In this document: positions 1 through 32,000 of the stretch, piece by piece | Numbering within the stretch: the stretch's first letter is position 1 | How the letters are laid out: every line of letters begins with the position of its first letter | Source: Kineococcus radiotolerans SRS30216 = ATCC BAA-149 | Lineage (GTDB): Bacteria > Actinomycetota > Actinomycetes > Actinomycetales > Kineococcaceae | Assembly: GCF_000017305.1 (NCBI RefSeq) | Contig: NC_009664.2 | Location: forward strand, 540,001 to 572,000 | Length of the DNA: 32,000 nucleotides | Direction of reading: 5' to 3' | Made by a program: the position numbers and the translations under genes | Notes under the pieces: model-generated | What the model was told of the DNA's origin: nothing | The model's input: only the letters and a program-made list of their open reading frames with translations | Databases searched by the model: none

Positions 1-808
1 GCACGTCGCCGGGGACGAGACCGAGGATCTCGTCGGGGCGCATCTGCGCCGCCTTCATCCGCACCGAGACCTCGACGGGGATGTGCTCGAGGTGGTCGTC
101 GAGGCGGTCGCGCATGAGGCGCCGGATCCGCAGCTCCTCGGGGCTGGCCACCCGCAGCTCGGCCGCGGTCAGCGCCGTCGACAGCGGGTCCAGCGGCATC
201 GCCAGGGTCGCGGTGCCGGCCACCCCGTCGACCTCCAGGTGGAAGGAGGACACGATCATCACGTCCGTGGCGGCCGCGGCCTGCGCGAAGGCGGGGTTCT
301 GGTCGATCGCGGTCAGCTTCGGCTTGAGGTCGGTGACCGTGACCAGCGAGGAGGCCAGCTCGACCAGGGTCCGCTCGACCATGCCGCGGGCCAGGACGGC
401 CTCGATGTCGGTCAGCTGCCGCTCGGGCTGGGCGTTGTGCCCGGTCCCGCCGAGCATCCGCTCGATGCAGGAGAGCACGAAGGCCATGTCCATGTGCAGG
501 ACGGCCGCCCCGACCAGCGGTTCGGGGTCGAAGACGGCCATGACCGTCGGCATCGGCAGCGACGCGGCGTACTCGTCGTAGCTGTACTGCTGGATGCCGT
601 CGAGCTCCACCTGCACCGTGGTGCGCAGGGTGGAGGACAGCAGCGTCGCCCACTGCCGGCAGAAGCCCTCGTAGGTGATCTCGAGCACGCGGGCGTGCTG
701 ACGGGACAGCTTGGTCGGCCGTCGGAAGTCGTACGGGACGGGAACACCGCGTCGCCGGGAGCGACGGGTGCCTGTCCGCTCTGCGGTGCTGGGGGTCTCG
801 GCTGCCAC
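1..808 (-). CDS. fliM: Flagellar motor switch protein FliM (N-terminal ~269 aa; 3' end lies beyond the window edge)
   Basis: Own minus-strand translation from GTG at 808: VAAETPSTAERTGTRRSRRRGVPVPYDFRRPTKLSRQHARVLEITYEGFCRQWATLLSSTLRTTVQVELDGIQQYSYDEY.... The PYDFRRP..LSR..(R)..LE pattern is a FliM hallmark. An in-frame TAG three codons upstream prevents a longer N-terminus. Absent from the ORF track because no stop falls in the window. Sits after fliL, as in fla operons. Confidence 0.85.
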   Translation of the reverse strand, partial: MAAETPSTAERTGTRRSRRRGVPVPYDFRRPTKLSRQHARVLEITYEGFCRQWATLLSSTLRTTVQVELDGIQQYSYDEYAASLPMPTVMAVFDPEPLVGAAVLHMDMAFVLSCIERMLGGTGHNAQPERQLTDIEAVLARGMVERTLVELASSLVTVTDLKPKLTAIDQNPAFAQAAAATDVMIVSSFHLEVDGVAGTATLAMPLDPLSTALTAAELRVASPEELRIRRLMRDRLDDHLEHIPVEVSVRMKAAQMRPDEILGLVPGDV

Positions 809-814
809 GCTCCC

Positions 815-862
815 CTATCGGCACGAACGGCCGTCACCCTTTAGCGCGAGCCCGAACGGGTG
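815..862 (-). promoter_or_regulatory. Promoter-like module upstream of fliM (sigma-28/WhiG-like geometry)
   Basis: Sense strand: CACCCGTTCGGGCTCGCG-CTAAAG-N17-(G)CCGATAG-GGGAGC-GTG(fliM). The -10-like box ends 6 nt before the start codon, so either the mRNA is leaderless or the purine run is only an SD. Confidence 0.4.
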
Positions 863-955
863 TTACCGGGCGCCCGGCCCTCAAGTCCGCCGGGTCCGGG
901 CGCGGGCTGCGCGGGGCTGCGCGGGGGCCGGGGGGCGCTGCGCGGGGACGACGAA

Positions 956-983
956 GGCCCCCGCGCGTCGTCGCACGGGGGCC
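956..983 (-). terminator. GC-rich stem-loop in the fliL-fliM gap
   Basis: GGCCCCCG-n12-CGGGGGCC. An overlapping alternative stem is GACGACG...CGTCGTC (948-973). Lies about 65-90 nt after the fliL stop. Confidence 0.4.
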
Positions 984-1046
984 CGGGTCGGACCAGGTCC
1001 GGTCAGGCGGAGCCGGTGGCGCCGGGTGGCGCCGGGTCGGGTCGGG

Positions 1047-1562
1047 TCACTGCATCACGAAGGACGTGAGGTAGATGCCCATGACCCCCTGGGTCTCCTC
1101 GCCCTCCTCGTCGTGGGTCATGTAGGCGTGGATGATCTTCTCCTGCAGCAGGTCCTTGTGGTGGTTGCGCTGCTCGGCGTTGGCCAGGTCGGCCATCGAC
1201 AGGTTGGAGAACTCGGAGATGATCAAGTCGTAGGCCTTGCTGCCGTCCAGGGCGGTGCTGCCGCCCCCGTGCCCGCCGGCGTCGGCGGCGGCGACGGCCT
1301 GCAGGCCGACGCCGATCTTGAGGTAGTGCCCGTCGGCGAGGTTCACGCTGATCGGGTCCAGCGCGGTGACGTCACCGGGGGTGAGGGTGGGCGTCGGGGT
1401 GGCCTCGGCCGCCGCGGCCGTGTCGCCCTTGGTGAGCATGAAGACGCCGGCGCCGGTGCCGCCGGCCAGCAGCACGGCCGCGGCCGCGCCGATGACGATG
1501 AGCTTCTTCGCGCCGCCGGGCTTGGCCTCGCCGTCGCCCGCCGTCTTGTCCTTCTTGGCCAT
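1047..1562 (-). CDS. fliL: Flagellar basal-body-associated protein FliL
   Basis: 171 aa. Lys-rich N-terminus, one TM (LIVIGAAAAVLLAGGTGAGVF), then a FliL-like domain (ISVNLADGHYLKIGVGLQ...LLQEKI). Directly downstream of motB. Confidence 0.85.
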   Translation of the reverse strand: MAKKDKTAGDGEAKPGGAKKLIVIGAAAAVLLAGGTGAGVFMLTKGDTAAAAEATPTPTLTPGDVTALDPISVNLADGHYLKIGVGLQAVAAADAGGHGGGSTALDGSKAYDLIISEFSNLSMADLANAEQRNHHKDLLQEKIIHAYMTHDEEGEETQGVMGIYLTSFVMQ

Positions 1563-1591
1563 GGGAACTCCGTTTCGGGGTCGTCAGGTGG

Positions 1592-2620
1592 TCAGTGGGC
1601 GACGTCGGTCGCGAGGTCCGGCGCGATGCCGGCGGCGACGTCGATGGCGACGTCGGTGGTGCTCACGGTGCTGGTGGTGGTCGAGGAACCGCTGGTGCCG
1701 CTGGTGCCAGTGAGCTCCGCCGGGCCGTCCCCGGTGGGGATGCCGGCGGCGACCTCGGGCAGGAGGGCCTTGACCGCGTCCGAGCTCGGCGAGGCGACGA
1801 CCAGGTCGACGCGGCGGTTGCCCGTCAGCGCCTTGGGGTCCTCGTTCGGGTAGAGCGGGCGGCTGTCGGCGTAGCCGGTGCCCGAGAGGTGGTTGCCGGG
1901 GATGCCGGCGGCGGTGAAGCGCTGCACGACCGTCATGGCGCGGGCGGCCGAGAGGTCCCAGTTGTCCCGGTAGCGGGTGGTCGCGCTCAGCGAGAGCGAG
2001 TTCGTGTGCCCCTGCACGGCGATGTCGTTGGGCAGCTGCGCCAGGATCGGCGCGATGACGTCGAGCACCTCGCGGCCCTTCTCCTCGACCTCGGCGGAGG
2101 CGTTGGCGAAGAAGACGTTGTCCGCGACCAGCCCGACGACGAGGCCGTCGGAGGTGATCCGGTAGGTCACCTGGTCCTGGTCGCCCTTGGCGGTGAGGGC
2201 CGCGTCGATCTGCTTGGCGATCTCGCGGTAGTCCTGCACCTCCTCCTGGGCGGCCTTGAGGTCCTCCTGGGTCTGCGCGGTCTGCGCGGCCTGGAGGATC
2301 TTCCGCACCTCGGTGGACACGCTCTGCTGCAACGGCTGGCCCGTGGAGTTGGGCGTGATGTCGATGGGCATGTCGCCGTTGGTGGCCTCCAGGATCCCGG
2401 CGCTGCCCGAGACGGCCTGGTTGCTGCTGCTGGTGCCCTTGGTGAGGCCGTCCTTGAACTGGGCGAACTTCAGCTGGTCGATCTGGCTGAGGGCGAAGAG
2501 GACGATGAACAGCGCCATGAGGACCGTCAGCATGTCGGCGTAGGCCACCAGCCAGCGTTCGTGGTTGGCGTGCTCCTCGTGCTCCTCGTGCTTGTGGCGC
2601 CGCTTGTGCGCTGCCGACAT
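1592..2620 (-). CDS. motB: Flagellar stator protein MotB (OmpA-like peptidoglycan-binding domain, Ser/Thr-rich C-terminal tail)
   Basis: 342 aa. TM with the conserved Asp (ERWLVAYADMLTVLMALFIVLF). OmpA-like motifs (VQGHTNSL...NWDLSAARA...GYADSRP...NRRVDLVV). ATGA overlap with motA. Confidence 0.9.
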   Translation of the reverse strand: MSAAHKRRHKHEEHEEHANHERWLVAYADMLTVLMALFIVLFALSQIDQLKFAQFKDGLTKGTSSSNQAVSGSAGILEATNGDMPIDITPNSTGQPLQQSVSTEVRKILQAAQTAQTQEDLKAAQEEVQDYREIAKQIDAALTAKGDQDQVTYRITSDGLVVGLVADNVFFANASAEVEEKGREVLDVIAPILAQLPNDIAVQGHTNSLSLSATTRYRDNWDLSAARAMTVVQRFTAAGIPGNHLSGTGYADSRPLYPNEDPKALTGNRRVDLVVASPSSDAVKALLPEVAAGIPTGDGPAELTGTSGTSGSSTTTSTVSTTDVAIDVAAGIAPDLATDVAH

Positions 2621-3393
2621 CAGGCCGCCTTCGCGTCCGGGACCGTGGTGCCCGGGGGCAGCAGGCTCTCCAGCTTCTTGGCGACCGAGCGGGGGTTGGA
2701 GCCGGCCTGGATGGCGAGGATGCCCTCGACGACCAGTTCCATCTGCGCGGTCTCCAGCGCGGACAGGCGGGTCAGGCGGCTCTGCATCGGCAGGTAGAGG
2801 ATGTTCGCGCTGGCGACGCCCCAGAAGGTCGCGACGAACGCGCCGGCGATCATCGGGCCGAGCGCGGCGGCGTCGGAGAGGTTCGCGAGCACGACGGTGA
2901 GGGAGATGACGGTGCCGCAGATGCCGACGCTGGGGGCGTAGCCGCCCATGTCGCCGAAGATCTTCGCGCCCTGCTTGTCCGCGGCCTTCTTGGCCTGGAT
3001 CTGGGCGGTGAGGATCTCGTAGAGCTCGTCGGGGTCGGTGCCGTCGATCGCGGTCTGCAGGCCGTTGCGGAGGAACTCGTCGTCGACCTCCTTGATGGCG
3101 TCCTCGAGGGCCAGCAGGCCCTCGCGGCGGGCGCGCTCGGCCATCTTGACGATGGTGCCGACGGTCTCGCCGGCGTTCTTCGGCTTGCCCAGGAACGCCT
3201 TCTTGACCTGCTTGATGGTCCCGGCGGCGTCCTTGAGGGTGCCACCCATGACGCCAACGCCGATGGTCCCGATGATCACCAGGACCAGGGGGCCGACGAG
3301 CAGGATGTCCGTGAGCGAACCACCCTCGTGGTTCTGCGTCCAGAGGACGGCGGCGACGGTGACGACGAGACCGCCGATGAATGCGAAGTCCAT
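2620..3393 (-). CDS. motA: Flagellar stator protein MotA
   Basis: 257 aa, 4-TM MotA/TolQ/ExbB-type layout with a charged cytoplasmic loop (ERARREGLLALEDAI) and a C-terminal GTVISL...LGPMIAGAFVATFWGV...LYLP segment. Paired with motB. Confidence 0.9.
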   Translation of the reverse strand: MDFAFIGGLVVTVAAVLWTQNHEGGSLTDILLVGPLVLVIIGTIGVGVMGGTLKDAAGTIKQVKKAFLGKPKNAGETVGTIVKMAERARREGLLALEDAIKEVDDEFLRNGLQTAIDGTDPDELYEILTAQIQAKKAADKQGAKIFGDMGGYAPSVGICGTVISLTVVLANLSDAAALGPMIAGAFVATFWGVASANILYLPMQSRLTRLSALETAQMELVVEGILAIQAGSNPRSVAKKLESLLPPGTTVPDAKAA

Positions 3394-3396
3394 GGC

Positions 3397-3714
3397 TCAG
3401 GGCCTCCTGCGGTGCAGCGGGACCGGGGCAGGCAGCTCGCCGTCCGTGTCGCTGGGGGTGGTCGGTTCGGTGGTGTGGTGCGGCAGCTCCAGGACGTCGG
3501 CGCCGGGGCCGGACTCCTCCAGGGAGTGCGCGGTGGCGACGACCCGCGCGCGGAACGCCATGACCCGCTCGATGATCTCGGCCAGCGGCTCGGTGACGAC
3601 GAACTTGGCGCCGTCGACGAGGGTGATGACCGTGTCGGGGGTCGAGTCGACGCGCTGGATCAGATCGGGGTTCACGGCGAACACCGACCCGTTGAGGCGA
3701 GTCACGAGGATCAC
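3397..3714 (-). CDS. flbD: Flagellar protein FlbD (start re-set; ORF-track entry 3397..3903 is over-extended)
   Basis: The FlbD-like core starts at the internal GTG at 3714 (V-ILVTRLNGSVFAVNPDLIQRVDSTPDTVITLVDGAKFVVTEPLAEIIERV). AAGGA sits about 10 nt upstream. The extra 63 codons upstream are Arg/Pro-rich and run through terminator hairpins. About 40 aa of acidic/Pro-rich C-terminal extension. Confidence 0.8.
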   Translation of the reverse strand: MILVTRLNGSVFAVNPDLIQRVDSTPDTVITLVDGAKFVVTEPLAEIIERVMAFRARVVATAHSLEESGPGADVLELPHHTTEPTTPSDTDGELPAPVPLHRRRP

Positions 3715-3771
3715 GTGGGGTCCGTCCTTGGGGTGGAGTGGGGTGCCCGTCCGTGGGCTGCTACGTCCAGT

Positions 3772-3799
3772 CCATCGGCGCACGGCGAGGGGACCTGAG
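3772..3799 (-). promoter_or_regulatory. Promoter-like module upstream of flbD-motAB-fliL
   Basis: Sense strand: CTCAGG-N15-(G)CCGATGG, about 55 nt upstream of the flbD GTG and just downstream of the flgE hairpins. A CACCCGTTCG box lies nearby (3816-3825) but in the opposite orientation. Confidence 0.3.
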
Positions 3800-3861
3800 A
3801 GAGGGTTGCGCGGTACACCCGTTCGTGCTAATGCCCTGCGGTTGTTCACTCTGCGCAACGA

Positions 3862-3898
3862 GAACACCCCCCTGGAGCGTTGCTCCAGAGGGGTGTTC
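3862..3898 (-). terminator. Strong stem-loop downstream of flgE (17-bp stem, 3-nt loop)
   Basis: GAACACCCCCCTGGAGC-gtt-GCTCCAGAGGGGTGTTC. On the minus-strand RNA the single imperfect position is a G-U pair. Followed on the sense strand by UCUCGUUG. Confidence 0.65.
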
Positions 3899-3906
3899 GG
3901 CACGTC

Positions 3907-3932
3907 CCCGGACCCGCTTGAGCGGGGCCGGG
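3907..3932 (-). terminator. Second stem-loop, 8 nt after the flgE stop (11-bp stem with one mismatch, TTGA/TCAA loop)
   Basis: CCCGGACCCGC-ttga-GCGGGGCCGGG read directly from the sequence. Confidence 0.5.
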
Positions 3933-3939
3933 ATCAGGG

Positions 3940-5328
3940 TCAGCGCTTGAGGTTGACCAGGTCCTGCAGCAGCTCGTCCGAGGAGGTGATGACCTTCGAG
4001 TTCGCCTGGAACCCGCGCTGGGCGAGGATCAGGTTGGTGAACTCGGCGGAGAGGTCGACGTTGGACATCTCCAGCGAGCCGGCGAGGATCGAGCCGCGGC
4101 CGGCGGAACCGGCGATGCCGAAGACGGGCTGCCCGGAGTTCGTCGAGACGCTGTAGAGGGAGTTACCCTCCTTGCGCAGACCAGCAGAGTTGTTGAAAGA
4201 AGCGATCGCGATCTGACCCAACGTCTGCTTGTAGCCGTTGGAGTAGTTGCCGGTGATGACCCCGTCAGTCCCGAAGGAGAAACCGGTCAAAGTGCCGATC
4301 GGGGCGCCGTCAGCGACAGGGTTGACGTTGCTGGTACCGGTGGTGCCGACATAGCTCGTCAAACCAGTAAGGTCCAAAGAAACCGTCGAGTCAGCCTTCG
4401 TTCCAGCGCCCTCCACGGTCGCCACCATGCTGTTGGTACCCTTCGCCGCACCGTCCGGATCGAACTCAACGGTCTCGGCAGTGGTTCCATCCGCCTTCTT
4501 GAGTACGACCTCCTTGCCGTTCGAGTCCACCGCCTTGACGTGCCAGACGTTGGTGGGCTCGTAGACGGCCGCCTTCGCTGGCGTGACCACACCATTTGCG
4601 TCGGTGCTTGCCGCCGTCGCGGCGGTGTAGTTCACATCGTTGGTGAAGGTGACGAAAACCTTGGTCGCAATTCCCTGGTCGTCATACGAGGAGAATGAGC
4701 TCGTGACCGCTGTTCCCTTGATCACGCCATCTCCAGGGGAGCTCCCAGTGACATACTGGTCAGCAGCAGGCAAAGCGGTCGGTGTCTTGAACGTCCGGTC
4801 GATGTTGCCCTTGAACTTCGCCTCAGTCGTGGCCACCGCCGGCATTACAGTGTCGGAGGGAATGACGAGCTTGCCGATCTGCCCGTTGGTGTTCACCGCC
4901 CCCGCCGCGTCGGCCTTCCAGCCCATGACGTAACCCCCGTCGTTGGTCACGACAGAGCCGTTGGCGTCGAGCGTGAACGAGCCGTTGCGCGAGTAGAAGG
5001 TGCCGTCGCCCTGCTGGATGGCGAACATGCCGTCGCCCTGCAGCATGAGGTCGGTGGACTTGCCCGTCGCCTGCGCCGAGCCCTGCGTCATGTTCTGGGT
5101 GATCGCGTTGACGCGGACGCCGAGGCCGACCTGGGCCGGGTTGGTACCGGCCGCAGCATCGGTGGGAGCACCGGCGGCCTTGGTGAGCTGAGACAACGTG
5201 TCGGCGAAGACGACGCTGGAGCTCTTGAAGCCGGCGGTGTTGACGTTGGCGATGTTGTTGCCGACGACGTCCATCATCGTCTGGTGGGAACGGAGACCGC
5301 TGACACCGGAGAACATGGAGCGGAGCAT
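3940..5328 (-). CDS. flgE: Flagellar hook protein FlgE
   Basis: 462 aa. N-terminus MLRSMFSGVSGLRSHQTMMDVVGNNIANVNTAGFK and C-terminus SNVDLSAEFTNLILAQRGFQANSKVITSSDELLQDLVNLKR are canonical rod/hook terminal motifs. Size and position after flgD fit. Confidence 0.95.
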   Translation of the reverse strand: MLRSMFSGVSGLRSHQTMMDVVGNNIANVNTAGFKSSSVVFADTLSQLTKAAGAPTDAAAGTNPAQVGLGVRVNAITQNMTQGSAQATGKSTDLMLQGDGMFAIQQGDGTFYSRNGSFTLDANGSVVTNDGGYVMGWKADAAGAVNTNGQIGKLVIPSDTVMPAVATTEAKFKGNIDRTFKTPTALPAADQYVTGSSPGDGVIKGTAVTSSFSSYDDQGIATKVFVTFTNDVNYTAATAASTDANGVVTPAKAAVYEPTNVWHVKAVDSNGKEVVLKKADGTTAETVEFDPDGAAKGTNSMVATVEGAGTKADSTVSLDLTGLTSYVGTTGTSNVNPVADGAPIGTLTGFSFGTDGVITGNYSNGYKQTLGQIAIASFNNSAGLRKEGNSLYSVSTNSGQPVFGIAGSAGRGSILAGSLEMSNVDLSAEFTNLILAQRGFQANSKVITSSDELLQDLVNLKR

Positions 5329-5380
5329 GCTTCAGACCTTTCGAGGGGCTGACGGGGAACTGGGATGGACTGGAGGAGGA

Positions 5381-5908
5381 TCAGGCCGACTTCGATGGGG
5401 TGGTCGTGGCCGCAGCCTCACCGATCCCCGAGACCCTGGACAGGACGACGCTGGTGCCGTCCACGTTGAGGACGGGCTCGCCGTTGGTACCGCCGGCCGA
5501 GCCCTGGGTGAAGGACGCGGACTTCACGACGCCGCTCTTCGCGGTGCCGTCCTCGCCGGTGTAGGAGACGATCTGACCGATGAGGGTGCTGGCCTGCAGC
5601 TTGTTCTGCGCCGCCAGCATGGACCCGCTGCTGGCCGCCACCTCCTGCATGGTCTCCAGCGCGGAGAACTGCGCGGTCTGGGCCATGAACTGGGTGGTGT
5701 CGGCCGGCTTGGACGGGTCCTGGTACTTCAGCTGCGCCACCAGGAGCTTGAGGAACGTGTCCTTGTCGGTCTTGGTCTTGGCGACCGCAGCCGAGGCGGA
5801 GGTGTCCGTCTTGTTCGCGTTCTTGGCCGCGTTGGTCTGCGTGATCAGGTCCGAGTTGGCCATGAGCCCGGCGTACGGGTTCGCGCCGCCGGCCGCATCA
5901 ACTGTCAT
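5381..5908 (-). CDS. flgD: Flagellar hook assembly (capping) protein FlgD
   Basis: 175 aa. KDTFLKLLVAQLKYQDPSKPADTTQFMAQTAQFSALE is the FlgD signature region. AAGGAG sits 6-7 nt before the ATG. Confidence 0.9.
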   Translation of the reverse strand: MTVDAAGGANPYAGLMANSDLITQTNAAKNANKTDTSASAAVAKTKTDKDTFLKLLVAQLKYQDPSKPADTTQFMAQTAQFSALETMQEVAASSGSMLAAQNKLQASTLIGQIVSYTGEDGTAKSGVVKSASFTQGSAGGTNGEPVLNVDGTSVVLSRVSGIGEAAATTTPSKSA

Positions 5909-5915
5909 GCCTACT

Positions 5916-5956
5916 CCTTCGGTCGAACGGGTGAGGGGCTTTAACCCGAACGGGCA
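5916..5956 (-). promoter_or_regulatory. Promoter-like module upstream of flgD
   Basis: Sense strand: TGCCCGTTCGGG-TTAAAG-N16-(A)CCGAAGG-AGTAGGC-ATG(flgD). A second CACCCGTTCG copy sits inside the spacer. The GAAGGAG part could equally be the flgD SD. Confidence 0.35.
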
Positions 5957-5995
5957 CCTTCGGCGCCCAGGCAGGTGGTCTCGGGCGGGCGGGCT

Positions 5996-7987
5996 TCAGA
6001 TGCTGAGGTCGAGGCGCCCGTCGGCGGCCGCGGCCGCGGTGCGGGCCGCGCTGCGGCGCTCGTCGGTGGCGAACAGCGACGCGCGCGAGCCCTGGCCGTA
6101 GCCGGGGCCGGGCTGCCGGCCCTGGGACCCGGCGGAGGAGCCCTGCTGACCCGCGCCGAACTGGGCGTCGGCGGACTGGCGCTGCTGGGAGCCGGAACCG
6201 GTGCTCACGTCGACGGTGGTCTGGGTGAAGCCGGAGCCGGACAGCTCCCGCTGCAGGTCGCCCACCGCGGCCTTCAGGGCGTGGCGGGCGGCCTCGGAGG
6301 CCCCGGCGAGGGAGACGTGCAGCGCTCCCCCGGTGACCTCGGCGGTGACCTTGACCGTGCCGAGCCCCTCCGGGGTGACCTCCACGGTCATCCGGTGCAC
6401 CGCGTCGGCCGCGGGCAGGTCGTCCAAGCGGGCCGCGACGCCCTGGGCGAAGGCGGCCGGGTTGGTCAGCGGCAGCGGCGCGGGCGGGGTCGAGGTGGTC
6501 GCGACGGCCGGGCTGCCGGTGACCGCGGTGCCCGTCACGGCCGGGGCGGTCGTGGGCACCGCGGTGGGGGTCGGGTCGACGACCTGGACCGGCGCCTTCA
6601 GCGCGGCCTGGGGAACGGCGGCCGTGGGCGACGCGGTCGGGCCGGCGACCGGGGCCACCGGCTGCTGCGGCACGGGGAACTCCCCCGCGGCGGTGCGCGG
6701 CGCGGCCGGCGCCACCGGCGAGGCCACCGGGCCGGGCTGACCCTGCTGGCCGGGCTGGCCCTGCTGGCCGGGCTGGCCCTGCTGGCCGGCCTGGCCGCCG
6801 GTGCCGGACTGCCCCGCCGGGGCGGCGGTCACGGCAGGGGCGCCCGACGGGGCGGGAGCCTCGACCGGGACCGGCTGGCCCTGCGGCGCAGCGGTGTTCG
6901 AGGGCACCGGGACGGCGGGGACGGGCGTTCCCGCGCCGGCCGGCTGCGGCGCGACGGAGGTGACCGCCTGCCCCGCGGCCGTGGCCGGGGCGGTCTGGTC
7001 GGTGAGCACGGCGTTCTTGATGACGTGCTGCGGCAGGCCCGTGAGCGCGGTCTGCACGGCCACCGGGGAGGCGGACGACGCGGCGGGGGCGGCGGGGGTG
7101 GAGGTGAGCGCGGCGCCGGCGAGCGTCGCCTCGGCCGGGGCGGCCGGGGCGGTGGGCGCAGCCGGGGCCGCCACGGCCGGGGCGATGGGCGCGGTGGAGG
7201 CGCCCGGCGTGGCGGGAGCGGCGACGGGGGCCGGGGCGGCCGGGGCGACTGCGGCGGGCGCGGGCTGGGCCCCCGGGACCGGGGCGGCCGGGACGGCCGG
7301 TACGGGCACGGTGGCGGTCTCCCCCGCACCCGGGGCGGGCACGGCGGCGGGGACCGCGGTCGCGACCGCCGGGACGCCCTCGACACCCACGACACCCGCG
7401 GCCGGCGCGGTCGCCGGGGCCGGGGTCTCGGTCCTGGGGGTCAGCGCGGCGCGCAGCGCGGCGGGCAGCCCGAGCAGCGAGGGGTCCACCGGGAGGGCGG
7501 GACCCGCGGGAGCCGCGGCGTCGGCCGCTTCGTCGGGGGTCCCGCCGGCGGTCTCGTCGGTGCCGCGGACGGCGTCGCCGCGGTGGGCCGCGGGGCCGGT
7601 GGCCTCGGTGGCCGCGGCGTCCTCGACGCGGGCGGGGTCGCGCTTGGTGCGCACGGCGGGCCGGTGCGCGGGCTCGGGGCGCTCGGGGCGGGTCTCCGCG
7701 GGGCGCTCGGGGCGGGGGTCCTCGCCGCGGGCCGGGGTCCCGGCGCGCGCGACGTCGTCCCGGGCGTCCCGCTGGTCCCGTGCGTCCCGGGCGTCGCGCT
7801 GGTCCCGTGCGTCCCGGGCGTCGCGCTGGTCCCGCGCGGTGGTGCGCAGGTCCTGCACGGCCTGCCCGAAGGAGTCGGCGAAGGCCGACCCGCTGTCGGA
7901 CCCCGTGGAGGAGCGTCCGGGCTCCCGCGCGGCCGGGGTCGGGAAGGGCAGCGTCGTCAGCGACGTCGTAGACAGGTTGGCGCTCAC
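5996..7987 (-). CDS. fliK: Flagellar hook-length control protein FliK (unusually long, Ala/Pro-rich, with in-frame tandem repeats)
   Basis: 663 aa. The C-terminal region (VHRMTVEVTPEGLGTVKVTAEVTGGALHVSLAGASEAARHALKAAVGDLQRELSGSGF) matches the FliK C-terminal (Flg_hook) domain pattern. Position between fliJ/hydrolase and flgD fits. The competing frame 5898..7994 is Arg/Pro junk. Confidence 0.8.
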   Translation of the reverse strand: MSANLSTTSLTTLPFPTPAAREPGRSSTGSDSGSAFADSFGQAVQDLRTTARDQRDARDARDQRDARDARDQRDARDDVARAGTPARGEDPRPERPAETRPERPEPAHRPAVRTKRDPARVEDAAATEATGPAAHRGDAVRGTDETAGGTPDEAADAAAPAGPALPVDPSLLGLPAALRAALTPRTETPAPATAPAAGVVGVEGVPAVATAVPAAVPAPGAGETATVPVPAVPAAPVPGAQPAPAAVAPAAPAPVAAPATPGASTAPIAPAVAAPAAPTAPAAPAEATLAGAALTSTPAAPAASSASPVAVQTALTGLPQHVIKNAVLTDQTAPATAAGQAVTSVAPQPAGAGTPVPAVPVPSNTAAPQGQPVPVEAPAPSGAPAVTAAPAGQSGTGGQAGQQGQPGQQGQPGQQGQPGPVASPVAPAAPRTAAGEFPVPQQPVAPVAGPTASPTAAVPQAALKAPVQVVDPTPTAVPTTAPAVTGTAVTGSPAVATTSTPPAPLPLTNPAAFAQGVAARLDDLPAADAVHRMTVEVTPEGLGTVKVTAEVTGGALHVSLAGASEAARHALKAAVGDLQRELSGSGFTQTTVDVSTGSGSQQRQSADAQFGAGQQGSSAGSQGRQPGPGYGQGSRASLFATDERRSAARTAAAAADGRLDLSI
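6732..6803 (-). repeat. In-frame 18-bp tandem repeat (3 good units plus 1 degenerate) inside fliK (encodes GQQGQP repeats)
   Basis: ccgggctgRccctgctgg at 6732, 6750 and 6768; a degenerate unit at 6786. Confidence 0.85.
7760..7840 (-). repeat. In-frame 27-bp tandem repeat x3 inside fliK (encodes RDQRDARDA x3)
   Basis: Units 7760-7786, 7787-7813 and 7814-7840 are near-identical (ccgggcgtcScgctggtcccgYgcgKY). Confidence 0.9.
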
Positions 7988-9090
7988 GCGGCACTCCCGA
8001 GGTCGGCGGTGATCTTCTTGACGTAGTTCTGGGTCTCGGCGAAGGGCGGGATGCCGCCGTGCTTGCGGACGTTGCCGGGCCCGGCGTTGTAGGCGGCCAG
8101 GGCCAGCGGCACCGAGCCGAAGGTCTTCAGGTTCTGCGAGAGGTACTTGCCGGCGGCGTCGATGGAGGCCATCGGGTCGCGGGGGTCGATCCCGAGGCTG
8201 CGGGCGGTGGCGGGCATGAACTGCATGAGCCCGGTCGCCCCGGCGGGGCTCTTGGCGTTCGGGTTGAACCCGGACTCCTGCTTGGCCACGGCCCTCAGCA
8301 GCCCGGCGGGCAGCCCGTGCTTCTGCTCCGCGGCGCTGAAGGCGGCCTCGTAGGGGGCGGACTTCGCGGAGGCCGACGAGGCGGAGGACAGCGAGGCGGG
8401 GCGGACGTAGCTGGAGGTGTCGGCCGCGGAGGTCGCCCCCACCCCGGTGAGCAGGGCCGCGGCGACGCCGGCGCCGGCGGCGGTGGTGGCCGCGGCGGCG
8501 CCGAGGCGGCGGATGGTCATGGGGGTCTCCCAGACCTTGGAGATCTTCACGACGTCACCCGTCTTCGGCGCGTGCAGCATCTTGCCGTCGCCGACGTAGA
8601 TCCCGATGTGGTGCCCGTTCTCCAGGACCACAAGGTCGCCGGGCCTGGCCTGGGCGAGGCCGGGCACGGCGGTGCCGACCGTGGCCTGCTGGGCCGCGGT
8701 GCGCGGCAGCGTCAGGCCGACCTGCTTCCCGGCGTACTGGATCAGCCCGGAGCAGTCGAAGCCGGCCGGGGTCGTCCCGCCCCACTTGTAGGGGACGCCG
8801 GTGTACTGCTTGGCGACGGAGAGCAGCTGCTCCCCCGCCGAGCTGGAGCTGAGGGTCCGCATCCCGCGCCCGACCAGCCCCGCCGTCGCGGCGGGGGTGG
8901 CGGAACCGCTGGTGGACAGCAGGTCCGCGAAGCCCTCGGAGCCGACCCCGGCCGTGGCCGTGGCCGTGGCCGGCGCCGTGGACGTGGTCGCGGCGGTGCG
9001 CGCGAGGGTGCGCACCGGCAGCGTCCCGGACAGCTGCGCGATGCGGGACTCGATGTCGGCGATGCGGGACTGGATCTCGGCGATGCTCAC
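7984..9090 (-). CDS. Bifunctional cell-wall hydrolase: NlpC/P60 endopeptidase domain + SLT-type lytic transglycosylase domain (candidate flagellum-dedicated peptidoglycan remodeller)
   Basis: Start re-set to GTG 9090 (GGAGGGGGG upstream; GTGA overlap with the fliJ stop). 368 aa. P60 motifs: YKWGGTTPAGFDCSGLIQY, GHHIGIYVGDGKMLHAP. SLT motifs: AVAKQESGFNPNA, GLMQFMP, AAYNAGPGNV. N-terminus VSIAEIQSRIADIESRIAQL is coiled-coil-like with no Sec/Tat-type hydrophobic signal. Confidence 0.85.
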   Translation of the reverse strand: MSIAEIQSRIADIESRIAQLSGTLPVRTLARTAATTSTAPATATATAGVGSEGFADLLSTSGSATPAATAGLVGRGMRTLSSSSAGEQLLSVAKQYTGVPYKWGGTTPAGFDCSGLIQYAGKQVGLTLPRTAAQQATVGTAVPGLAQARPGDLVVLENGHHIGIYVGDGKMLHAPKTGDVVKISKVWETPMTIRRLGAAAATTAAGAGVAAALLTGVGATSAADTSSYVRPASLSSASSASAKSAPYEAAFSAAEQKHGLPAGLLRAVAKQESGFNPNAKSPAGATGLMQFMPATARSLGIDPRDPMASIDAAGKYLSQNLKTFGSVPLALAAYNAGPGNVRKHGGIPPFAETQNYVKKITADLGSAA

Positions 9091-9548
9091 GGGGTGCCCC
9101 CCTCCAGCTGGGCCCGGCGACGGGCCTTGGCGGCGAACTCGGCGACGGTGCGGTCGTCGAGGGCGTTCTGGTCGGCGAGCAGCGCGGCCTGCTCCTGGGC
9201 GATCTCGTGGCGCTCGACGATGCGTTCGAGGGAACGCTCGGCGCGGCGGGCGCGGGCCCAGGCGGCCTGCTTGTGACCGAGGTCGGCCTCGGCGCGGGCG
9301 ACGAGCGCCCGGGTGTTGTCCAGGTCGGCGACCAGCGCGGCACGGCGGGCCACGCCCGCGGTCCACGCCGCCATGGTCTCGTCGGACAGGTGCGCCTCGC
9401 CGAGCTCGTGGCGGACGCGGGCGGCGCGCCTCTGCTCGTTGCGCAGCACCGCGTTGGCCGCGGCGACGTCGACCTTGATCTGCTCCTGCTGCACCTTGCG
9501 CAGCTTCAGCAGCGCCAGGATCGCCTTGGTCGTCTTGGCCGCGCTCAC
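9087..9548 (-). CDS. fliJ: Flagellar export chaperone FliJ
   Basis: Start re-set to GTG 9548 (GGAGG 6 nt upstream; GTGA overlap with the fliI stop). 153 aa, fully coiled-coil and charged (ALLKLRKVQQEQIKVDVAAANAVLRNEQRR...). Canonical position after fliI. The remainder of ORF 9087..11018 is an alternative frame of fliI. Confidence 0.75.
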   Translation of the reverse strand: MSAAKTTKAILALLKLRKVQQEQIKVDVAAANAVLRNEQRRAARVRHELGEAHLSDETMAAWTAGVARRAALVADLDNTRALVARAEADLGHKQAAWARARRAERSLERIVERHEIAQEQAALLADQNALDDRTVAEFAAKARRRAQLEGGTP

Positions 9549-10906
9549 CGCACACCTCCGAAGGTCGAGACCAGTTGCTGCAGCTGCGCCCAGGCCTGCG
9601 GGGCGGGGGTGATGTCGTGGATGTCCTGGCGCAGGAAGGCGTTGATCGCGGGCAGCTGGGCCACCGCGGCGTCGACCTCGGGGTTGGCGCCGGGCTGGTA
9701 GGCGCCGACGTCGATGAGCTCCTTGGCGTCGCGGTGGGCGGCCATGACCCGGCGCAGCGCCGTGGCGGCGCTCTTCTGCTCGGGCGTGGTGACGCGGCCG
9801 GCGACGCGGGAGACCGACTCCAGGACGTCGATGGTCGGGAAGTGCCCGGCCGTGGCCAGGCGGCGGTCCAGGACGACGTGGCCGTCGAGGATGGAGCGCG
9901 CGTTGTCGGCGATGGGCTCGTTGTGGTCGTCGCCGTCGACGAGGACGGTGTAGATCCCGGTGATGGAGCCGGTGACCCCGGGCCCGGCCCGTTCCAGCAG
10001 CCGCGGCATGAGCGCGAAGACGCTCGGCGGGTAGCCGCGGGTGGCGGGGGGTTCGCCCACGGACAGGCCGATCTCGCGCTGGGCCATGGCGACGCGGGTG
10101 AGGGAGTCCATCATGAGGACGCAGTCGGCGCCCATGTCGCGGAAGGACTCCGCGACGGTGGTCGCCGTCAGCGAGGCGCGCAGGCGCAGCACGGGGGCCT
10201 CGTCGGAGGTGGCGATGACGACGACGGAGCGGGCCAGGCCCTCGGGGCCGAGGTCGTCCTCGAGGAACTCGCGGACCTCCCGCCCGCGCTCGCCGACCAG
10301 GGCCAGCACCGACACGTCGGCGGAGGTGCCCCGGGCGATCATCGACAGCAGGGAGGACTTGCCGACGCCGGAGCCGGCGAAGATGCCGAAGCGCTGCCCG
10401 CGCCCGGCGGGGACCAGGGTGTCCAGGGCCCGCACGCCGAGGCTGAGGGGGGCGTCGACGCGCCCGCGGGTCATGGCCGGGGGCGGGGTGGCGTGCAGGG
10501 GGCCGCGGGGGGCGGTGTGCAGGGGCGGGCCCCCGTCGAGGGGGTTGCCCAGCGCGTCGACGACGCGGCCCAGCAGCGCGGGGCCGACGGGGACGTCGGA
10601 GGGGCGCCGGACCGCCACGGCGGGGGCGCCGGCGGCCAGGCCGGTGAGGTGACCCAGCGGCAGGCAGCGCAGGCGCGACCCCTCCGCGGCGACGACCTCG
10701 GCGGGGATGGAGTACCGCTCGTCGCCGAGGCGGACGGTCTCCCCCACCGCGGCCTCCAGGCCGGAGACCTCCACGGAGAGGCCGACGATGCCGGAGACCC
10801 GCCCGCGGACCTCGGGACGGGCCGCCTCGACGGCCCGGGCGACCTGCGGCGCGAGGATCTCGCGCACGCCGGCCGCCAGGCGGTGGGAGACGAGCTGGGC
10901 GCTCAC
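9545..10906 (-). CDS. fliI: Flagellum-specific ATPase FliI
   Basis: 453 aa. Walker A GIFAGSGVGKSSLLSMI, Walker B CVLMMDSLTRVA. F1/T3SS ATPase family architecture. Confidence 0.95.
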   Translation of the reverse strand: MSAQLVSHRLAAGVREILAPQVARAVEAARPEVRGRVSGIVGLSVEVSGLEAAVGETVRLGDERYSIPAEVVAAEGSRLRCLPLGHLTGLAAGAPAVAVRRPSDVPVGPALLGRVVDALGNPLDGGPPLHTAPRGPLHATPPPAMTRGRVDAPLSLGVRALDTLVPAGRGQRFGIFAGSGVGKSSLLSMIARGTSADVSVLALVGERGREVREFLEDDLGPEGLARSVVVIATSDEAPVLRLRASLTATTVAESFRDMGADCVLMMDSLTRVAMAQREIGLSVGEPPATRGYPPSVFALMPRLLERAGPGVTGSITGIYTVLVDGDDHNEPIADNARSILDGHVVLDRRLATAGHFPTIDVLESVSRVAGRVTTPEQKSAATALRRVMAAHRDAKELIDVGAYQPGANPEVDAAVAQLPAINAFLRQDIHDITPAPQAWAQLQQLVSTFGGVR

Positions 10907-11688
10907 GCCGGGTCTCCGCTCGACCCTTCGGTACCCACGAGGGCTTCCAGGGCCCGGGAGACGCTGGCCCGCAGGCCCGCGTCCACCTCGGTGTCGCCCT
11001 GGCGCGCGACGGCGTCACCCGGTTGGACGGTGGGGTCAGGCAGGTAGGTCACGAGGTCTGCATCGGACGAAGCGTGCCGACCCTTGAGGGCGTCACCCGT
11101 CAGGGCGCTCAAGTCGGCCGGGTTGACGCGGACGGTGACCGGCTTCTCCCCGTCCAGGGGCCTCAGGGCCCGCTGGACGGCGTCGTGCACCGGGGAGCCG
11201 GCGAGGGTGACCTCGCGGTCCAGGACGGCGCCGGCGAGCTCCAGGGCGAGCTCCAGGACGGTGTCGGCCAGGGCCCCGATGCCGGGTTCGCGCTCGGCGC
11301 GCAGCGCCTCCCCGGCGGTGAAGAGGGCCTCCTCGGCCCGGTTGCGGGCCGCGCGCCGCTCCTCGCGGTCCAGCCGGGCCGCGGTCTCGGCGGCCTCGCG
11401 CTGCCGCTCCAGCTCGGCCGCGGCCTTCTCCGCGGCCTGGCGCATGCCCGCCGCCCAGCCCGCGGCGTAGCCCTCGGTGCGGGCGGACTCGCGGACCCGC
11501 TGCAGCGCCTCGGAGTCGTCGCGGCCGGTGAGGTCGAGACCGACGAAGCCCCGGGGGGAGGTGCTCGTCGCGGCCGGGACCGCGACGAACACCCGGGGCT
11601 CACGGGTCCCCGGCCGGGTGTCGGCCGGGGTGAACGCCCGCGACGAGGTCGCGGGACGGGACGCGTCACGCCACGAAGTCATCGTCAC
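10903..11688 (-). CDS. fliH: Flagellar assembly protein FliH (start uncertain: GTG 11688 or ATG 11682, both inside the fliG 3' end)
   Basis: 261 aa. Central charged coiled coil (AAEKAAAELERQREAAETAARLDREERRAARNRAEE) followed by a FliH-type C-terminal domain. Lies between fliG and fliI. GTGA overlap with the fliI start. Confidence 0.75.
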   Translation of the reverse strand: MTMTSWRDASRPATSSRAFTPADTRPGTREPRVFVAVPAATSTSPRGFVGLDLTGRDDSEALQRVRESARTEGYAAGWAAGMRQAAEKAAAELERQREAAETAARLDREERRAARNRAEEALFTAGEALRAEREPGIGALADTVLELALELAGAVLDREVTLAGSPVHDAVQRALRPLDGEKPVTVRVNPADLSALTGDALKGRHASSDADLVTYLPDPTVQPGDAVARQGDTEVDAGLRASVSRALEALVGTEGSSGDPA

Positions 11689-12691
11689 CGCCGCGGGTCA
11701 GCACGATCTGGCCGGACTCCTCGAGCTGGCGGATGATCGCGACGACCTTCTGCTGCGACTCCTCGACCGCGGACATGCGGACCGGGCCGAGCAGCTCGAT
11801 CTCGTCGATGAGGTTCTCCCGGGCGCGCTCGGAGACGTTCTTGAGGATCTTGTCGCGCACCGTGTCGGTGACGCCCTTGAGGGCGGTGGCCAGGTCGGCG
11901 GTCTCCACCCCGCGCAGGACGAGCTGGATGGCGCGGTCGTCGAGGGTGGTGATGTCCTCGAAGACGAACATGAGCGCGCGGATCTCCTCGGCCAAGGCGG
12001 AGTTCTTGGTCGCCAGGCCCTCGAGGATGGAGCGCTCGGTGCCGCGGTCGGCGCGGTTGATGATGTCGACCAGGGGCTGGACGCCGCCGACGGCGGTGTT
12101 CGTCTTGGCCTGCAGCACCGTGGAGGTGCGGCGCTGGACGACGTCCTCGACGAGGCGGACGTACTCGGAGCTGGTCGCCTCCATGGTGGCGATGCGCAGC
12201 GCGATGTCGGCCTGCATGTCCGGCGAGAGCCCGCCCAGGATCATCGAGGCCTGGTCCGGGCGCAGGTGCGCCACGACGAGGGCGATGGTCTGGGGGTGCT
12301 CGCCGGTGAGGAAGGTGAGGATCTGCTGGGGGTCGGCCTGGTGCAGGAACTGGAACGGCTGCACGATGGCCGCCTCGGCGACCCGGCCGAGGACCTCCGC
12401 GGCCCCCTCGGCGCCCAGGGCGCCCTCGAGGAGGGACTGGGCGAAGTCCAGGCCACCGAGCCCGCCGCGCAACGGCGAGGCGATCATCCCGTGGAACTCC
12501 TCCAGGACGATGCCGGCGATCTCCGGGGAGACCGAGCGCAGCCGCAGGATCTCCGCGGTCAGCTCCTCGATCTCGGCGGGGCGCAGGTGGGAGAGCACCT
12601 TGGCGGCGTTCTCCTGACCGACCTGCATGAGCAGGACGGCGGCCTTCTGGGCGCCGCTCATGGGCGCGACCTCGAGCTCGGTGGACACCAC
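11666..12691 (-). CDS. fliG: Flagellar motor switch protein FliG
   Basis: 341 aa. MSGAQKAAVLLMQVGQENAAKVLSHL..., EIRALMFVFEDI, and a C-terminal charged helix region. GGAGG 9 nt upstream of GTG 12691 (alternative ATG at 12661). Confidence 0.95.
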   Translation of the reverse strand: MVSTELEVAPMSGAQKAAVLLMQVGQENAAKVLSHLRPAEIEELTAEILRLRSVSPEIAGIVLEEFHGMIASPLRGGLGGLDFAQSLLEGALGAEGAAEVLGRVAEAAIVQPFQFLHQADPQQILTFLTGEHPQTIALVVAHLRPDQASMILGGLSPDMQADIALRIATMEATSSEYVRLVEDVVQRRTSTVLQAKTNTAVGGVQPLVDIINRADRGTERSILEGLATKNSALAEEIRALMFVFEDITTLDDRAIQLVLRGVETADLATALKGVTDTVRDKILKNVSERARENLIDEIELLGPVRMSAVEESQQKVVAIIRQLEESGQIVLTRGGDDDFVA

Positions 12692-12694
12692 GGG

Positions 12695-14308
12695 TCAGGA
12701 CCTCCGATCGGCGAGCCAGCCGCGGAGCAGTTCCGCGACTTCCTCGGGCTGGCGGGAGACGAGTTCGACGACCTCGGTGCGGCGGGCGGCCGCGGCCTCC
12801 AGGGCCGGGTCCACCGGTGCTGCTTCGAGCGCCACCGGCCTTTCGACCACCGGAGCGATTTCCTTGAGCTCCTCGTCCAGGCCGGTGATGTCGCCCAGCT
12901 GCAGCGGCTCGACGTCCAGGACGTCGACCGTCTCCACCTTGCGGCGGCGGAAGGCGACCAGGATGACGACCAGCATGATCAGGACGAGCAGGCCCAGGGC
13001 GGCGGTCTTGGCGTAGCCGATGAGGGTGGTCTGCTGGTCGGCCTCGTCGGCCGCGGCGAGCGCGGCGGCGGCCTCGGCCGCGGCGGTGTCGTCGAAGGCG
13101 GTCTTGACGACCGAGACGCTGTCCCCGCGGGTGGCGTCGATGCCCGCGGCCTGGTTGACGATCTGGGTGATCTGGTTGACGTCGGCGGCCCCGGCGGCGC
13201 CCTTCGCGCCGGCGTTGACGACGACGGAGACCGTCTGCTTCTCCAGCTTGCCCGGGGCCTGCTTGGTGACCGTGTCGATCTTGTTGATCGCGTTGTTGTT
13301 GGTCTCGGACTTCTTGGCGTAGCCGCCGCCGTTCTCGGCGTCGCCACCGGGCACGGCGATGTTGTCGGGGCCCAGGACACCGGTCGCGGCGGCGCCGGTG
13401 GTGCCCTCGTAGGTCTCCTCGGTCTTGGCCTCGGCCAGGGGGTCGATCTCCTGCGGCTGGCTGTAGGTCGTGGAGGACTCGGTCTTGTCGTCGTAGTTGA
13501 GGGTCGCCTTGACCGTCGCCTTGACGTTGCCCTTGCCGTAGACGCTCTCGAGGAAGGTCTGCAGGTCGGCGCTGGCCGAGGCGTTGTAGTCGCTGGTCTT
13601 CTCCTGCTGGGCGGAGGAGCCGGACCCGTCGGTGGAGAGGGTGTTGCCCTTGTCGTCGACCACCGAGACGTTCGCGGGGTCCATGCCCTCGACGCCGCCG
13701 GAGACGAGGTTGACGATGGAGGTCACCTGGTCGTTGGACAGCTCCTTGCCCGGGCGCAGCTTGACCAGGACCGACGCGGTGGTCGGGTCCTGCTCGTCGA
13801 GGAAGACGTCCTTCTGCGGGATGGCCAGGTTGACCACGGCCGACTCGACACCGTCGATCGACTCGATGGTGCTCTCCAGCTCACCCTGCAGGACCTTCTG
13901 GTAGGTCTTCTGCTGCATGAACTCCGAGGTGGTCACCTTCTGCTCGGTGAGCAGGGTGTAGCCGGAGCCGGTGTCGGCGGGCAGGCCCGCACCCGACATC
14001 GCCAGCCGCTCGCTGTCGACCACGTCGGCCGGCACCAGGATCGTGGCGCCGTTGTCGGCGAGCTGGTAGGGCACGCCGTCCGCGTCGAGCTTCTCCACCA
14101 TGGCGTTGGCGTCGGCGCCCGAGAGGTTCGAGAACATCGGGGTGTACGACGGGGTGGACGCCCACCGGGAGAAGAGGACGGCGCCGCCGAGGAGGGCGAC
14201 GACGACCGCGATGACGACCGCCTTCTGGCCGGTCGAGAAGGTCCGGAATCCGGAGACGAAGTTCTTGGCGTTCTCGACGATCGCCGCGCTTCCCTTGGCC
14301 TTGGCCAT
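12695..14308 (-). CDS. fliF: Flagellar MS-ring protein FliF
   Basis: 537 aa. N-terminal TM (AVVIAVVVALLGGAVLF), YscJ/FliF ring-building region (PSYTPMFSNLSGADANAMVEKLDADGVPYQL), second TM near the C-terminus (AALGLLVLIMLVVILVAF). Confidence 0.95.
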   Translation of the reverse strand: MAKAKGSAAIVENAKNFVSGFRTFSTGQKAVVIAVVVALLGGAVLFSRWASTPSYTPMFSNLSGADANAMVEKLDADGVPYQLADNGATILVPADVVDSERLAMSGAGLPADTGSGYTLLTEQKVTTSEFMQQKTYQKVLQGELESTIESIDGVESAVVNLAIPQKDVFLDEQDPTTASVLVKLRPGKELSNDQVTSIVNLVSGGVEGMDPANVSVVDDKGNTLSTDGSGSSAQQEKTSDYNASASADLQTFLESVYGKGNVKATVKATLNYDDKTESSTTYSQPQEIDPLAEAKTEETYEGTTGAAATGVLGPDNIAVPGGDAENGGGYAKKSETNNNAINKIDTVTKQAPGKLEKQTVSVVVNAGAKGAAGAADVNQITQIVNQAAGIDATRGDSVSVVKTAFDDTAAAEAAAALAAADEADQQTTLIGYAKTAALGLLVLIMLVVILVAFRRRKVETVDVLDVEPLQLGDITGLDEELKEIAPVVERPVALEAAPVDPALEAAAARRTEVVELVSRQPEEVAELLRGWLADRRS

Positions 14309-14745
14309 CAGACCTGCATCCTCATGATCTCGTTGAAGGCGTCGACCGCCTTGTTGCGGATGGCGGTGGTGAGCTGGGTGGCCAGCTGGGCCTCGTTGCT
14401 GGCGATCATGTAGTCGTGAACGTTGGTGAGGTCACCGGTGGCGGCCTTCACCGCCAGGTCGTCCGACCGGGACTGCATGCCCTGCAGCTTGTCCAGCCCT
14501 CCGGAGAGCAGCGACGCGAAGTCGGTGCCGGAGGTTCCCTCGACCGCGGTCGCCGAACCCGCGCCGGGGATCCCGAAGGCGCCGGCGGAGGCGACGGTCC
14601 CGGTGGCCGCGGTGCCGGTGGCCGCCCCGATCCCGCGGGTCATCTGCGCGTTGTCCACGTCCTCGAGCCCCTGGCCGAAGCCGGTGGCGAGGGTTCCCAT
14701 CGTGCTGGCGACGTCGCCGACGCCGCCGATCGACTCGATGCTCAC
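14308..14745 (-). CDS. fliE: Flagellar hook-basal body protein FliE (start re-set; Gly/Ala/Thr-rich N-terminal extension)
   Basis: GTG 14745 lies 2 nt after the flgC stop. C-terminus FASLLSGGLDKLQGMQSRSDDL...VHDYMIASNEAQLATQLTTAIRNKAVDAFNEIMRMQV is canonical FliE. ATGA overlap with the fliF start. The upstream part of ORF 14308..15087 is an alternative frame of flgC. Confidence 0.85.
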   Translation of the reverse strand: MSIESIGGVGDVASTMGTLATGFGQGLEDVDNAQMTRGIGAATGTAATGTVASAGAFGIPGAGSATAVEGTSGTDFASLLSGGLDKLQGMQSRSDDLAVKAATGDLTNVHDYMIASNEAQLATQLTTAIRNKAVDAFNEIMRMQV

Positions 14746-14747
14746 GC

Positions 14748-15143
14748 TCAGCCCTTCCCGAGCTGCAGGGCGGCCGAGTAGGCCTCCTTGGCGGAGGTGA
14801 TCGTCTGCAGGTTCGCCTGGTACGCGCGCTGGGCCATCATGAGGCTCGTCATCTGGCTGCTCATGTCGATGTCGGGGTACTTCACGTACCCGTTCTCGTC
14901 GGCCAGCGGGTTGTCCGGCTCGTGGACCATCCGGCCCTCGGTGCTGCCCGTGACGATGCCGGCCACCTGGGTGCCCTTGCCGTCGGCGGCCTCGGCGGCG
15001 ACGACGTACCTCGCCGCGAAGGCGTCCTCGTCGGTGCGGGTCGCGGTGTTGATGTTCGCCAGGTTGTCGCTGACGGCGTCCATCCACTTGCGGTTCACGG
15101 TGACGCCGGTGCCGGCGATGCCGATCGCGTCGAAGATGCTCAT
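14748..15143 (-). CDS. flgC: Flagellar basal-body rod protein FlgC
   Basis: 131 aa. MSIFDAIGIAGTGVTVNRKWMDAVSDNLANINT... and C-terminal MTSLMMAQRAYQANLQTI. Confidence 0.95.
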   Translation of the reverse strand: MSIFDAIGIAGTGVTVNRKWMDAVSDNLANINTATRTDEDAFAARYVVAAEAADGKGTQVAGIVTGSTEGRMVHEPDNPLADENGYVKYPDIDMSSQMTSLMMAQRAYQANLQTITSAKEAYSAALQLGKG

Positions 15144-15195
15144 GGGTTCGCTCCGGGGGTCGGGTCAGGGGGCGGGGATCAGGGGGTGGTCCCCG

Positions 15196-15546
15196 TCACT
15201 GGCTGCTCATCGCGGTGCGCAGCATCGAGTACTTGGAGTTCAGCGCCGAGAGCACCGTCTGGTAGCTGAGGTTGGTGGAGATGCCGGAGATCGTCTCCTC
15301 GTCGAGGTTGACGTTGTTGCCGTCCTCGCGGGTGGGCTCCAGCGACTTCTGCGTGGCGATCCCCGAGACGGCCGCGGCGCCGGCGTCGCCGGTGGCGACC
15401 GCGCTCTTCAGCTCGTTCTCGAAGGCCACCTTGTTGGCCAGGTAGCCCGGCGTGTTGATGTTGGAGATGTTGTCGGCGATGGCCCGCTGACGCGCCTGCA
15501 GACCGTTCAGCGCGGTGTGCAGCGCGACGCTGGTGAGATCGGACAC
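15196..15546 (-). CDS. flgB: Flagellar basal-body rod protein FlgB (start re-set)
   Basis: GTG 15546 is preceded by GGAGGA with a 6-nt spacer. Product VSDLTSVALHTALNGLQARQRAIADNISNINTPGY... is a typical FlgB N-terminus. The 30 extra codons of ORF 15196..15636 are Gly/Pro/Arg-rich with no usable RBS spacing. Confidence 0.9.
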   Translation of the reverse strand: MSDLTSVALHTALNGLQARQRAIADNISNINTPGYLANKVAFENELKSAVATGDAGAAAVSGIATQKSLEPTREDGNNVNLDEETISGISTNLSYQTVLSALNSKYSMLRTAMSSQ

Positions 15547-15637
15547 GAGCCATCCTCCGTGGGTAGTACGACGCTTCTTCGTCCTGAGCGGTGCCGGCCC
15601 CCTGCGGGGACCGCTGCCGCCGGGGCTTGCCCCCACT

Positions 15638-15678
15638 CCTTCGGCCCATCCACCGGGGGCCTTGAGCCCGAACGGGTG
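15638..15678 (-). promoter_or_regulatory. Promoter-like module upstream of flgB (candidate main promoter of the flagellar operon)
   Basis: Sense strand: CACCCGTTCGGG-CTCAAG-N16-(G)CCGAAGG, roughly 90 nt upstream of the flgB GTG at 15546. Confidence 0.4.
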
Positions 15679-15738
15679 CCCGAGGGGGCGGATCGGCCGG
15701 GCACGCGCCGAGCGGGTCCGGGCCCTTCACCCGTTCGG
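15668..15738. promoter_or_regulatory. Perfect 11-bp inverted repeat in the flgB / 717-aa-gene divergent region
   Basis: CCGAACGGGTG (15668-15678) and CACCCGTTCGG (15728-15738), separated by 49 bp. Confidence 0.5.
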
Positions 15739-15904
15739 AGCAACCGCCCGCGCCGGGTCCACTCCCCCTGCGTCCCAACGACCCCGCGACGCCACACCCG
15801 TCACGGCCGGACCGGCCCGGCGCCCGGCGCGGGTTCACCGGGACGGGTGAACGCGCGGTGACGGCGCACCCTCACCGCCGGTGGTGCCCGGGCCGGTCGG
15901 GTGT

Positions 15905-15956
15905 CACCCGATCGGGCGATCCAGCCGCTCAAGTCCGCGGACCCGCGCGCCGAGGA
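15905..15956 (+). promoter_or_regulatory. Same promoter-like module, plus strand, upstream of the 717-aa membrane protein gene
   Basis: CACCCGATCGGGC-N10-CTCAAG-N16-(G)CCGAGGA-GGACGCC-ATG(15964). Same box order and spacings as the flagellar copies. Confidence 0.35.
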
Positions 15957-15963
15957 GGACGCC

Positions 15964-18117
15964 ATGACCACAGCGGACGAGACCACCGACCCGGGAACCG
16001 CGGCCCCCGCGGAGACGGTCGAACGGTTCAGCGACGCCGAGCTCGGCGCCCTGGCGATCGAGGCCGGTGAGCTGGCCGCGGCCGAGCCCGCCGAGCACCG
16101 CGCCACCGCGCTCGGCTCGCTCGCCGCGGCCCTGCGCGCCGGCGCCGACGGGCACGACGCCGCGGGCGTGGGTCAGCTGCGGCGCTGGGCCGACGCGGAC
16201 CTGTTCGAGGTCCTCGACGTCGACGCCGCGGTCGCCCCGCTGACCCAGCGCCGCAGCCTGCTGCGGTCGGGGTCGCTGCGCACCATCCTCGTCTTCGCCC
16301 CGGTCATGGTGACCTGGGTCGGCCTGCTGTTCGCCGGTCGCGCCTACGGCGACATGAGCGCCGCGGGCGAGGCCACCGACGGGGAGTCGTTCCTGCAGCT
16401 GTGGCTGGACGGCTTCGGCGGGCGCACCGCCTTCTCCCTGGACCACGTCGCGGAGATGGCGGTCGTGCTGATCGCCGGCGCCATCGCCATCAGCGTGGCC
16501 ACCGACCGGCGCCAGCGCGCCGACGAGGTCGGCGCGGCGAACGCCGACGAGGCCCACCGCCGGCTGCTGCGCGGGTTCGCCGCCCGCGCCACGGTGGCCC
16601 TGGCCCCGCACCGCGCCAACGCCGCCGAGCAGCTCGGCGCGCACTTCGAGCGGGGGCTGACCGAGCTGGGCCGGCTGGTGGCGGAGACGATCCGCCTGCA
16701 CGCCGACACCTCCGCCCTGGTCGCCACCGTGCGCAGCTCCAGCGAGACCGCCATCGTGGCCGCCAACGCCGCCAACACCGGCGGCGCCGACGTCGCCCGC
16801 GCCGCGCTGGAGCTGCAGACCGCCGTCACCGCCGCGGTCAGCAGCCACGGCGAGCTCATCGCCGCCGACCGCGAGCAGCACACCCGCACCCTGGCCGAGT
16901 CCACCGAGACGATCGTGGGGCACCTGGCGCAGGTGCGGGAGGGCACCGCGGAGGCGCTGCGGGAGGGCCTGCAGGGCCGCGACCGCGTCCTGTCGGCCGT
17001 GGAGGGCGTCAGCGCCTCCATCGAGCTGCTGTCGTCCTCGACCCGGGAGTCGATGGCCGCGCTGACCACCTCTGCGGAGGCGATGACCCGCCACGGCGCC
17101 GACTTCGGCGAGCGGGTCACCGGTCACGTCGCGGCGCTGTCGACCAGCGCCAAGGAGTCGGTGGAGACGATGCACCGCACGGTCGTGGAGAGCGTGGAGA
17201 AGGTCACCCGGATGACCGGGGAGGCCTTCAGCGAGCACGTCGCGGCCTCCGCCGAGCACGCCGCGACGACGATGGAGACGCTGCGCCGCGACGTCGAGCG
17301 CACCTCCGCCGCCGCCGAGTCCGCGCTGGGCACCGCCAGCCGGGTCCTGGCCACCGCCGCCGAGGCCGCGGAACGCCGCACCCGCCACGAGGAGCGCCTG
17401 AGCGACCTGCTGACCACCCAGAACGAGGTCCTGGACTCCTGGCGGGGCATCGAGAACCGCCTCGTGGAGGCCGCGCACGACATGCGCTCGGTCCCGCGCT
17501 GGATGGACCAGGTGCAGCACGAGCACGCCGACGCCACCGGCCGGGCGCTGCGCAGCATCGGCGACGCGCTGCGCGAGGACGTCACCGGGGCGGTCAGCGA
17601 GACCCTCGCGATGGCCTCCGACGACCACGTCCGCCAGGTCAACCGGGCCTACCGCGACGCCAGCCGCCAGCTGACCCAGGACCTCACCCAGACGCTGGGG
17701 TCCGGTCTGGGCACCGTCGTGGACCAGGTGATGGACCGCCTCGGCGACCAGGTCGACCAGCTCCCGGAGCGCATCGCCTCCGCCACCGCCCGTCAGCAGC
17801 GCCACCAGGTCCCCGCCGCGGCGCCCGCCCAGCACGCCCCCGCCCAGCACGCCCCCGAGCGCCGGCCGCAGCCGGCGCCGGAGCGTCGCCCCGTGCGCCC
17901 CGAGGCGCGCGCGCCGCAGGTCCAGCCCCGCCCCGAGGCCCGTCCCGAGCCGCGTCCGGAGACCCGCGTGGAGCTGCCCCGCGAGGAGCGTCGCCCCGTG
18001 CGCCCGGCCGAGCCGGAGCTGCACGCCGACTTCCAACCCGAGGAGCAGTTCGTGGCCGTCGCCCCGCGCACCCTGCAGGGCCTCGCCGCCCGCCGCTACT
18101 CCCGGGCCGGCCAGTGA
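15964..18117 (+). CDS. Hypothetical membrane protein: ~105-aa acidic cytoplasmic N-terminus, 2 TM helices, ~500-aa all-helical Ala/Glu/Arg/Thr-rich tail, Pro/Arg/Glu repeat C-terminus
   Basis: ATG 15964 is preceded by GAGGAGGA. TM1 LRTILVFAPVMVTWVGLLFAG (contains Pro); TM2 VAEMAVVLIAGAIAISVA (contains Glu). Long low-complexity helical region with no recognisable catalytic or MCP signalling motif. Tail repeats APAQHAPAQHAPERRP...ERRPVRP. Confidence 0.7.
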   Translation: MTTADETTDPGTAAPAETVERFSDAELGALAIEAGELAAAEPAEHRATALGSLAAALRAGADGHDAAGVGQLRRWADADLFEVLDVDAAVAPLTQRRSLLRSGSLRTILVFAPVMVTWVGLLFAGRAYGDMSAAGEATDGESFLQLWLDGFGGRTAFSLDHVAEMAVVLIAGAIAISVATDRRQRADEVGAANADEAHRRLLRGFAARATVALAPHRANAAEQLGAHFERGLTELGRLVAETIRLHADTSALVATVRSSSETAIVAANAANTGGADVARAALELQTAVTAAVSSHGELIAADREQHTRTLAESTETIVGHLAQVREGTAEALREGLQGRDRVLSAVEGVSASIELLSSSTRESMAALTTSAEAMTRHGADFGERVTGHVAALSTSAKESVETMHRTVVESVEKVTRMTGEAFSEHVAASAEHAATTMETLRRDVERTSAAAESALGTASRVLATAAEAAERRTRHEERLSDLLTTQNEVLDSWRGIENRLVEAAHDMRSVPRWMDQVQHEHADATGRALRSIGDALREDVTGAVSETLAMASDDHVRQVNRAYRDASRQLTQDLTQTLGSGLGTVVDQVMDRLGDQVDQLPERIASATARQQRHQVPAAAPAQHAPAQHAPERRPQPAPERRPVRPEARAPQVQPRPEARPEPRPETRVELPREERRPVRPAEPELHADFQPEEQFVAVAPRTLQGLAARRYSRAGQ
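17881..18005 (+). repeat. Exact 20-bp direct repeat in the 3' Pro/Arg-rich tail of the 717-aa gene (encodes ERRPVRP)
   Basis: gagcgtcgccccgtgcgccc at 17881-17900 and 17986-18005. Nearby is a 15-bp duplication gcccagcacgccccc (about 17827-17856). Confidence 0.85.
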
Positions 18118-18689
18118 GGCGCGCGGCACGCGGCGCGCGGCGCACCGCGGGGGGCGACAACCCCGCCGTGGGCCTGGCGGGCTGGGTCTTCGCCGACGCG
18201 CTGCTGGCCCTGACGATCATCGGCCTGGCCGCCGGGGGTGCGGTGCACGCCGGCATCGGGGAGTCGAAGGCCGTCGCCGCGACGGTGGCTCCCGCGGTGG
18301 TGCAGCCCACCCCCGCCCCGACGGTGACGGTGACCGCCCCGGCCCCGGCGCCGGTCGAGGCCCCGCCCATGCCCGCCGGGGTCGCCCAGGCGCCGGTCGT
18401 GGTGAGCATCAGCGTGGACGGGACCGACGACGAGGCCGTGCGCGCCGCGGTGGCCGGCGCGGTCGGCGAGCTCGCCGCCCAGGGCCGCCGGGCCGCGTTC
18501 GTGCTGACCTTCGGCACCGCCACCTCCCCCGGGGCGGGCACCGCCCTGGCCCGCCGGGTCAACGCCCAGCTGGACGTGGCCGCCCCGGCGGTCTTCGCCG
18601 GCTCGGCCAAGCGGGACTTCTGGCGCGCGGTGAACGCCGACTCCCCCCACCCCGGCGTGGTGCAGCTGGAGCTGTACCTCATCCAGTAG
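18114..18689 (+). CDS. Hypothetical single-pass membrane protein with a MotB/ExbD-like Asp-containing TM helix, Ala/Pro/Thr linker and ~110-aa extracytoplasmic alpha/beta domain
   Basis: GTG 18114 overlaps the upstream TGA (GTGA). Arg-rich N-terminus VRRAARGARRTAGG, then GWVFADALLALTIIGLAAGG (compare this window's MotB, WLVAYADMLTVLMALFIV). C-terminal segment VVVSISVDG...AFVLTFGTATSPGAGTALARRVNAQL...GVVQLELYL. In frame with the 3' part of ORF 16401..18689, whose 5' part is alternative-frame junk. Confidence 0.65.
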   Translation: MRRAARGARRTAGGDNPAVGLAGWVFADALLALTIIGLAAGGAVHAGIGESKAVAATVAPAVVQPTPAPTVTVTAPAPAPVEAPPMPAGVAQAPVVVSISVDGTDDEAVRAAVAGAVGELAAQGRRAAFVLTFGTATSPGAGTALARRVNAQLDVAAPAVFAGSAKRDFWRAVNADSPHPGVVQLELYLIQ

Positions 18690-18727
18690 GCCCCGCACCC
18701 AGCAGGTCCCGCGGCCCCGTCCGCACC

Positions 18728-18760
18728 GACACCCCTCCGGTCCCCGACCGGAGGGGTGTC
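18728..18760. terminator. Perfect 13-bp hairpin between convergent genes (bidirectional terminator candidate)
   Basis: GACACCCCTCCGG-tccccga-CCGGAGGGGTGTC, located between the stop of the 191-aa gene (18689) and the stop of the M56 peptidase gene (18806). Confidence 0.65.
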
Positions 18761-18805
18761 GTCGTCGGGGGCGGTCGCGGCGGGTGGTCGCGGCGCGGTC
18801 CGGGC

Positions 18806-19747
18806 TCAGCGCACCAGGGCCCGGTAGCTGGCCTGCAACCACGGCACGGCCACGGCCAGGGTCGGCCCGCCGAGCACGAGGACCGCCGCCACGTAGGTGG
18901 CCAGCGACAGCCCGCGCCGGGCCGGGCGGGCGGCGAGGCGGCGCACCCGGGCCAGGGCCGCGGAGCCGACGGGCATCTCCGCGCCCTCGCCCGAGGTGCA
19001 GTCCGGCTGGCCGGCGAGGGCCACCAGGGCCCGGGCCAGCGGCAGCGACCCGGCGCGGCGGCGGGCGCTGTCGTCGGCGAGCATCTCCACGAGCAGCCGC
19101 ACGGAGTCCAGGGCGGCCTGGCTGGAGACGACGCGCGGGAACGCGGCGTGCAGGGCGGTGAACCCCTCGAGGACGAGGTCGTGGCGGGCGCGCAGGTGGG
19201 CCCGTTCGTGGGCCAGGACCGCGCGCACCTCCTCGGGCGTCAGCGAGGCGAGCATGGCGTCGGAGACGACGACGCGGGAGTGGACCCCGGGCACGCAGTA
19301 GGCGACGCGGCCGGGTCCGGTGAGGACCCGCACCCCGGTCTCGGCCAGCAGGGCAGCGTCCACCTCGGAGGTGGACTCCTTGCGGTGCAGCAGGTCCACC
19401 ATGTCGCGGTGGCGGTTGCGGCGGCGTCGGGTGCGGATGCCGACGAGGGTGGCGACGACCCAGAACCGGACGGTGACCACCGCGACGAAGGTCGAGGTGA
19501 GGCCGATGAGGGTGGTCTGGACGGGGCCGTGGCGCTCGAGGAAGGGGAAGCCGGGTTCCTCGGTGAACAGCAGCGACAGCGAGGCCAGCCCGGCGCCGAG
19601 GGTGGCCAGGACCGCGCCCAGGGCGATGGCCTGCCAGAGCACGAGGGCGGCGCGGGGCACCTGCCAGGTCCAGCGGGCCCGGGCCAGCAGCGCGGGCCCG
19701 GGACCGGCCAGGAGCAGCGCCAGTGCTGCGAACCAGACGGCGGTCAC
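18806..19747 (-). CDS. M56-family (BlaR1-like) membrane zinc metallopeptidase lacking a penicillin-binding sensor domain
   Basis: 313 aa. N-terminal TM helices and the HEXXH motif in VLAHERAHLRARHD. Immediately downstream of a BlaI-family repressor gene (9-nt gap). Confidence 0.85.
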   Translation of the reverse strand: MTAVWFAALALLLAGPGPALLARARWTWQVPRAALVLWQAIALGAVLATLGAGLASLSLLFTEEPGFPFLERHGPVQTTLIGLTSTFVAVVTVRFWVVATLVGIRTRRRRNRHRDMVDLLHRKESTSEVDAALLAETGVRVLTGPGRVAYCVPGVHSRVVVSDAMLASLTPEEVRAVLAHERAHLRARHDLVLEGFTALHAAFPRVVSSQAALDSVRLLVEMLADDSARRRAGSLPLARALVALAGQPDCTSGEGAEMPVGSAALARVRRLAARPARRGLSLATYVAAVLVLGGPTLAVAVPWLQASYRALVR

Positions 19748-19756
19748 GCCTCGAAC

Positions 19757-20152
19757 CTACGGGGTGGGGGCGTCGTCCCCGTCCGCGCCGGTCGCCCCCA
19801 TGGCGTCGAGGGCTTCGCGCAGGGCGGCTGCTTCGGCCGGGGAGACACCACCGATGAAGTGCACCAGAGCGGCCTGCCGGTCGTCCACGGTGGGGACCCC
19901 CCCGAGGGCGTCGAGCATGAGCTCGGCGACCATCTGCTCGCGGGTGGCGGCGGGGGTGTAGCGGAAGGCGCGGCCCTCGCGCTCCTGGCGCACGACGTGC
20001 TTCTTGGCCAGGCGGTCCAGGACGGTCATGACGGTGGTGTAGGCGATCTTGCGGTGCTCGGCGAGCTGCTCGTGGACCTCGCGGACCGTCAGCGGGGACC
20101 GGGCCGCCCAGAGGCGGTCCATCACGTCTCGTTCGAGTTCACCCAGCGCCAC
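19757..20152 (-). CDS. BlaI/MecI/CopY-family winged-helix transcriptional repressor
   Basis: 131 aa. LGELERDVMDRLWAARSPLTVREVHEQLAEHRKIAYTTVMTVLDRLAKKHVVRQEREGRAFRYTP is the family's N-terminal DNA-binding domain pattern. GTG start with no SD, and a TAACAT box 6 nt upstream (possibly leaderless). Confidence 0.9.
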   Translation of the reverse strand: MALGELERDVMDRLWAARSPLTVREVHEQLAEHRKIAYTTVMTVLDRLAKKHVVRQEREGRAFRYTPAATREQMVAELMLDALGGVPTVDDRQAALVHFIGGVSPAEAAALREALDAMGATGADGDDAPTP

Positions 20153-20191
20153 GGGGGGATGTTACGTCAACCACACCCGTGAACGCGAGCC

Positions 20192-20234
20192 GTCGTACTA
20201 CGAGGCTGAGTACTACAGTTGGTCGTAGCACGAC
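20192..20234. promoter_or_regulatory. Candidate BlaI-family operator palindromes in the blaI-like / cydA divergent intergenic region
   Basis: TCGTA-C-TACGA (20193-20203) and GTCGT-AGC-ACGAC (20222-20234). Direct repeats GTCGTACTAC / GTCGTAGCAC lie 30 bp apart and GTACTAC occurs twice. A TACAGT (TANNNT) box at 20214-20219 lies between them, about 45 nt upstream of cydA. Confidence 0.4.
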
Positions 20235-20264
20235 AGGGCGTCGTGGGAAGGCCAGGAACCAGCC

Positions 20265-21725
20265 GTGAGCATCGAGTCGCTGACCCGTCTGCAGTTCGCC
20301 GTGACCACGCTGTACCACTACCTCTTCGTCCCGCTCTCGATCAGCCTGGCGCTGTTCACCGCCCTCCTCCAGACCGCCCACCTGCGCGTGCGGGCCCGCA
20401 CCGCCCCGGGTGATCGCGCGGCGGAGCGCTACGGGCGGCTGTCGCTGCTCACCGGCAAGCTGCTCATGGTCACCTTCGCCGTCGGCGTCGTCACCGGCCT
20501 GGTCCAGGAGTTCCAGTTCGGCCTGTCCTGGAGCGCCTTCGCCCGCTTCTACGGCGACGTCTTCGGCCCCACCCTGGCCGTGGAGGGCATGCTCGCCTTC
20601 TTCCTCGAGGCGACCTTCCTGGGGCTGTGGTGGTTCGGGCGCGACCGGCTGCCCGCGCTGGTGCACCTGGCGACGATCTGGATCGTCGCGGTCGGCACCG
20701 CGATCTCCGCCTTCGTCATCCTCGCCGCGAACTCCTTCATGCAGAACCCCGTCGCCTACACGATCGACGAGACCACCGGGCGCGCGCGCCTGGGCAGCTT
20801 CCGCGACCTGCTGCTCAACGAGGTCAACCTCGCCGCCTTCCCCCACACCTACGCCGGGGCCGTCATGGCTGGCGGCGCCCTGGTCATGGCCGTCGGGGTC
20901 TGGCACCTGCTGCGCGGCGGGCACGCCGTCGGCTCCGAGGACTTCGCCGCCTTCCGCGCCCTCTCCCGCTTCGGCGCCTGGGCCACCCTGGCCGGCGGGG
21001 CGCTGGTCGCCGCCAGCGGCGACCTGCTCGGCAAGGTCATCACCGAGGTCCAGCCCATGAAGATGGCCGCCGCCGAGGGCCTCTACGAGACCACCACTGG
21101 CGCACCGTTCTCGATCTTCTCCTACGCCCCCCTCGGCTCCGACCGCCCCACGTTCGCGATCGAGGTCCCCGGGATGCTGTCCTTCCTGGCCAAGGGCTCC
21201 TTCTCCGCGGAGGTCCTGGGGCTGAAGGACCTGCAGGACGCCTACGCCGCGCAGTTCGGCGCCGGGGACTACACCCCCTGGATCCCGGTGGCGTTCTGGA
21301 GCTTCCGGCTCATGATCGGCGTCGGGATGCTCGCCGCCCTCGTCGCGCTGGTCCACCTGTGGGTCACACGGAAGTCCGCGGTACTCGACCCCGACCCGCG
21401 CCTGGCCCGCGGGATCCTCTGGACCCTGCCCGTCCTGCCGCTGCTGCCGCTGTTCGCCAACTCCTTCGGCTGGATCTTCACCGAGACCGCCCGCCAGCCC
21501 TGGCTGGTCTTCGGGCTCTTCAAGACCGCCGACGGGGTCTCCCCCGGGCTGTCCTTCGCCGAGGTCGCCCTCAGCCTCGCCGCCTTCACGCTCGTCTACG
21601 GCGCGCTGGCCTGGGCCTGGACGCTGCTGGTGACCCGCCTGGTGCGCCGGGGCCTGCCCGAGCTGCCCGTCCCCCAGCGCGAGGACGAGAGCCACGACCA
21701 CGACACCCACGCCGTCAGCTACTGA
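20265..21725 (+). CDS. cydA: Cytochrome bd oxidase subunit I
   Basis: 486 aa. LTRLQFAVTTLYHYLFVPLSISLALF..., Q-loop region, MKMAAAEGLYET. AGGAA 6 nt before the GTG. Confidence 0.95.
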   Translation: MSIESLTRLQFAVTTLYHYLFVPLSISLALFTALLQTAHLRVRARTAPGDRAAERYGRLSLLTGKLLMVTFAVGVVTGLVQEFQFGLSWSAFARFYGDVFGPTLAVEGMLAFFLEATFLGLWWFGRDRLPALVHLATIWIVAVGTAISAFVILAANSFMQNPVAYTIDETTGRARLGSFRDLLLNEVNLAAFPHTYAGAVMAGGALVMAVGVWHLLRGGHAVGSEDFAAFRALSRFGAWATLAGGALVAASGDLLGKVITEVQPMKMAAAEGLYETTTGAPFSIFSYAPLGSDRPTFAIEVPGMLSFLAKGSFSAEVLGLKDLQDAYAAQFGAGDYTPWIPVAFWSFRLMIGVGMLAALVALVHLWVTRKSAVLDPDPRLARGILWTLPVLPLLPLFANSFGWIFTETARQPWLVFGLFKTADGVSPGLSFAEVALSLAAFTLVYGALAWAWTLLVTRLVRRGLPELPVPQREDESHDHDTHAVSY

Positions 21726-21740
21726 GATCGGGAGACCGCG

Positions 21741-22781
21741 ATGACATCCTGGGTGGACCTGCCCGTCCTCTGGTTCGGCGTGACCGTGCTGGCCTGGGTG
21801 CTGTTCTTCGTCCTGGAGGGCTTCGACTTCGGCGTCGGGTTCCTCGGGCCGCTGCTGGGGCGCACCGACGCCGAGCGCGGCGCCGCCCTGCGCACCGTCG
21901 GCCCCGTCTGGGACGGCAACGAGGTGTGGCTGGTCGCCGCGATCGGCGTCACCTTCGCCGCGTTCCCCGACTGGTACGCCGCGCTGCTCTCCGGCCTCTA
22001 CCTGCCGATGATCGCGCTGCTGCTGCTGCTGGCCGTGCGCGGGGTGGCCATCGAGTTCCGCGGCAAGCACGACAGCGCGAGCTGGCACCGGCGCTGCGAC
22101 GCGTTCCTGGCCACCAGCTCGCTGCTGCTGGCCGGGACCTGGGGCGCCGTCCTGGGCGCCCTGGTCACCGGGCTCGCCCTCGACCCCGGCGGCGAGGTCC
22201 ACGGCGGCGGCCTGAGCCGTTCGCTGGCCCCGATCCTGGGGCCCTGGGCCGTCCTCGGCGGCTTCGCCGGGGTCCTGCTCACCACCGTGCACGGGGCGAC
22301 GTTCCTGGCCCTGCGCACCACCGGCCCGGTCCGGGCCCGGGCCCGCCGCCTGGCCGTGGCGACCGCGCCCGCCCTCGTCGTCATCGCCCTGGCCCTGTTC
22401 ATCGCCGCCGGTCACGCCGCCGTCGCCGCGGCCGCCGCCCTGCTGGCCCTGGCCGCGGTCGCGGCCTGGCGCGGCGCGGAGGCGCTGGCCTTCGCGGCGA
22501 CGTCGGTCGCCGTCGCCGGTAGCGTCGTGGCGGTGTTCACCGCCCACCTCGCCGACGGCTCGTGGGTGCTGCTGCCGAGCACGCTCTCCAGCGCCAACGA
22601 CGTCACCCTGCGGGCGGCGGCGGCCTCCGAGGGCGCCCTGCAGCTCATCACCGTCGCCGGCGTGGTGGTCCTGCCCGCCGTGGTGGTCTACCAGGTGTGG
22701 TCGTACTGGGTGTTCCGCCAGCGGGTGTCGACCGGCCCCGCCCCGCGGTGGGCCCGCCCCCGCGTCCCCGCGGCCCGGTGA
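21741..22781 (+). CDS. cydB: Cytochrome bd oxidase subunit II
   Basis: 346 aa. LPVLWFGVTVLAWVLFFVLEGFDFGVG, VWDGNEVWLV motifs. Follows cydA by 15 nt. Confidence 0.95.
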   Translation: MTSWVDLPVLWFGVTVLAWVLFFVLEGFDFGVGFLGPLLGRTDAERGAALRTVGPVWDGNEVWLVAAIGVTFAAFPDWYAALLSGLYLPMIALLLLLAVRGVAIEFRGKHDSASWHRRCDAFLATSSLLLAGTWGAVLGALVTGLALDPGGEVHGGGLSRSLAPILGPWAVLGGFAGVLLTTVHGATFLALRTTGPVRARARRLAVATAPALVVIALALFIAAGHAAVAAAAALLALAAVAAWRGAEALAFAATSVAVAGSVVAVFTAHLADGSWVLLPSTLSSANDVTLRAAAASEGALQLITVAGVVVLPAVVVYQVWSYWVFRQRVSTGPAPRWARPRVPAAR

Positions 22782-22788
22782 CCCGCCG

Positions 22789-25700
22789 GTGAGCGCGGCC
22801 ACCCGCCCCCGGGGACCCCTCGACCCCCGCCTGCTGCGCCACGCCCGCCCGGCCCGGGCGGGGATCGCCGCGATCGGGGCCGTCGAGGTCGTCGCCGCGG
22901 GGCTGCTCCTCACCCAGGCGTTCGCCCTCACCGACCTCGTCGTCGCCCTCTGGCGCGGCACGGCGGCCTCGGGGGCCCTGGCCCTGCTCGCCGGGGCCGT
23001 CGGCGGGCGGGTCCTGACCTCCTGGGCCGCGGCGCGGCTGTCCCAGCGCACCGCGACGGCCGTGCGCCGGGACCTGCACGAGCAGGTCCTGGCCCGCGTC
23101 CTGCGGCTGGGACCGGCCTGGGTGGAGCGGTTCGGGCGCGCCCGGGCCTCCGCCGTCCTCACCCAGGGCCTGCCCGCCCTCGACGGCTGGTTCACCCGCT
23201 ACCTGCCCGCCCTCGTCCCCGGGGCGCTGCTGCCTCCGGTGGTCCTGCTGCTGCTGGCCCGCCTGGACCTGCGCTCCGCGCTCACCGTCGCCCTGACCCT
23301 GCCGCTGGTCCCGGTCTTCGCCGTCCTGCTCGGCCGCGCCGCCCAGGCCCGCGCGGACCGGCAGTGGCACGTCCAGCGCACCCTGTCCGCGCACTTCCTC
23401 GACACCGTGCGCGGGCTGCCGACGCTGCGCGCGCACCGCCGGGCCCAGCGCCAGGTCGCGGCCGTCGCGGCCGTCACCGACGCCTCCCGCCGGGCAACGA
23501 TGTCGGTGCTGCGCGTGGCGTTCCTGTCCTCCACCGCCCTGGACCTGGTGGGCACGCTGTCCACCGGCCTGGTCGCGGTCACCGCCGGCATGCGCCTGGC
23601 CGGGGGGACCCTCGACCTGCGCACCGCCCTGCTGGTCATCCTCCTCACCCCCGAGGCCTACCGGCCGCTGCGGGAGGTCGGGGCCCGCTTCCACGACTCC
23701 GCCGACGCCACCGCGGTGATCGACGACGTCGACGAGGTCCTCACCGCCCCGGTGCCCCCCGTCGCCGCCGGCACCGCCGCGGGGGTGCGGCTGCGGGGGG
23801 TGCGGGTGCGCCGCGACCACGGGGGCGACGGGGGCGGCGCGGGGGGCGACGTGCTGGACGGGGTCGACCTCGACGTCGCCCCCGGGGAGCTGCACGCCCT
23901 CGCGGGGGAGTCCGGGGCGGGCAAGACCACCCTGGCCCGCGTCGCGGCCGGGGTCCTCGTCCCCGACGGCGGGAGCGTCGAGCACACCCTCGACGGTCTC
24001 CTCCACCTGCCCCAGCGGCCGTCCTTCCCCCACGCCGGGACGGTCGCGCAGGCCGTCCGCGCCGGGCGCACGGCCACCGACGAGGAGGTCCGCGCGGCCC
24101 TCGACCTCGCCGCCGCCCCCGACCTCGCCCTGGACACCGCCCTGGGCGAGGACGCGGCGGGGCTCTCCGCCGGCCAGCGCCAGCGGGTGGCGCTGGCCCG
24201 CACGTTCCTCACCGCGCGCACCGGGACCGGGACCCTCGTGCTGGACGAGCCGACCGCCCACCTGGACCCCGCCGCCGAGGCCGTCGTCGTCGCCGCGCTG
24301 CGCGCCCTGGCCCACGAGCGGGGCTGGGCCGTCCTCGTCGTGGCCCACCGCCCGGCCCTGCTGGCCGCCGCCGACCGCACCACCACCCTCACTCGTCCCG
24401 CCGCTCCCCCCGCCTCCCCCGCCATGGCACCCTCGCCCGCGCCCGCCCGCCCCGGGTCCGGTGCCGCCCGCCCCGGCGCGGTCGCGGACCTCGCGGGGGC
24501 GTCGCGCGGACCCCGGCGCGGGGCGGGCGCGCTGGCCGTCCTCGCTGGGGTCGCCGCGGTGCTGGCCGCCGCCACCCTGACCGCCGCCGCGACCTGGCTG
24601 ATCGTGCGCGCCGCCGACCGCCCCCCGGTGCTGACCCTGTCGGTGGCCGCCGTGGTCGTGCGCGCCTCCGCCACCGCCCGGCCCCTGCTCGTCTACGCCG
24701 AGCGCCTGCTCAGCCACGACACCGCCTTCGCCCGCCTGGCCCGCTGGCGCTCCGACGTCGTGGCCGCCCTGATCCCGCGCCTGCCGGGCCCGCTCTCGCG
24801 CCGGCGCTCCGGGCGCTCGGGGGAGCTGCTCGTGCAGCTCGTCGAGGACGTCGACGCCCGCGTGGACGGGCTGCTGCGCTTCCGCCACCCCGTCACCGTC
24901 ACCGTCACCGCGCTGGTCCTGGCCCTGGCCGCGGCGGCCGCCGTGGACGTCCGCTCCGCCCTCGCCGCGCTGCCCGCCGTGGCCGTCGTCGTCCTCGCCG
25001 CCCCGGCCCTGGCCGCCCGCGCCGAGCGCCGCGACCGCGCCCACCGCACCGAGGTCGGCGCCCTCGCCGCGGCGACGGTGGAGACCCTCGACGCCGTCGA
25101 GGACCTGCGCACCCTGGGCAGCGCCGACCCGCTGGCGACGGTACGCCGCCGGGTCTCCGCCCTGGCCCGGGCGGAGACCCGGCGGGCGCGGGCGGCGGCG
25201 GCGACCGCCGCCCTCACCGCCCTGGGCACCGGGGGCGCGGTGCTCGCCCTGGCCCTCGTCGCCGGGCTCACCGCCCCCGCCGGTGGGCCAGGGGTGGCCT
25301 GGGTCGCCGCGGTCGTCCTGGCCGGGCTCACCGTCGCCGACGCCGCCCGCGGCCTGCCCGACGCCGCGCGCGCCCGCGAACGCGCCCGCGAGGCCCGCCG
25401 CCGCAGCGAGGCGCTGCTGGCCACTCCCCCGGCGGCCGTGGAGCCCTCCGCCCCGCGCGCCCCCGGCCCGCCCCGCGACCTCGTGCTCAGCGTGCGCGGC
25501 CTGCGCGCCGGCTGGGGGGAGGACTGCCTGCGCGGGCTGGACCTGGACCTGCGCCGCGGGGAGGTCGTGGCCGTGCGCGGGGCGTCGGGTTCGGGGAAGT
25601 CGACGCTGGCAGCGGTGCTGCAGCGCTTCCTGGACCCCCGCGCCGGGCGGGTCCTGCTCGACGGGGTGGAGGTGACCGGGCTGGCCGGGGACGACGTCCG

Positions 25701-26151
25701 CGCGGTCGTGGGCCGGGTCGCCGACGACGAGCACGTGTTCGCCACGACGCTGCGGGAGAACCTGCTGCTGGCCGCACCCGGTGCCGGGGACGAGGCGCTG
25801 ACCGCGGCGCTGCACCGGGTCCGCCTGGACGACTGGTCCGCGGCGCTGCCGCGGGGGCTGGACACCCGCCTGGGCGACGGCGGGGAGCCGATGTCCGGCG
25901 GGGAGCGCCGCCGGCTGGCGATGGCGCGCGCCCTGCTCGCCGACGTGCGGGTCCTCGTGCTGGACGAGCCGTCCGAGGGCCTGGACGAGGAGACCGGGAC
26001 CCGGTTGCTGGGCGACCTGCTGGACGCCCGCGGGGAGCAGGCGGTGCTGCTGCTGGCCCACCGCGCCGAGGGCGTCGACCGCGCCGACCGCGTCCTGGAC
26101 CTCGTCGACGGAGCGTTGACCGGAGTTCCCACCCTCACCCGGTCGGTCTAG
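22789..26151 (+). CDS. cydDC: Fused CydD-CydC thiol-reductant ABC exporter (two TMD-NBD halves in one reading frame)
   Basis: 1120 aa with no stop between the halves. NBD1: GESGAGKTTLARV, LSAGQRQRVALAR, LVLDEPTAHLD. NBD2: GASGSGKSTLAAV, MSGGERRRLAMARAL, VLVLDEPSEGLD. Pro/Ala-rich linker around 24400-24520. Lies directly after cydAB. Confidence 0.85.
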   Translation: MSAATRPRGPLDPRLLRHARPARAGIAAIGAVEVVAAGLLLTQAFALTDLVVALWRGTAASGALALLAGAVGGRVLTSWAAARLSQRTATAVRRDLHEQVLARVLRLGPAWVERFGRARASAVLTQGLPALDGWFTRYLPALVPGALLPPVVLLLLARLDLRSALTVALTLPLVPVFAVLLGRAAQARADRQWHVQRTLSAHFLDTVRGLPTLRAHRRAQRQVAAVAAVTDASRRATMSVLRVAFLSSTALDLVGTLSTGLVAVTAGMRLAGGTLDLRTALLVILLTPEAYRPLREVGARFHDSADATAVIDDVDEVLTAPVPPVAAGTAAGVRLRGVRVRRDHGGDGGGAGGDVLDGVDLDVAPGELHALAGESGAGKTTLARVAAGVLVPDGGSVEHTLDGLLHLPQRPSFPHAGTVAQAVRAGRTATDEEVRAALDLAAAPDLALDTALGEDAAGLSAGQRQRVALARTFLTARTGTGTLVLDEPTAHLDPAAEAVVVAALRALAHERGWAVLVVAHRPALLAAADRTTTLTRPAAPPASPAMAPSPAPARPGSGAARPGAVADLAGASRGPRRGAGALAVLAGVAAVLAAATLTAAATWLIVRAADRPPVLTLSVAAVVVRASATARPLLVYAERLLSHDTAFARLARWRSDVVAALIPRLPGPLSRRRSGRSGELLVQLVEDVDARVDGLLRFRHPVTVTVTALVLALAAAAAVDVRSALAALPAVAVVVLAAPALAARAERRDRAHRTEVGALAAATVETLDAVEDLRTLGSADPLATVRRRVSALARAETRRARAAAATAALTALGTGGAVLALALVAGLTAPAGGPGVAWVAAVVLAGLTVADAARGLPDAARARERAREARRRSEALLATPPAAVEPSAPRAPGPPRDLVLSVRGLRAGWGEDCLRGLDLDLRRGEVVAVRGASGSGKSTLAAVLQRFLDPRAGRVLLDGVEVTGLAGDDVRAVVGRVADDEHVFATTLRENLLLAAPGAGDEALTAALHRVRLDDWSAALPRGLDTRLGDGGEPMSGGERRRLAMARALLADVRVLVLDEPSEGLDEETGTRLLGDLLDARGEQAVLLLAHRAEGVDRADRVLDLVDGALTGVPTLTRSV

Positions 26152-26238
26152 TCCGTCGTAGCCCCCTCCGCCCTCCCCGTGCTTACCCTGGGCGCCCGCT
26201 CCGCGCCGCCAGGCGAGAACCGACCCGGGGGTCAGCAC

Positions 26239-26955
26239 GTGCTCGAAGTCTCCGTCACACCCCGTCAGCTGCTCGTCGCGCTGCTCACCGCCGTCGCCGC
26301 GCTGTCCACGGTCAGCTACCTGTTCCTCCTGGCGACCGTCGGGTTCGGCGTCGACGCCGGCCCGGTCGTCGCCGCCCGCAAGTTCGTCGACGTCAACGCC
26401 GAGACGAACCTGCCGTCGTGGTTCTCCGCGGTGCTGCTGACCGTCGTCGGGCTGGTGACGTTCGAGTTCGGCCGCCGGCTCCTGGTGGCCGGCGCGCGGT
26501 GGCGCTGGCACTGGGTGTTCCTGGGCGTGGGGTTCGGCTACCTGTCGCTGGACGAGCTCGTCGGCCTGCACGAGAAGCTGGTCGCGCCGATGACCGCCGT
26601 CGTCGGCGACGGCGGCGTCTTCCGCTACGCCTGGGTGGCCGCGGCGCTGCCCGCCGTGGTGCTCGTCGCCCTGCTCTACGCCCGGTTCCTGCTGGCCCTG
26701 CCCCGCCGGGCGGCCGCCCTGACCCTGCTGGCCGGGGCCCTCTACGTCGGGGGTTCGGTGGGGCTGGAGATGGTCGCGAACGCCCTCAGCGACGCCGGGT
26801 ACAGCGAGCAGGGGCTGTTCCTCGGGACCCTGCAGGCGCTGGAGGAGGCCTGCGAGATGGCCGGTCCCGTGGTCTTCCTGCACGTCGTGGCCGGGTTGGC
26901 GCAGCGCGGACGCGTCGTCGACGTGTCCGCGCCGCGGCCGGTGGTCAGGGGCTGA
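26239..26955 (+). CDS. Hypothetical integral membrane protein (~6 TM)
   Basis: Start provisionally at GTG 26239 (GGGGG 7 nt upstream; the ORF track gives 26179). Six hydrophobic segments, e.g. LLVALLTAVAALSTVSYLFLLA, LPSWFSAVLLTVVGLVTFEF, WHWVFLGVGFGYLSLDELV. No recognisable family motif. Confidence 0.55.
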   Translation: MLEVSVTPRQLLVALLTAVAALSTVSYLFLLATVGFGVDAGPVVAARKFVDVNAETNLPSWFSAVLLTVVGLVTFEFGRRLLVAGARWRWHWVFLGVGFGYLSLDELVGLHEKLVAPMTAVVGDGGVFRYAWVAAALPAVVLVALLYARFLLALPRRAAALTLLAGALYVGGSVGLEMVANALSDAGYSEQGLFLGTLQALEEACEMAGPVVFLHVVAGLAQRGRVVDVSAPRPVVRG

Positions 26956-26991
26956 CCCGACTCGCCCCAGCCCGCCTCACCTCAACCCCGT

Positions 26992-28443
26992 TCACTTCAG
27001 CCCCGCCTCGGCGGCCTGCACCGCGGCGAACTCCTCCTCCGGGGCGCTGGCCACGAGGTGGTGGCGGGAGTGGAACCAGAAGTAGGCGAGGAACGCGACG
27101 AACACGGCGGCGGTGATGCCCGCGGCCAGCTCGTCCACGAAGAACGTCGCGACGACGGCCGTCGCGGACAGCACGAGGGCGATCCCGGTGGTGACGACCC
27201 CGCCGGGGGTGCGGTACGGACGTTCCAGGTCCGGTTCCCGGCGGCGCAGCACGATGTGGGAGAGGTTCATCAGGACGTAGGACACCGTCGCCCCGAACAC
27301 CGCGATGTTGATGAGCAGCGCCCCGTTCCCGGTGATCGCGGCCAGGGCGAAACCGATGGTGGCGGGGACGACGAGCGCGACGTAGGGCGTCTTGCGCCGG
27401 CCCGTCACCGACATCCACCGCGGCAGGTACCCGGCGCGGGACAGGGCGAACAGCTGCCGGGAGTAGGCGTAGACGATGGAGAAGAAGCTCGCCACCAGCC
27501 CGGCCAGGCCCACCCAGTTCACGACGGTGGCGAGGACGCTGTCCCCGCCGGCGGCGATGCGCGCCGCCTCCGGCAGGGGGTTCCCGGAGGCCTGCATGGC
27601 TGAGGAGCCCGCCGCGCCCGGGGCGAGCAGAAGCACCGCGGCGCCGAACACCAGCAGGATCAGCATCGCGGCGATGATGCCGCGCGGCATGTCGCGGCGG
27701 GGGTCGCGCGCCTCCTCCGCGGCCAGCGGGACGCCCTCGACGGCGAGGAAGAACCAGATCCCGTAGACGAAGGCGGCGAGGACCCCGGCGTAGCCGAAGG
27801 GCAGGAACGAGGAGGAACCGGCGGAGCCGTCGGGGGCGATGTCGAAGAGGTTGGACCACTGGAAGTGCCCGACCATCCCCACGGCCCAGGCGACCAGGGC
27901 GACGACGGCCAGGGCGGTGATGCCGAAGATGACCTTCATCGCCTCCCCCACCCCCCACAGGTGGACGCCGACGAACACGACGTACGCGGCGAGGTAGATG
28001 GGCCACGGGTTCGCGTCGGTCATGAACCCCAGGGCCTGGACGTAGCCGCCGATGAACGTGGCGATGGCGGCCGGGGCGATGGCGTACTCGATGAGGATGG
28101 CGATGCCGGTGGCGTAGCCGCCGAGCGGGCCGAGGGCGCGGCGGGCGAACCCGTAGCCGGCGCCGGCCACCGGCAGCGAGGAGGACAGCTCCGCGAGCCC
28201 GAACACCATGCACGTGTACATGACGCCCATCAGCACGAAGGCGATGAGCAGCCCGCCCCAGCCGCCCTCGGCGAGGCCGAGGTTCCAGCCGGAGAAGTCC
28301 CCGGAGATGACGTAGGCCACCCCCAGGCCCGCCAGCAGCACCCAGCCGGCGGCGCCGCGCTTGAGCTGGCGCTGCTGCAGGTACTCGACGGACACGTCGT
28401 CGTAGCCGACGCGGGACGGGGTGGAGCTTCGTTGCGCGCTCAT
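26992..28443 (-). CDS. APC-superfamily amino acid/amine permease, ethanolamine-permease-like (start re-set)
   Basis: ATG 28443 has GGAGG 6 nt upstream. Product MSAQRSSTPSRVGYDDVSVEYLQQRQLKRGAAGWVLLAGLGVAYVISGDFSGWNLGLAEGGWGGL... resembles the ethanolamine permease family N-terminus, with about 12 TM. The 81 upstream codons in the ORF track are Arg/Pro-rich. Confidence 0.75.
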   Translation of the reverse strand: MSAQRSSTPSRVGYDDVSVEYLQQRQLKRGAAGWVLLAGLGVAYVISGDFSGWNLGLAEGGWGGLLIAFVLMGVMYTCMVFGLAELSSSLPVAGAGYGFARRALGPLGGYATGIAILIEYAIAPAAIATFIGGYVQALGFMTDANPWPIYLAAYVVFVGVHLWGVGEAMKVIFGITALAVVALVAWAVGMVGHFQWSNLFDIAPDGSAGSSSFLPFGYAGVLAAFVYGIWFFLAVEGVPLAAEEARDPRRDMPRGIIAAMLILLVFGAAVLLLAPGAAGSSAMQASGNPLPEAARIAAGGDSVLATVVNWVGLAGLVASFFSIVYAYSRQLFALSRAGYLPRWMSVTGRRKTPYVALVVPATIGFALAAITGNGALLINIAVFGATVSYVLMNLSHIVLRRREPDLERPYRTPGGVVTTGIALVLSATAVVATFFVDELAAGITAAVFVAFLAYFWFHSRHHLVASAPEEEFAAVQAAEAGLK

Positions 28444-28542
28444 GCGGACCTCCGAGGCCAGGTGGTGCCCGAGGTGGAGCAAATGGATCGCCGTTGATCC
28501 TTTTCCGGATGGACGCCGAGCATGCCGGGTGCGGGCGGTGCC

Positions 28543-28558
28543 GTCAACGGTCTTGACA
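28543..28558 (+). promoter_or_regulatory. TTGACA -35-like hexamer overlapping a GTCAA-n5-TTGAC inverted repeat upstream of the GS-like ligase gene
   Basis: GTCAA (28543-28547), TTGAC (28553-28557), TTGACA (28553-28558). No convincing TANNNT box at 17-18 nt, so the promoter call is weak. Confidence 0.25.
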
Positions 28559-28649
28559 GCCGTCCGGGCGGGGCACTTCGATGCTCGAAATGGTTCGCCA
28601 GCGGACCATCCGGGCCGGTCCGGCCCCGGCTGACCACGAGGAGGCCCCT

Positions 28650-30032
28650 GTGGGGCGCACCAGTACCGACGCGAGCACCGGCGCACCCCTGTCGCTGCAG
28701 GACCTGCGCCACGACATCACCTCCGGCCGGATCGACACCGTCCTCGTCGCCATGACCGACATGCAGGGTCGCCTGCAGGGCAAGCGCCTCACCGGGCGGT
28801 TCTTCCTCGACGAGGTCCTCGAGCACGGCACCGAGGGGTGCAACTACCTGCTCGGCGTCGACGTCGAGATGAACACCGTCGACGGCTACGAGATCACCTC
28901 CTGGTCGCGCGGCTACGGCGACCTCCTGCTGCGCCCGGACCTCTCCACCCTGCGCCGCATCCCGTGGCACCCGGCCACGGCGATGGTGCTGTGCGACGTG
29001 CTGCAGCTGGACGACGAGCCGGTGCGCCCCTCCCCCCGCCAGGTCCTGCGCGCCCAGCTCCAGCGGCTGGAGGGGCACGGCCTGCGCCCCCTGGTCGCCA
29101 CCGAGCTGGAGTTCAACCTGCTGCGCGTCACCTACGAGGAGGCGCACGCCAACGGCTACCGCGACCTGCGGCCCGCCAGCACCCACAACATCGACTACTC
29201 CCTCCTCGGCACCGGCCGGGTGGAGCCGGTGCTGCGCCGGATCCGCAACGAGATGGACGGCGCGGGCCTCTACACCGAGTCCGCCAAGGGCGAGTGCAAC
29301 CTCGGCCAGCAGGAGATCGGGTTCCGCTACGCCGACGCCCTCACCACCTGCGACCAGCACTCCGTCTTCAAGCTCGGCGCCAAGGAGATCGCCGCCCAGG
29401 AGGGCATGTCGGTGACGTTCATGGCGAAGCTGGACCAGCGGGAGGGGAACTCCTGCCACATCCACCTCAGCCTCACCGACCTCGACGGTTCCCCGGTCTT
29501 CGCCGCCGGCGCGGGTTCGGAGATGGCGCCGGTCATGCGCTCCTTCCTCGCCGGCCAGCTCGCGGCGCTGCGCGAGCTGACGCTGCTGCTGGCCCCGAAC
29601 GTCAACAGCTACAAGCGCTTCGCCGACGGGTCCTTCGCCCCCACCGCCGTGGCGTGGGGCTACGACAACCGGACCTGCGCGCTGCGGGTGGTCGGCCGCG
29701 GGCCCTCGCTGCGCATGGAGAACCGCGTCCCCGGCGGGGACGCGAACCCCTACCTGGCCGTCTCCGCGCTCATCGCGGCCGGCCTGCACGGCATCGAGGA
29801 GGGCCTGGAGCTGGAGGAGGTGACCACCGGGAACGCCTACACCGGCGGCGCCCCCCGGGTGCCGACCACCCTGCTCGCCGCGGCGGAGCTCTTCGCCGGC
29901 TCCGCGCTGGCCCGGCGCGCCTTCGGCGACGACGTCGTGGACCACTACGCGCGCGCCGCGCACGTGGAGCTGGAGGCCTTCCAGACCGCCGTCACCGACT
30001 GGGAGCGCGCCCGTGGCTTCGAACGCCTCTGA
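28650..30032 (+). CDS. Glutamine-synthetase-family gamma-glutamyl ligase (GlnA3/GlnA4/PuuA-like gamma-glutamyl-amine synthetase)
   Basis: GTG 28650 has GGAGG 5 nt upstream (the ORF track gives 28581). GS beta-grasp and catalytic-domain pattern: DTVLVAMTDMQGRLQGKR, ATELEFNL, SCHIHLSL, NSYKRF, NRTCALRV, ENRVPGGDANPYL. Context: amidohydrolase plus aldehyde dehydrogenase. Confidence 0.85.
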   Translation: MGRTSTDASTGAPLSLQDLRHDITSGRIDTVLVAMTDMQGRLQGKRLTGRFFLDEVLEHGTEGCNYLLGVDVEMNTVDGYEITSWSRGYGDLLLRPDLSTLRRIPWHPATAMVLCDVLQLDDEPVRPSPRQVLRAQLQRLEGHGLRPLVATELEFNLLRVTYEEAHANGYRDLRPASTHNIDYSLLGTGRVEPVLRRIRNEMDGAGLYTESAKGECNLGQQEIGFRYADALTTCDQHSVFKLGAKEIAAQEGMSVTFMAKLDQREGNSCHIHLSLTDLDGSPVFAAGAGSEMAPVMRSFLAGQLAALRELTLLLAPNVNSYKRFADGSFAPTAVAWGYDNRTCALRVVGRGPSLRMENRVPGGDANPYLAVSALIAAGLHGIEEGLELEEVTTGNAYTGGAPRVPTTLLAAAELFAGSALARRAFGDDVVDHYARAAHVELEAFQTAVTDWERARGFERL

Positions 30033-30771
30033 GACCCGGCGGCCCCTCATCGGCCTCACGACCTACCTGGAACCGAGCCGGCACGGGGTGTGGGACGTGG
30101 TCTCGGCGCTGCTGCCCGCGGTGTACGTCGACGGCGTGCGCGCCGCGGGCGGGCGCCCGGTGCTGCTGCCGCCCTGCGAACCGGGGGGCACCGGCTGGTC
30201 CGACGCCGAGCTCGCCGACCTCGACGGCCTGGTCCTGACCGGCGGCGGCGACGTCGACCCCGCGCGCTACGGGCAGGTCCCGCTGAGCACCACCGGCACC
30301 CCGCACCCGGTGCGCGACGACCACGAGATCTCCCTCGTGCGCTCCGCCCTGCGCCTGGGCCTGCCGGTGCTGGGCATCTGCCGGGGGGCGCAGGTCCTCA
30401 ACGTCGCCCTGGGCGGCACCCTGCACCAGCACCTGCCCGACGTCCTGGCCGGGCGCCGGCACCAGGGGGAACCCGCCGAGTTCACCACGACGCGGGTGCG
30501 CACCGAACCCGGCTCGCGGGTCCGGGACCTGCTCGGGGAGGAGACCACCGTGCACTGCTACCACCACCAGGCGGTGGACCGGCTCGCCGACGGCCTGCGC
30601 GTCGCGGCCCGCGCGGGCGACGGCACCGTGGAGGCGGTGGAGGGCGTCGACCCCGGCGCCGGTTTCCTGCTGGGGGTGCAGTGGCACCCGGAGGAGGACA
30701 CCGGCGACCGCCGGCTCTTCGCGGCGGTCGTCGCCGCCGCCCGCGACGCCTCGGCGGCGGTGGCGCGGTGA
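30013..30771 (+). CDS. Class-I glutamine amidotransferase-like gamma-glutamyl hydrolase (PuuD / peptidase C26 family)
   Basis: 252 aa. RPLIGLTTY, LTGGGDVDPARYG, LGICRGAQVLNVALGGTL (nucleophile Cys), HHQAV, GVQWHPE. Start uncertain; 30013 overlaps the ligase 3' end by 20 nt. Confidence 0.85.
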   Translation: MASNASETRRPLIGLTTYLEPSRHGVWDVVSALLPAVYVDGVRAAGGRPVLLPPCEPGGTGWSDAELADLDGLVLTGGGDVDPARYGQVPLSTTGTPHPVRDDHEISLVRSALRLGLPVLGICRGAQVLNVALGGTLHQHLPDVLAGRRHQGEPAEFTTTRVRTEPGSRVRDLLGEETTVHCYHHQAVDRLADGLRVAARAGDGTVEAVEGVDPGAGFLLGVQWHPEEDTGDRRLFAAVVAAARDASAAVAR

Positions 30772-32000
30772 GCGAGCAGCACGAGGGCGGCACCCACGAC
30801 GTCGTGGACCCCAGCACCGGGGTCGCGTTCACCACCGTGGAGATGGCCGGCACCGCCGCGGTGGACGCCGCCGTGGAGCGCGCCGCCGCGGCCTTCCCCG
30901 CCTGGCGCGACGTCGCCCCCGCCGACCGGGCCCGGCTGCTGCGCCGCGTCGCCGCGGCGGTGGACGCCGACCTGGACCACCTCGCGGACCTGGAGGTGCG
31001 CGAGGCCGGTCACCCCACCGCCAACGCGCGCTGGGAGGCGGGGAACCTGCGCGACGTGCTGGAGTACTCCGCCGCGGCCGTGGAGCGCCACCTCGGCGAC
31101 CAGATCCCGGTGGCCGGCGGCATCGACGTCACCTTCCACGAACCCCTCGGCGTGGTCGGGGTCATCACCCCGTGGAACTTCCCGATGCCCATCGCGGGCT
31201 GGAGCGTCGGCCCGGCCCTGGCCGCGGGGAACACCGTCGTCCTGAAACCCGCCGAGCTCACCCCCCTGACGTCGCTGCGGTTCGCGGAACTGGCGCGGGA
31301 GGCGGGTCTGCCCGAGGGCGTCCTGCAGGTGCTGCCCGGGCGGGGCGACGTCGCCGGGCAGCGGCTCGTGGAGCACCCCGCGGTCCGCAAGCTCGTCTTC
31401 ACCGGTTCCACCGCCGTCGGGCGCGGGGTGATGGCCGGCGCCGCCCGCCACGTCAAGCGCGTCACCCTGGAACTGGGCGGCAAGAGCGCCAACATCGTCT
31501 TCGCCGACTCCGACCTCGAGCGCGCGGCGGCCACGGCGCCGGACGGGGTCTTCGACAACGCCGGGCAGGACTGCTGCGCCCGGTCCCGGATCCTGGTGCA
31601 GCGCAGCGTCCACGACCGCTTCCTGGAACTCCTGGAACCCGCGGTGAAGGGCGTCCGGGTGGCCGACCCGCGCTCCCCCGACGCGCAGATGGGCCCGCTG
31701 ATCTCCGCCGCCCAGCGCGAGCGGGTGGCGGGTTTCCTCACCGAGGAGTCCCTCGGGGCCAGCGCGGAGGTGGCGTTCACCGGCACCGCCCCGGAGGGGG
31801 CGGGGTTCTGGTTCCGGCCGACGGTCGTGCTCGCCCCGGACCCCCGGGTGCGCGTGGCCACCGAGGAGGTGTTCGGTCCGGTCGTCACCGTCACGCCCTT
31901 CGACGACGAGGCCGACGCCGTCCGGATCGCCAACGACTCCCGCTACGGCCTCTCGGGGTCGATCTGGACCCGCGACCTCGGCCGCGCGCTGCGGGTCAGC
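30768..32000 (+). CDS. NAD(P)-dependent aldehyde dehydrogenase (3' end lies beyond the window edge)
   Basis: Own translation from GTG 30768 (GTGA overlap with the upstream stop): VSEQHEGGTHDVVDPSTGVAFTT...VITPWNFPM...VLKPAELTPLT...FTGSTAVGR...ELGGKSANIVF...GQDCCARSRILV...EEVFGPVV. These are canonical ALDH motifs including the catalytic Cys. Absent from the ORF track because no stop falls in the window. Confidence 0.9.
   Translation, partial: MSEQHEGGTHDVVDPSTGVAFTTVEMAGTAAVDAAVERAAAAFPAWRDVAPADRARLLRRVAAAVDADLDHLADLEVREAGHPTANARWEAGNLRDVLEYSAAAVERHLGDQIPVAGGIDVTFHEPLGVVGVITPWNFPMPIAGWSVGPALAAGNTVVLKPAELTPLTSLRFAELAREAGLPEGVLQVLPGRGDVAGQRLVEHPAVRKLVFTGSTAVGRGVMAGAARHVKRVTLELGGKSANIVFADSDLERAAATAPDGVFDNAGQDCCARSRILVQRSVHDRFLELLEPAVKGVRVADPRSPDAQMGPLISAAQRERVAGFLTEESLGASAEVAFTGTAPEGAGFWFRPTVVLAPDPRVRVATEEVFGPVVTVTPFDDEADAVRIANDSRYGLSGSIWTRDLGRALRVS

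Follow-up and report, generated by a model that had tools for sequence, protein, structure and literature searches.

How transcription of the Kineococcus radiotolerans motility island is controlled 'could not be fully discerned' in the 2008 genome paper, which leaves the question of which promoters and which regulators serve its flagellar genes. We analyzed a stretch of 32,000 nucleotides from this organism (hereafter, the window; all coordinates refer to it), which represents the Kineococcus motility island and has the same gene order as K. radiotolerans Krad1647-1670. The literature places fliA (Krad1625) in this island, with identical gene order, and no sigma gene was found within the window or within 20 kb of extensions. 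The original prediction described a promoter-like module, consisting of a box followed by -35-like and -10-like elements, upstream of fliM, flbD, flgD, flgB and a divergent gene for a 717-aa protein; all five copies are present where it placed them.

Scanning for the pattern [CT]T[CA]A[AG]-N15-17-[GA]CCGA gave 6 matches in the window compared with 1.4 expected, and all six fall in flagellar intergenic gaps and point toward the downstream gene. Within 1555 nt of flagellar gaps there are 8 matches against 0.036 expected, a number equalled in 0 of 2000 simulations. On the reverse strand, PfliM (815..844) consists of CTAAA (844-840), N17 and GCCGATAG (822-815); PflbD (3772..3799) of CTCAG (3799-3795), N15 and GCCGATGG (3779-3772); PflgD (5916..5944) of TTAAA (5944-5940), N16 and ACCGAAGG (5923-5916); and PflgB (15638..15666) of CTCAA (15666-15662), N16 and GCCGAAGG (15645-15638). 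The promoter of the 717-aa gene (15928..15956) lies on the forward strand and reads CTCAA (15928-15932), N16 and GCCGAGGA (15949-15956), with the ATG at 15964. Shortly beyond the window edge are two extra modules, both with N16, one preceding fliQ and the other a histidine kinase gene (L081). A TAAA-like -35 element paired with a GCCGA -10 element, as in sigma-28 promoters, is present in the five window copies and in these two flanking ones. The sixth window match (3922-3894) was set aside as a chance occurrence; it lacks conservation in the three other Kineococcus loci (L001, L002 and L003) and lies inside the first of two hairpins that follow flgE.

The modules are conserved to different depths. 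Across four Kineococcus species PflbD is invariant while its spacer varies, and at flgD the pattern CCCGnnCGGG-yTAmAG ... CG-wCCGAArGA is common to all four; PfliM is kept in L003, and PflgB in L002 and L001. Among related actinobacterial loci, a homologous promoter precedes flbD in 34/55, fliM in 13/27 and flgB in 32/72 (44-62%), compared with 0-1 loci each (0-2%) for the internal genes motA, flgE, fliF, fliE, flgC and fliQ. Promoter distances are also fixed across genera, at 69-87 nt before the start of flgB and 6-8 nt before that of fliM. The sequence comparison thus points to the promoters before flbD, flgB and fliM as ancient. For PflgD, PfliQ and the promoters of the kinase and 717-aa genes we found no counterpart in the other genera sampled, so conservation in orthologous gaps, which had been proposed as a check, extends to many genera for flbD, flgB and fliM and stays within Kineococcus for flgD and fliQ.

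The motif equals the published consensus of actinobacterial WhiG1/2 promoters in sequence and spacing (-35 xT(C/A)Ax, N16, -10 GCCGA; Denis et al. 2026, PMC13595943), although individual Kineococcus spacers run from N15 to N17. In that survey, which does not include Kineococcus in its main text, WhiG1/FliA clusters likewise carry several promoters each and flbD, a top WhiG target, is among the commonest; no FlgM is known in these bacteria. The suspected likeness to sigma-28 promoters is thereby confirmed, and we infer that the repeated module represents promoters of the sigma-28/WhiG type. WhiG/FliA promoters inside actinobacterial flagellar clusters are, as such, of an already known kind. In Salmonella and E. 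coli (FliA class 3 promoters) and in Bacillus (sigma-D), promoters of the same sigma family, with the same -10 core, read TAAA-N15-GCCGATAA. The spacer here had been remarked on as 1-2 nt longer than in sigma-28 promoters; this is no anomaly, since N16 is normal in this phylum. In contrast to those organisms, where sigma-28 is confined to late genes and controlled by FlgM, in Kineococcus and other actinobacteria it apparently drives early basal-body and export genes too, and in Kineococcus a box of the response-regulator type is attached to the promoter.

If active, these promoters would split the cluster into units running flgB-...-fliK, flgD-flgE, flbD-motAB-fliL, fliM-fliP and fliQ-flhB, together with the histidine kinase and the divergent pair of genes for 717-aa and 191-aa proteins. 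A split into at least four units had been foreseen; the split itself stands, and the number was too low, with six units counted on the flagellar strand in addition to the divergent pair. Actinoplanes missouriensis has 11 flagellar transcription units (PMC13083903). Two strong hairpins directly follow the flgE stop (3845..3939, reverse strand; -58.6 kcal/mol, z -5.5), the second with a 17-bp stem followed by CUCGUU, and they probably constitute a terminator and unit boundary; terminator-like hairpins occur after both flgE and fliL. No known RNA family was found in the window, and a scan for sigma-70 promoters and T-tract terminators returned nothing relevant, as is expected at 74% GC.

The -10-like elements could instead be ribosome-binding sites only, with (G)CCGARRG serving translation of a single, long polycistronic mRNA and chance accounting for the -35-like hexamers. 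GAAGGAG at flgD and GAGGAGG at the 717-aa gene are indeed good ribosome-binding sites at the right distance. However, the -10 boxes lie 91 nt upstream of the flgB start (GTG 15546), 57 nt upstream of that of flbD (GTG 3714), 44 nt upstream of that of fliQ and about 33 nt upstream of that of the histidine kinase, an overall range of 30-91 nt, and a separate ribosome-binding site precedes each of the four. In L002 TCCAGCCGCTCAAG-N16-GCCGAGGA is conserved, and the orthologue of the 717-aa gene there keeps CTCAAG-N16-GCCGAGGA with its start codon ~50 nt further downstream, and the paired -35 and its spacing are conserved across genera. The 717-aa gene is also divergent and cannot belong to such an mRNA. 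We consider a purely translational role extremely improbable, and this outcome, which the original prediction had named as one that would overturn it, does not agree with the data. The same overlap affects the claim of leaderless geometry. The fliM start, GTG 808, lies 6 nt past the -10 box, and a gap of 6-8 nt between -10 box and start recurs at the orthologous promoters of L005, L006, L010, L024, L028, L040 and L069, eight lineages in all; the fliM transcript is therefore probably leaderless. For flgD, where the -10 box overlaps GAAGGAG 7 nt before ATG 5908, and for the 717-aa gene the geometry is ambiguous, because the box is a good ribosome-binding site as well.

The second part of the module is the box. 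CACCCG[AT]TCG has 7 copies in flagellar gaps, where 0.02 are expected, and none in coding DNA; all six of the window copies are intergenic. Box and promoter counts alike uphold the original estimate that chance is a very unlikely source of the module. The looser statement that every CGAACGG/CCGTTCG core noticed lies in a non-coding gap does not hold, as 4 of the 11 CCGTTCG cores in the window are coding (4517, 16020, 19202 and 22217). The 12-mer CACCCGTTCGGG is, as described, identical at 851-862 and 15667-15678, and its 11-bp inverted partner is present at 15728-15738. Upstream of PfliM, a BldM-like box (848..863, reverse strand; ACACCCGTTCGGGCTC) contains CACCCGTTCGGG at 862-851, L003 has the near-perfect TCACCCGTTCGGGTGC in the same place, and a partial second box, GGCCGTTCG, lies in the PfliM spacer (832-824, reverse strand). 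The box upstream of PflbD is inverted (3815..3830, reverse strand; TAGCACGAACGGGTGT, a variant of the BldM-WhiI type; the forward strand reads CACCCGTTCGTG at 3816-3827); a conserved GCAACCC comes next, immediately ahead of the -35. The box columns are invariant in the window, L001, L002 and L003 while the flanks vary. At flgD, one box (GCCCGTTCGGG, 5945..5955, reverse strand) adjoins the -35, with a conserved position and a variable central dinucleotide (TT/GA/CT). Another (TCACCCGTTCGACCGA, 5919..5934, reverse strand) occupies the spacer, as one does at fliM. Read as its reverse complement, TCGGTCGAACGGGTGA, it agrees with the BldM-WhiI motif apart from 2 mismatches, and it is kept in L002 and partly in L003. 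The proximal flgB box (15664..15679, reverse strand; GCACCCGTTCGGGCTC) adjoins and overlaps the PflgB -35 and contains CACCCGTTCGGG at 15678-15667; its center would be at about -41.5 if transcription starts 7 nt past the -10 box, and L002 has CCCGTCCGGG-CTCAAG in this place. The box of the 717-aa gene, CACCCGATCGGG, is at 15905-15916 on the forward strand. The box is thus found in both orientations, which fits a dimer site, and its distance to the -35 varies (0, 0, 6, 11 and 16 nt); this variation, together with the two copies inside spacers, is unusual for one simple mechanism.

We compared the box with the footprinted Streptomyces sites of BldM, TCACcCgnncGgGTGA, and BldM-WhiI, TGnnCCGnnCGGGTGA (Al-Bassam et al. 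2014, PMC4125116), scanning these published 16-bp motifs unmodified; the BldM likeness was recognized after the box had already been seen. Matches in the window with at most one mismatch are at 15727 (0), 15835 (1) and 15904 (1), all in one 417-nt gap, between flgB and the 717-aa gene, and otherwise just at 26135; three matches in this gap compare with 0.0003-0.01 expected. The site at 15727..15742 (reverse strand), TGCTCCGAACGGGTGA, is the sole exact BldM-WhiI match in the window (0.03 expected), and at the equivalent distal position L001 has TGGGCCGAACGGGTGG. A palindrome at 15835..15850, TCACCGGGACGGGTGA, fits the motif of the BldM homodimer with 1 mismatch. A composite site at 15889..15919 (forward strand; CGGGCCGGTCGGGTGT / TCACCCGATCGGGCGA) stops 8 nt short of the -35 that serves the 717-aa gene. 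Its second part fits the BldM palindrome with 1 mismatch, and in L002 its first part matches the BldM-WhiI motif exactly (TGCGCCGGACGGGTGA). In the terms of the Streptomyces venezuelae study, the gap holds one exact Group II (BldM-WhiI) match and two Group I (BldM) matches with 1 mismatch, and the 16-bp architecture and the half-site CGGGTGA are shared.

Elsewhere the likeness is less complete. The fliQ spacer site and the site upstream of the kinase have 1 mismatch each to the published motifs, compared with 3 for the proximal boxes of flgB, fliM and flbD. Unlike the Streptomyces sites, most Kineococcus copies combine one good half-site with a weak one, and most promoter-proximal boxes match just one half-site and a CGG, differing from the complete 16-mers by 2-4 mismatches. 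Sites occur in the same gaps in L001, L002 and L003, with further near-perfect copies at the same places in L002 and L003. Stringent matches across 1.53 Mb from 80 related loci were restricted to flagellar gaps of Kineococcus and a single flbD gap of Geodermatophilus (L068), and the latter site, which can fold with a 9-bp stem and a 4-nt loop, is possibly a hairpin or terminator. The density of TCACCCG/CGGGTGA half-sites was too noisy to serve as a cross-genus test. The proposal that the box is an activator or operator site gains support from the match to footprinted motifs and can now be specified as BldM/WhiI-type, and the match suggests that regulators of this family share in flagellar control here.

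A precedent for such control is TcrA of Actinoplanes missouriensis, which binds upstream of the FliA-type promoters of five flagellar units and activates them. Its half-site, GCA(A/C)CCG, resembles the Kineococcus (T/G)CACCCG. In contrast to the inverted repeat found here, the TcrA box is a 21-bp direct repeat, nnGCA(A/C)CCG-n4-GCA(A/C)CCGn, with an 11-bp period; this direct repeat has 29 matches in the window (at most 3 mismatches) compared with 54 expected, none at promoters. Other candidate explanations of the box were rejected as well. As an RNA hairpin or terminator in Kineococcus, CCCG-NN-CGGG would have a loop of 2 nt, and several boxes precede the promoters of first genes. By eye, neither an ECF-type promoter built on the GAAC of the inverted box nor a BldD, Rex or PhoP box fits in spacing or partner element.

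We put the probability that the sigma-28 promoters are co-regulated by a BldM-family response regulator, as by TcrA in Actinoplanes, at roughly 0.55. Homology searches turned up no bldM gene assignable to Kineococcus, their matches coming from metagenomes or Angustibacter-like loci only, and the regulator step is for this reason put forward as a proposal; the 80 flagellar loci also have no BldM-like gene at a distance of 10 kb or less. Angustibacter belongs to the same order as Kineococcus. Syntenic BldM orthologues, 70-72% identical, are found in Angustibacter and Motilibacter, and a sigma-28-type promoter is present at 6/6 bldM-orthologue loci examined, one of which also has TCACCCGTTCGG. 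A review states that motile actinobacteria of simple morphology lack WhiI. The failure to find bldM would suit an operator of an unrelated Kineococcus regulator, for instance a dedicated flagellar repressor or a master regulator, whose site resembles that of BldM by convergence at otherwise genuine sigma-28 promoters. The box is enriched and conserved, yet most copies match TCACCCGnnCGG alone, and the spacer positions suit a repressor; convergence, however, would have to account for three sites in one gap that fit full published 16-mers at 0-1 mismatch, for the near-perfect copies at the same places in L002 and L003, and for the Actinoplanes precedent with its similar half-site. We regard an unrelated regulator as unlikely, though it is the likeliest of the rival readings.

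More doubtful still is a box with no binding protein of its own, either as part of an extended promoter for the sigma-28 holoenzyme or as a relic of promoter cassettes copied within the cluster. Such an origin would agree with the direct contact between box and -35 at flgB and flgD and with the likeness of PflgD and PfliQ over ~30 nt. Both orientations and variable distances argue against it, as do the 15727 and 15835 copies far from any promoter, the sigma-28 promoters of ~70 other actinobacterial loci that lack the box, and the conservation of the box between species while adjoining bases drift.

Under co-regulation by a BldM-family protein, YTMAAG-N15-17-(G)CCGA would be read by RNA polymerase with the flagellar sigma (FliA/WhiG1, sigma-28 family), and fliM, perhaps also flgD and the 717-aa gene, would be transcribed without a leader. 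The CACCCG(T/A)TCGG box would serve as operator for a response regulator of NarL/LuxR type from the BldM/WhiI/TcrA group, a dimer of which would sit beside or overlap the promoter and tune its output. We infer the sign of regulation from position: boxes at about -42 to -57 are probably activating, and those in the PflgD and PfliQ spacers probably act in repression or timing. A feed-forward loop, in which sigma-28 drives the regulator and both together drive the flagellar operons, is likely because all bldM orthologues examined in related actinobacteria have a sigma-28-type promoter.

In Streptomyces, WhiG acts on whiI and BldM-WhiI follows, so that both systems tie the sites to a sigma factor of the WhiG family. 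There, BldM sites control sporulation genes and no association with WhiG-type promoters is reported in the passages of Al-Bassam et al. that were consulted; in contrast, the Kineococcus sites lie beside or inside flagellar sigma-28 promoters. We speculate, with the odds somewhat against it, that a BldM/WhiI-type regulator acts directly on flagellar sigma-28 promoters and that the Streptomyces cascade from sigma-WhiG through WhiI to BldM-WhiI is a rewired descendant of an ancestral feed-forward circuit for flagellated dispersal cells. The role of developmental genes in Kineococcus is a question raised in a 2014 review, and the 2026 WhiG survey leaves open whether BldM and WhiI cooperate outside Streptomyces; BldM/WhiI-type sites at flagellar sigma-28 promoters would link both questions, and the ancestral circuit, if real, would answer what the 'developmental' genes do in this coccus. 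The K. radiotolerans motility island in any case gains a concrete operon map with seven sigma-28-type promoters, and the BldM/WhiI-type box points to a specific candidate for its missing second regulator. Were the box unrelated to BldM, it would still be a clean regulon signature of another flagellar regulator in the genus.

The divergent gene pair (15964..18689, forward strand) encodes the 717-aa protein (15964-18117), which is membrane-anchored, alanine-rich and helical, and a membrane-anchored 191-aa protein (18114-18689); no family assignment was found for these or for a 258-aa protein. Membership of the pair in the same regulon, as originally suggested, is the weakest point of the proposal: in L001 the site is degenerate, and neither flgB nor the 717-aa gene keeps its proximal box there, while one orthologue, that of L002, is conserved. 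Orthologues of the pair were found only in L001 and L002, in both cases in the same divergent position.

Sequence inspection confirmed all five promoter-like modules at the predicted coordinates. Written in the direction of the gene that follows, the modules read CACCCGTTCGGG-6-CTAAA-N17-GCCGATAG before fliM, (inverted box)-16-CTCAG-N15-GCCGATGG before flbD, GCCCGTTCGGG-TTAAA-N16-ACCGAAGG before flgD, CACCCGTTCGGG-CTCAA-N16-GCCGAAGG before flgB, and CACCCGATCGGG-11-CTCAA-N16-GCCGAGGA before the 717-aa gene. Outside the window, promoters TTCAA-N16-GCCGAGAA and TTCAA-N16-GCCGATGG precede fliQ and a Krad1670-like histidine kinase gene at the cluster end, after flhB (L081, the leftward contig, 11440-11500). 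The pattern [CT]T[CA]A[AG]-N15-17-[GA]CCGA matched six times in the window versus 1.4 expected by chance, each time in a flagellar gap and directed at the next gene; flagellar gaps (1555 nt) held eight matches versus 0.036 expected. No complete promoter was found in the non-flagellar insert scanned between the 717-aa gene and fliS. Near fliS, TTCAA-N16-TCCGAGGA, with GCCGCCCGATGC in the spacer, immediately precedes the start of a 183-aa gene without a family (rightward contig L083, ~11430-11500, minus strand) and may belong to this promoter set as a weaker copy.

These promoters belong to a described kind. The actinobacterial WhiG1/2 consensus combines a -35 xT(C/A)Ax, a 16-nt spacer and a -10 GCCGA, with several sites within flagellar clusters and flbD and flagellin as the commonest targets (Denis et al. 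2026, PMC13595943). Because the published spacer is 16 nt, the spacing that had seemed odd is the norm for the phylum, and the promoter half of the module is a new instance of WhiG/FliA promoters in flagellar clusters. Among 80 related loci retrieved via FliI, the strict motif, within 120 nt of the gene start, preceded flbD in 34/55 loci, fliM in 13/27, flgB in 32/72 and motA in 1/55; before flgE, fliF, fliE, flgC and fliQ it was found in none of 27-73 loci each. Promoter-to-start distances in these loci are constant (flgB 69-87 nt, flbD ~45-65 nt), and the flbD -35 and -10 are invariant in four Kineococcus species while the spacer drifts. Overall, these results support the original prediction of a shared alternative-sigma promoter.

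Could the -10-like boxes instead act only as Shine-Dalgarno sites? At flgD and the window's 717-aa gene the -10 box does double as a good ribosome-binding site, so these two genes are only possibly leaderless. The Shine-Dalgarno-only reading is contradicted by boxes whose distance to the start codon is 91 nt at flgB, 57 nt at flbD, 44 nt at fliQ and ~33 nt at the kinase gene, and by the 717-aa orthologue in the Kineococcus locus L002, which keeps TCCAGCCGCTCAAG-N16-GCCGAGGA with its ATG ~50 nt further downstream. In eight lineages only 6-8 nt separate the end of the fliM -10 box from the start codon, the geometry expected for a leaderless mRNA. Strong hairpins after flgE (z -5.5) and after fliL are consistent with transcription-unit boundaries. 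They are G+C-rich, lie directly after the stop codons (3845-3939 and 935-985, minus strand), have stems of 17 bp (flgE) and 13 bp (fliL) with weak U tails, and are probable terminators of a kind missed by a T-tract scan.

The accompanying box is equally confined, in its longer form. CCGTTCG itself is not enriched (11 copies versus 9 expected), and the remark that every core noticed lay in a non-coding gap does not extend to all copies, as gaps contain 7 of the 11 in the window. The 10-mer CACCCG[AT]TCG, by comparison, is absent from coding DNA and occurs seven times in flagellar gaps, where 0.02 copies are expected. The box stands in both orientations, 0, 0, 6, 11 or 16 nt from the -35; it also sits within the flgD and fliQ spacers, ending at the -10 box, and additional copies lie in the 417-nt flgB/717 gap, far from any promoter. 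An RNA hairpin was ruled out by its 2-nt loop, and several copies are upstream of first-gene promoters, so the box acts at the DNA level. With its flanks it reads (T)CACCCG-NN-CGG.., with a symmetric form, TCACCCGTTCGGGTGC, in the Kineococcus locus L003; on sequence grounds the arrangement is typical of sites for a dimeric helix-turn-helix protein.

In S. venezuelae, published DNase I footprints assign TCACcCgnncGgGTGA to the BldM homodimer and TGnnCCGnnCGGGTGA to the BldM-WhiI heterodimer (Al-Bassam et al. 2014, PMC4125116). We had recognized the likeness before scanning the window with these motifs unmodified. The BldM palindrome, at one mismatch or fewer, occurred only at 15835-15850 and 15904-15919, and the heterodimer motif had a single exact match, at 15727-15742. 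The flgB/717 gap holds all three sites (expected 0.03 per window, 0.0003-0.01 per gap). The fliQ spacer box and TGGGCCGACCGGGTGG, just downstream of the kinase promoter, have one mismatch to the published motifs, the flgD spacer box two, and the promoter-proximal flgB, fliM and flbD boxes three each. In 1.53 Mb of related loci there were four stringent matches: one exact heterodimer motif before the L002 717-aa orthologue, two palindromes before fliM in L003, and one before flbD in Geodermatophilus (L068), where an alternative hairpin fold is possible. At this stringency the remaining 77 loci, mostly Micrococcales by genus name, gave no match, which would fit review text describing BldM and WhiI as restricted to developmentally complex actinomycetes. 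The box half represents a new variant in which a putative operator of BldM/WhiI type, an inverted repeat, is joined to sigma-28 flagellar promoters. We found no earlier description in the literature searched, where a single paper mentions BldM together with flagella and contains no such sites. Separately, TAGACCGACCGGGTGA (26135-26150, minus strand; one mismatch to the BldM-WhiI motif) overlaps the cydC end 30 nt before a 258-aa gene without a family (26179-26955), with no sigma-28-like promoter nearby.

Homology searches for bldM and contig look-ups located neither bldM nor whiI in the Kineococcus sequences available, and for this reason we can only infer that a BldM-type regulator binds the box. 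An S. coelicolor BldM query, 100% matched to database proteins, identified orthologues in Angustibacter, a genus of the order that includes Kineococcus, and in Motilibacter (70-72% identical; syntenic whiB-like gene, MerR-like gene, bldM, guaB). All six bldM-orthologue loci examined (L087, L091, L094, L095, L096, L098) carry CT[AC]A[GC]-N16-GCCGA ~50-75 nt upstream of bldM, which confirms that WhiG targets bldM outside Streptomyces too, as predicted in print. In one of the six, L091, TCACCCGTTCGG lies ~27 nt before the -35, and GTCACCCGTTCGGCGG upstream of the promoter hints at autoregulation. In several of the six an ECF sigma gene lies directly 3' of bldM. In Actinoplanes missouriensis, all flagellar genes form 11 units behind FliA-type promoters (PMC13083903); ahead of five of these units, a direct repeat of GCA(A/C)CCG is bound by the response regulator TcrA. 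This half-site resembles that of the Kineococcus box; however, the box is an inverted repeat, and the TcrA direct repeat is not enriched in the window.

The simplest circuit would be a feed-forward loop, with sigma-28 driving the regulator and both driving the flagellar operons. A transcription start 7 nt past the -10 box would put the centres of the proximal flgB and flgD boxes near -42, the classical site for an activator touching sigma region 4. Boxes covering the spacer and -10 box would more likely mediate repression or delay.

The window (74% G+C) carries on its minus strand fliM, fliL, motB, motA, flbD, flgE, flgD, fliK, an SLT/NlpC-P60 hydrolase gene and, beyond it, fliI, fliH, fliG, fliF, fliE, flgC and flgB. 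The plus strand carries the 717-aa gene, overlapped by a 191-aa gene (together 15964-18689), then blaI/blaR1-like genes, cydABDC and metabolic genes. Leftward (L081) lie fliN-fliO-fliP, fliQ-fliR-flhB and the histidine kinase gene; rightward the extension reaches fliS (L083). The 717-aa/191-aa pair had no family assignment and, across the sampled loci, was confined to Kineococcus. Two membrane helices are predicted in the larger protein, which also has a long helical stretch rich in alanine and a tail rich in proline; the smaller is membrane-anchored. The window and L002 support the pair as a putative member of the sigma-28 flagellar regulon.

Downstream of fliL, Kineococcus gene content varies (L001 19587-19900; L002 20062-20260; L003 10630-11800). 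In L001 and L002 a large membrane-protein gene replaces fliM, with a sigma-28-like promoter followed by CGGGTGA (L001) or TCACCAGGTGA (L002); in L003 additional coding DNA separates fliL from fliM. The hydrolase (7984-9555, minus strand, between fliI and fliK) fuses NlpC/P60 peptidase and SLT lytic transglycosylase domains in one protein and may be a peptidoglycan-cutting stand-in for FlgJ in this flagellar system. The nearest FliI relatives were from Kineococcus species (85-93% identity). A contig titled Vibrio cholerae strain 35D (L079) carries a flagellar locus of actinobacterial type, with a FliI 64% identical to that of the window, and probably contaminates the assembly it comes from.

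Follow-up and report, generated by a model that had tools for sequence, protein, structure and literature searches.

Gene structure of the locus

The window analysed, a 32,000-nucleotide stretch of the Kineococcus radiotolerans genome, contains two adjacent genes for membrane proteins, here called the large gene and the small gene, that are transcribed divergently from the flagellar gene flgB (Table 1). The GTG start codon of the small gene (18114-18116) overlaps the TGA stop codon of the large gene (18115-18117) in the sequence GTGA; both the overlap and the divergence from flgB are present as originally predicted. The G+C content of the region is 76-80%, with long spurious orfs in several frames. 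Both genes are evidently real, because their orthologues are found across Kineococcus (57-88% identity; eleven orthologues of the large gene) in the conserved order flgB, the pair, M48 peptidase/BlaI and cydA, and the synteny on the flgB side is kept in every Kineococcus locus with enough flanking sequence. The inverted repeat downstream of the small gene is likely to be the terminator that ends a two-gene operon; no T-run accompanies it, and a scan for terminator consensus sequences also found none.

Table 1. Features of the two-gene locus and related sites, by position in the window
Feature	Coordinates	Strand	Description
motB	1592-2620	-	canonical MotB of the flagellar cluster
motA	2620-3393	-	canonical MotA of the flagellar cluster
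CTCAAG-N15-GCCGA match	3897-3922	-	before flbD
CTCAAG-N15-GCCGA match	15641-15666	-	before flgB
CTCAAG-N15-GCCGA match	15928-15953	+	before large gene
WhiG1/FliA (sigma-28)-type promoter motif	15928..15956	+	CTCA(AG)-N15-GCCGAGGA, upstream of large gene
Large gene	15964..18117	+	orf and translation; 717 aa, membrane protein with two TM helices, both ends predicted cytoplasmic
N-terminal cytoplasmic helical domain, aa 20-95	16021..16248	+	conserved Trp75, Asp79
TM1, aa 104-126	16273..16341	+	signature LVF-x-P113-xxx-T117-W118-xGLxxA124
Extracytoplasmic loop, aa 127-158	16342..16437	+	invariant F143-L144-x-L-W147-xxGFxG(R/H)
TM2, aa 159-181	16438..16506	+	Glu164; rest of helix poorly conserved
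Long cytoplasmic all-helical tail, aa 182-612	16507..17799	+	AF2, low confidence
Pro/Arg/Glu-rich disordered segment, aa 613-705, then C-terminal peptide	17800..18114	+	pLDDT <50
Small gene	18114..18689	+	191 aa, start inside stop of large gene (GTGA)
Single TM helix, aa 18-40	18165..18233	+	motif G23-W24-V-F-A27-D28
Ala/Pro/Thr-rich disordered linker, aa 41-90	18234..18383	+	length varies widely across family
Extracytoplasmic alpha/beta domain, aa 91-191	18384..18686	+	b-a-b-a-b-b; motif RRAAFVLTFGT
Inverted repeat	18727..18761	.	perfect 16-bp, 3-nt loop; between small gene and convergent M48 peptidase gene

The small protein

Sequence and AF2 model agree with the predicted layout of the small protein: an Arg-rich N-terminus ahead of the transmembrane (TM) helix, an Ala/Pro/Thr linker and a small alpha/beta domain. 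In the model, linker residues 41-66 have pLDDT <50 and the means of 10-residue blocks stay below 60 up to residue 80, while block means of the C-terminal domain are mostly >90. The protein belongs to a large, widespread and unnamed family of 668 clusters (E<=1e-3), whose members include some with inserted domains and differ in linker length. Among 120 diverse relatives with 24-46% identity, W24 and D28 (codon GAC, 18195-18197) are the only invariant positions, and 140 of 147 representatives carry the motif W..AD, the other seven being by appearance mostly N-terminally truncated fragments. By its conservation, the membrane residue Asp28 looks essential.

When a profile of the TM helix alone (A9) was compared with all PDB sequences (177,635), the nine matches were to TolR (four), ExbD (four) and ZorB (8qyd_F); the control, a profile of the TM region of the large protein, returned unrelated noise. 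The Asp28 column aligns with D23 of TolR and D25 of ExbD, and the ZorB match spans its Asp26, which upholds the original prediction that the helix carries the Asp of these proteins. The top PDB match of the full-length profile was ExbD (6tyi_Y, E=0.02), and hhalign aligned the family to Escherichia coli ExbD with 84.8% probability (E 6.6e-6), the ExbD and TolR sequences used for comparison being confirmed by tool output only for ExbD residues 23-61 and TolR residues 23-39. None of the profile matches to motor families is family-significant (PDB E-values 0.02 to 3.7), and the Pfam ExbD or MotB_plug matches found in six of the 120 family members are weak and far under the cut-offs. The motor-like similarity spans about 20 hydrophobic residues and a low-complexity linker, so that convergence is possible, but the helix looks like that of a B-type (ExbD/TolR/ZorB) subunit.

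In the 5:2 proton motors ExbBD and TolQR, ExbD and TolR are the B subunits, and their TM Asp is essential. The small protein resembles them in being a single-pass protein with its N-terminus inside and its Asp near the cytoplasmic end of the helix, in the hydrophobic run after the Asp (D-L-L-L-x-L-x-x-x-F-L versus D-V-M-L-V-L-L-I-I-F-M), in having a linker followed by a small extracytoplasmic alpha/beta domain, and in that they supply eight of the nine matches. It differs from them in the lack of a significant Pfam ExbD match, in its long Pro/Thr-rich linker, in a partner that is not ExbB or TolQ, and in belonging to a monoderm actinobacterium, which lacks an outer membrane that could be energised. 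Its C-terminal domain is unrelated to theirs by sequence and was not recovered as such in the fold search: it has no sequence match in PDB or to the ExbD C-domain, and Foldseek gave weak generic matches to the PurM/HypE/ThiL enzyme family, FtsZ and chorismate mutase, with the peptidoglycan-binding domain of SiiA, also weak, at rank 7. By profile, sequence and fold searches it is neither OmpA-like nor ExbD-like. The proposed likeness to B-type subunits is therefore supported for the TM helix but not for the C-terminal domain.

The canonical MotA and MotB of the window resemble the pair in being encoded by an operon behind an identical sigma-28-type promoter motif, and MotB and the small protein both combine a TM motif of the W...AD type with an extracytoplasmic domain at the C-terminus. 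The supposed alignment between the two helices turned out to be weak (hhalign 5-11%), and the spacing of W to AD differs by two residues; when the TM-only family profile was run over the six frames of the window, the small orf scored alone and MotB was outside the top matches. The small protein also lacks the plug and OmpA domains of MotB, and the large protein is unrelated to MotA.

The large protein

The AF2 model of the large protein is of low confidence overall (pLDDT 56), with block means of 70-91 at residues 21-90. Among 39 diverse sequences that were picked for carrying the TM1 motif, which is present in 38 of 57 called upstream orfs, P113 and W118 of this helix do not vary and T117 is kept in 97%. 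Positively charged stretches before TM1 (RRSLLRSGSLR) and after TM2 (TDRRQR) indicate that the tail is cytoplasmic, and by the positive-inside rule the loop of residues 127-158 is predicted to lie outside. The original prediction of a TM hairpin with an intramembrane Pro and Glu is borne out by Pro113 and Glu164, with conservation of Glu164 limited to Kineococcus. Neither TM helix contains a conserved basic residue that could pair with Asp28. The arrangement of Pro, Thr and Trp in TM1 parallels the Thr/Ser/Pro around the Asp in ZorA; Thr/Ser/Pro surround the Asp in MotA too.

The very long helical tail that had been predicted is all-helical to about residue 612 in the AF2 model, at low confidence. 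Kineococcus proteins have 503-670 aa beyond TM2, against about 200-450 aa outside the genus; the Kineococcus tail is some 240 aa longer than that of other lineages, and the C-terminal peptide EEQFVAVAPRTLQxLAARRY is conserved across the genus. No family match was found in Pfam (PF01618 included) or NCBIfam, and no sequence or fold similarity to MotA, ExbB, TolQ, ZorA or GldL could be detected; the suggested resemblance to ZorA or GldL is not supported by these searches. Weak matches of the tail to ZorA-tail and apolipoprotein profiles are probably compositional, those to ZorA probably reflecting a coiled-coil composition.

In overall plan the pair is comparable to ZorA/ZorB of Zorya systems, where the TM Asp and an extracytoplasmic domain likewise belong to one subunit and a very long helical tail reaches into the cytoplasm from the other; both pairs have variable soluble conflict-system partners and are present in defence islands, and ZorB is among the matches of the small TM helix. 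In contrast, ZorA has a MotA/ExbB-like TM domain; the two TM helices of the large protein show no such similarity, and its weak ZorA matches are confined to the tail; ZorB has an OmpA-like peptidoglycan-binding domain that the small protein lacks, and the partners of the pair are vWA-PP2C-kinase triads and other modules. GldL/GldM (PorL/PorM), the gliding and type IX secretion motor, is the precedent here: the A subunit of this 5:2 motor, GldL, has only two TM helices besides a cytoplasmic extension, and it went unrecognised as MotA-like by sequence searches. Neither sequence nor fold searches match the large protein to GldL, however; in GldLM the key charges are carried by GldM (an Arg) and GldL (a Glu), while the Asp of the pair is on the single-pass subunit, and GldM has a very large periplasmic domain.

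Genomic context and promoter motif

Outside Kineococcus, 47 loci have enough flanking sequence; in 43 of them the gene immediately upstream of the small gene, and on its strand, encodes the N-terminal domain of the large protein, which confirms that the two genes are conserved together. A 4-nt overlap of start and stop codons occurs in 39 of 45 delineated pairs. The genes are tightly co-conserved and translationally coupled. At about half of the loci whose flanks are long, a vWA-PP2C-kinase (TerY-P-like) triad adjoins the pair, and in distant relatives the pair and the triad of vWA, PP2C and Ser/Thr kinase genes form an apparent five-gene operon. One triad-adjacent locus sits within a BrxD/BrxHI/GajB-like (BREX) island; other neighbours are EAD1-CHAT, E1/E2/JAB, FtsH-ternary, Tubulin_2+vWA or LRR-Roc/STAND genes. 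The usual setting outside Kineococcus is beside a TerY-P-like triad or another conflict system, signalling genes of an anti-phage type, with exceptions beside glp genes (L052, L064) and at L106. The notion of a Zorya-like system is favoured by the triads, the BREX island and the EAD and FtsH-ternary contexts, but no ZorC/D/E/F/G-type genes were found among the neighbours examined. The family has no members in the collections of phages, plasmids and viral contigs that were searched, the triads associated with the pair match no PADLOC model at E<=0.01, and the membrane pair is not described in the literature on TerY-P-like systems that was examined.

The predicted linkage to flagellar loci exists in Kineococcus but not beyond it: no flagellar genes lie within 10 kb of the pair in relatives outside the genus, and no WhiG1/FliA-type motif was found upstream of the large gene in the five such loci checked (L020-L024). 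Because the flagellar linkage is confined to Kineococcus, the pair does not belong to flagella in general. In Kineococcus, conversely, no triad was found in the 10 kb examined to the left and right of the pair, which stands alone behind a WhiG1/FliA-type motif.

The sequence CTCAAG-N15-GCCGA has three exact matches in the window, each upstream of genes, as expected from the predicted promoter-like module shared by the pair and the flagellar genes. With up to one mismatch there are six matches versus 0.81 expected, a number reached in none of 100 shuffles. The form CTCA-N17-GCCGA, common to flgB, flbD-motA-motB-fliL and the large gene, fits exactly to the published WhiG1/FliA consensus of Actinomycetota (CTCA-N16-17-GCCGA), and the motif is kept on both sides of the intergenic region between flgB and the large gene in most Kineococcus loci. 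By this motif match the pair is under putative sigma-28 (WhiG1/FliA) control, and its co-regulation with motility is plausible. Since the -10-like element of the motif ends 7 nt before the ATG of the large gene, the mRNA, with its start placed from the motif, would be leaderless or nearly so.

Possible functions of the pair

The original observation is confirmed, and its interpretation is supported in part. The explanation preferred here, with a likelihood somewhat short of even, is an ion-coupled transducer that resembles stators and Zorya, has an A subunit of a new type and was recruited into the flagellar regulon of Kineococcus. The two proteins probably form one hetero-oligomeric complex, built like the MotAB, ExbBD, TolQR and ZorAB ion-driven motors and probably working alike. 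Gene structure, conservation, coupling, TM similarity, genomic contexts and the promoter motif are observed here, while assembly, stoichiometry, ion coupling and biological role are inferred. The small protein would be the B-type subunit, with its N-terminus in the cytoplasm and a protonatable Asp28 beside Trp24 in the membrane, and its Pro/Thr-rich linker would place the alpha/beta domain in the cell wall, probably as an anchor or for dimerisation. The large protein would be the A subunit, with two TM helices as in GldL and no kinship to MotA/ExbB in sequence; Pro113, Thr117 and Trp118 of TM1 may face Asp28, and the cytoplasmic helical tail would be the counterpart of the ZorA tail. Protonation and deprotonation of Asp28, driven by proton-motive force, would shift the large subunits against the small ones, which are anchored to the wall in this model, and the tail would relay this movement or state to cytoplasmic partners.

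An unlikely but still sizeable alternative is a passive membrane scaffold, in which the tail tethers or organises cytoplasmic partners, Trp and Asp serve in helix-helix recognition without ion coupling, and the likeness to ExbD/TolR is convergent. It would explain why the large protein is dissimilar to every motor A subunit, why the small C-terminal domain is of no known type, why the B-subunit matches are individually non-significant and confined to the hydrophobic helix, and why the tails are variable with an apolipoprotein-like or coiled-coil-like composition. However, an invariant unpaired acidic residue in the membrane over hundreds of clusters is costly unless functional, the helices of the partner offer it no conserved basic residue, and it is hard to blame on chance that all nine PDB matches are motor B subunits. 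Rather improbable is a membrane-depolarising effector for killing or arrest in a TerY-P-like defence system, with a kinase/phosphatase/vWA switch that opens a channel around Asp28 so that proton-motive force is lost (abortive infection), and with Kineococcus keeping the effector pair alone. Stator units are gated proton channels, and the pair lies directly beside vWA-PP2C-kinase triads and in defence islands, as such an effector might. Stand-alone defence by TerY-P-like triads, reported with reference to Gao et al. 2020, would also favour it. Yet an orphan pair under long-term purifying selection and a flagellar promoter in Kineococcus would be odd for an uncontrolled toxin, and a sensing or transducing role is suggested, more than a simple pore, by the extracytoplasmic domain and by the length and conservation of the tail.

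Slightly more improbable is a dedicated flagellar component, either a second, non-canonical stator or an accessory of the stator or basal body, that Kineococcus needs for rotation, assembly or localisation. The divergent arrangement with flgB, the sigma-28-type motif shared with flgB and flbD-motAB-fliL, and the synteny at all sufficiently flanked Kineococcus loci are what it would lead one to expect, but the same cluster already encodes canonical MotA/MotB, the relatives elsewhere lie beside conflict-system genes instead of flagellar genes and in the five checked loci lack the motif, and the large protein has none of the cytoplasmic features by which MotA contacts FliG (no PF01618 match). The notion that the two orfs are chance products of very G+C-rich DNA, where long spurious frames are common, is refuted by ordered orthologues within the genus, invariant motifs in hundreds of relatives and a confidently modelled C-terminal fold, and its likelihood is negligible.

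If the pair is an ion-coupled transducer, its partners in most lineages would be the vWA-PP2C-Ser/Thr-kinase triad or other conflict-system modules, and for that reason its ancestral role was probably that of an envelope-linked sensor, transducer (or effector) within a system for defence or signalling. For Kineococcus, the absence of the triad from the 10 kb on each side, the longer tail and the sigma-28-type promoter indicate that the complex is probably made together with the flagellum and its stator, and its function would be tied to the motile state, for example in flagellum-dependent phage surveillance or a motor-associated role. Because the small protein has the Asp-bearing helix typical of the ExbD/TolR/ZorB ion-driven motors, the pair may represent a novel type of membrane complex that transduces force or signals.

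Gene pair and genomic surroundings in Kineococcus

The original prediction described two overlapping genes divergently transcribed from flgB in Kineococcus radiotolerans, and both were confirmed in the sequence together with their GTGA start/stop overlap, as detailed in the table. Database entries 100% identical to both proteins exist, with 'hypothetical protein' as their sole annotation. Several long orfs in the region are spurious because the G+C content is 76-80%, but both reading frames of the pair are real, since orthologues of both proteins with 57-88% identity are found throughout the genus Kineococcus and the gene order is always fliF-flgC-flgB, the pair, peptidase-BlaI and cydA. The inverted repeat that parts the small gene from the convergent M48/M56 peptidase gene defines a two-gene operon and is probably, from its sequence, a bidirectional terminator of actinobacterial style. 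A few Kineococcus species have extra DNA between the pair and the block of peptidase, BlaI and cydA.

Features of the gene pair, its surroundings and the promoter-type motif
Feature	Coordinates	Strand	Remarks
Large orf	15964-18117	+	717 aa
Small orf	18114-18689	+	191 aa; GTG at 18114 overlaps TGA at 18115-18117
Inverted repeat	18727-18761		perfect, 16 bp, 3-nt loop, no T-run; between convergent small gene and M48/M56 peptidase gene
BlaR1-like M48/M56 membrane peptidase and BlaI/Penicillinase_R-type repressor	18806-20152	-	directly downstream of the pair
cydA	start 20265		order peptidase/BlaI/cydA kept in Kineococcus
Motif copy	3897-3922	-	between flgE and flbD, upstream of flbD-motA-motB-fliL
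Motif copy	15641-15666	-	upstream of flgB
Motif copy	15928-15953	+	11 nt before ATG of large gene
One-mismatch motif copy	11063-11088	-	within flagellar cluster
One-mismatch motif copy	12843-12868	-	within flagellar cluster
663-aa orf	5996-7987	-	flagellar cluster; very Pro/Ala/Gly-rich; 9-nt tandem repeats 6706-6825 (GQPGQQ-type)

The neighbours of the pair in the window are flagellar genes, the M48/M56 peptidase and BlaI; no genes for von Willebrand factor A (vWA) proteins, PP2C phosphatases or Ser/Thr kinases adjoin it there. An M48 peptidase also adjoins a related pair in another genome (locus L106), but this enzyme and the neighbour in Kineococcus are not orthologous and the adjacency is coincidental. 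Elsewhere in the flagellar cluster, the C-terminus of the 663-aa orf reads, by eye, like a FliK hook-length control domain, and a search for direct repeats found nothing but G+C-rich coding repeats.

Promoter-type motif

A promoter-like module had been proposed as common to the flagellar genes and the large gene, and it is real: the sequence CTCAAG-N15-GCCGA has exactly three copies in the 32 kb, and with one mismatch allowed there are six matches where 0.81 are expected, a number reached by none of 100 shuffled sequences. The consensus published for the flagellar sigma-28 clade WhiG1 of Actinomycetota is CTCA-N16-17-GCCGA, to be sought no more than 200 bp ahead of a start codon (PMC12871210); the motif upstream of the large gene equals this consensus and lies inside that distance. 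Scans for sigma-70 promoter and terminator consensus sequences and for the classical TAAA-N15-GCCGATAA pattern found nothing. In most Kineococcus species the spacer between flgB and the large gene has kept a copy of the motif at either end, the two copies diverging. If it is functional, the mRNA of the large gene would be leaderless or nearly so, and the copy upstream of flbD hints that the stator operon has an internal promoter of sigma-28 type.

Co-regulation of the pair with motility, as originally proposed, is made plausible by a sigma-28-type motif in Kineococcus, but a flagellar link is not general: the motif is absent upstream of distant homologues of the large gene (L020-L024), and no flagellar genes were found within 10 kb of any of the distant loci.

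The small protein

The small protein has the architecture first read from its sequence: an Arg-rich N-terminus, an Asp-bearing transmembrane helix (residues 18-40), a disordered Ala/Pro/Thr linker (residues 41-90) and a small alpha/beta domain, modelled as b-a-b-a-b-b with block-mean pLDDT mostly above 90 in the AF2 prediction. Scans of Pfam, NCBIfam and PADLOC placed it in no family. When 1.84 billion cluster representatives were searched exhaustively with its profile, 668 clusters of relatives matched at E<=1e-3, and 284 did so at E<=1e-10. Among 120 aligned representatives with 24-46% identity, Trp24 and Asp28 are the sole invariant residues, with Gly23 and Ala27 nearly so; Asp28, whose loss from orthologues had been named as a reason to abandon the original prediction, is present in all 26 close and 120 distant relatives. 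The signature W-x-x-[AGS]-D is found in 140 of 147 representatives, the other seven of which mostly resemble N-terminally truncated fragments.

Linker length in the family spans about 40 to over 250 residues, and inserted domains occur in some members. Four members (P0090, P0132, P0114 and P0160) have either an extra beta-rich insert or a Pro/Thr/Ala-rich linker of 150-250 residues between the transmembrane helix and the C-terminal domain. To judge by such sequences, the extracytoplasmic reach of the small subunit seems to be tuned across the family.

The small protein was compared with the Asp-bearing single-pass (B) subunits of known motors. The best PDB match of the full-length family profile was E. 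coli ExbD (6tyi_Y, E=0.02), in which F-A-D28-L-L-L aligns over F-I-D25-V-M-L. When a profile of the transmembrane helix only (44 sequences, 38 columns) was searched against all 177,635 distinct PDB sequences, the nine matches at E<=10 consisted of four TolR sequences, four ExbD sequences and 8qyd_F, the ZorB protein from the Zorya cryo-EM study. Every one of the nine alignments spans the essential Asp of the motor protein, D28 lying over D25 of ExbD and D23 of TolR, and the ZorB match spanning Asp26. Their individual E-values of 0.4-3.7 are poor, as a profile this short would lead one to expect; the weight of the result rests on the exclusiveness of the match list, not on single E-values. By hhalign the family aligned with E. 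coli ExbD at 84.8% probability (E 6.6e-6) and with TolR at 35%, both of these sequences being confirmed only in part by PDB alignment. The B-type character proposed for the small protein holds up for its transmembrane helix, given the match list of the transmembrane profile and the invariance of D28. The proposed alignment of its helix with that of the MotB protein encoded in the window did not fare as well, being weak by hhalign, and MotB was not among the top matches of the transmembrane profile. Over the six frames of the window, the small orf itself was the sole scorer with this profile.

Like ExbD, TolR and MotB, the small protein has a single transmembrane helix with its N-terminus inside and a conserved Asp near the cytoplasmic end; unlike them, it has neither a significant Pfam family match nor an extracytoplasmic C-terminal domain of ExbD or OmpA type. 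Pfam ExbD (PF02472) and MotB_plug (PF13677) gave no match at E<=1 in the small protein of the window, and sub-threshold matches far below the cut-offs in four and two of 120 relatives (best E 0.055 and 0.032), respectively. The C-terminal domain matched neither OmpA nor ExbD in Pfam, its profile had no relevant PDB match, and hhalign with the ExbD C-domain gave 2.4%. Foldseek returned generic alpha/beta matches only, with the peptidoglycan-binding domain of SiiA at rank 7 (E 7e-3, rmsd 7.7), a likeness too weak for use. The transmembrane helix is accordingly regarded as ExbD/TolR/ZorB-like in sequence, via homology or convergence, and the small protein is not assigned to the ExbD, TolR or ZorB families.

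The large protein and its pairing with the small protein

The AF2 model of the large protein has an overall pLDDT of just 56. Its N-terminal helical domain (residues 21-90) is confidently modelled; next come TM1 (104-126), a short helix in the loop and TM2 from residue 159, which runs into long helices to residue 612. The rest of the chain is a disordered segment rich in Pro, Arg and Glu and, at the C-terminus, a short helix that is conserved. From the charge distribution, the N-terminal domain and the tail are predicted to be cytoplasmic. The transmembrane hairpin with an intramembrane Pro and Glu and the long helical tail were read correctly at the outset. Pro113 belongs to a core conserved in distant homologues, comprising LVF-x-P113-xxx-T117-W118-xGLxxA124xxAY128 in TM1 and F143-L144-x-L-W147-xxGFxG(R/H) in the outer loop, but TM2 is poorly conserved and Glu164 is confined to Kineococcus.

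ExbD, TolR and MotB are partnered by a ring-type (A) subunit of the MotA/ExbB/TolQ family (PF01618), to which the large protein has no match. The resemblance to MotA, ExbB, TolQ, ZorA or GldL that had been entertained for it found no support by any route: hhalign of its N-terminus with the MotA of the window detected no similarity, a profile of its transmembrane region retrieved no A subunit from PDB or Pfam, GldL and PorL were not among the PDB profile matches, and Foldseek with the low-confidence model returned nothing below E=1, GldL/PorL included. Scans of Pfam, NCBIfam and PADLOC assigned it to no family and gave compositional matches to apolipoprotein, SMC and ZorA tails. In the PADLOC ZorA matches (E 7e-5 to 0.08), the aligned part of the models is always the tail and never the transmembrane domain, and these matches are probably compositional.

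No more than three proteins came from a word-indexed search in which the query was a profile of the N-terminus of the large protein. The pairing of the genes was assessed at 104 loci, gathered by scanning one genome per species as well as metagenomes. Among the 47 non-Kineococcus loci with at least 1.5 kb of upstream sequence, 43 have the N-terminal domain of the large protein directly upstream of the small gene on the same strand. In 39 of 45 delineated pairs (22 of 28 outside the genus), the genes overlap by 4 nt, the stop of the large one with a start codon of the small one. The two genes are therefore co-conserved, as expected of a coupled pair. The segment after TM2 is 503-670 aa long in Kineococcus and about 200-450 aa elsewhere. 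In several non-actinobacterial loci (L052 6194-7480, L064 6425-7714, L056 6127-8241), a conserved protein of ~430-700 aa with no family match is encoded directly upstream of the large gene, and from its position could be a third component.

Genomic context outside Kineococcus

In Virgisporangium, Actinopolymorpha, an actinomycete metagenome-assembled genome and many metagenomic contigs, the pair is directly flanked by genes for a vWA protein, a PP2C phosphatase and one or two kinase-like proteins. This triad adjoins the pair in L020, L021 and L022, and a vWA gene is immediately downstream of the pair in 17 of 56 loci. In Virgisporangium (L020, 8235-13031) and Actinopolymorpha rutila (L022, 8820-14209) pair and triad apparently make up a five-gene operon. 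The TerY-P triad, which has the same gene composition, has been linked to defence in the literature. The Actinopolymorpha operon (L022) adjoins BrxD, BrxHI and a GajB-like helicase. Across positions 16-15149 of this Actinopolymorpha rutila locus, genes for BrxD, BrxHI, a GajB-like UvrD helicase, an RNase T-like exonuclease and an IS256-type transposase (by eye) come first, and the pair comes next, together with vWA, PP2C, two kinase-like genes and a protein with transmembrane and receiver domains, an arrangement that resembles a defence island. Two Actinoplanes genomes have the pair at the edge of an 'FtsH ternary' system (EAD1-caspase, E1, E2, JAB and AAA+), and other loci have Tubulin_2 and vWA genes, or an LRR-Roc protein and a STAND-like regulator. 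A few loci lack any such conflict-system context.

A low-G+C variant of the pair (L079 459-10827; L093 and L098 are similar) has a small subunit of 332-353 aa and is followed by genes for a Zn-ribbon protein, a large vWA protein and a Tubulin_2-domain protein of ~1115 aa, a set that recalls the tubulin-vWA theme of GAP1-N2 systems (Kaur et al. 2020). No relatives were found in the collections of phages, plasmids and viral contigs, and a literature search that was not exhaustive found no description of the pair.

The suggestion of a Zorya-like remnant gains from the conflict-system context elsewhere, but no ZorC/ZorD, ZorE or ZorF/G genes are among the flagellar, peptidase and BlaI neighbours of the pair in the window, and PADLOC detected no Zor proteins among its neighbours in L022. 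The large protein shares with ZorA a long cytoplasmic helical tail (predicted to be all helix between TM2 and residue 612; 200-670 aa in the family as a whole), whereas neither the MotA-like transmembrane domain of ZorA nor linked Zor effector genes were found for the pair.

Interpretation and significance

The best-supported interpretation is that the pair forms a membrane complex of two subunits that follows the principle of a stator; its assembly, stoichiometry, ion coupling and biological role are inferred. An A5B2 arrangement, in which the Asp of the B subunit would face polar residues of the A ring, would draw indirect support from the translational coupling of the genes and from the conserved Pro, Thr and Trp in TM1 of the large protein. 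The small protein would be a B-type subunit with a protonatable membrane Asp, tethered to the wall through its Pro/Thr linker and extracytoplasmic domain. The large protein would be a new kind of A-type subunit with two transmembrane helices, and its long cytoplasmic tail would couple to soluble partners, in the manner of ZorAB in Zorya. Two transmembrane helices per A subunit can suffice, as in GldL. GldLM is the sole known precedent for a motor with a non-MotA A subunit.

The main rivals are that the pair is a passive scaffold, that it is a depolarising effector, or that it is a dedicated flagellar accessory. A scaffold would agree with a large protein that resembles no motor subunit, and has to be weighed against the one membrane Asp that the small proteins all retain; a depolarising effector would suit the company of conflict systems, and has to be weighed against the long conservation of the pair across Kineococcus, where it stands without a triad behind a flagellar-type motif. 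The flagellar accessory has in its favour the WhiG1-type motif and the constant place of the pair in Kineococcus, and against it the distant loci. That the conflict modules next to the pair are so varied suggests a sensor, transducer or effector of the envelope that can be reused, and of which Kineococcus appears to have kept the membrane pair alone, lengthened its tail and put it under the flagellar sigma factor. A more ambitious proposal, speculative and on balance doubtful, is that the pair founds a new class of ion-driven motor or transducer, in which an ExbD/TolR-like Asp axle sits inside a ring of a new long-tailed subunit with two transmembrane helices, which conflict systems (TerY-P-like triads, FtsH-ternary/EAD and tubulin-vWA) of Actinomycetota and other phyla would use as a plug-in sensor of the envelope, and which would have been domesticated into the flagellar sigma-28 regulon in Kineococcus.

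Even without the idea of a motor, an uncharacterised family of ~700 clusters is now delimited, with an invariant membrane Asp, an obligatory partner, a defined signature and no Pfam or NCBIfam library model. If the proposal is true, the 5:2-type motor principle would reach a family with a non-MotA A subunit, and a protein of ExbD/TolR type would exist in monoderm Actinomycetota, which lack an outer membrane for it to serve. The pair would also be the membrane module, for input or output, that has been missing from TerY-P-like kinase/phosphatase/vWA systems. It would add a second, independent case of the logic of Zorya, where a long-tailed proton motor anchored in the wall informs cytoplasmic effectors of what happens at the envelope. 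Kineococcus would then be a tractable natural experiment, in which the module, without its signalling partners and under a flagellar sigma factor, links motility and envelope surveillance.
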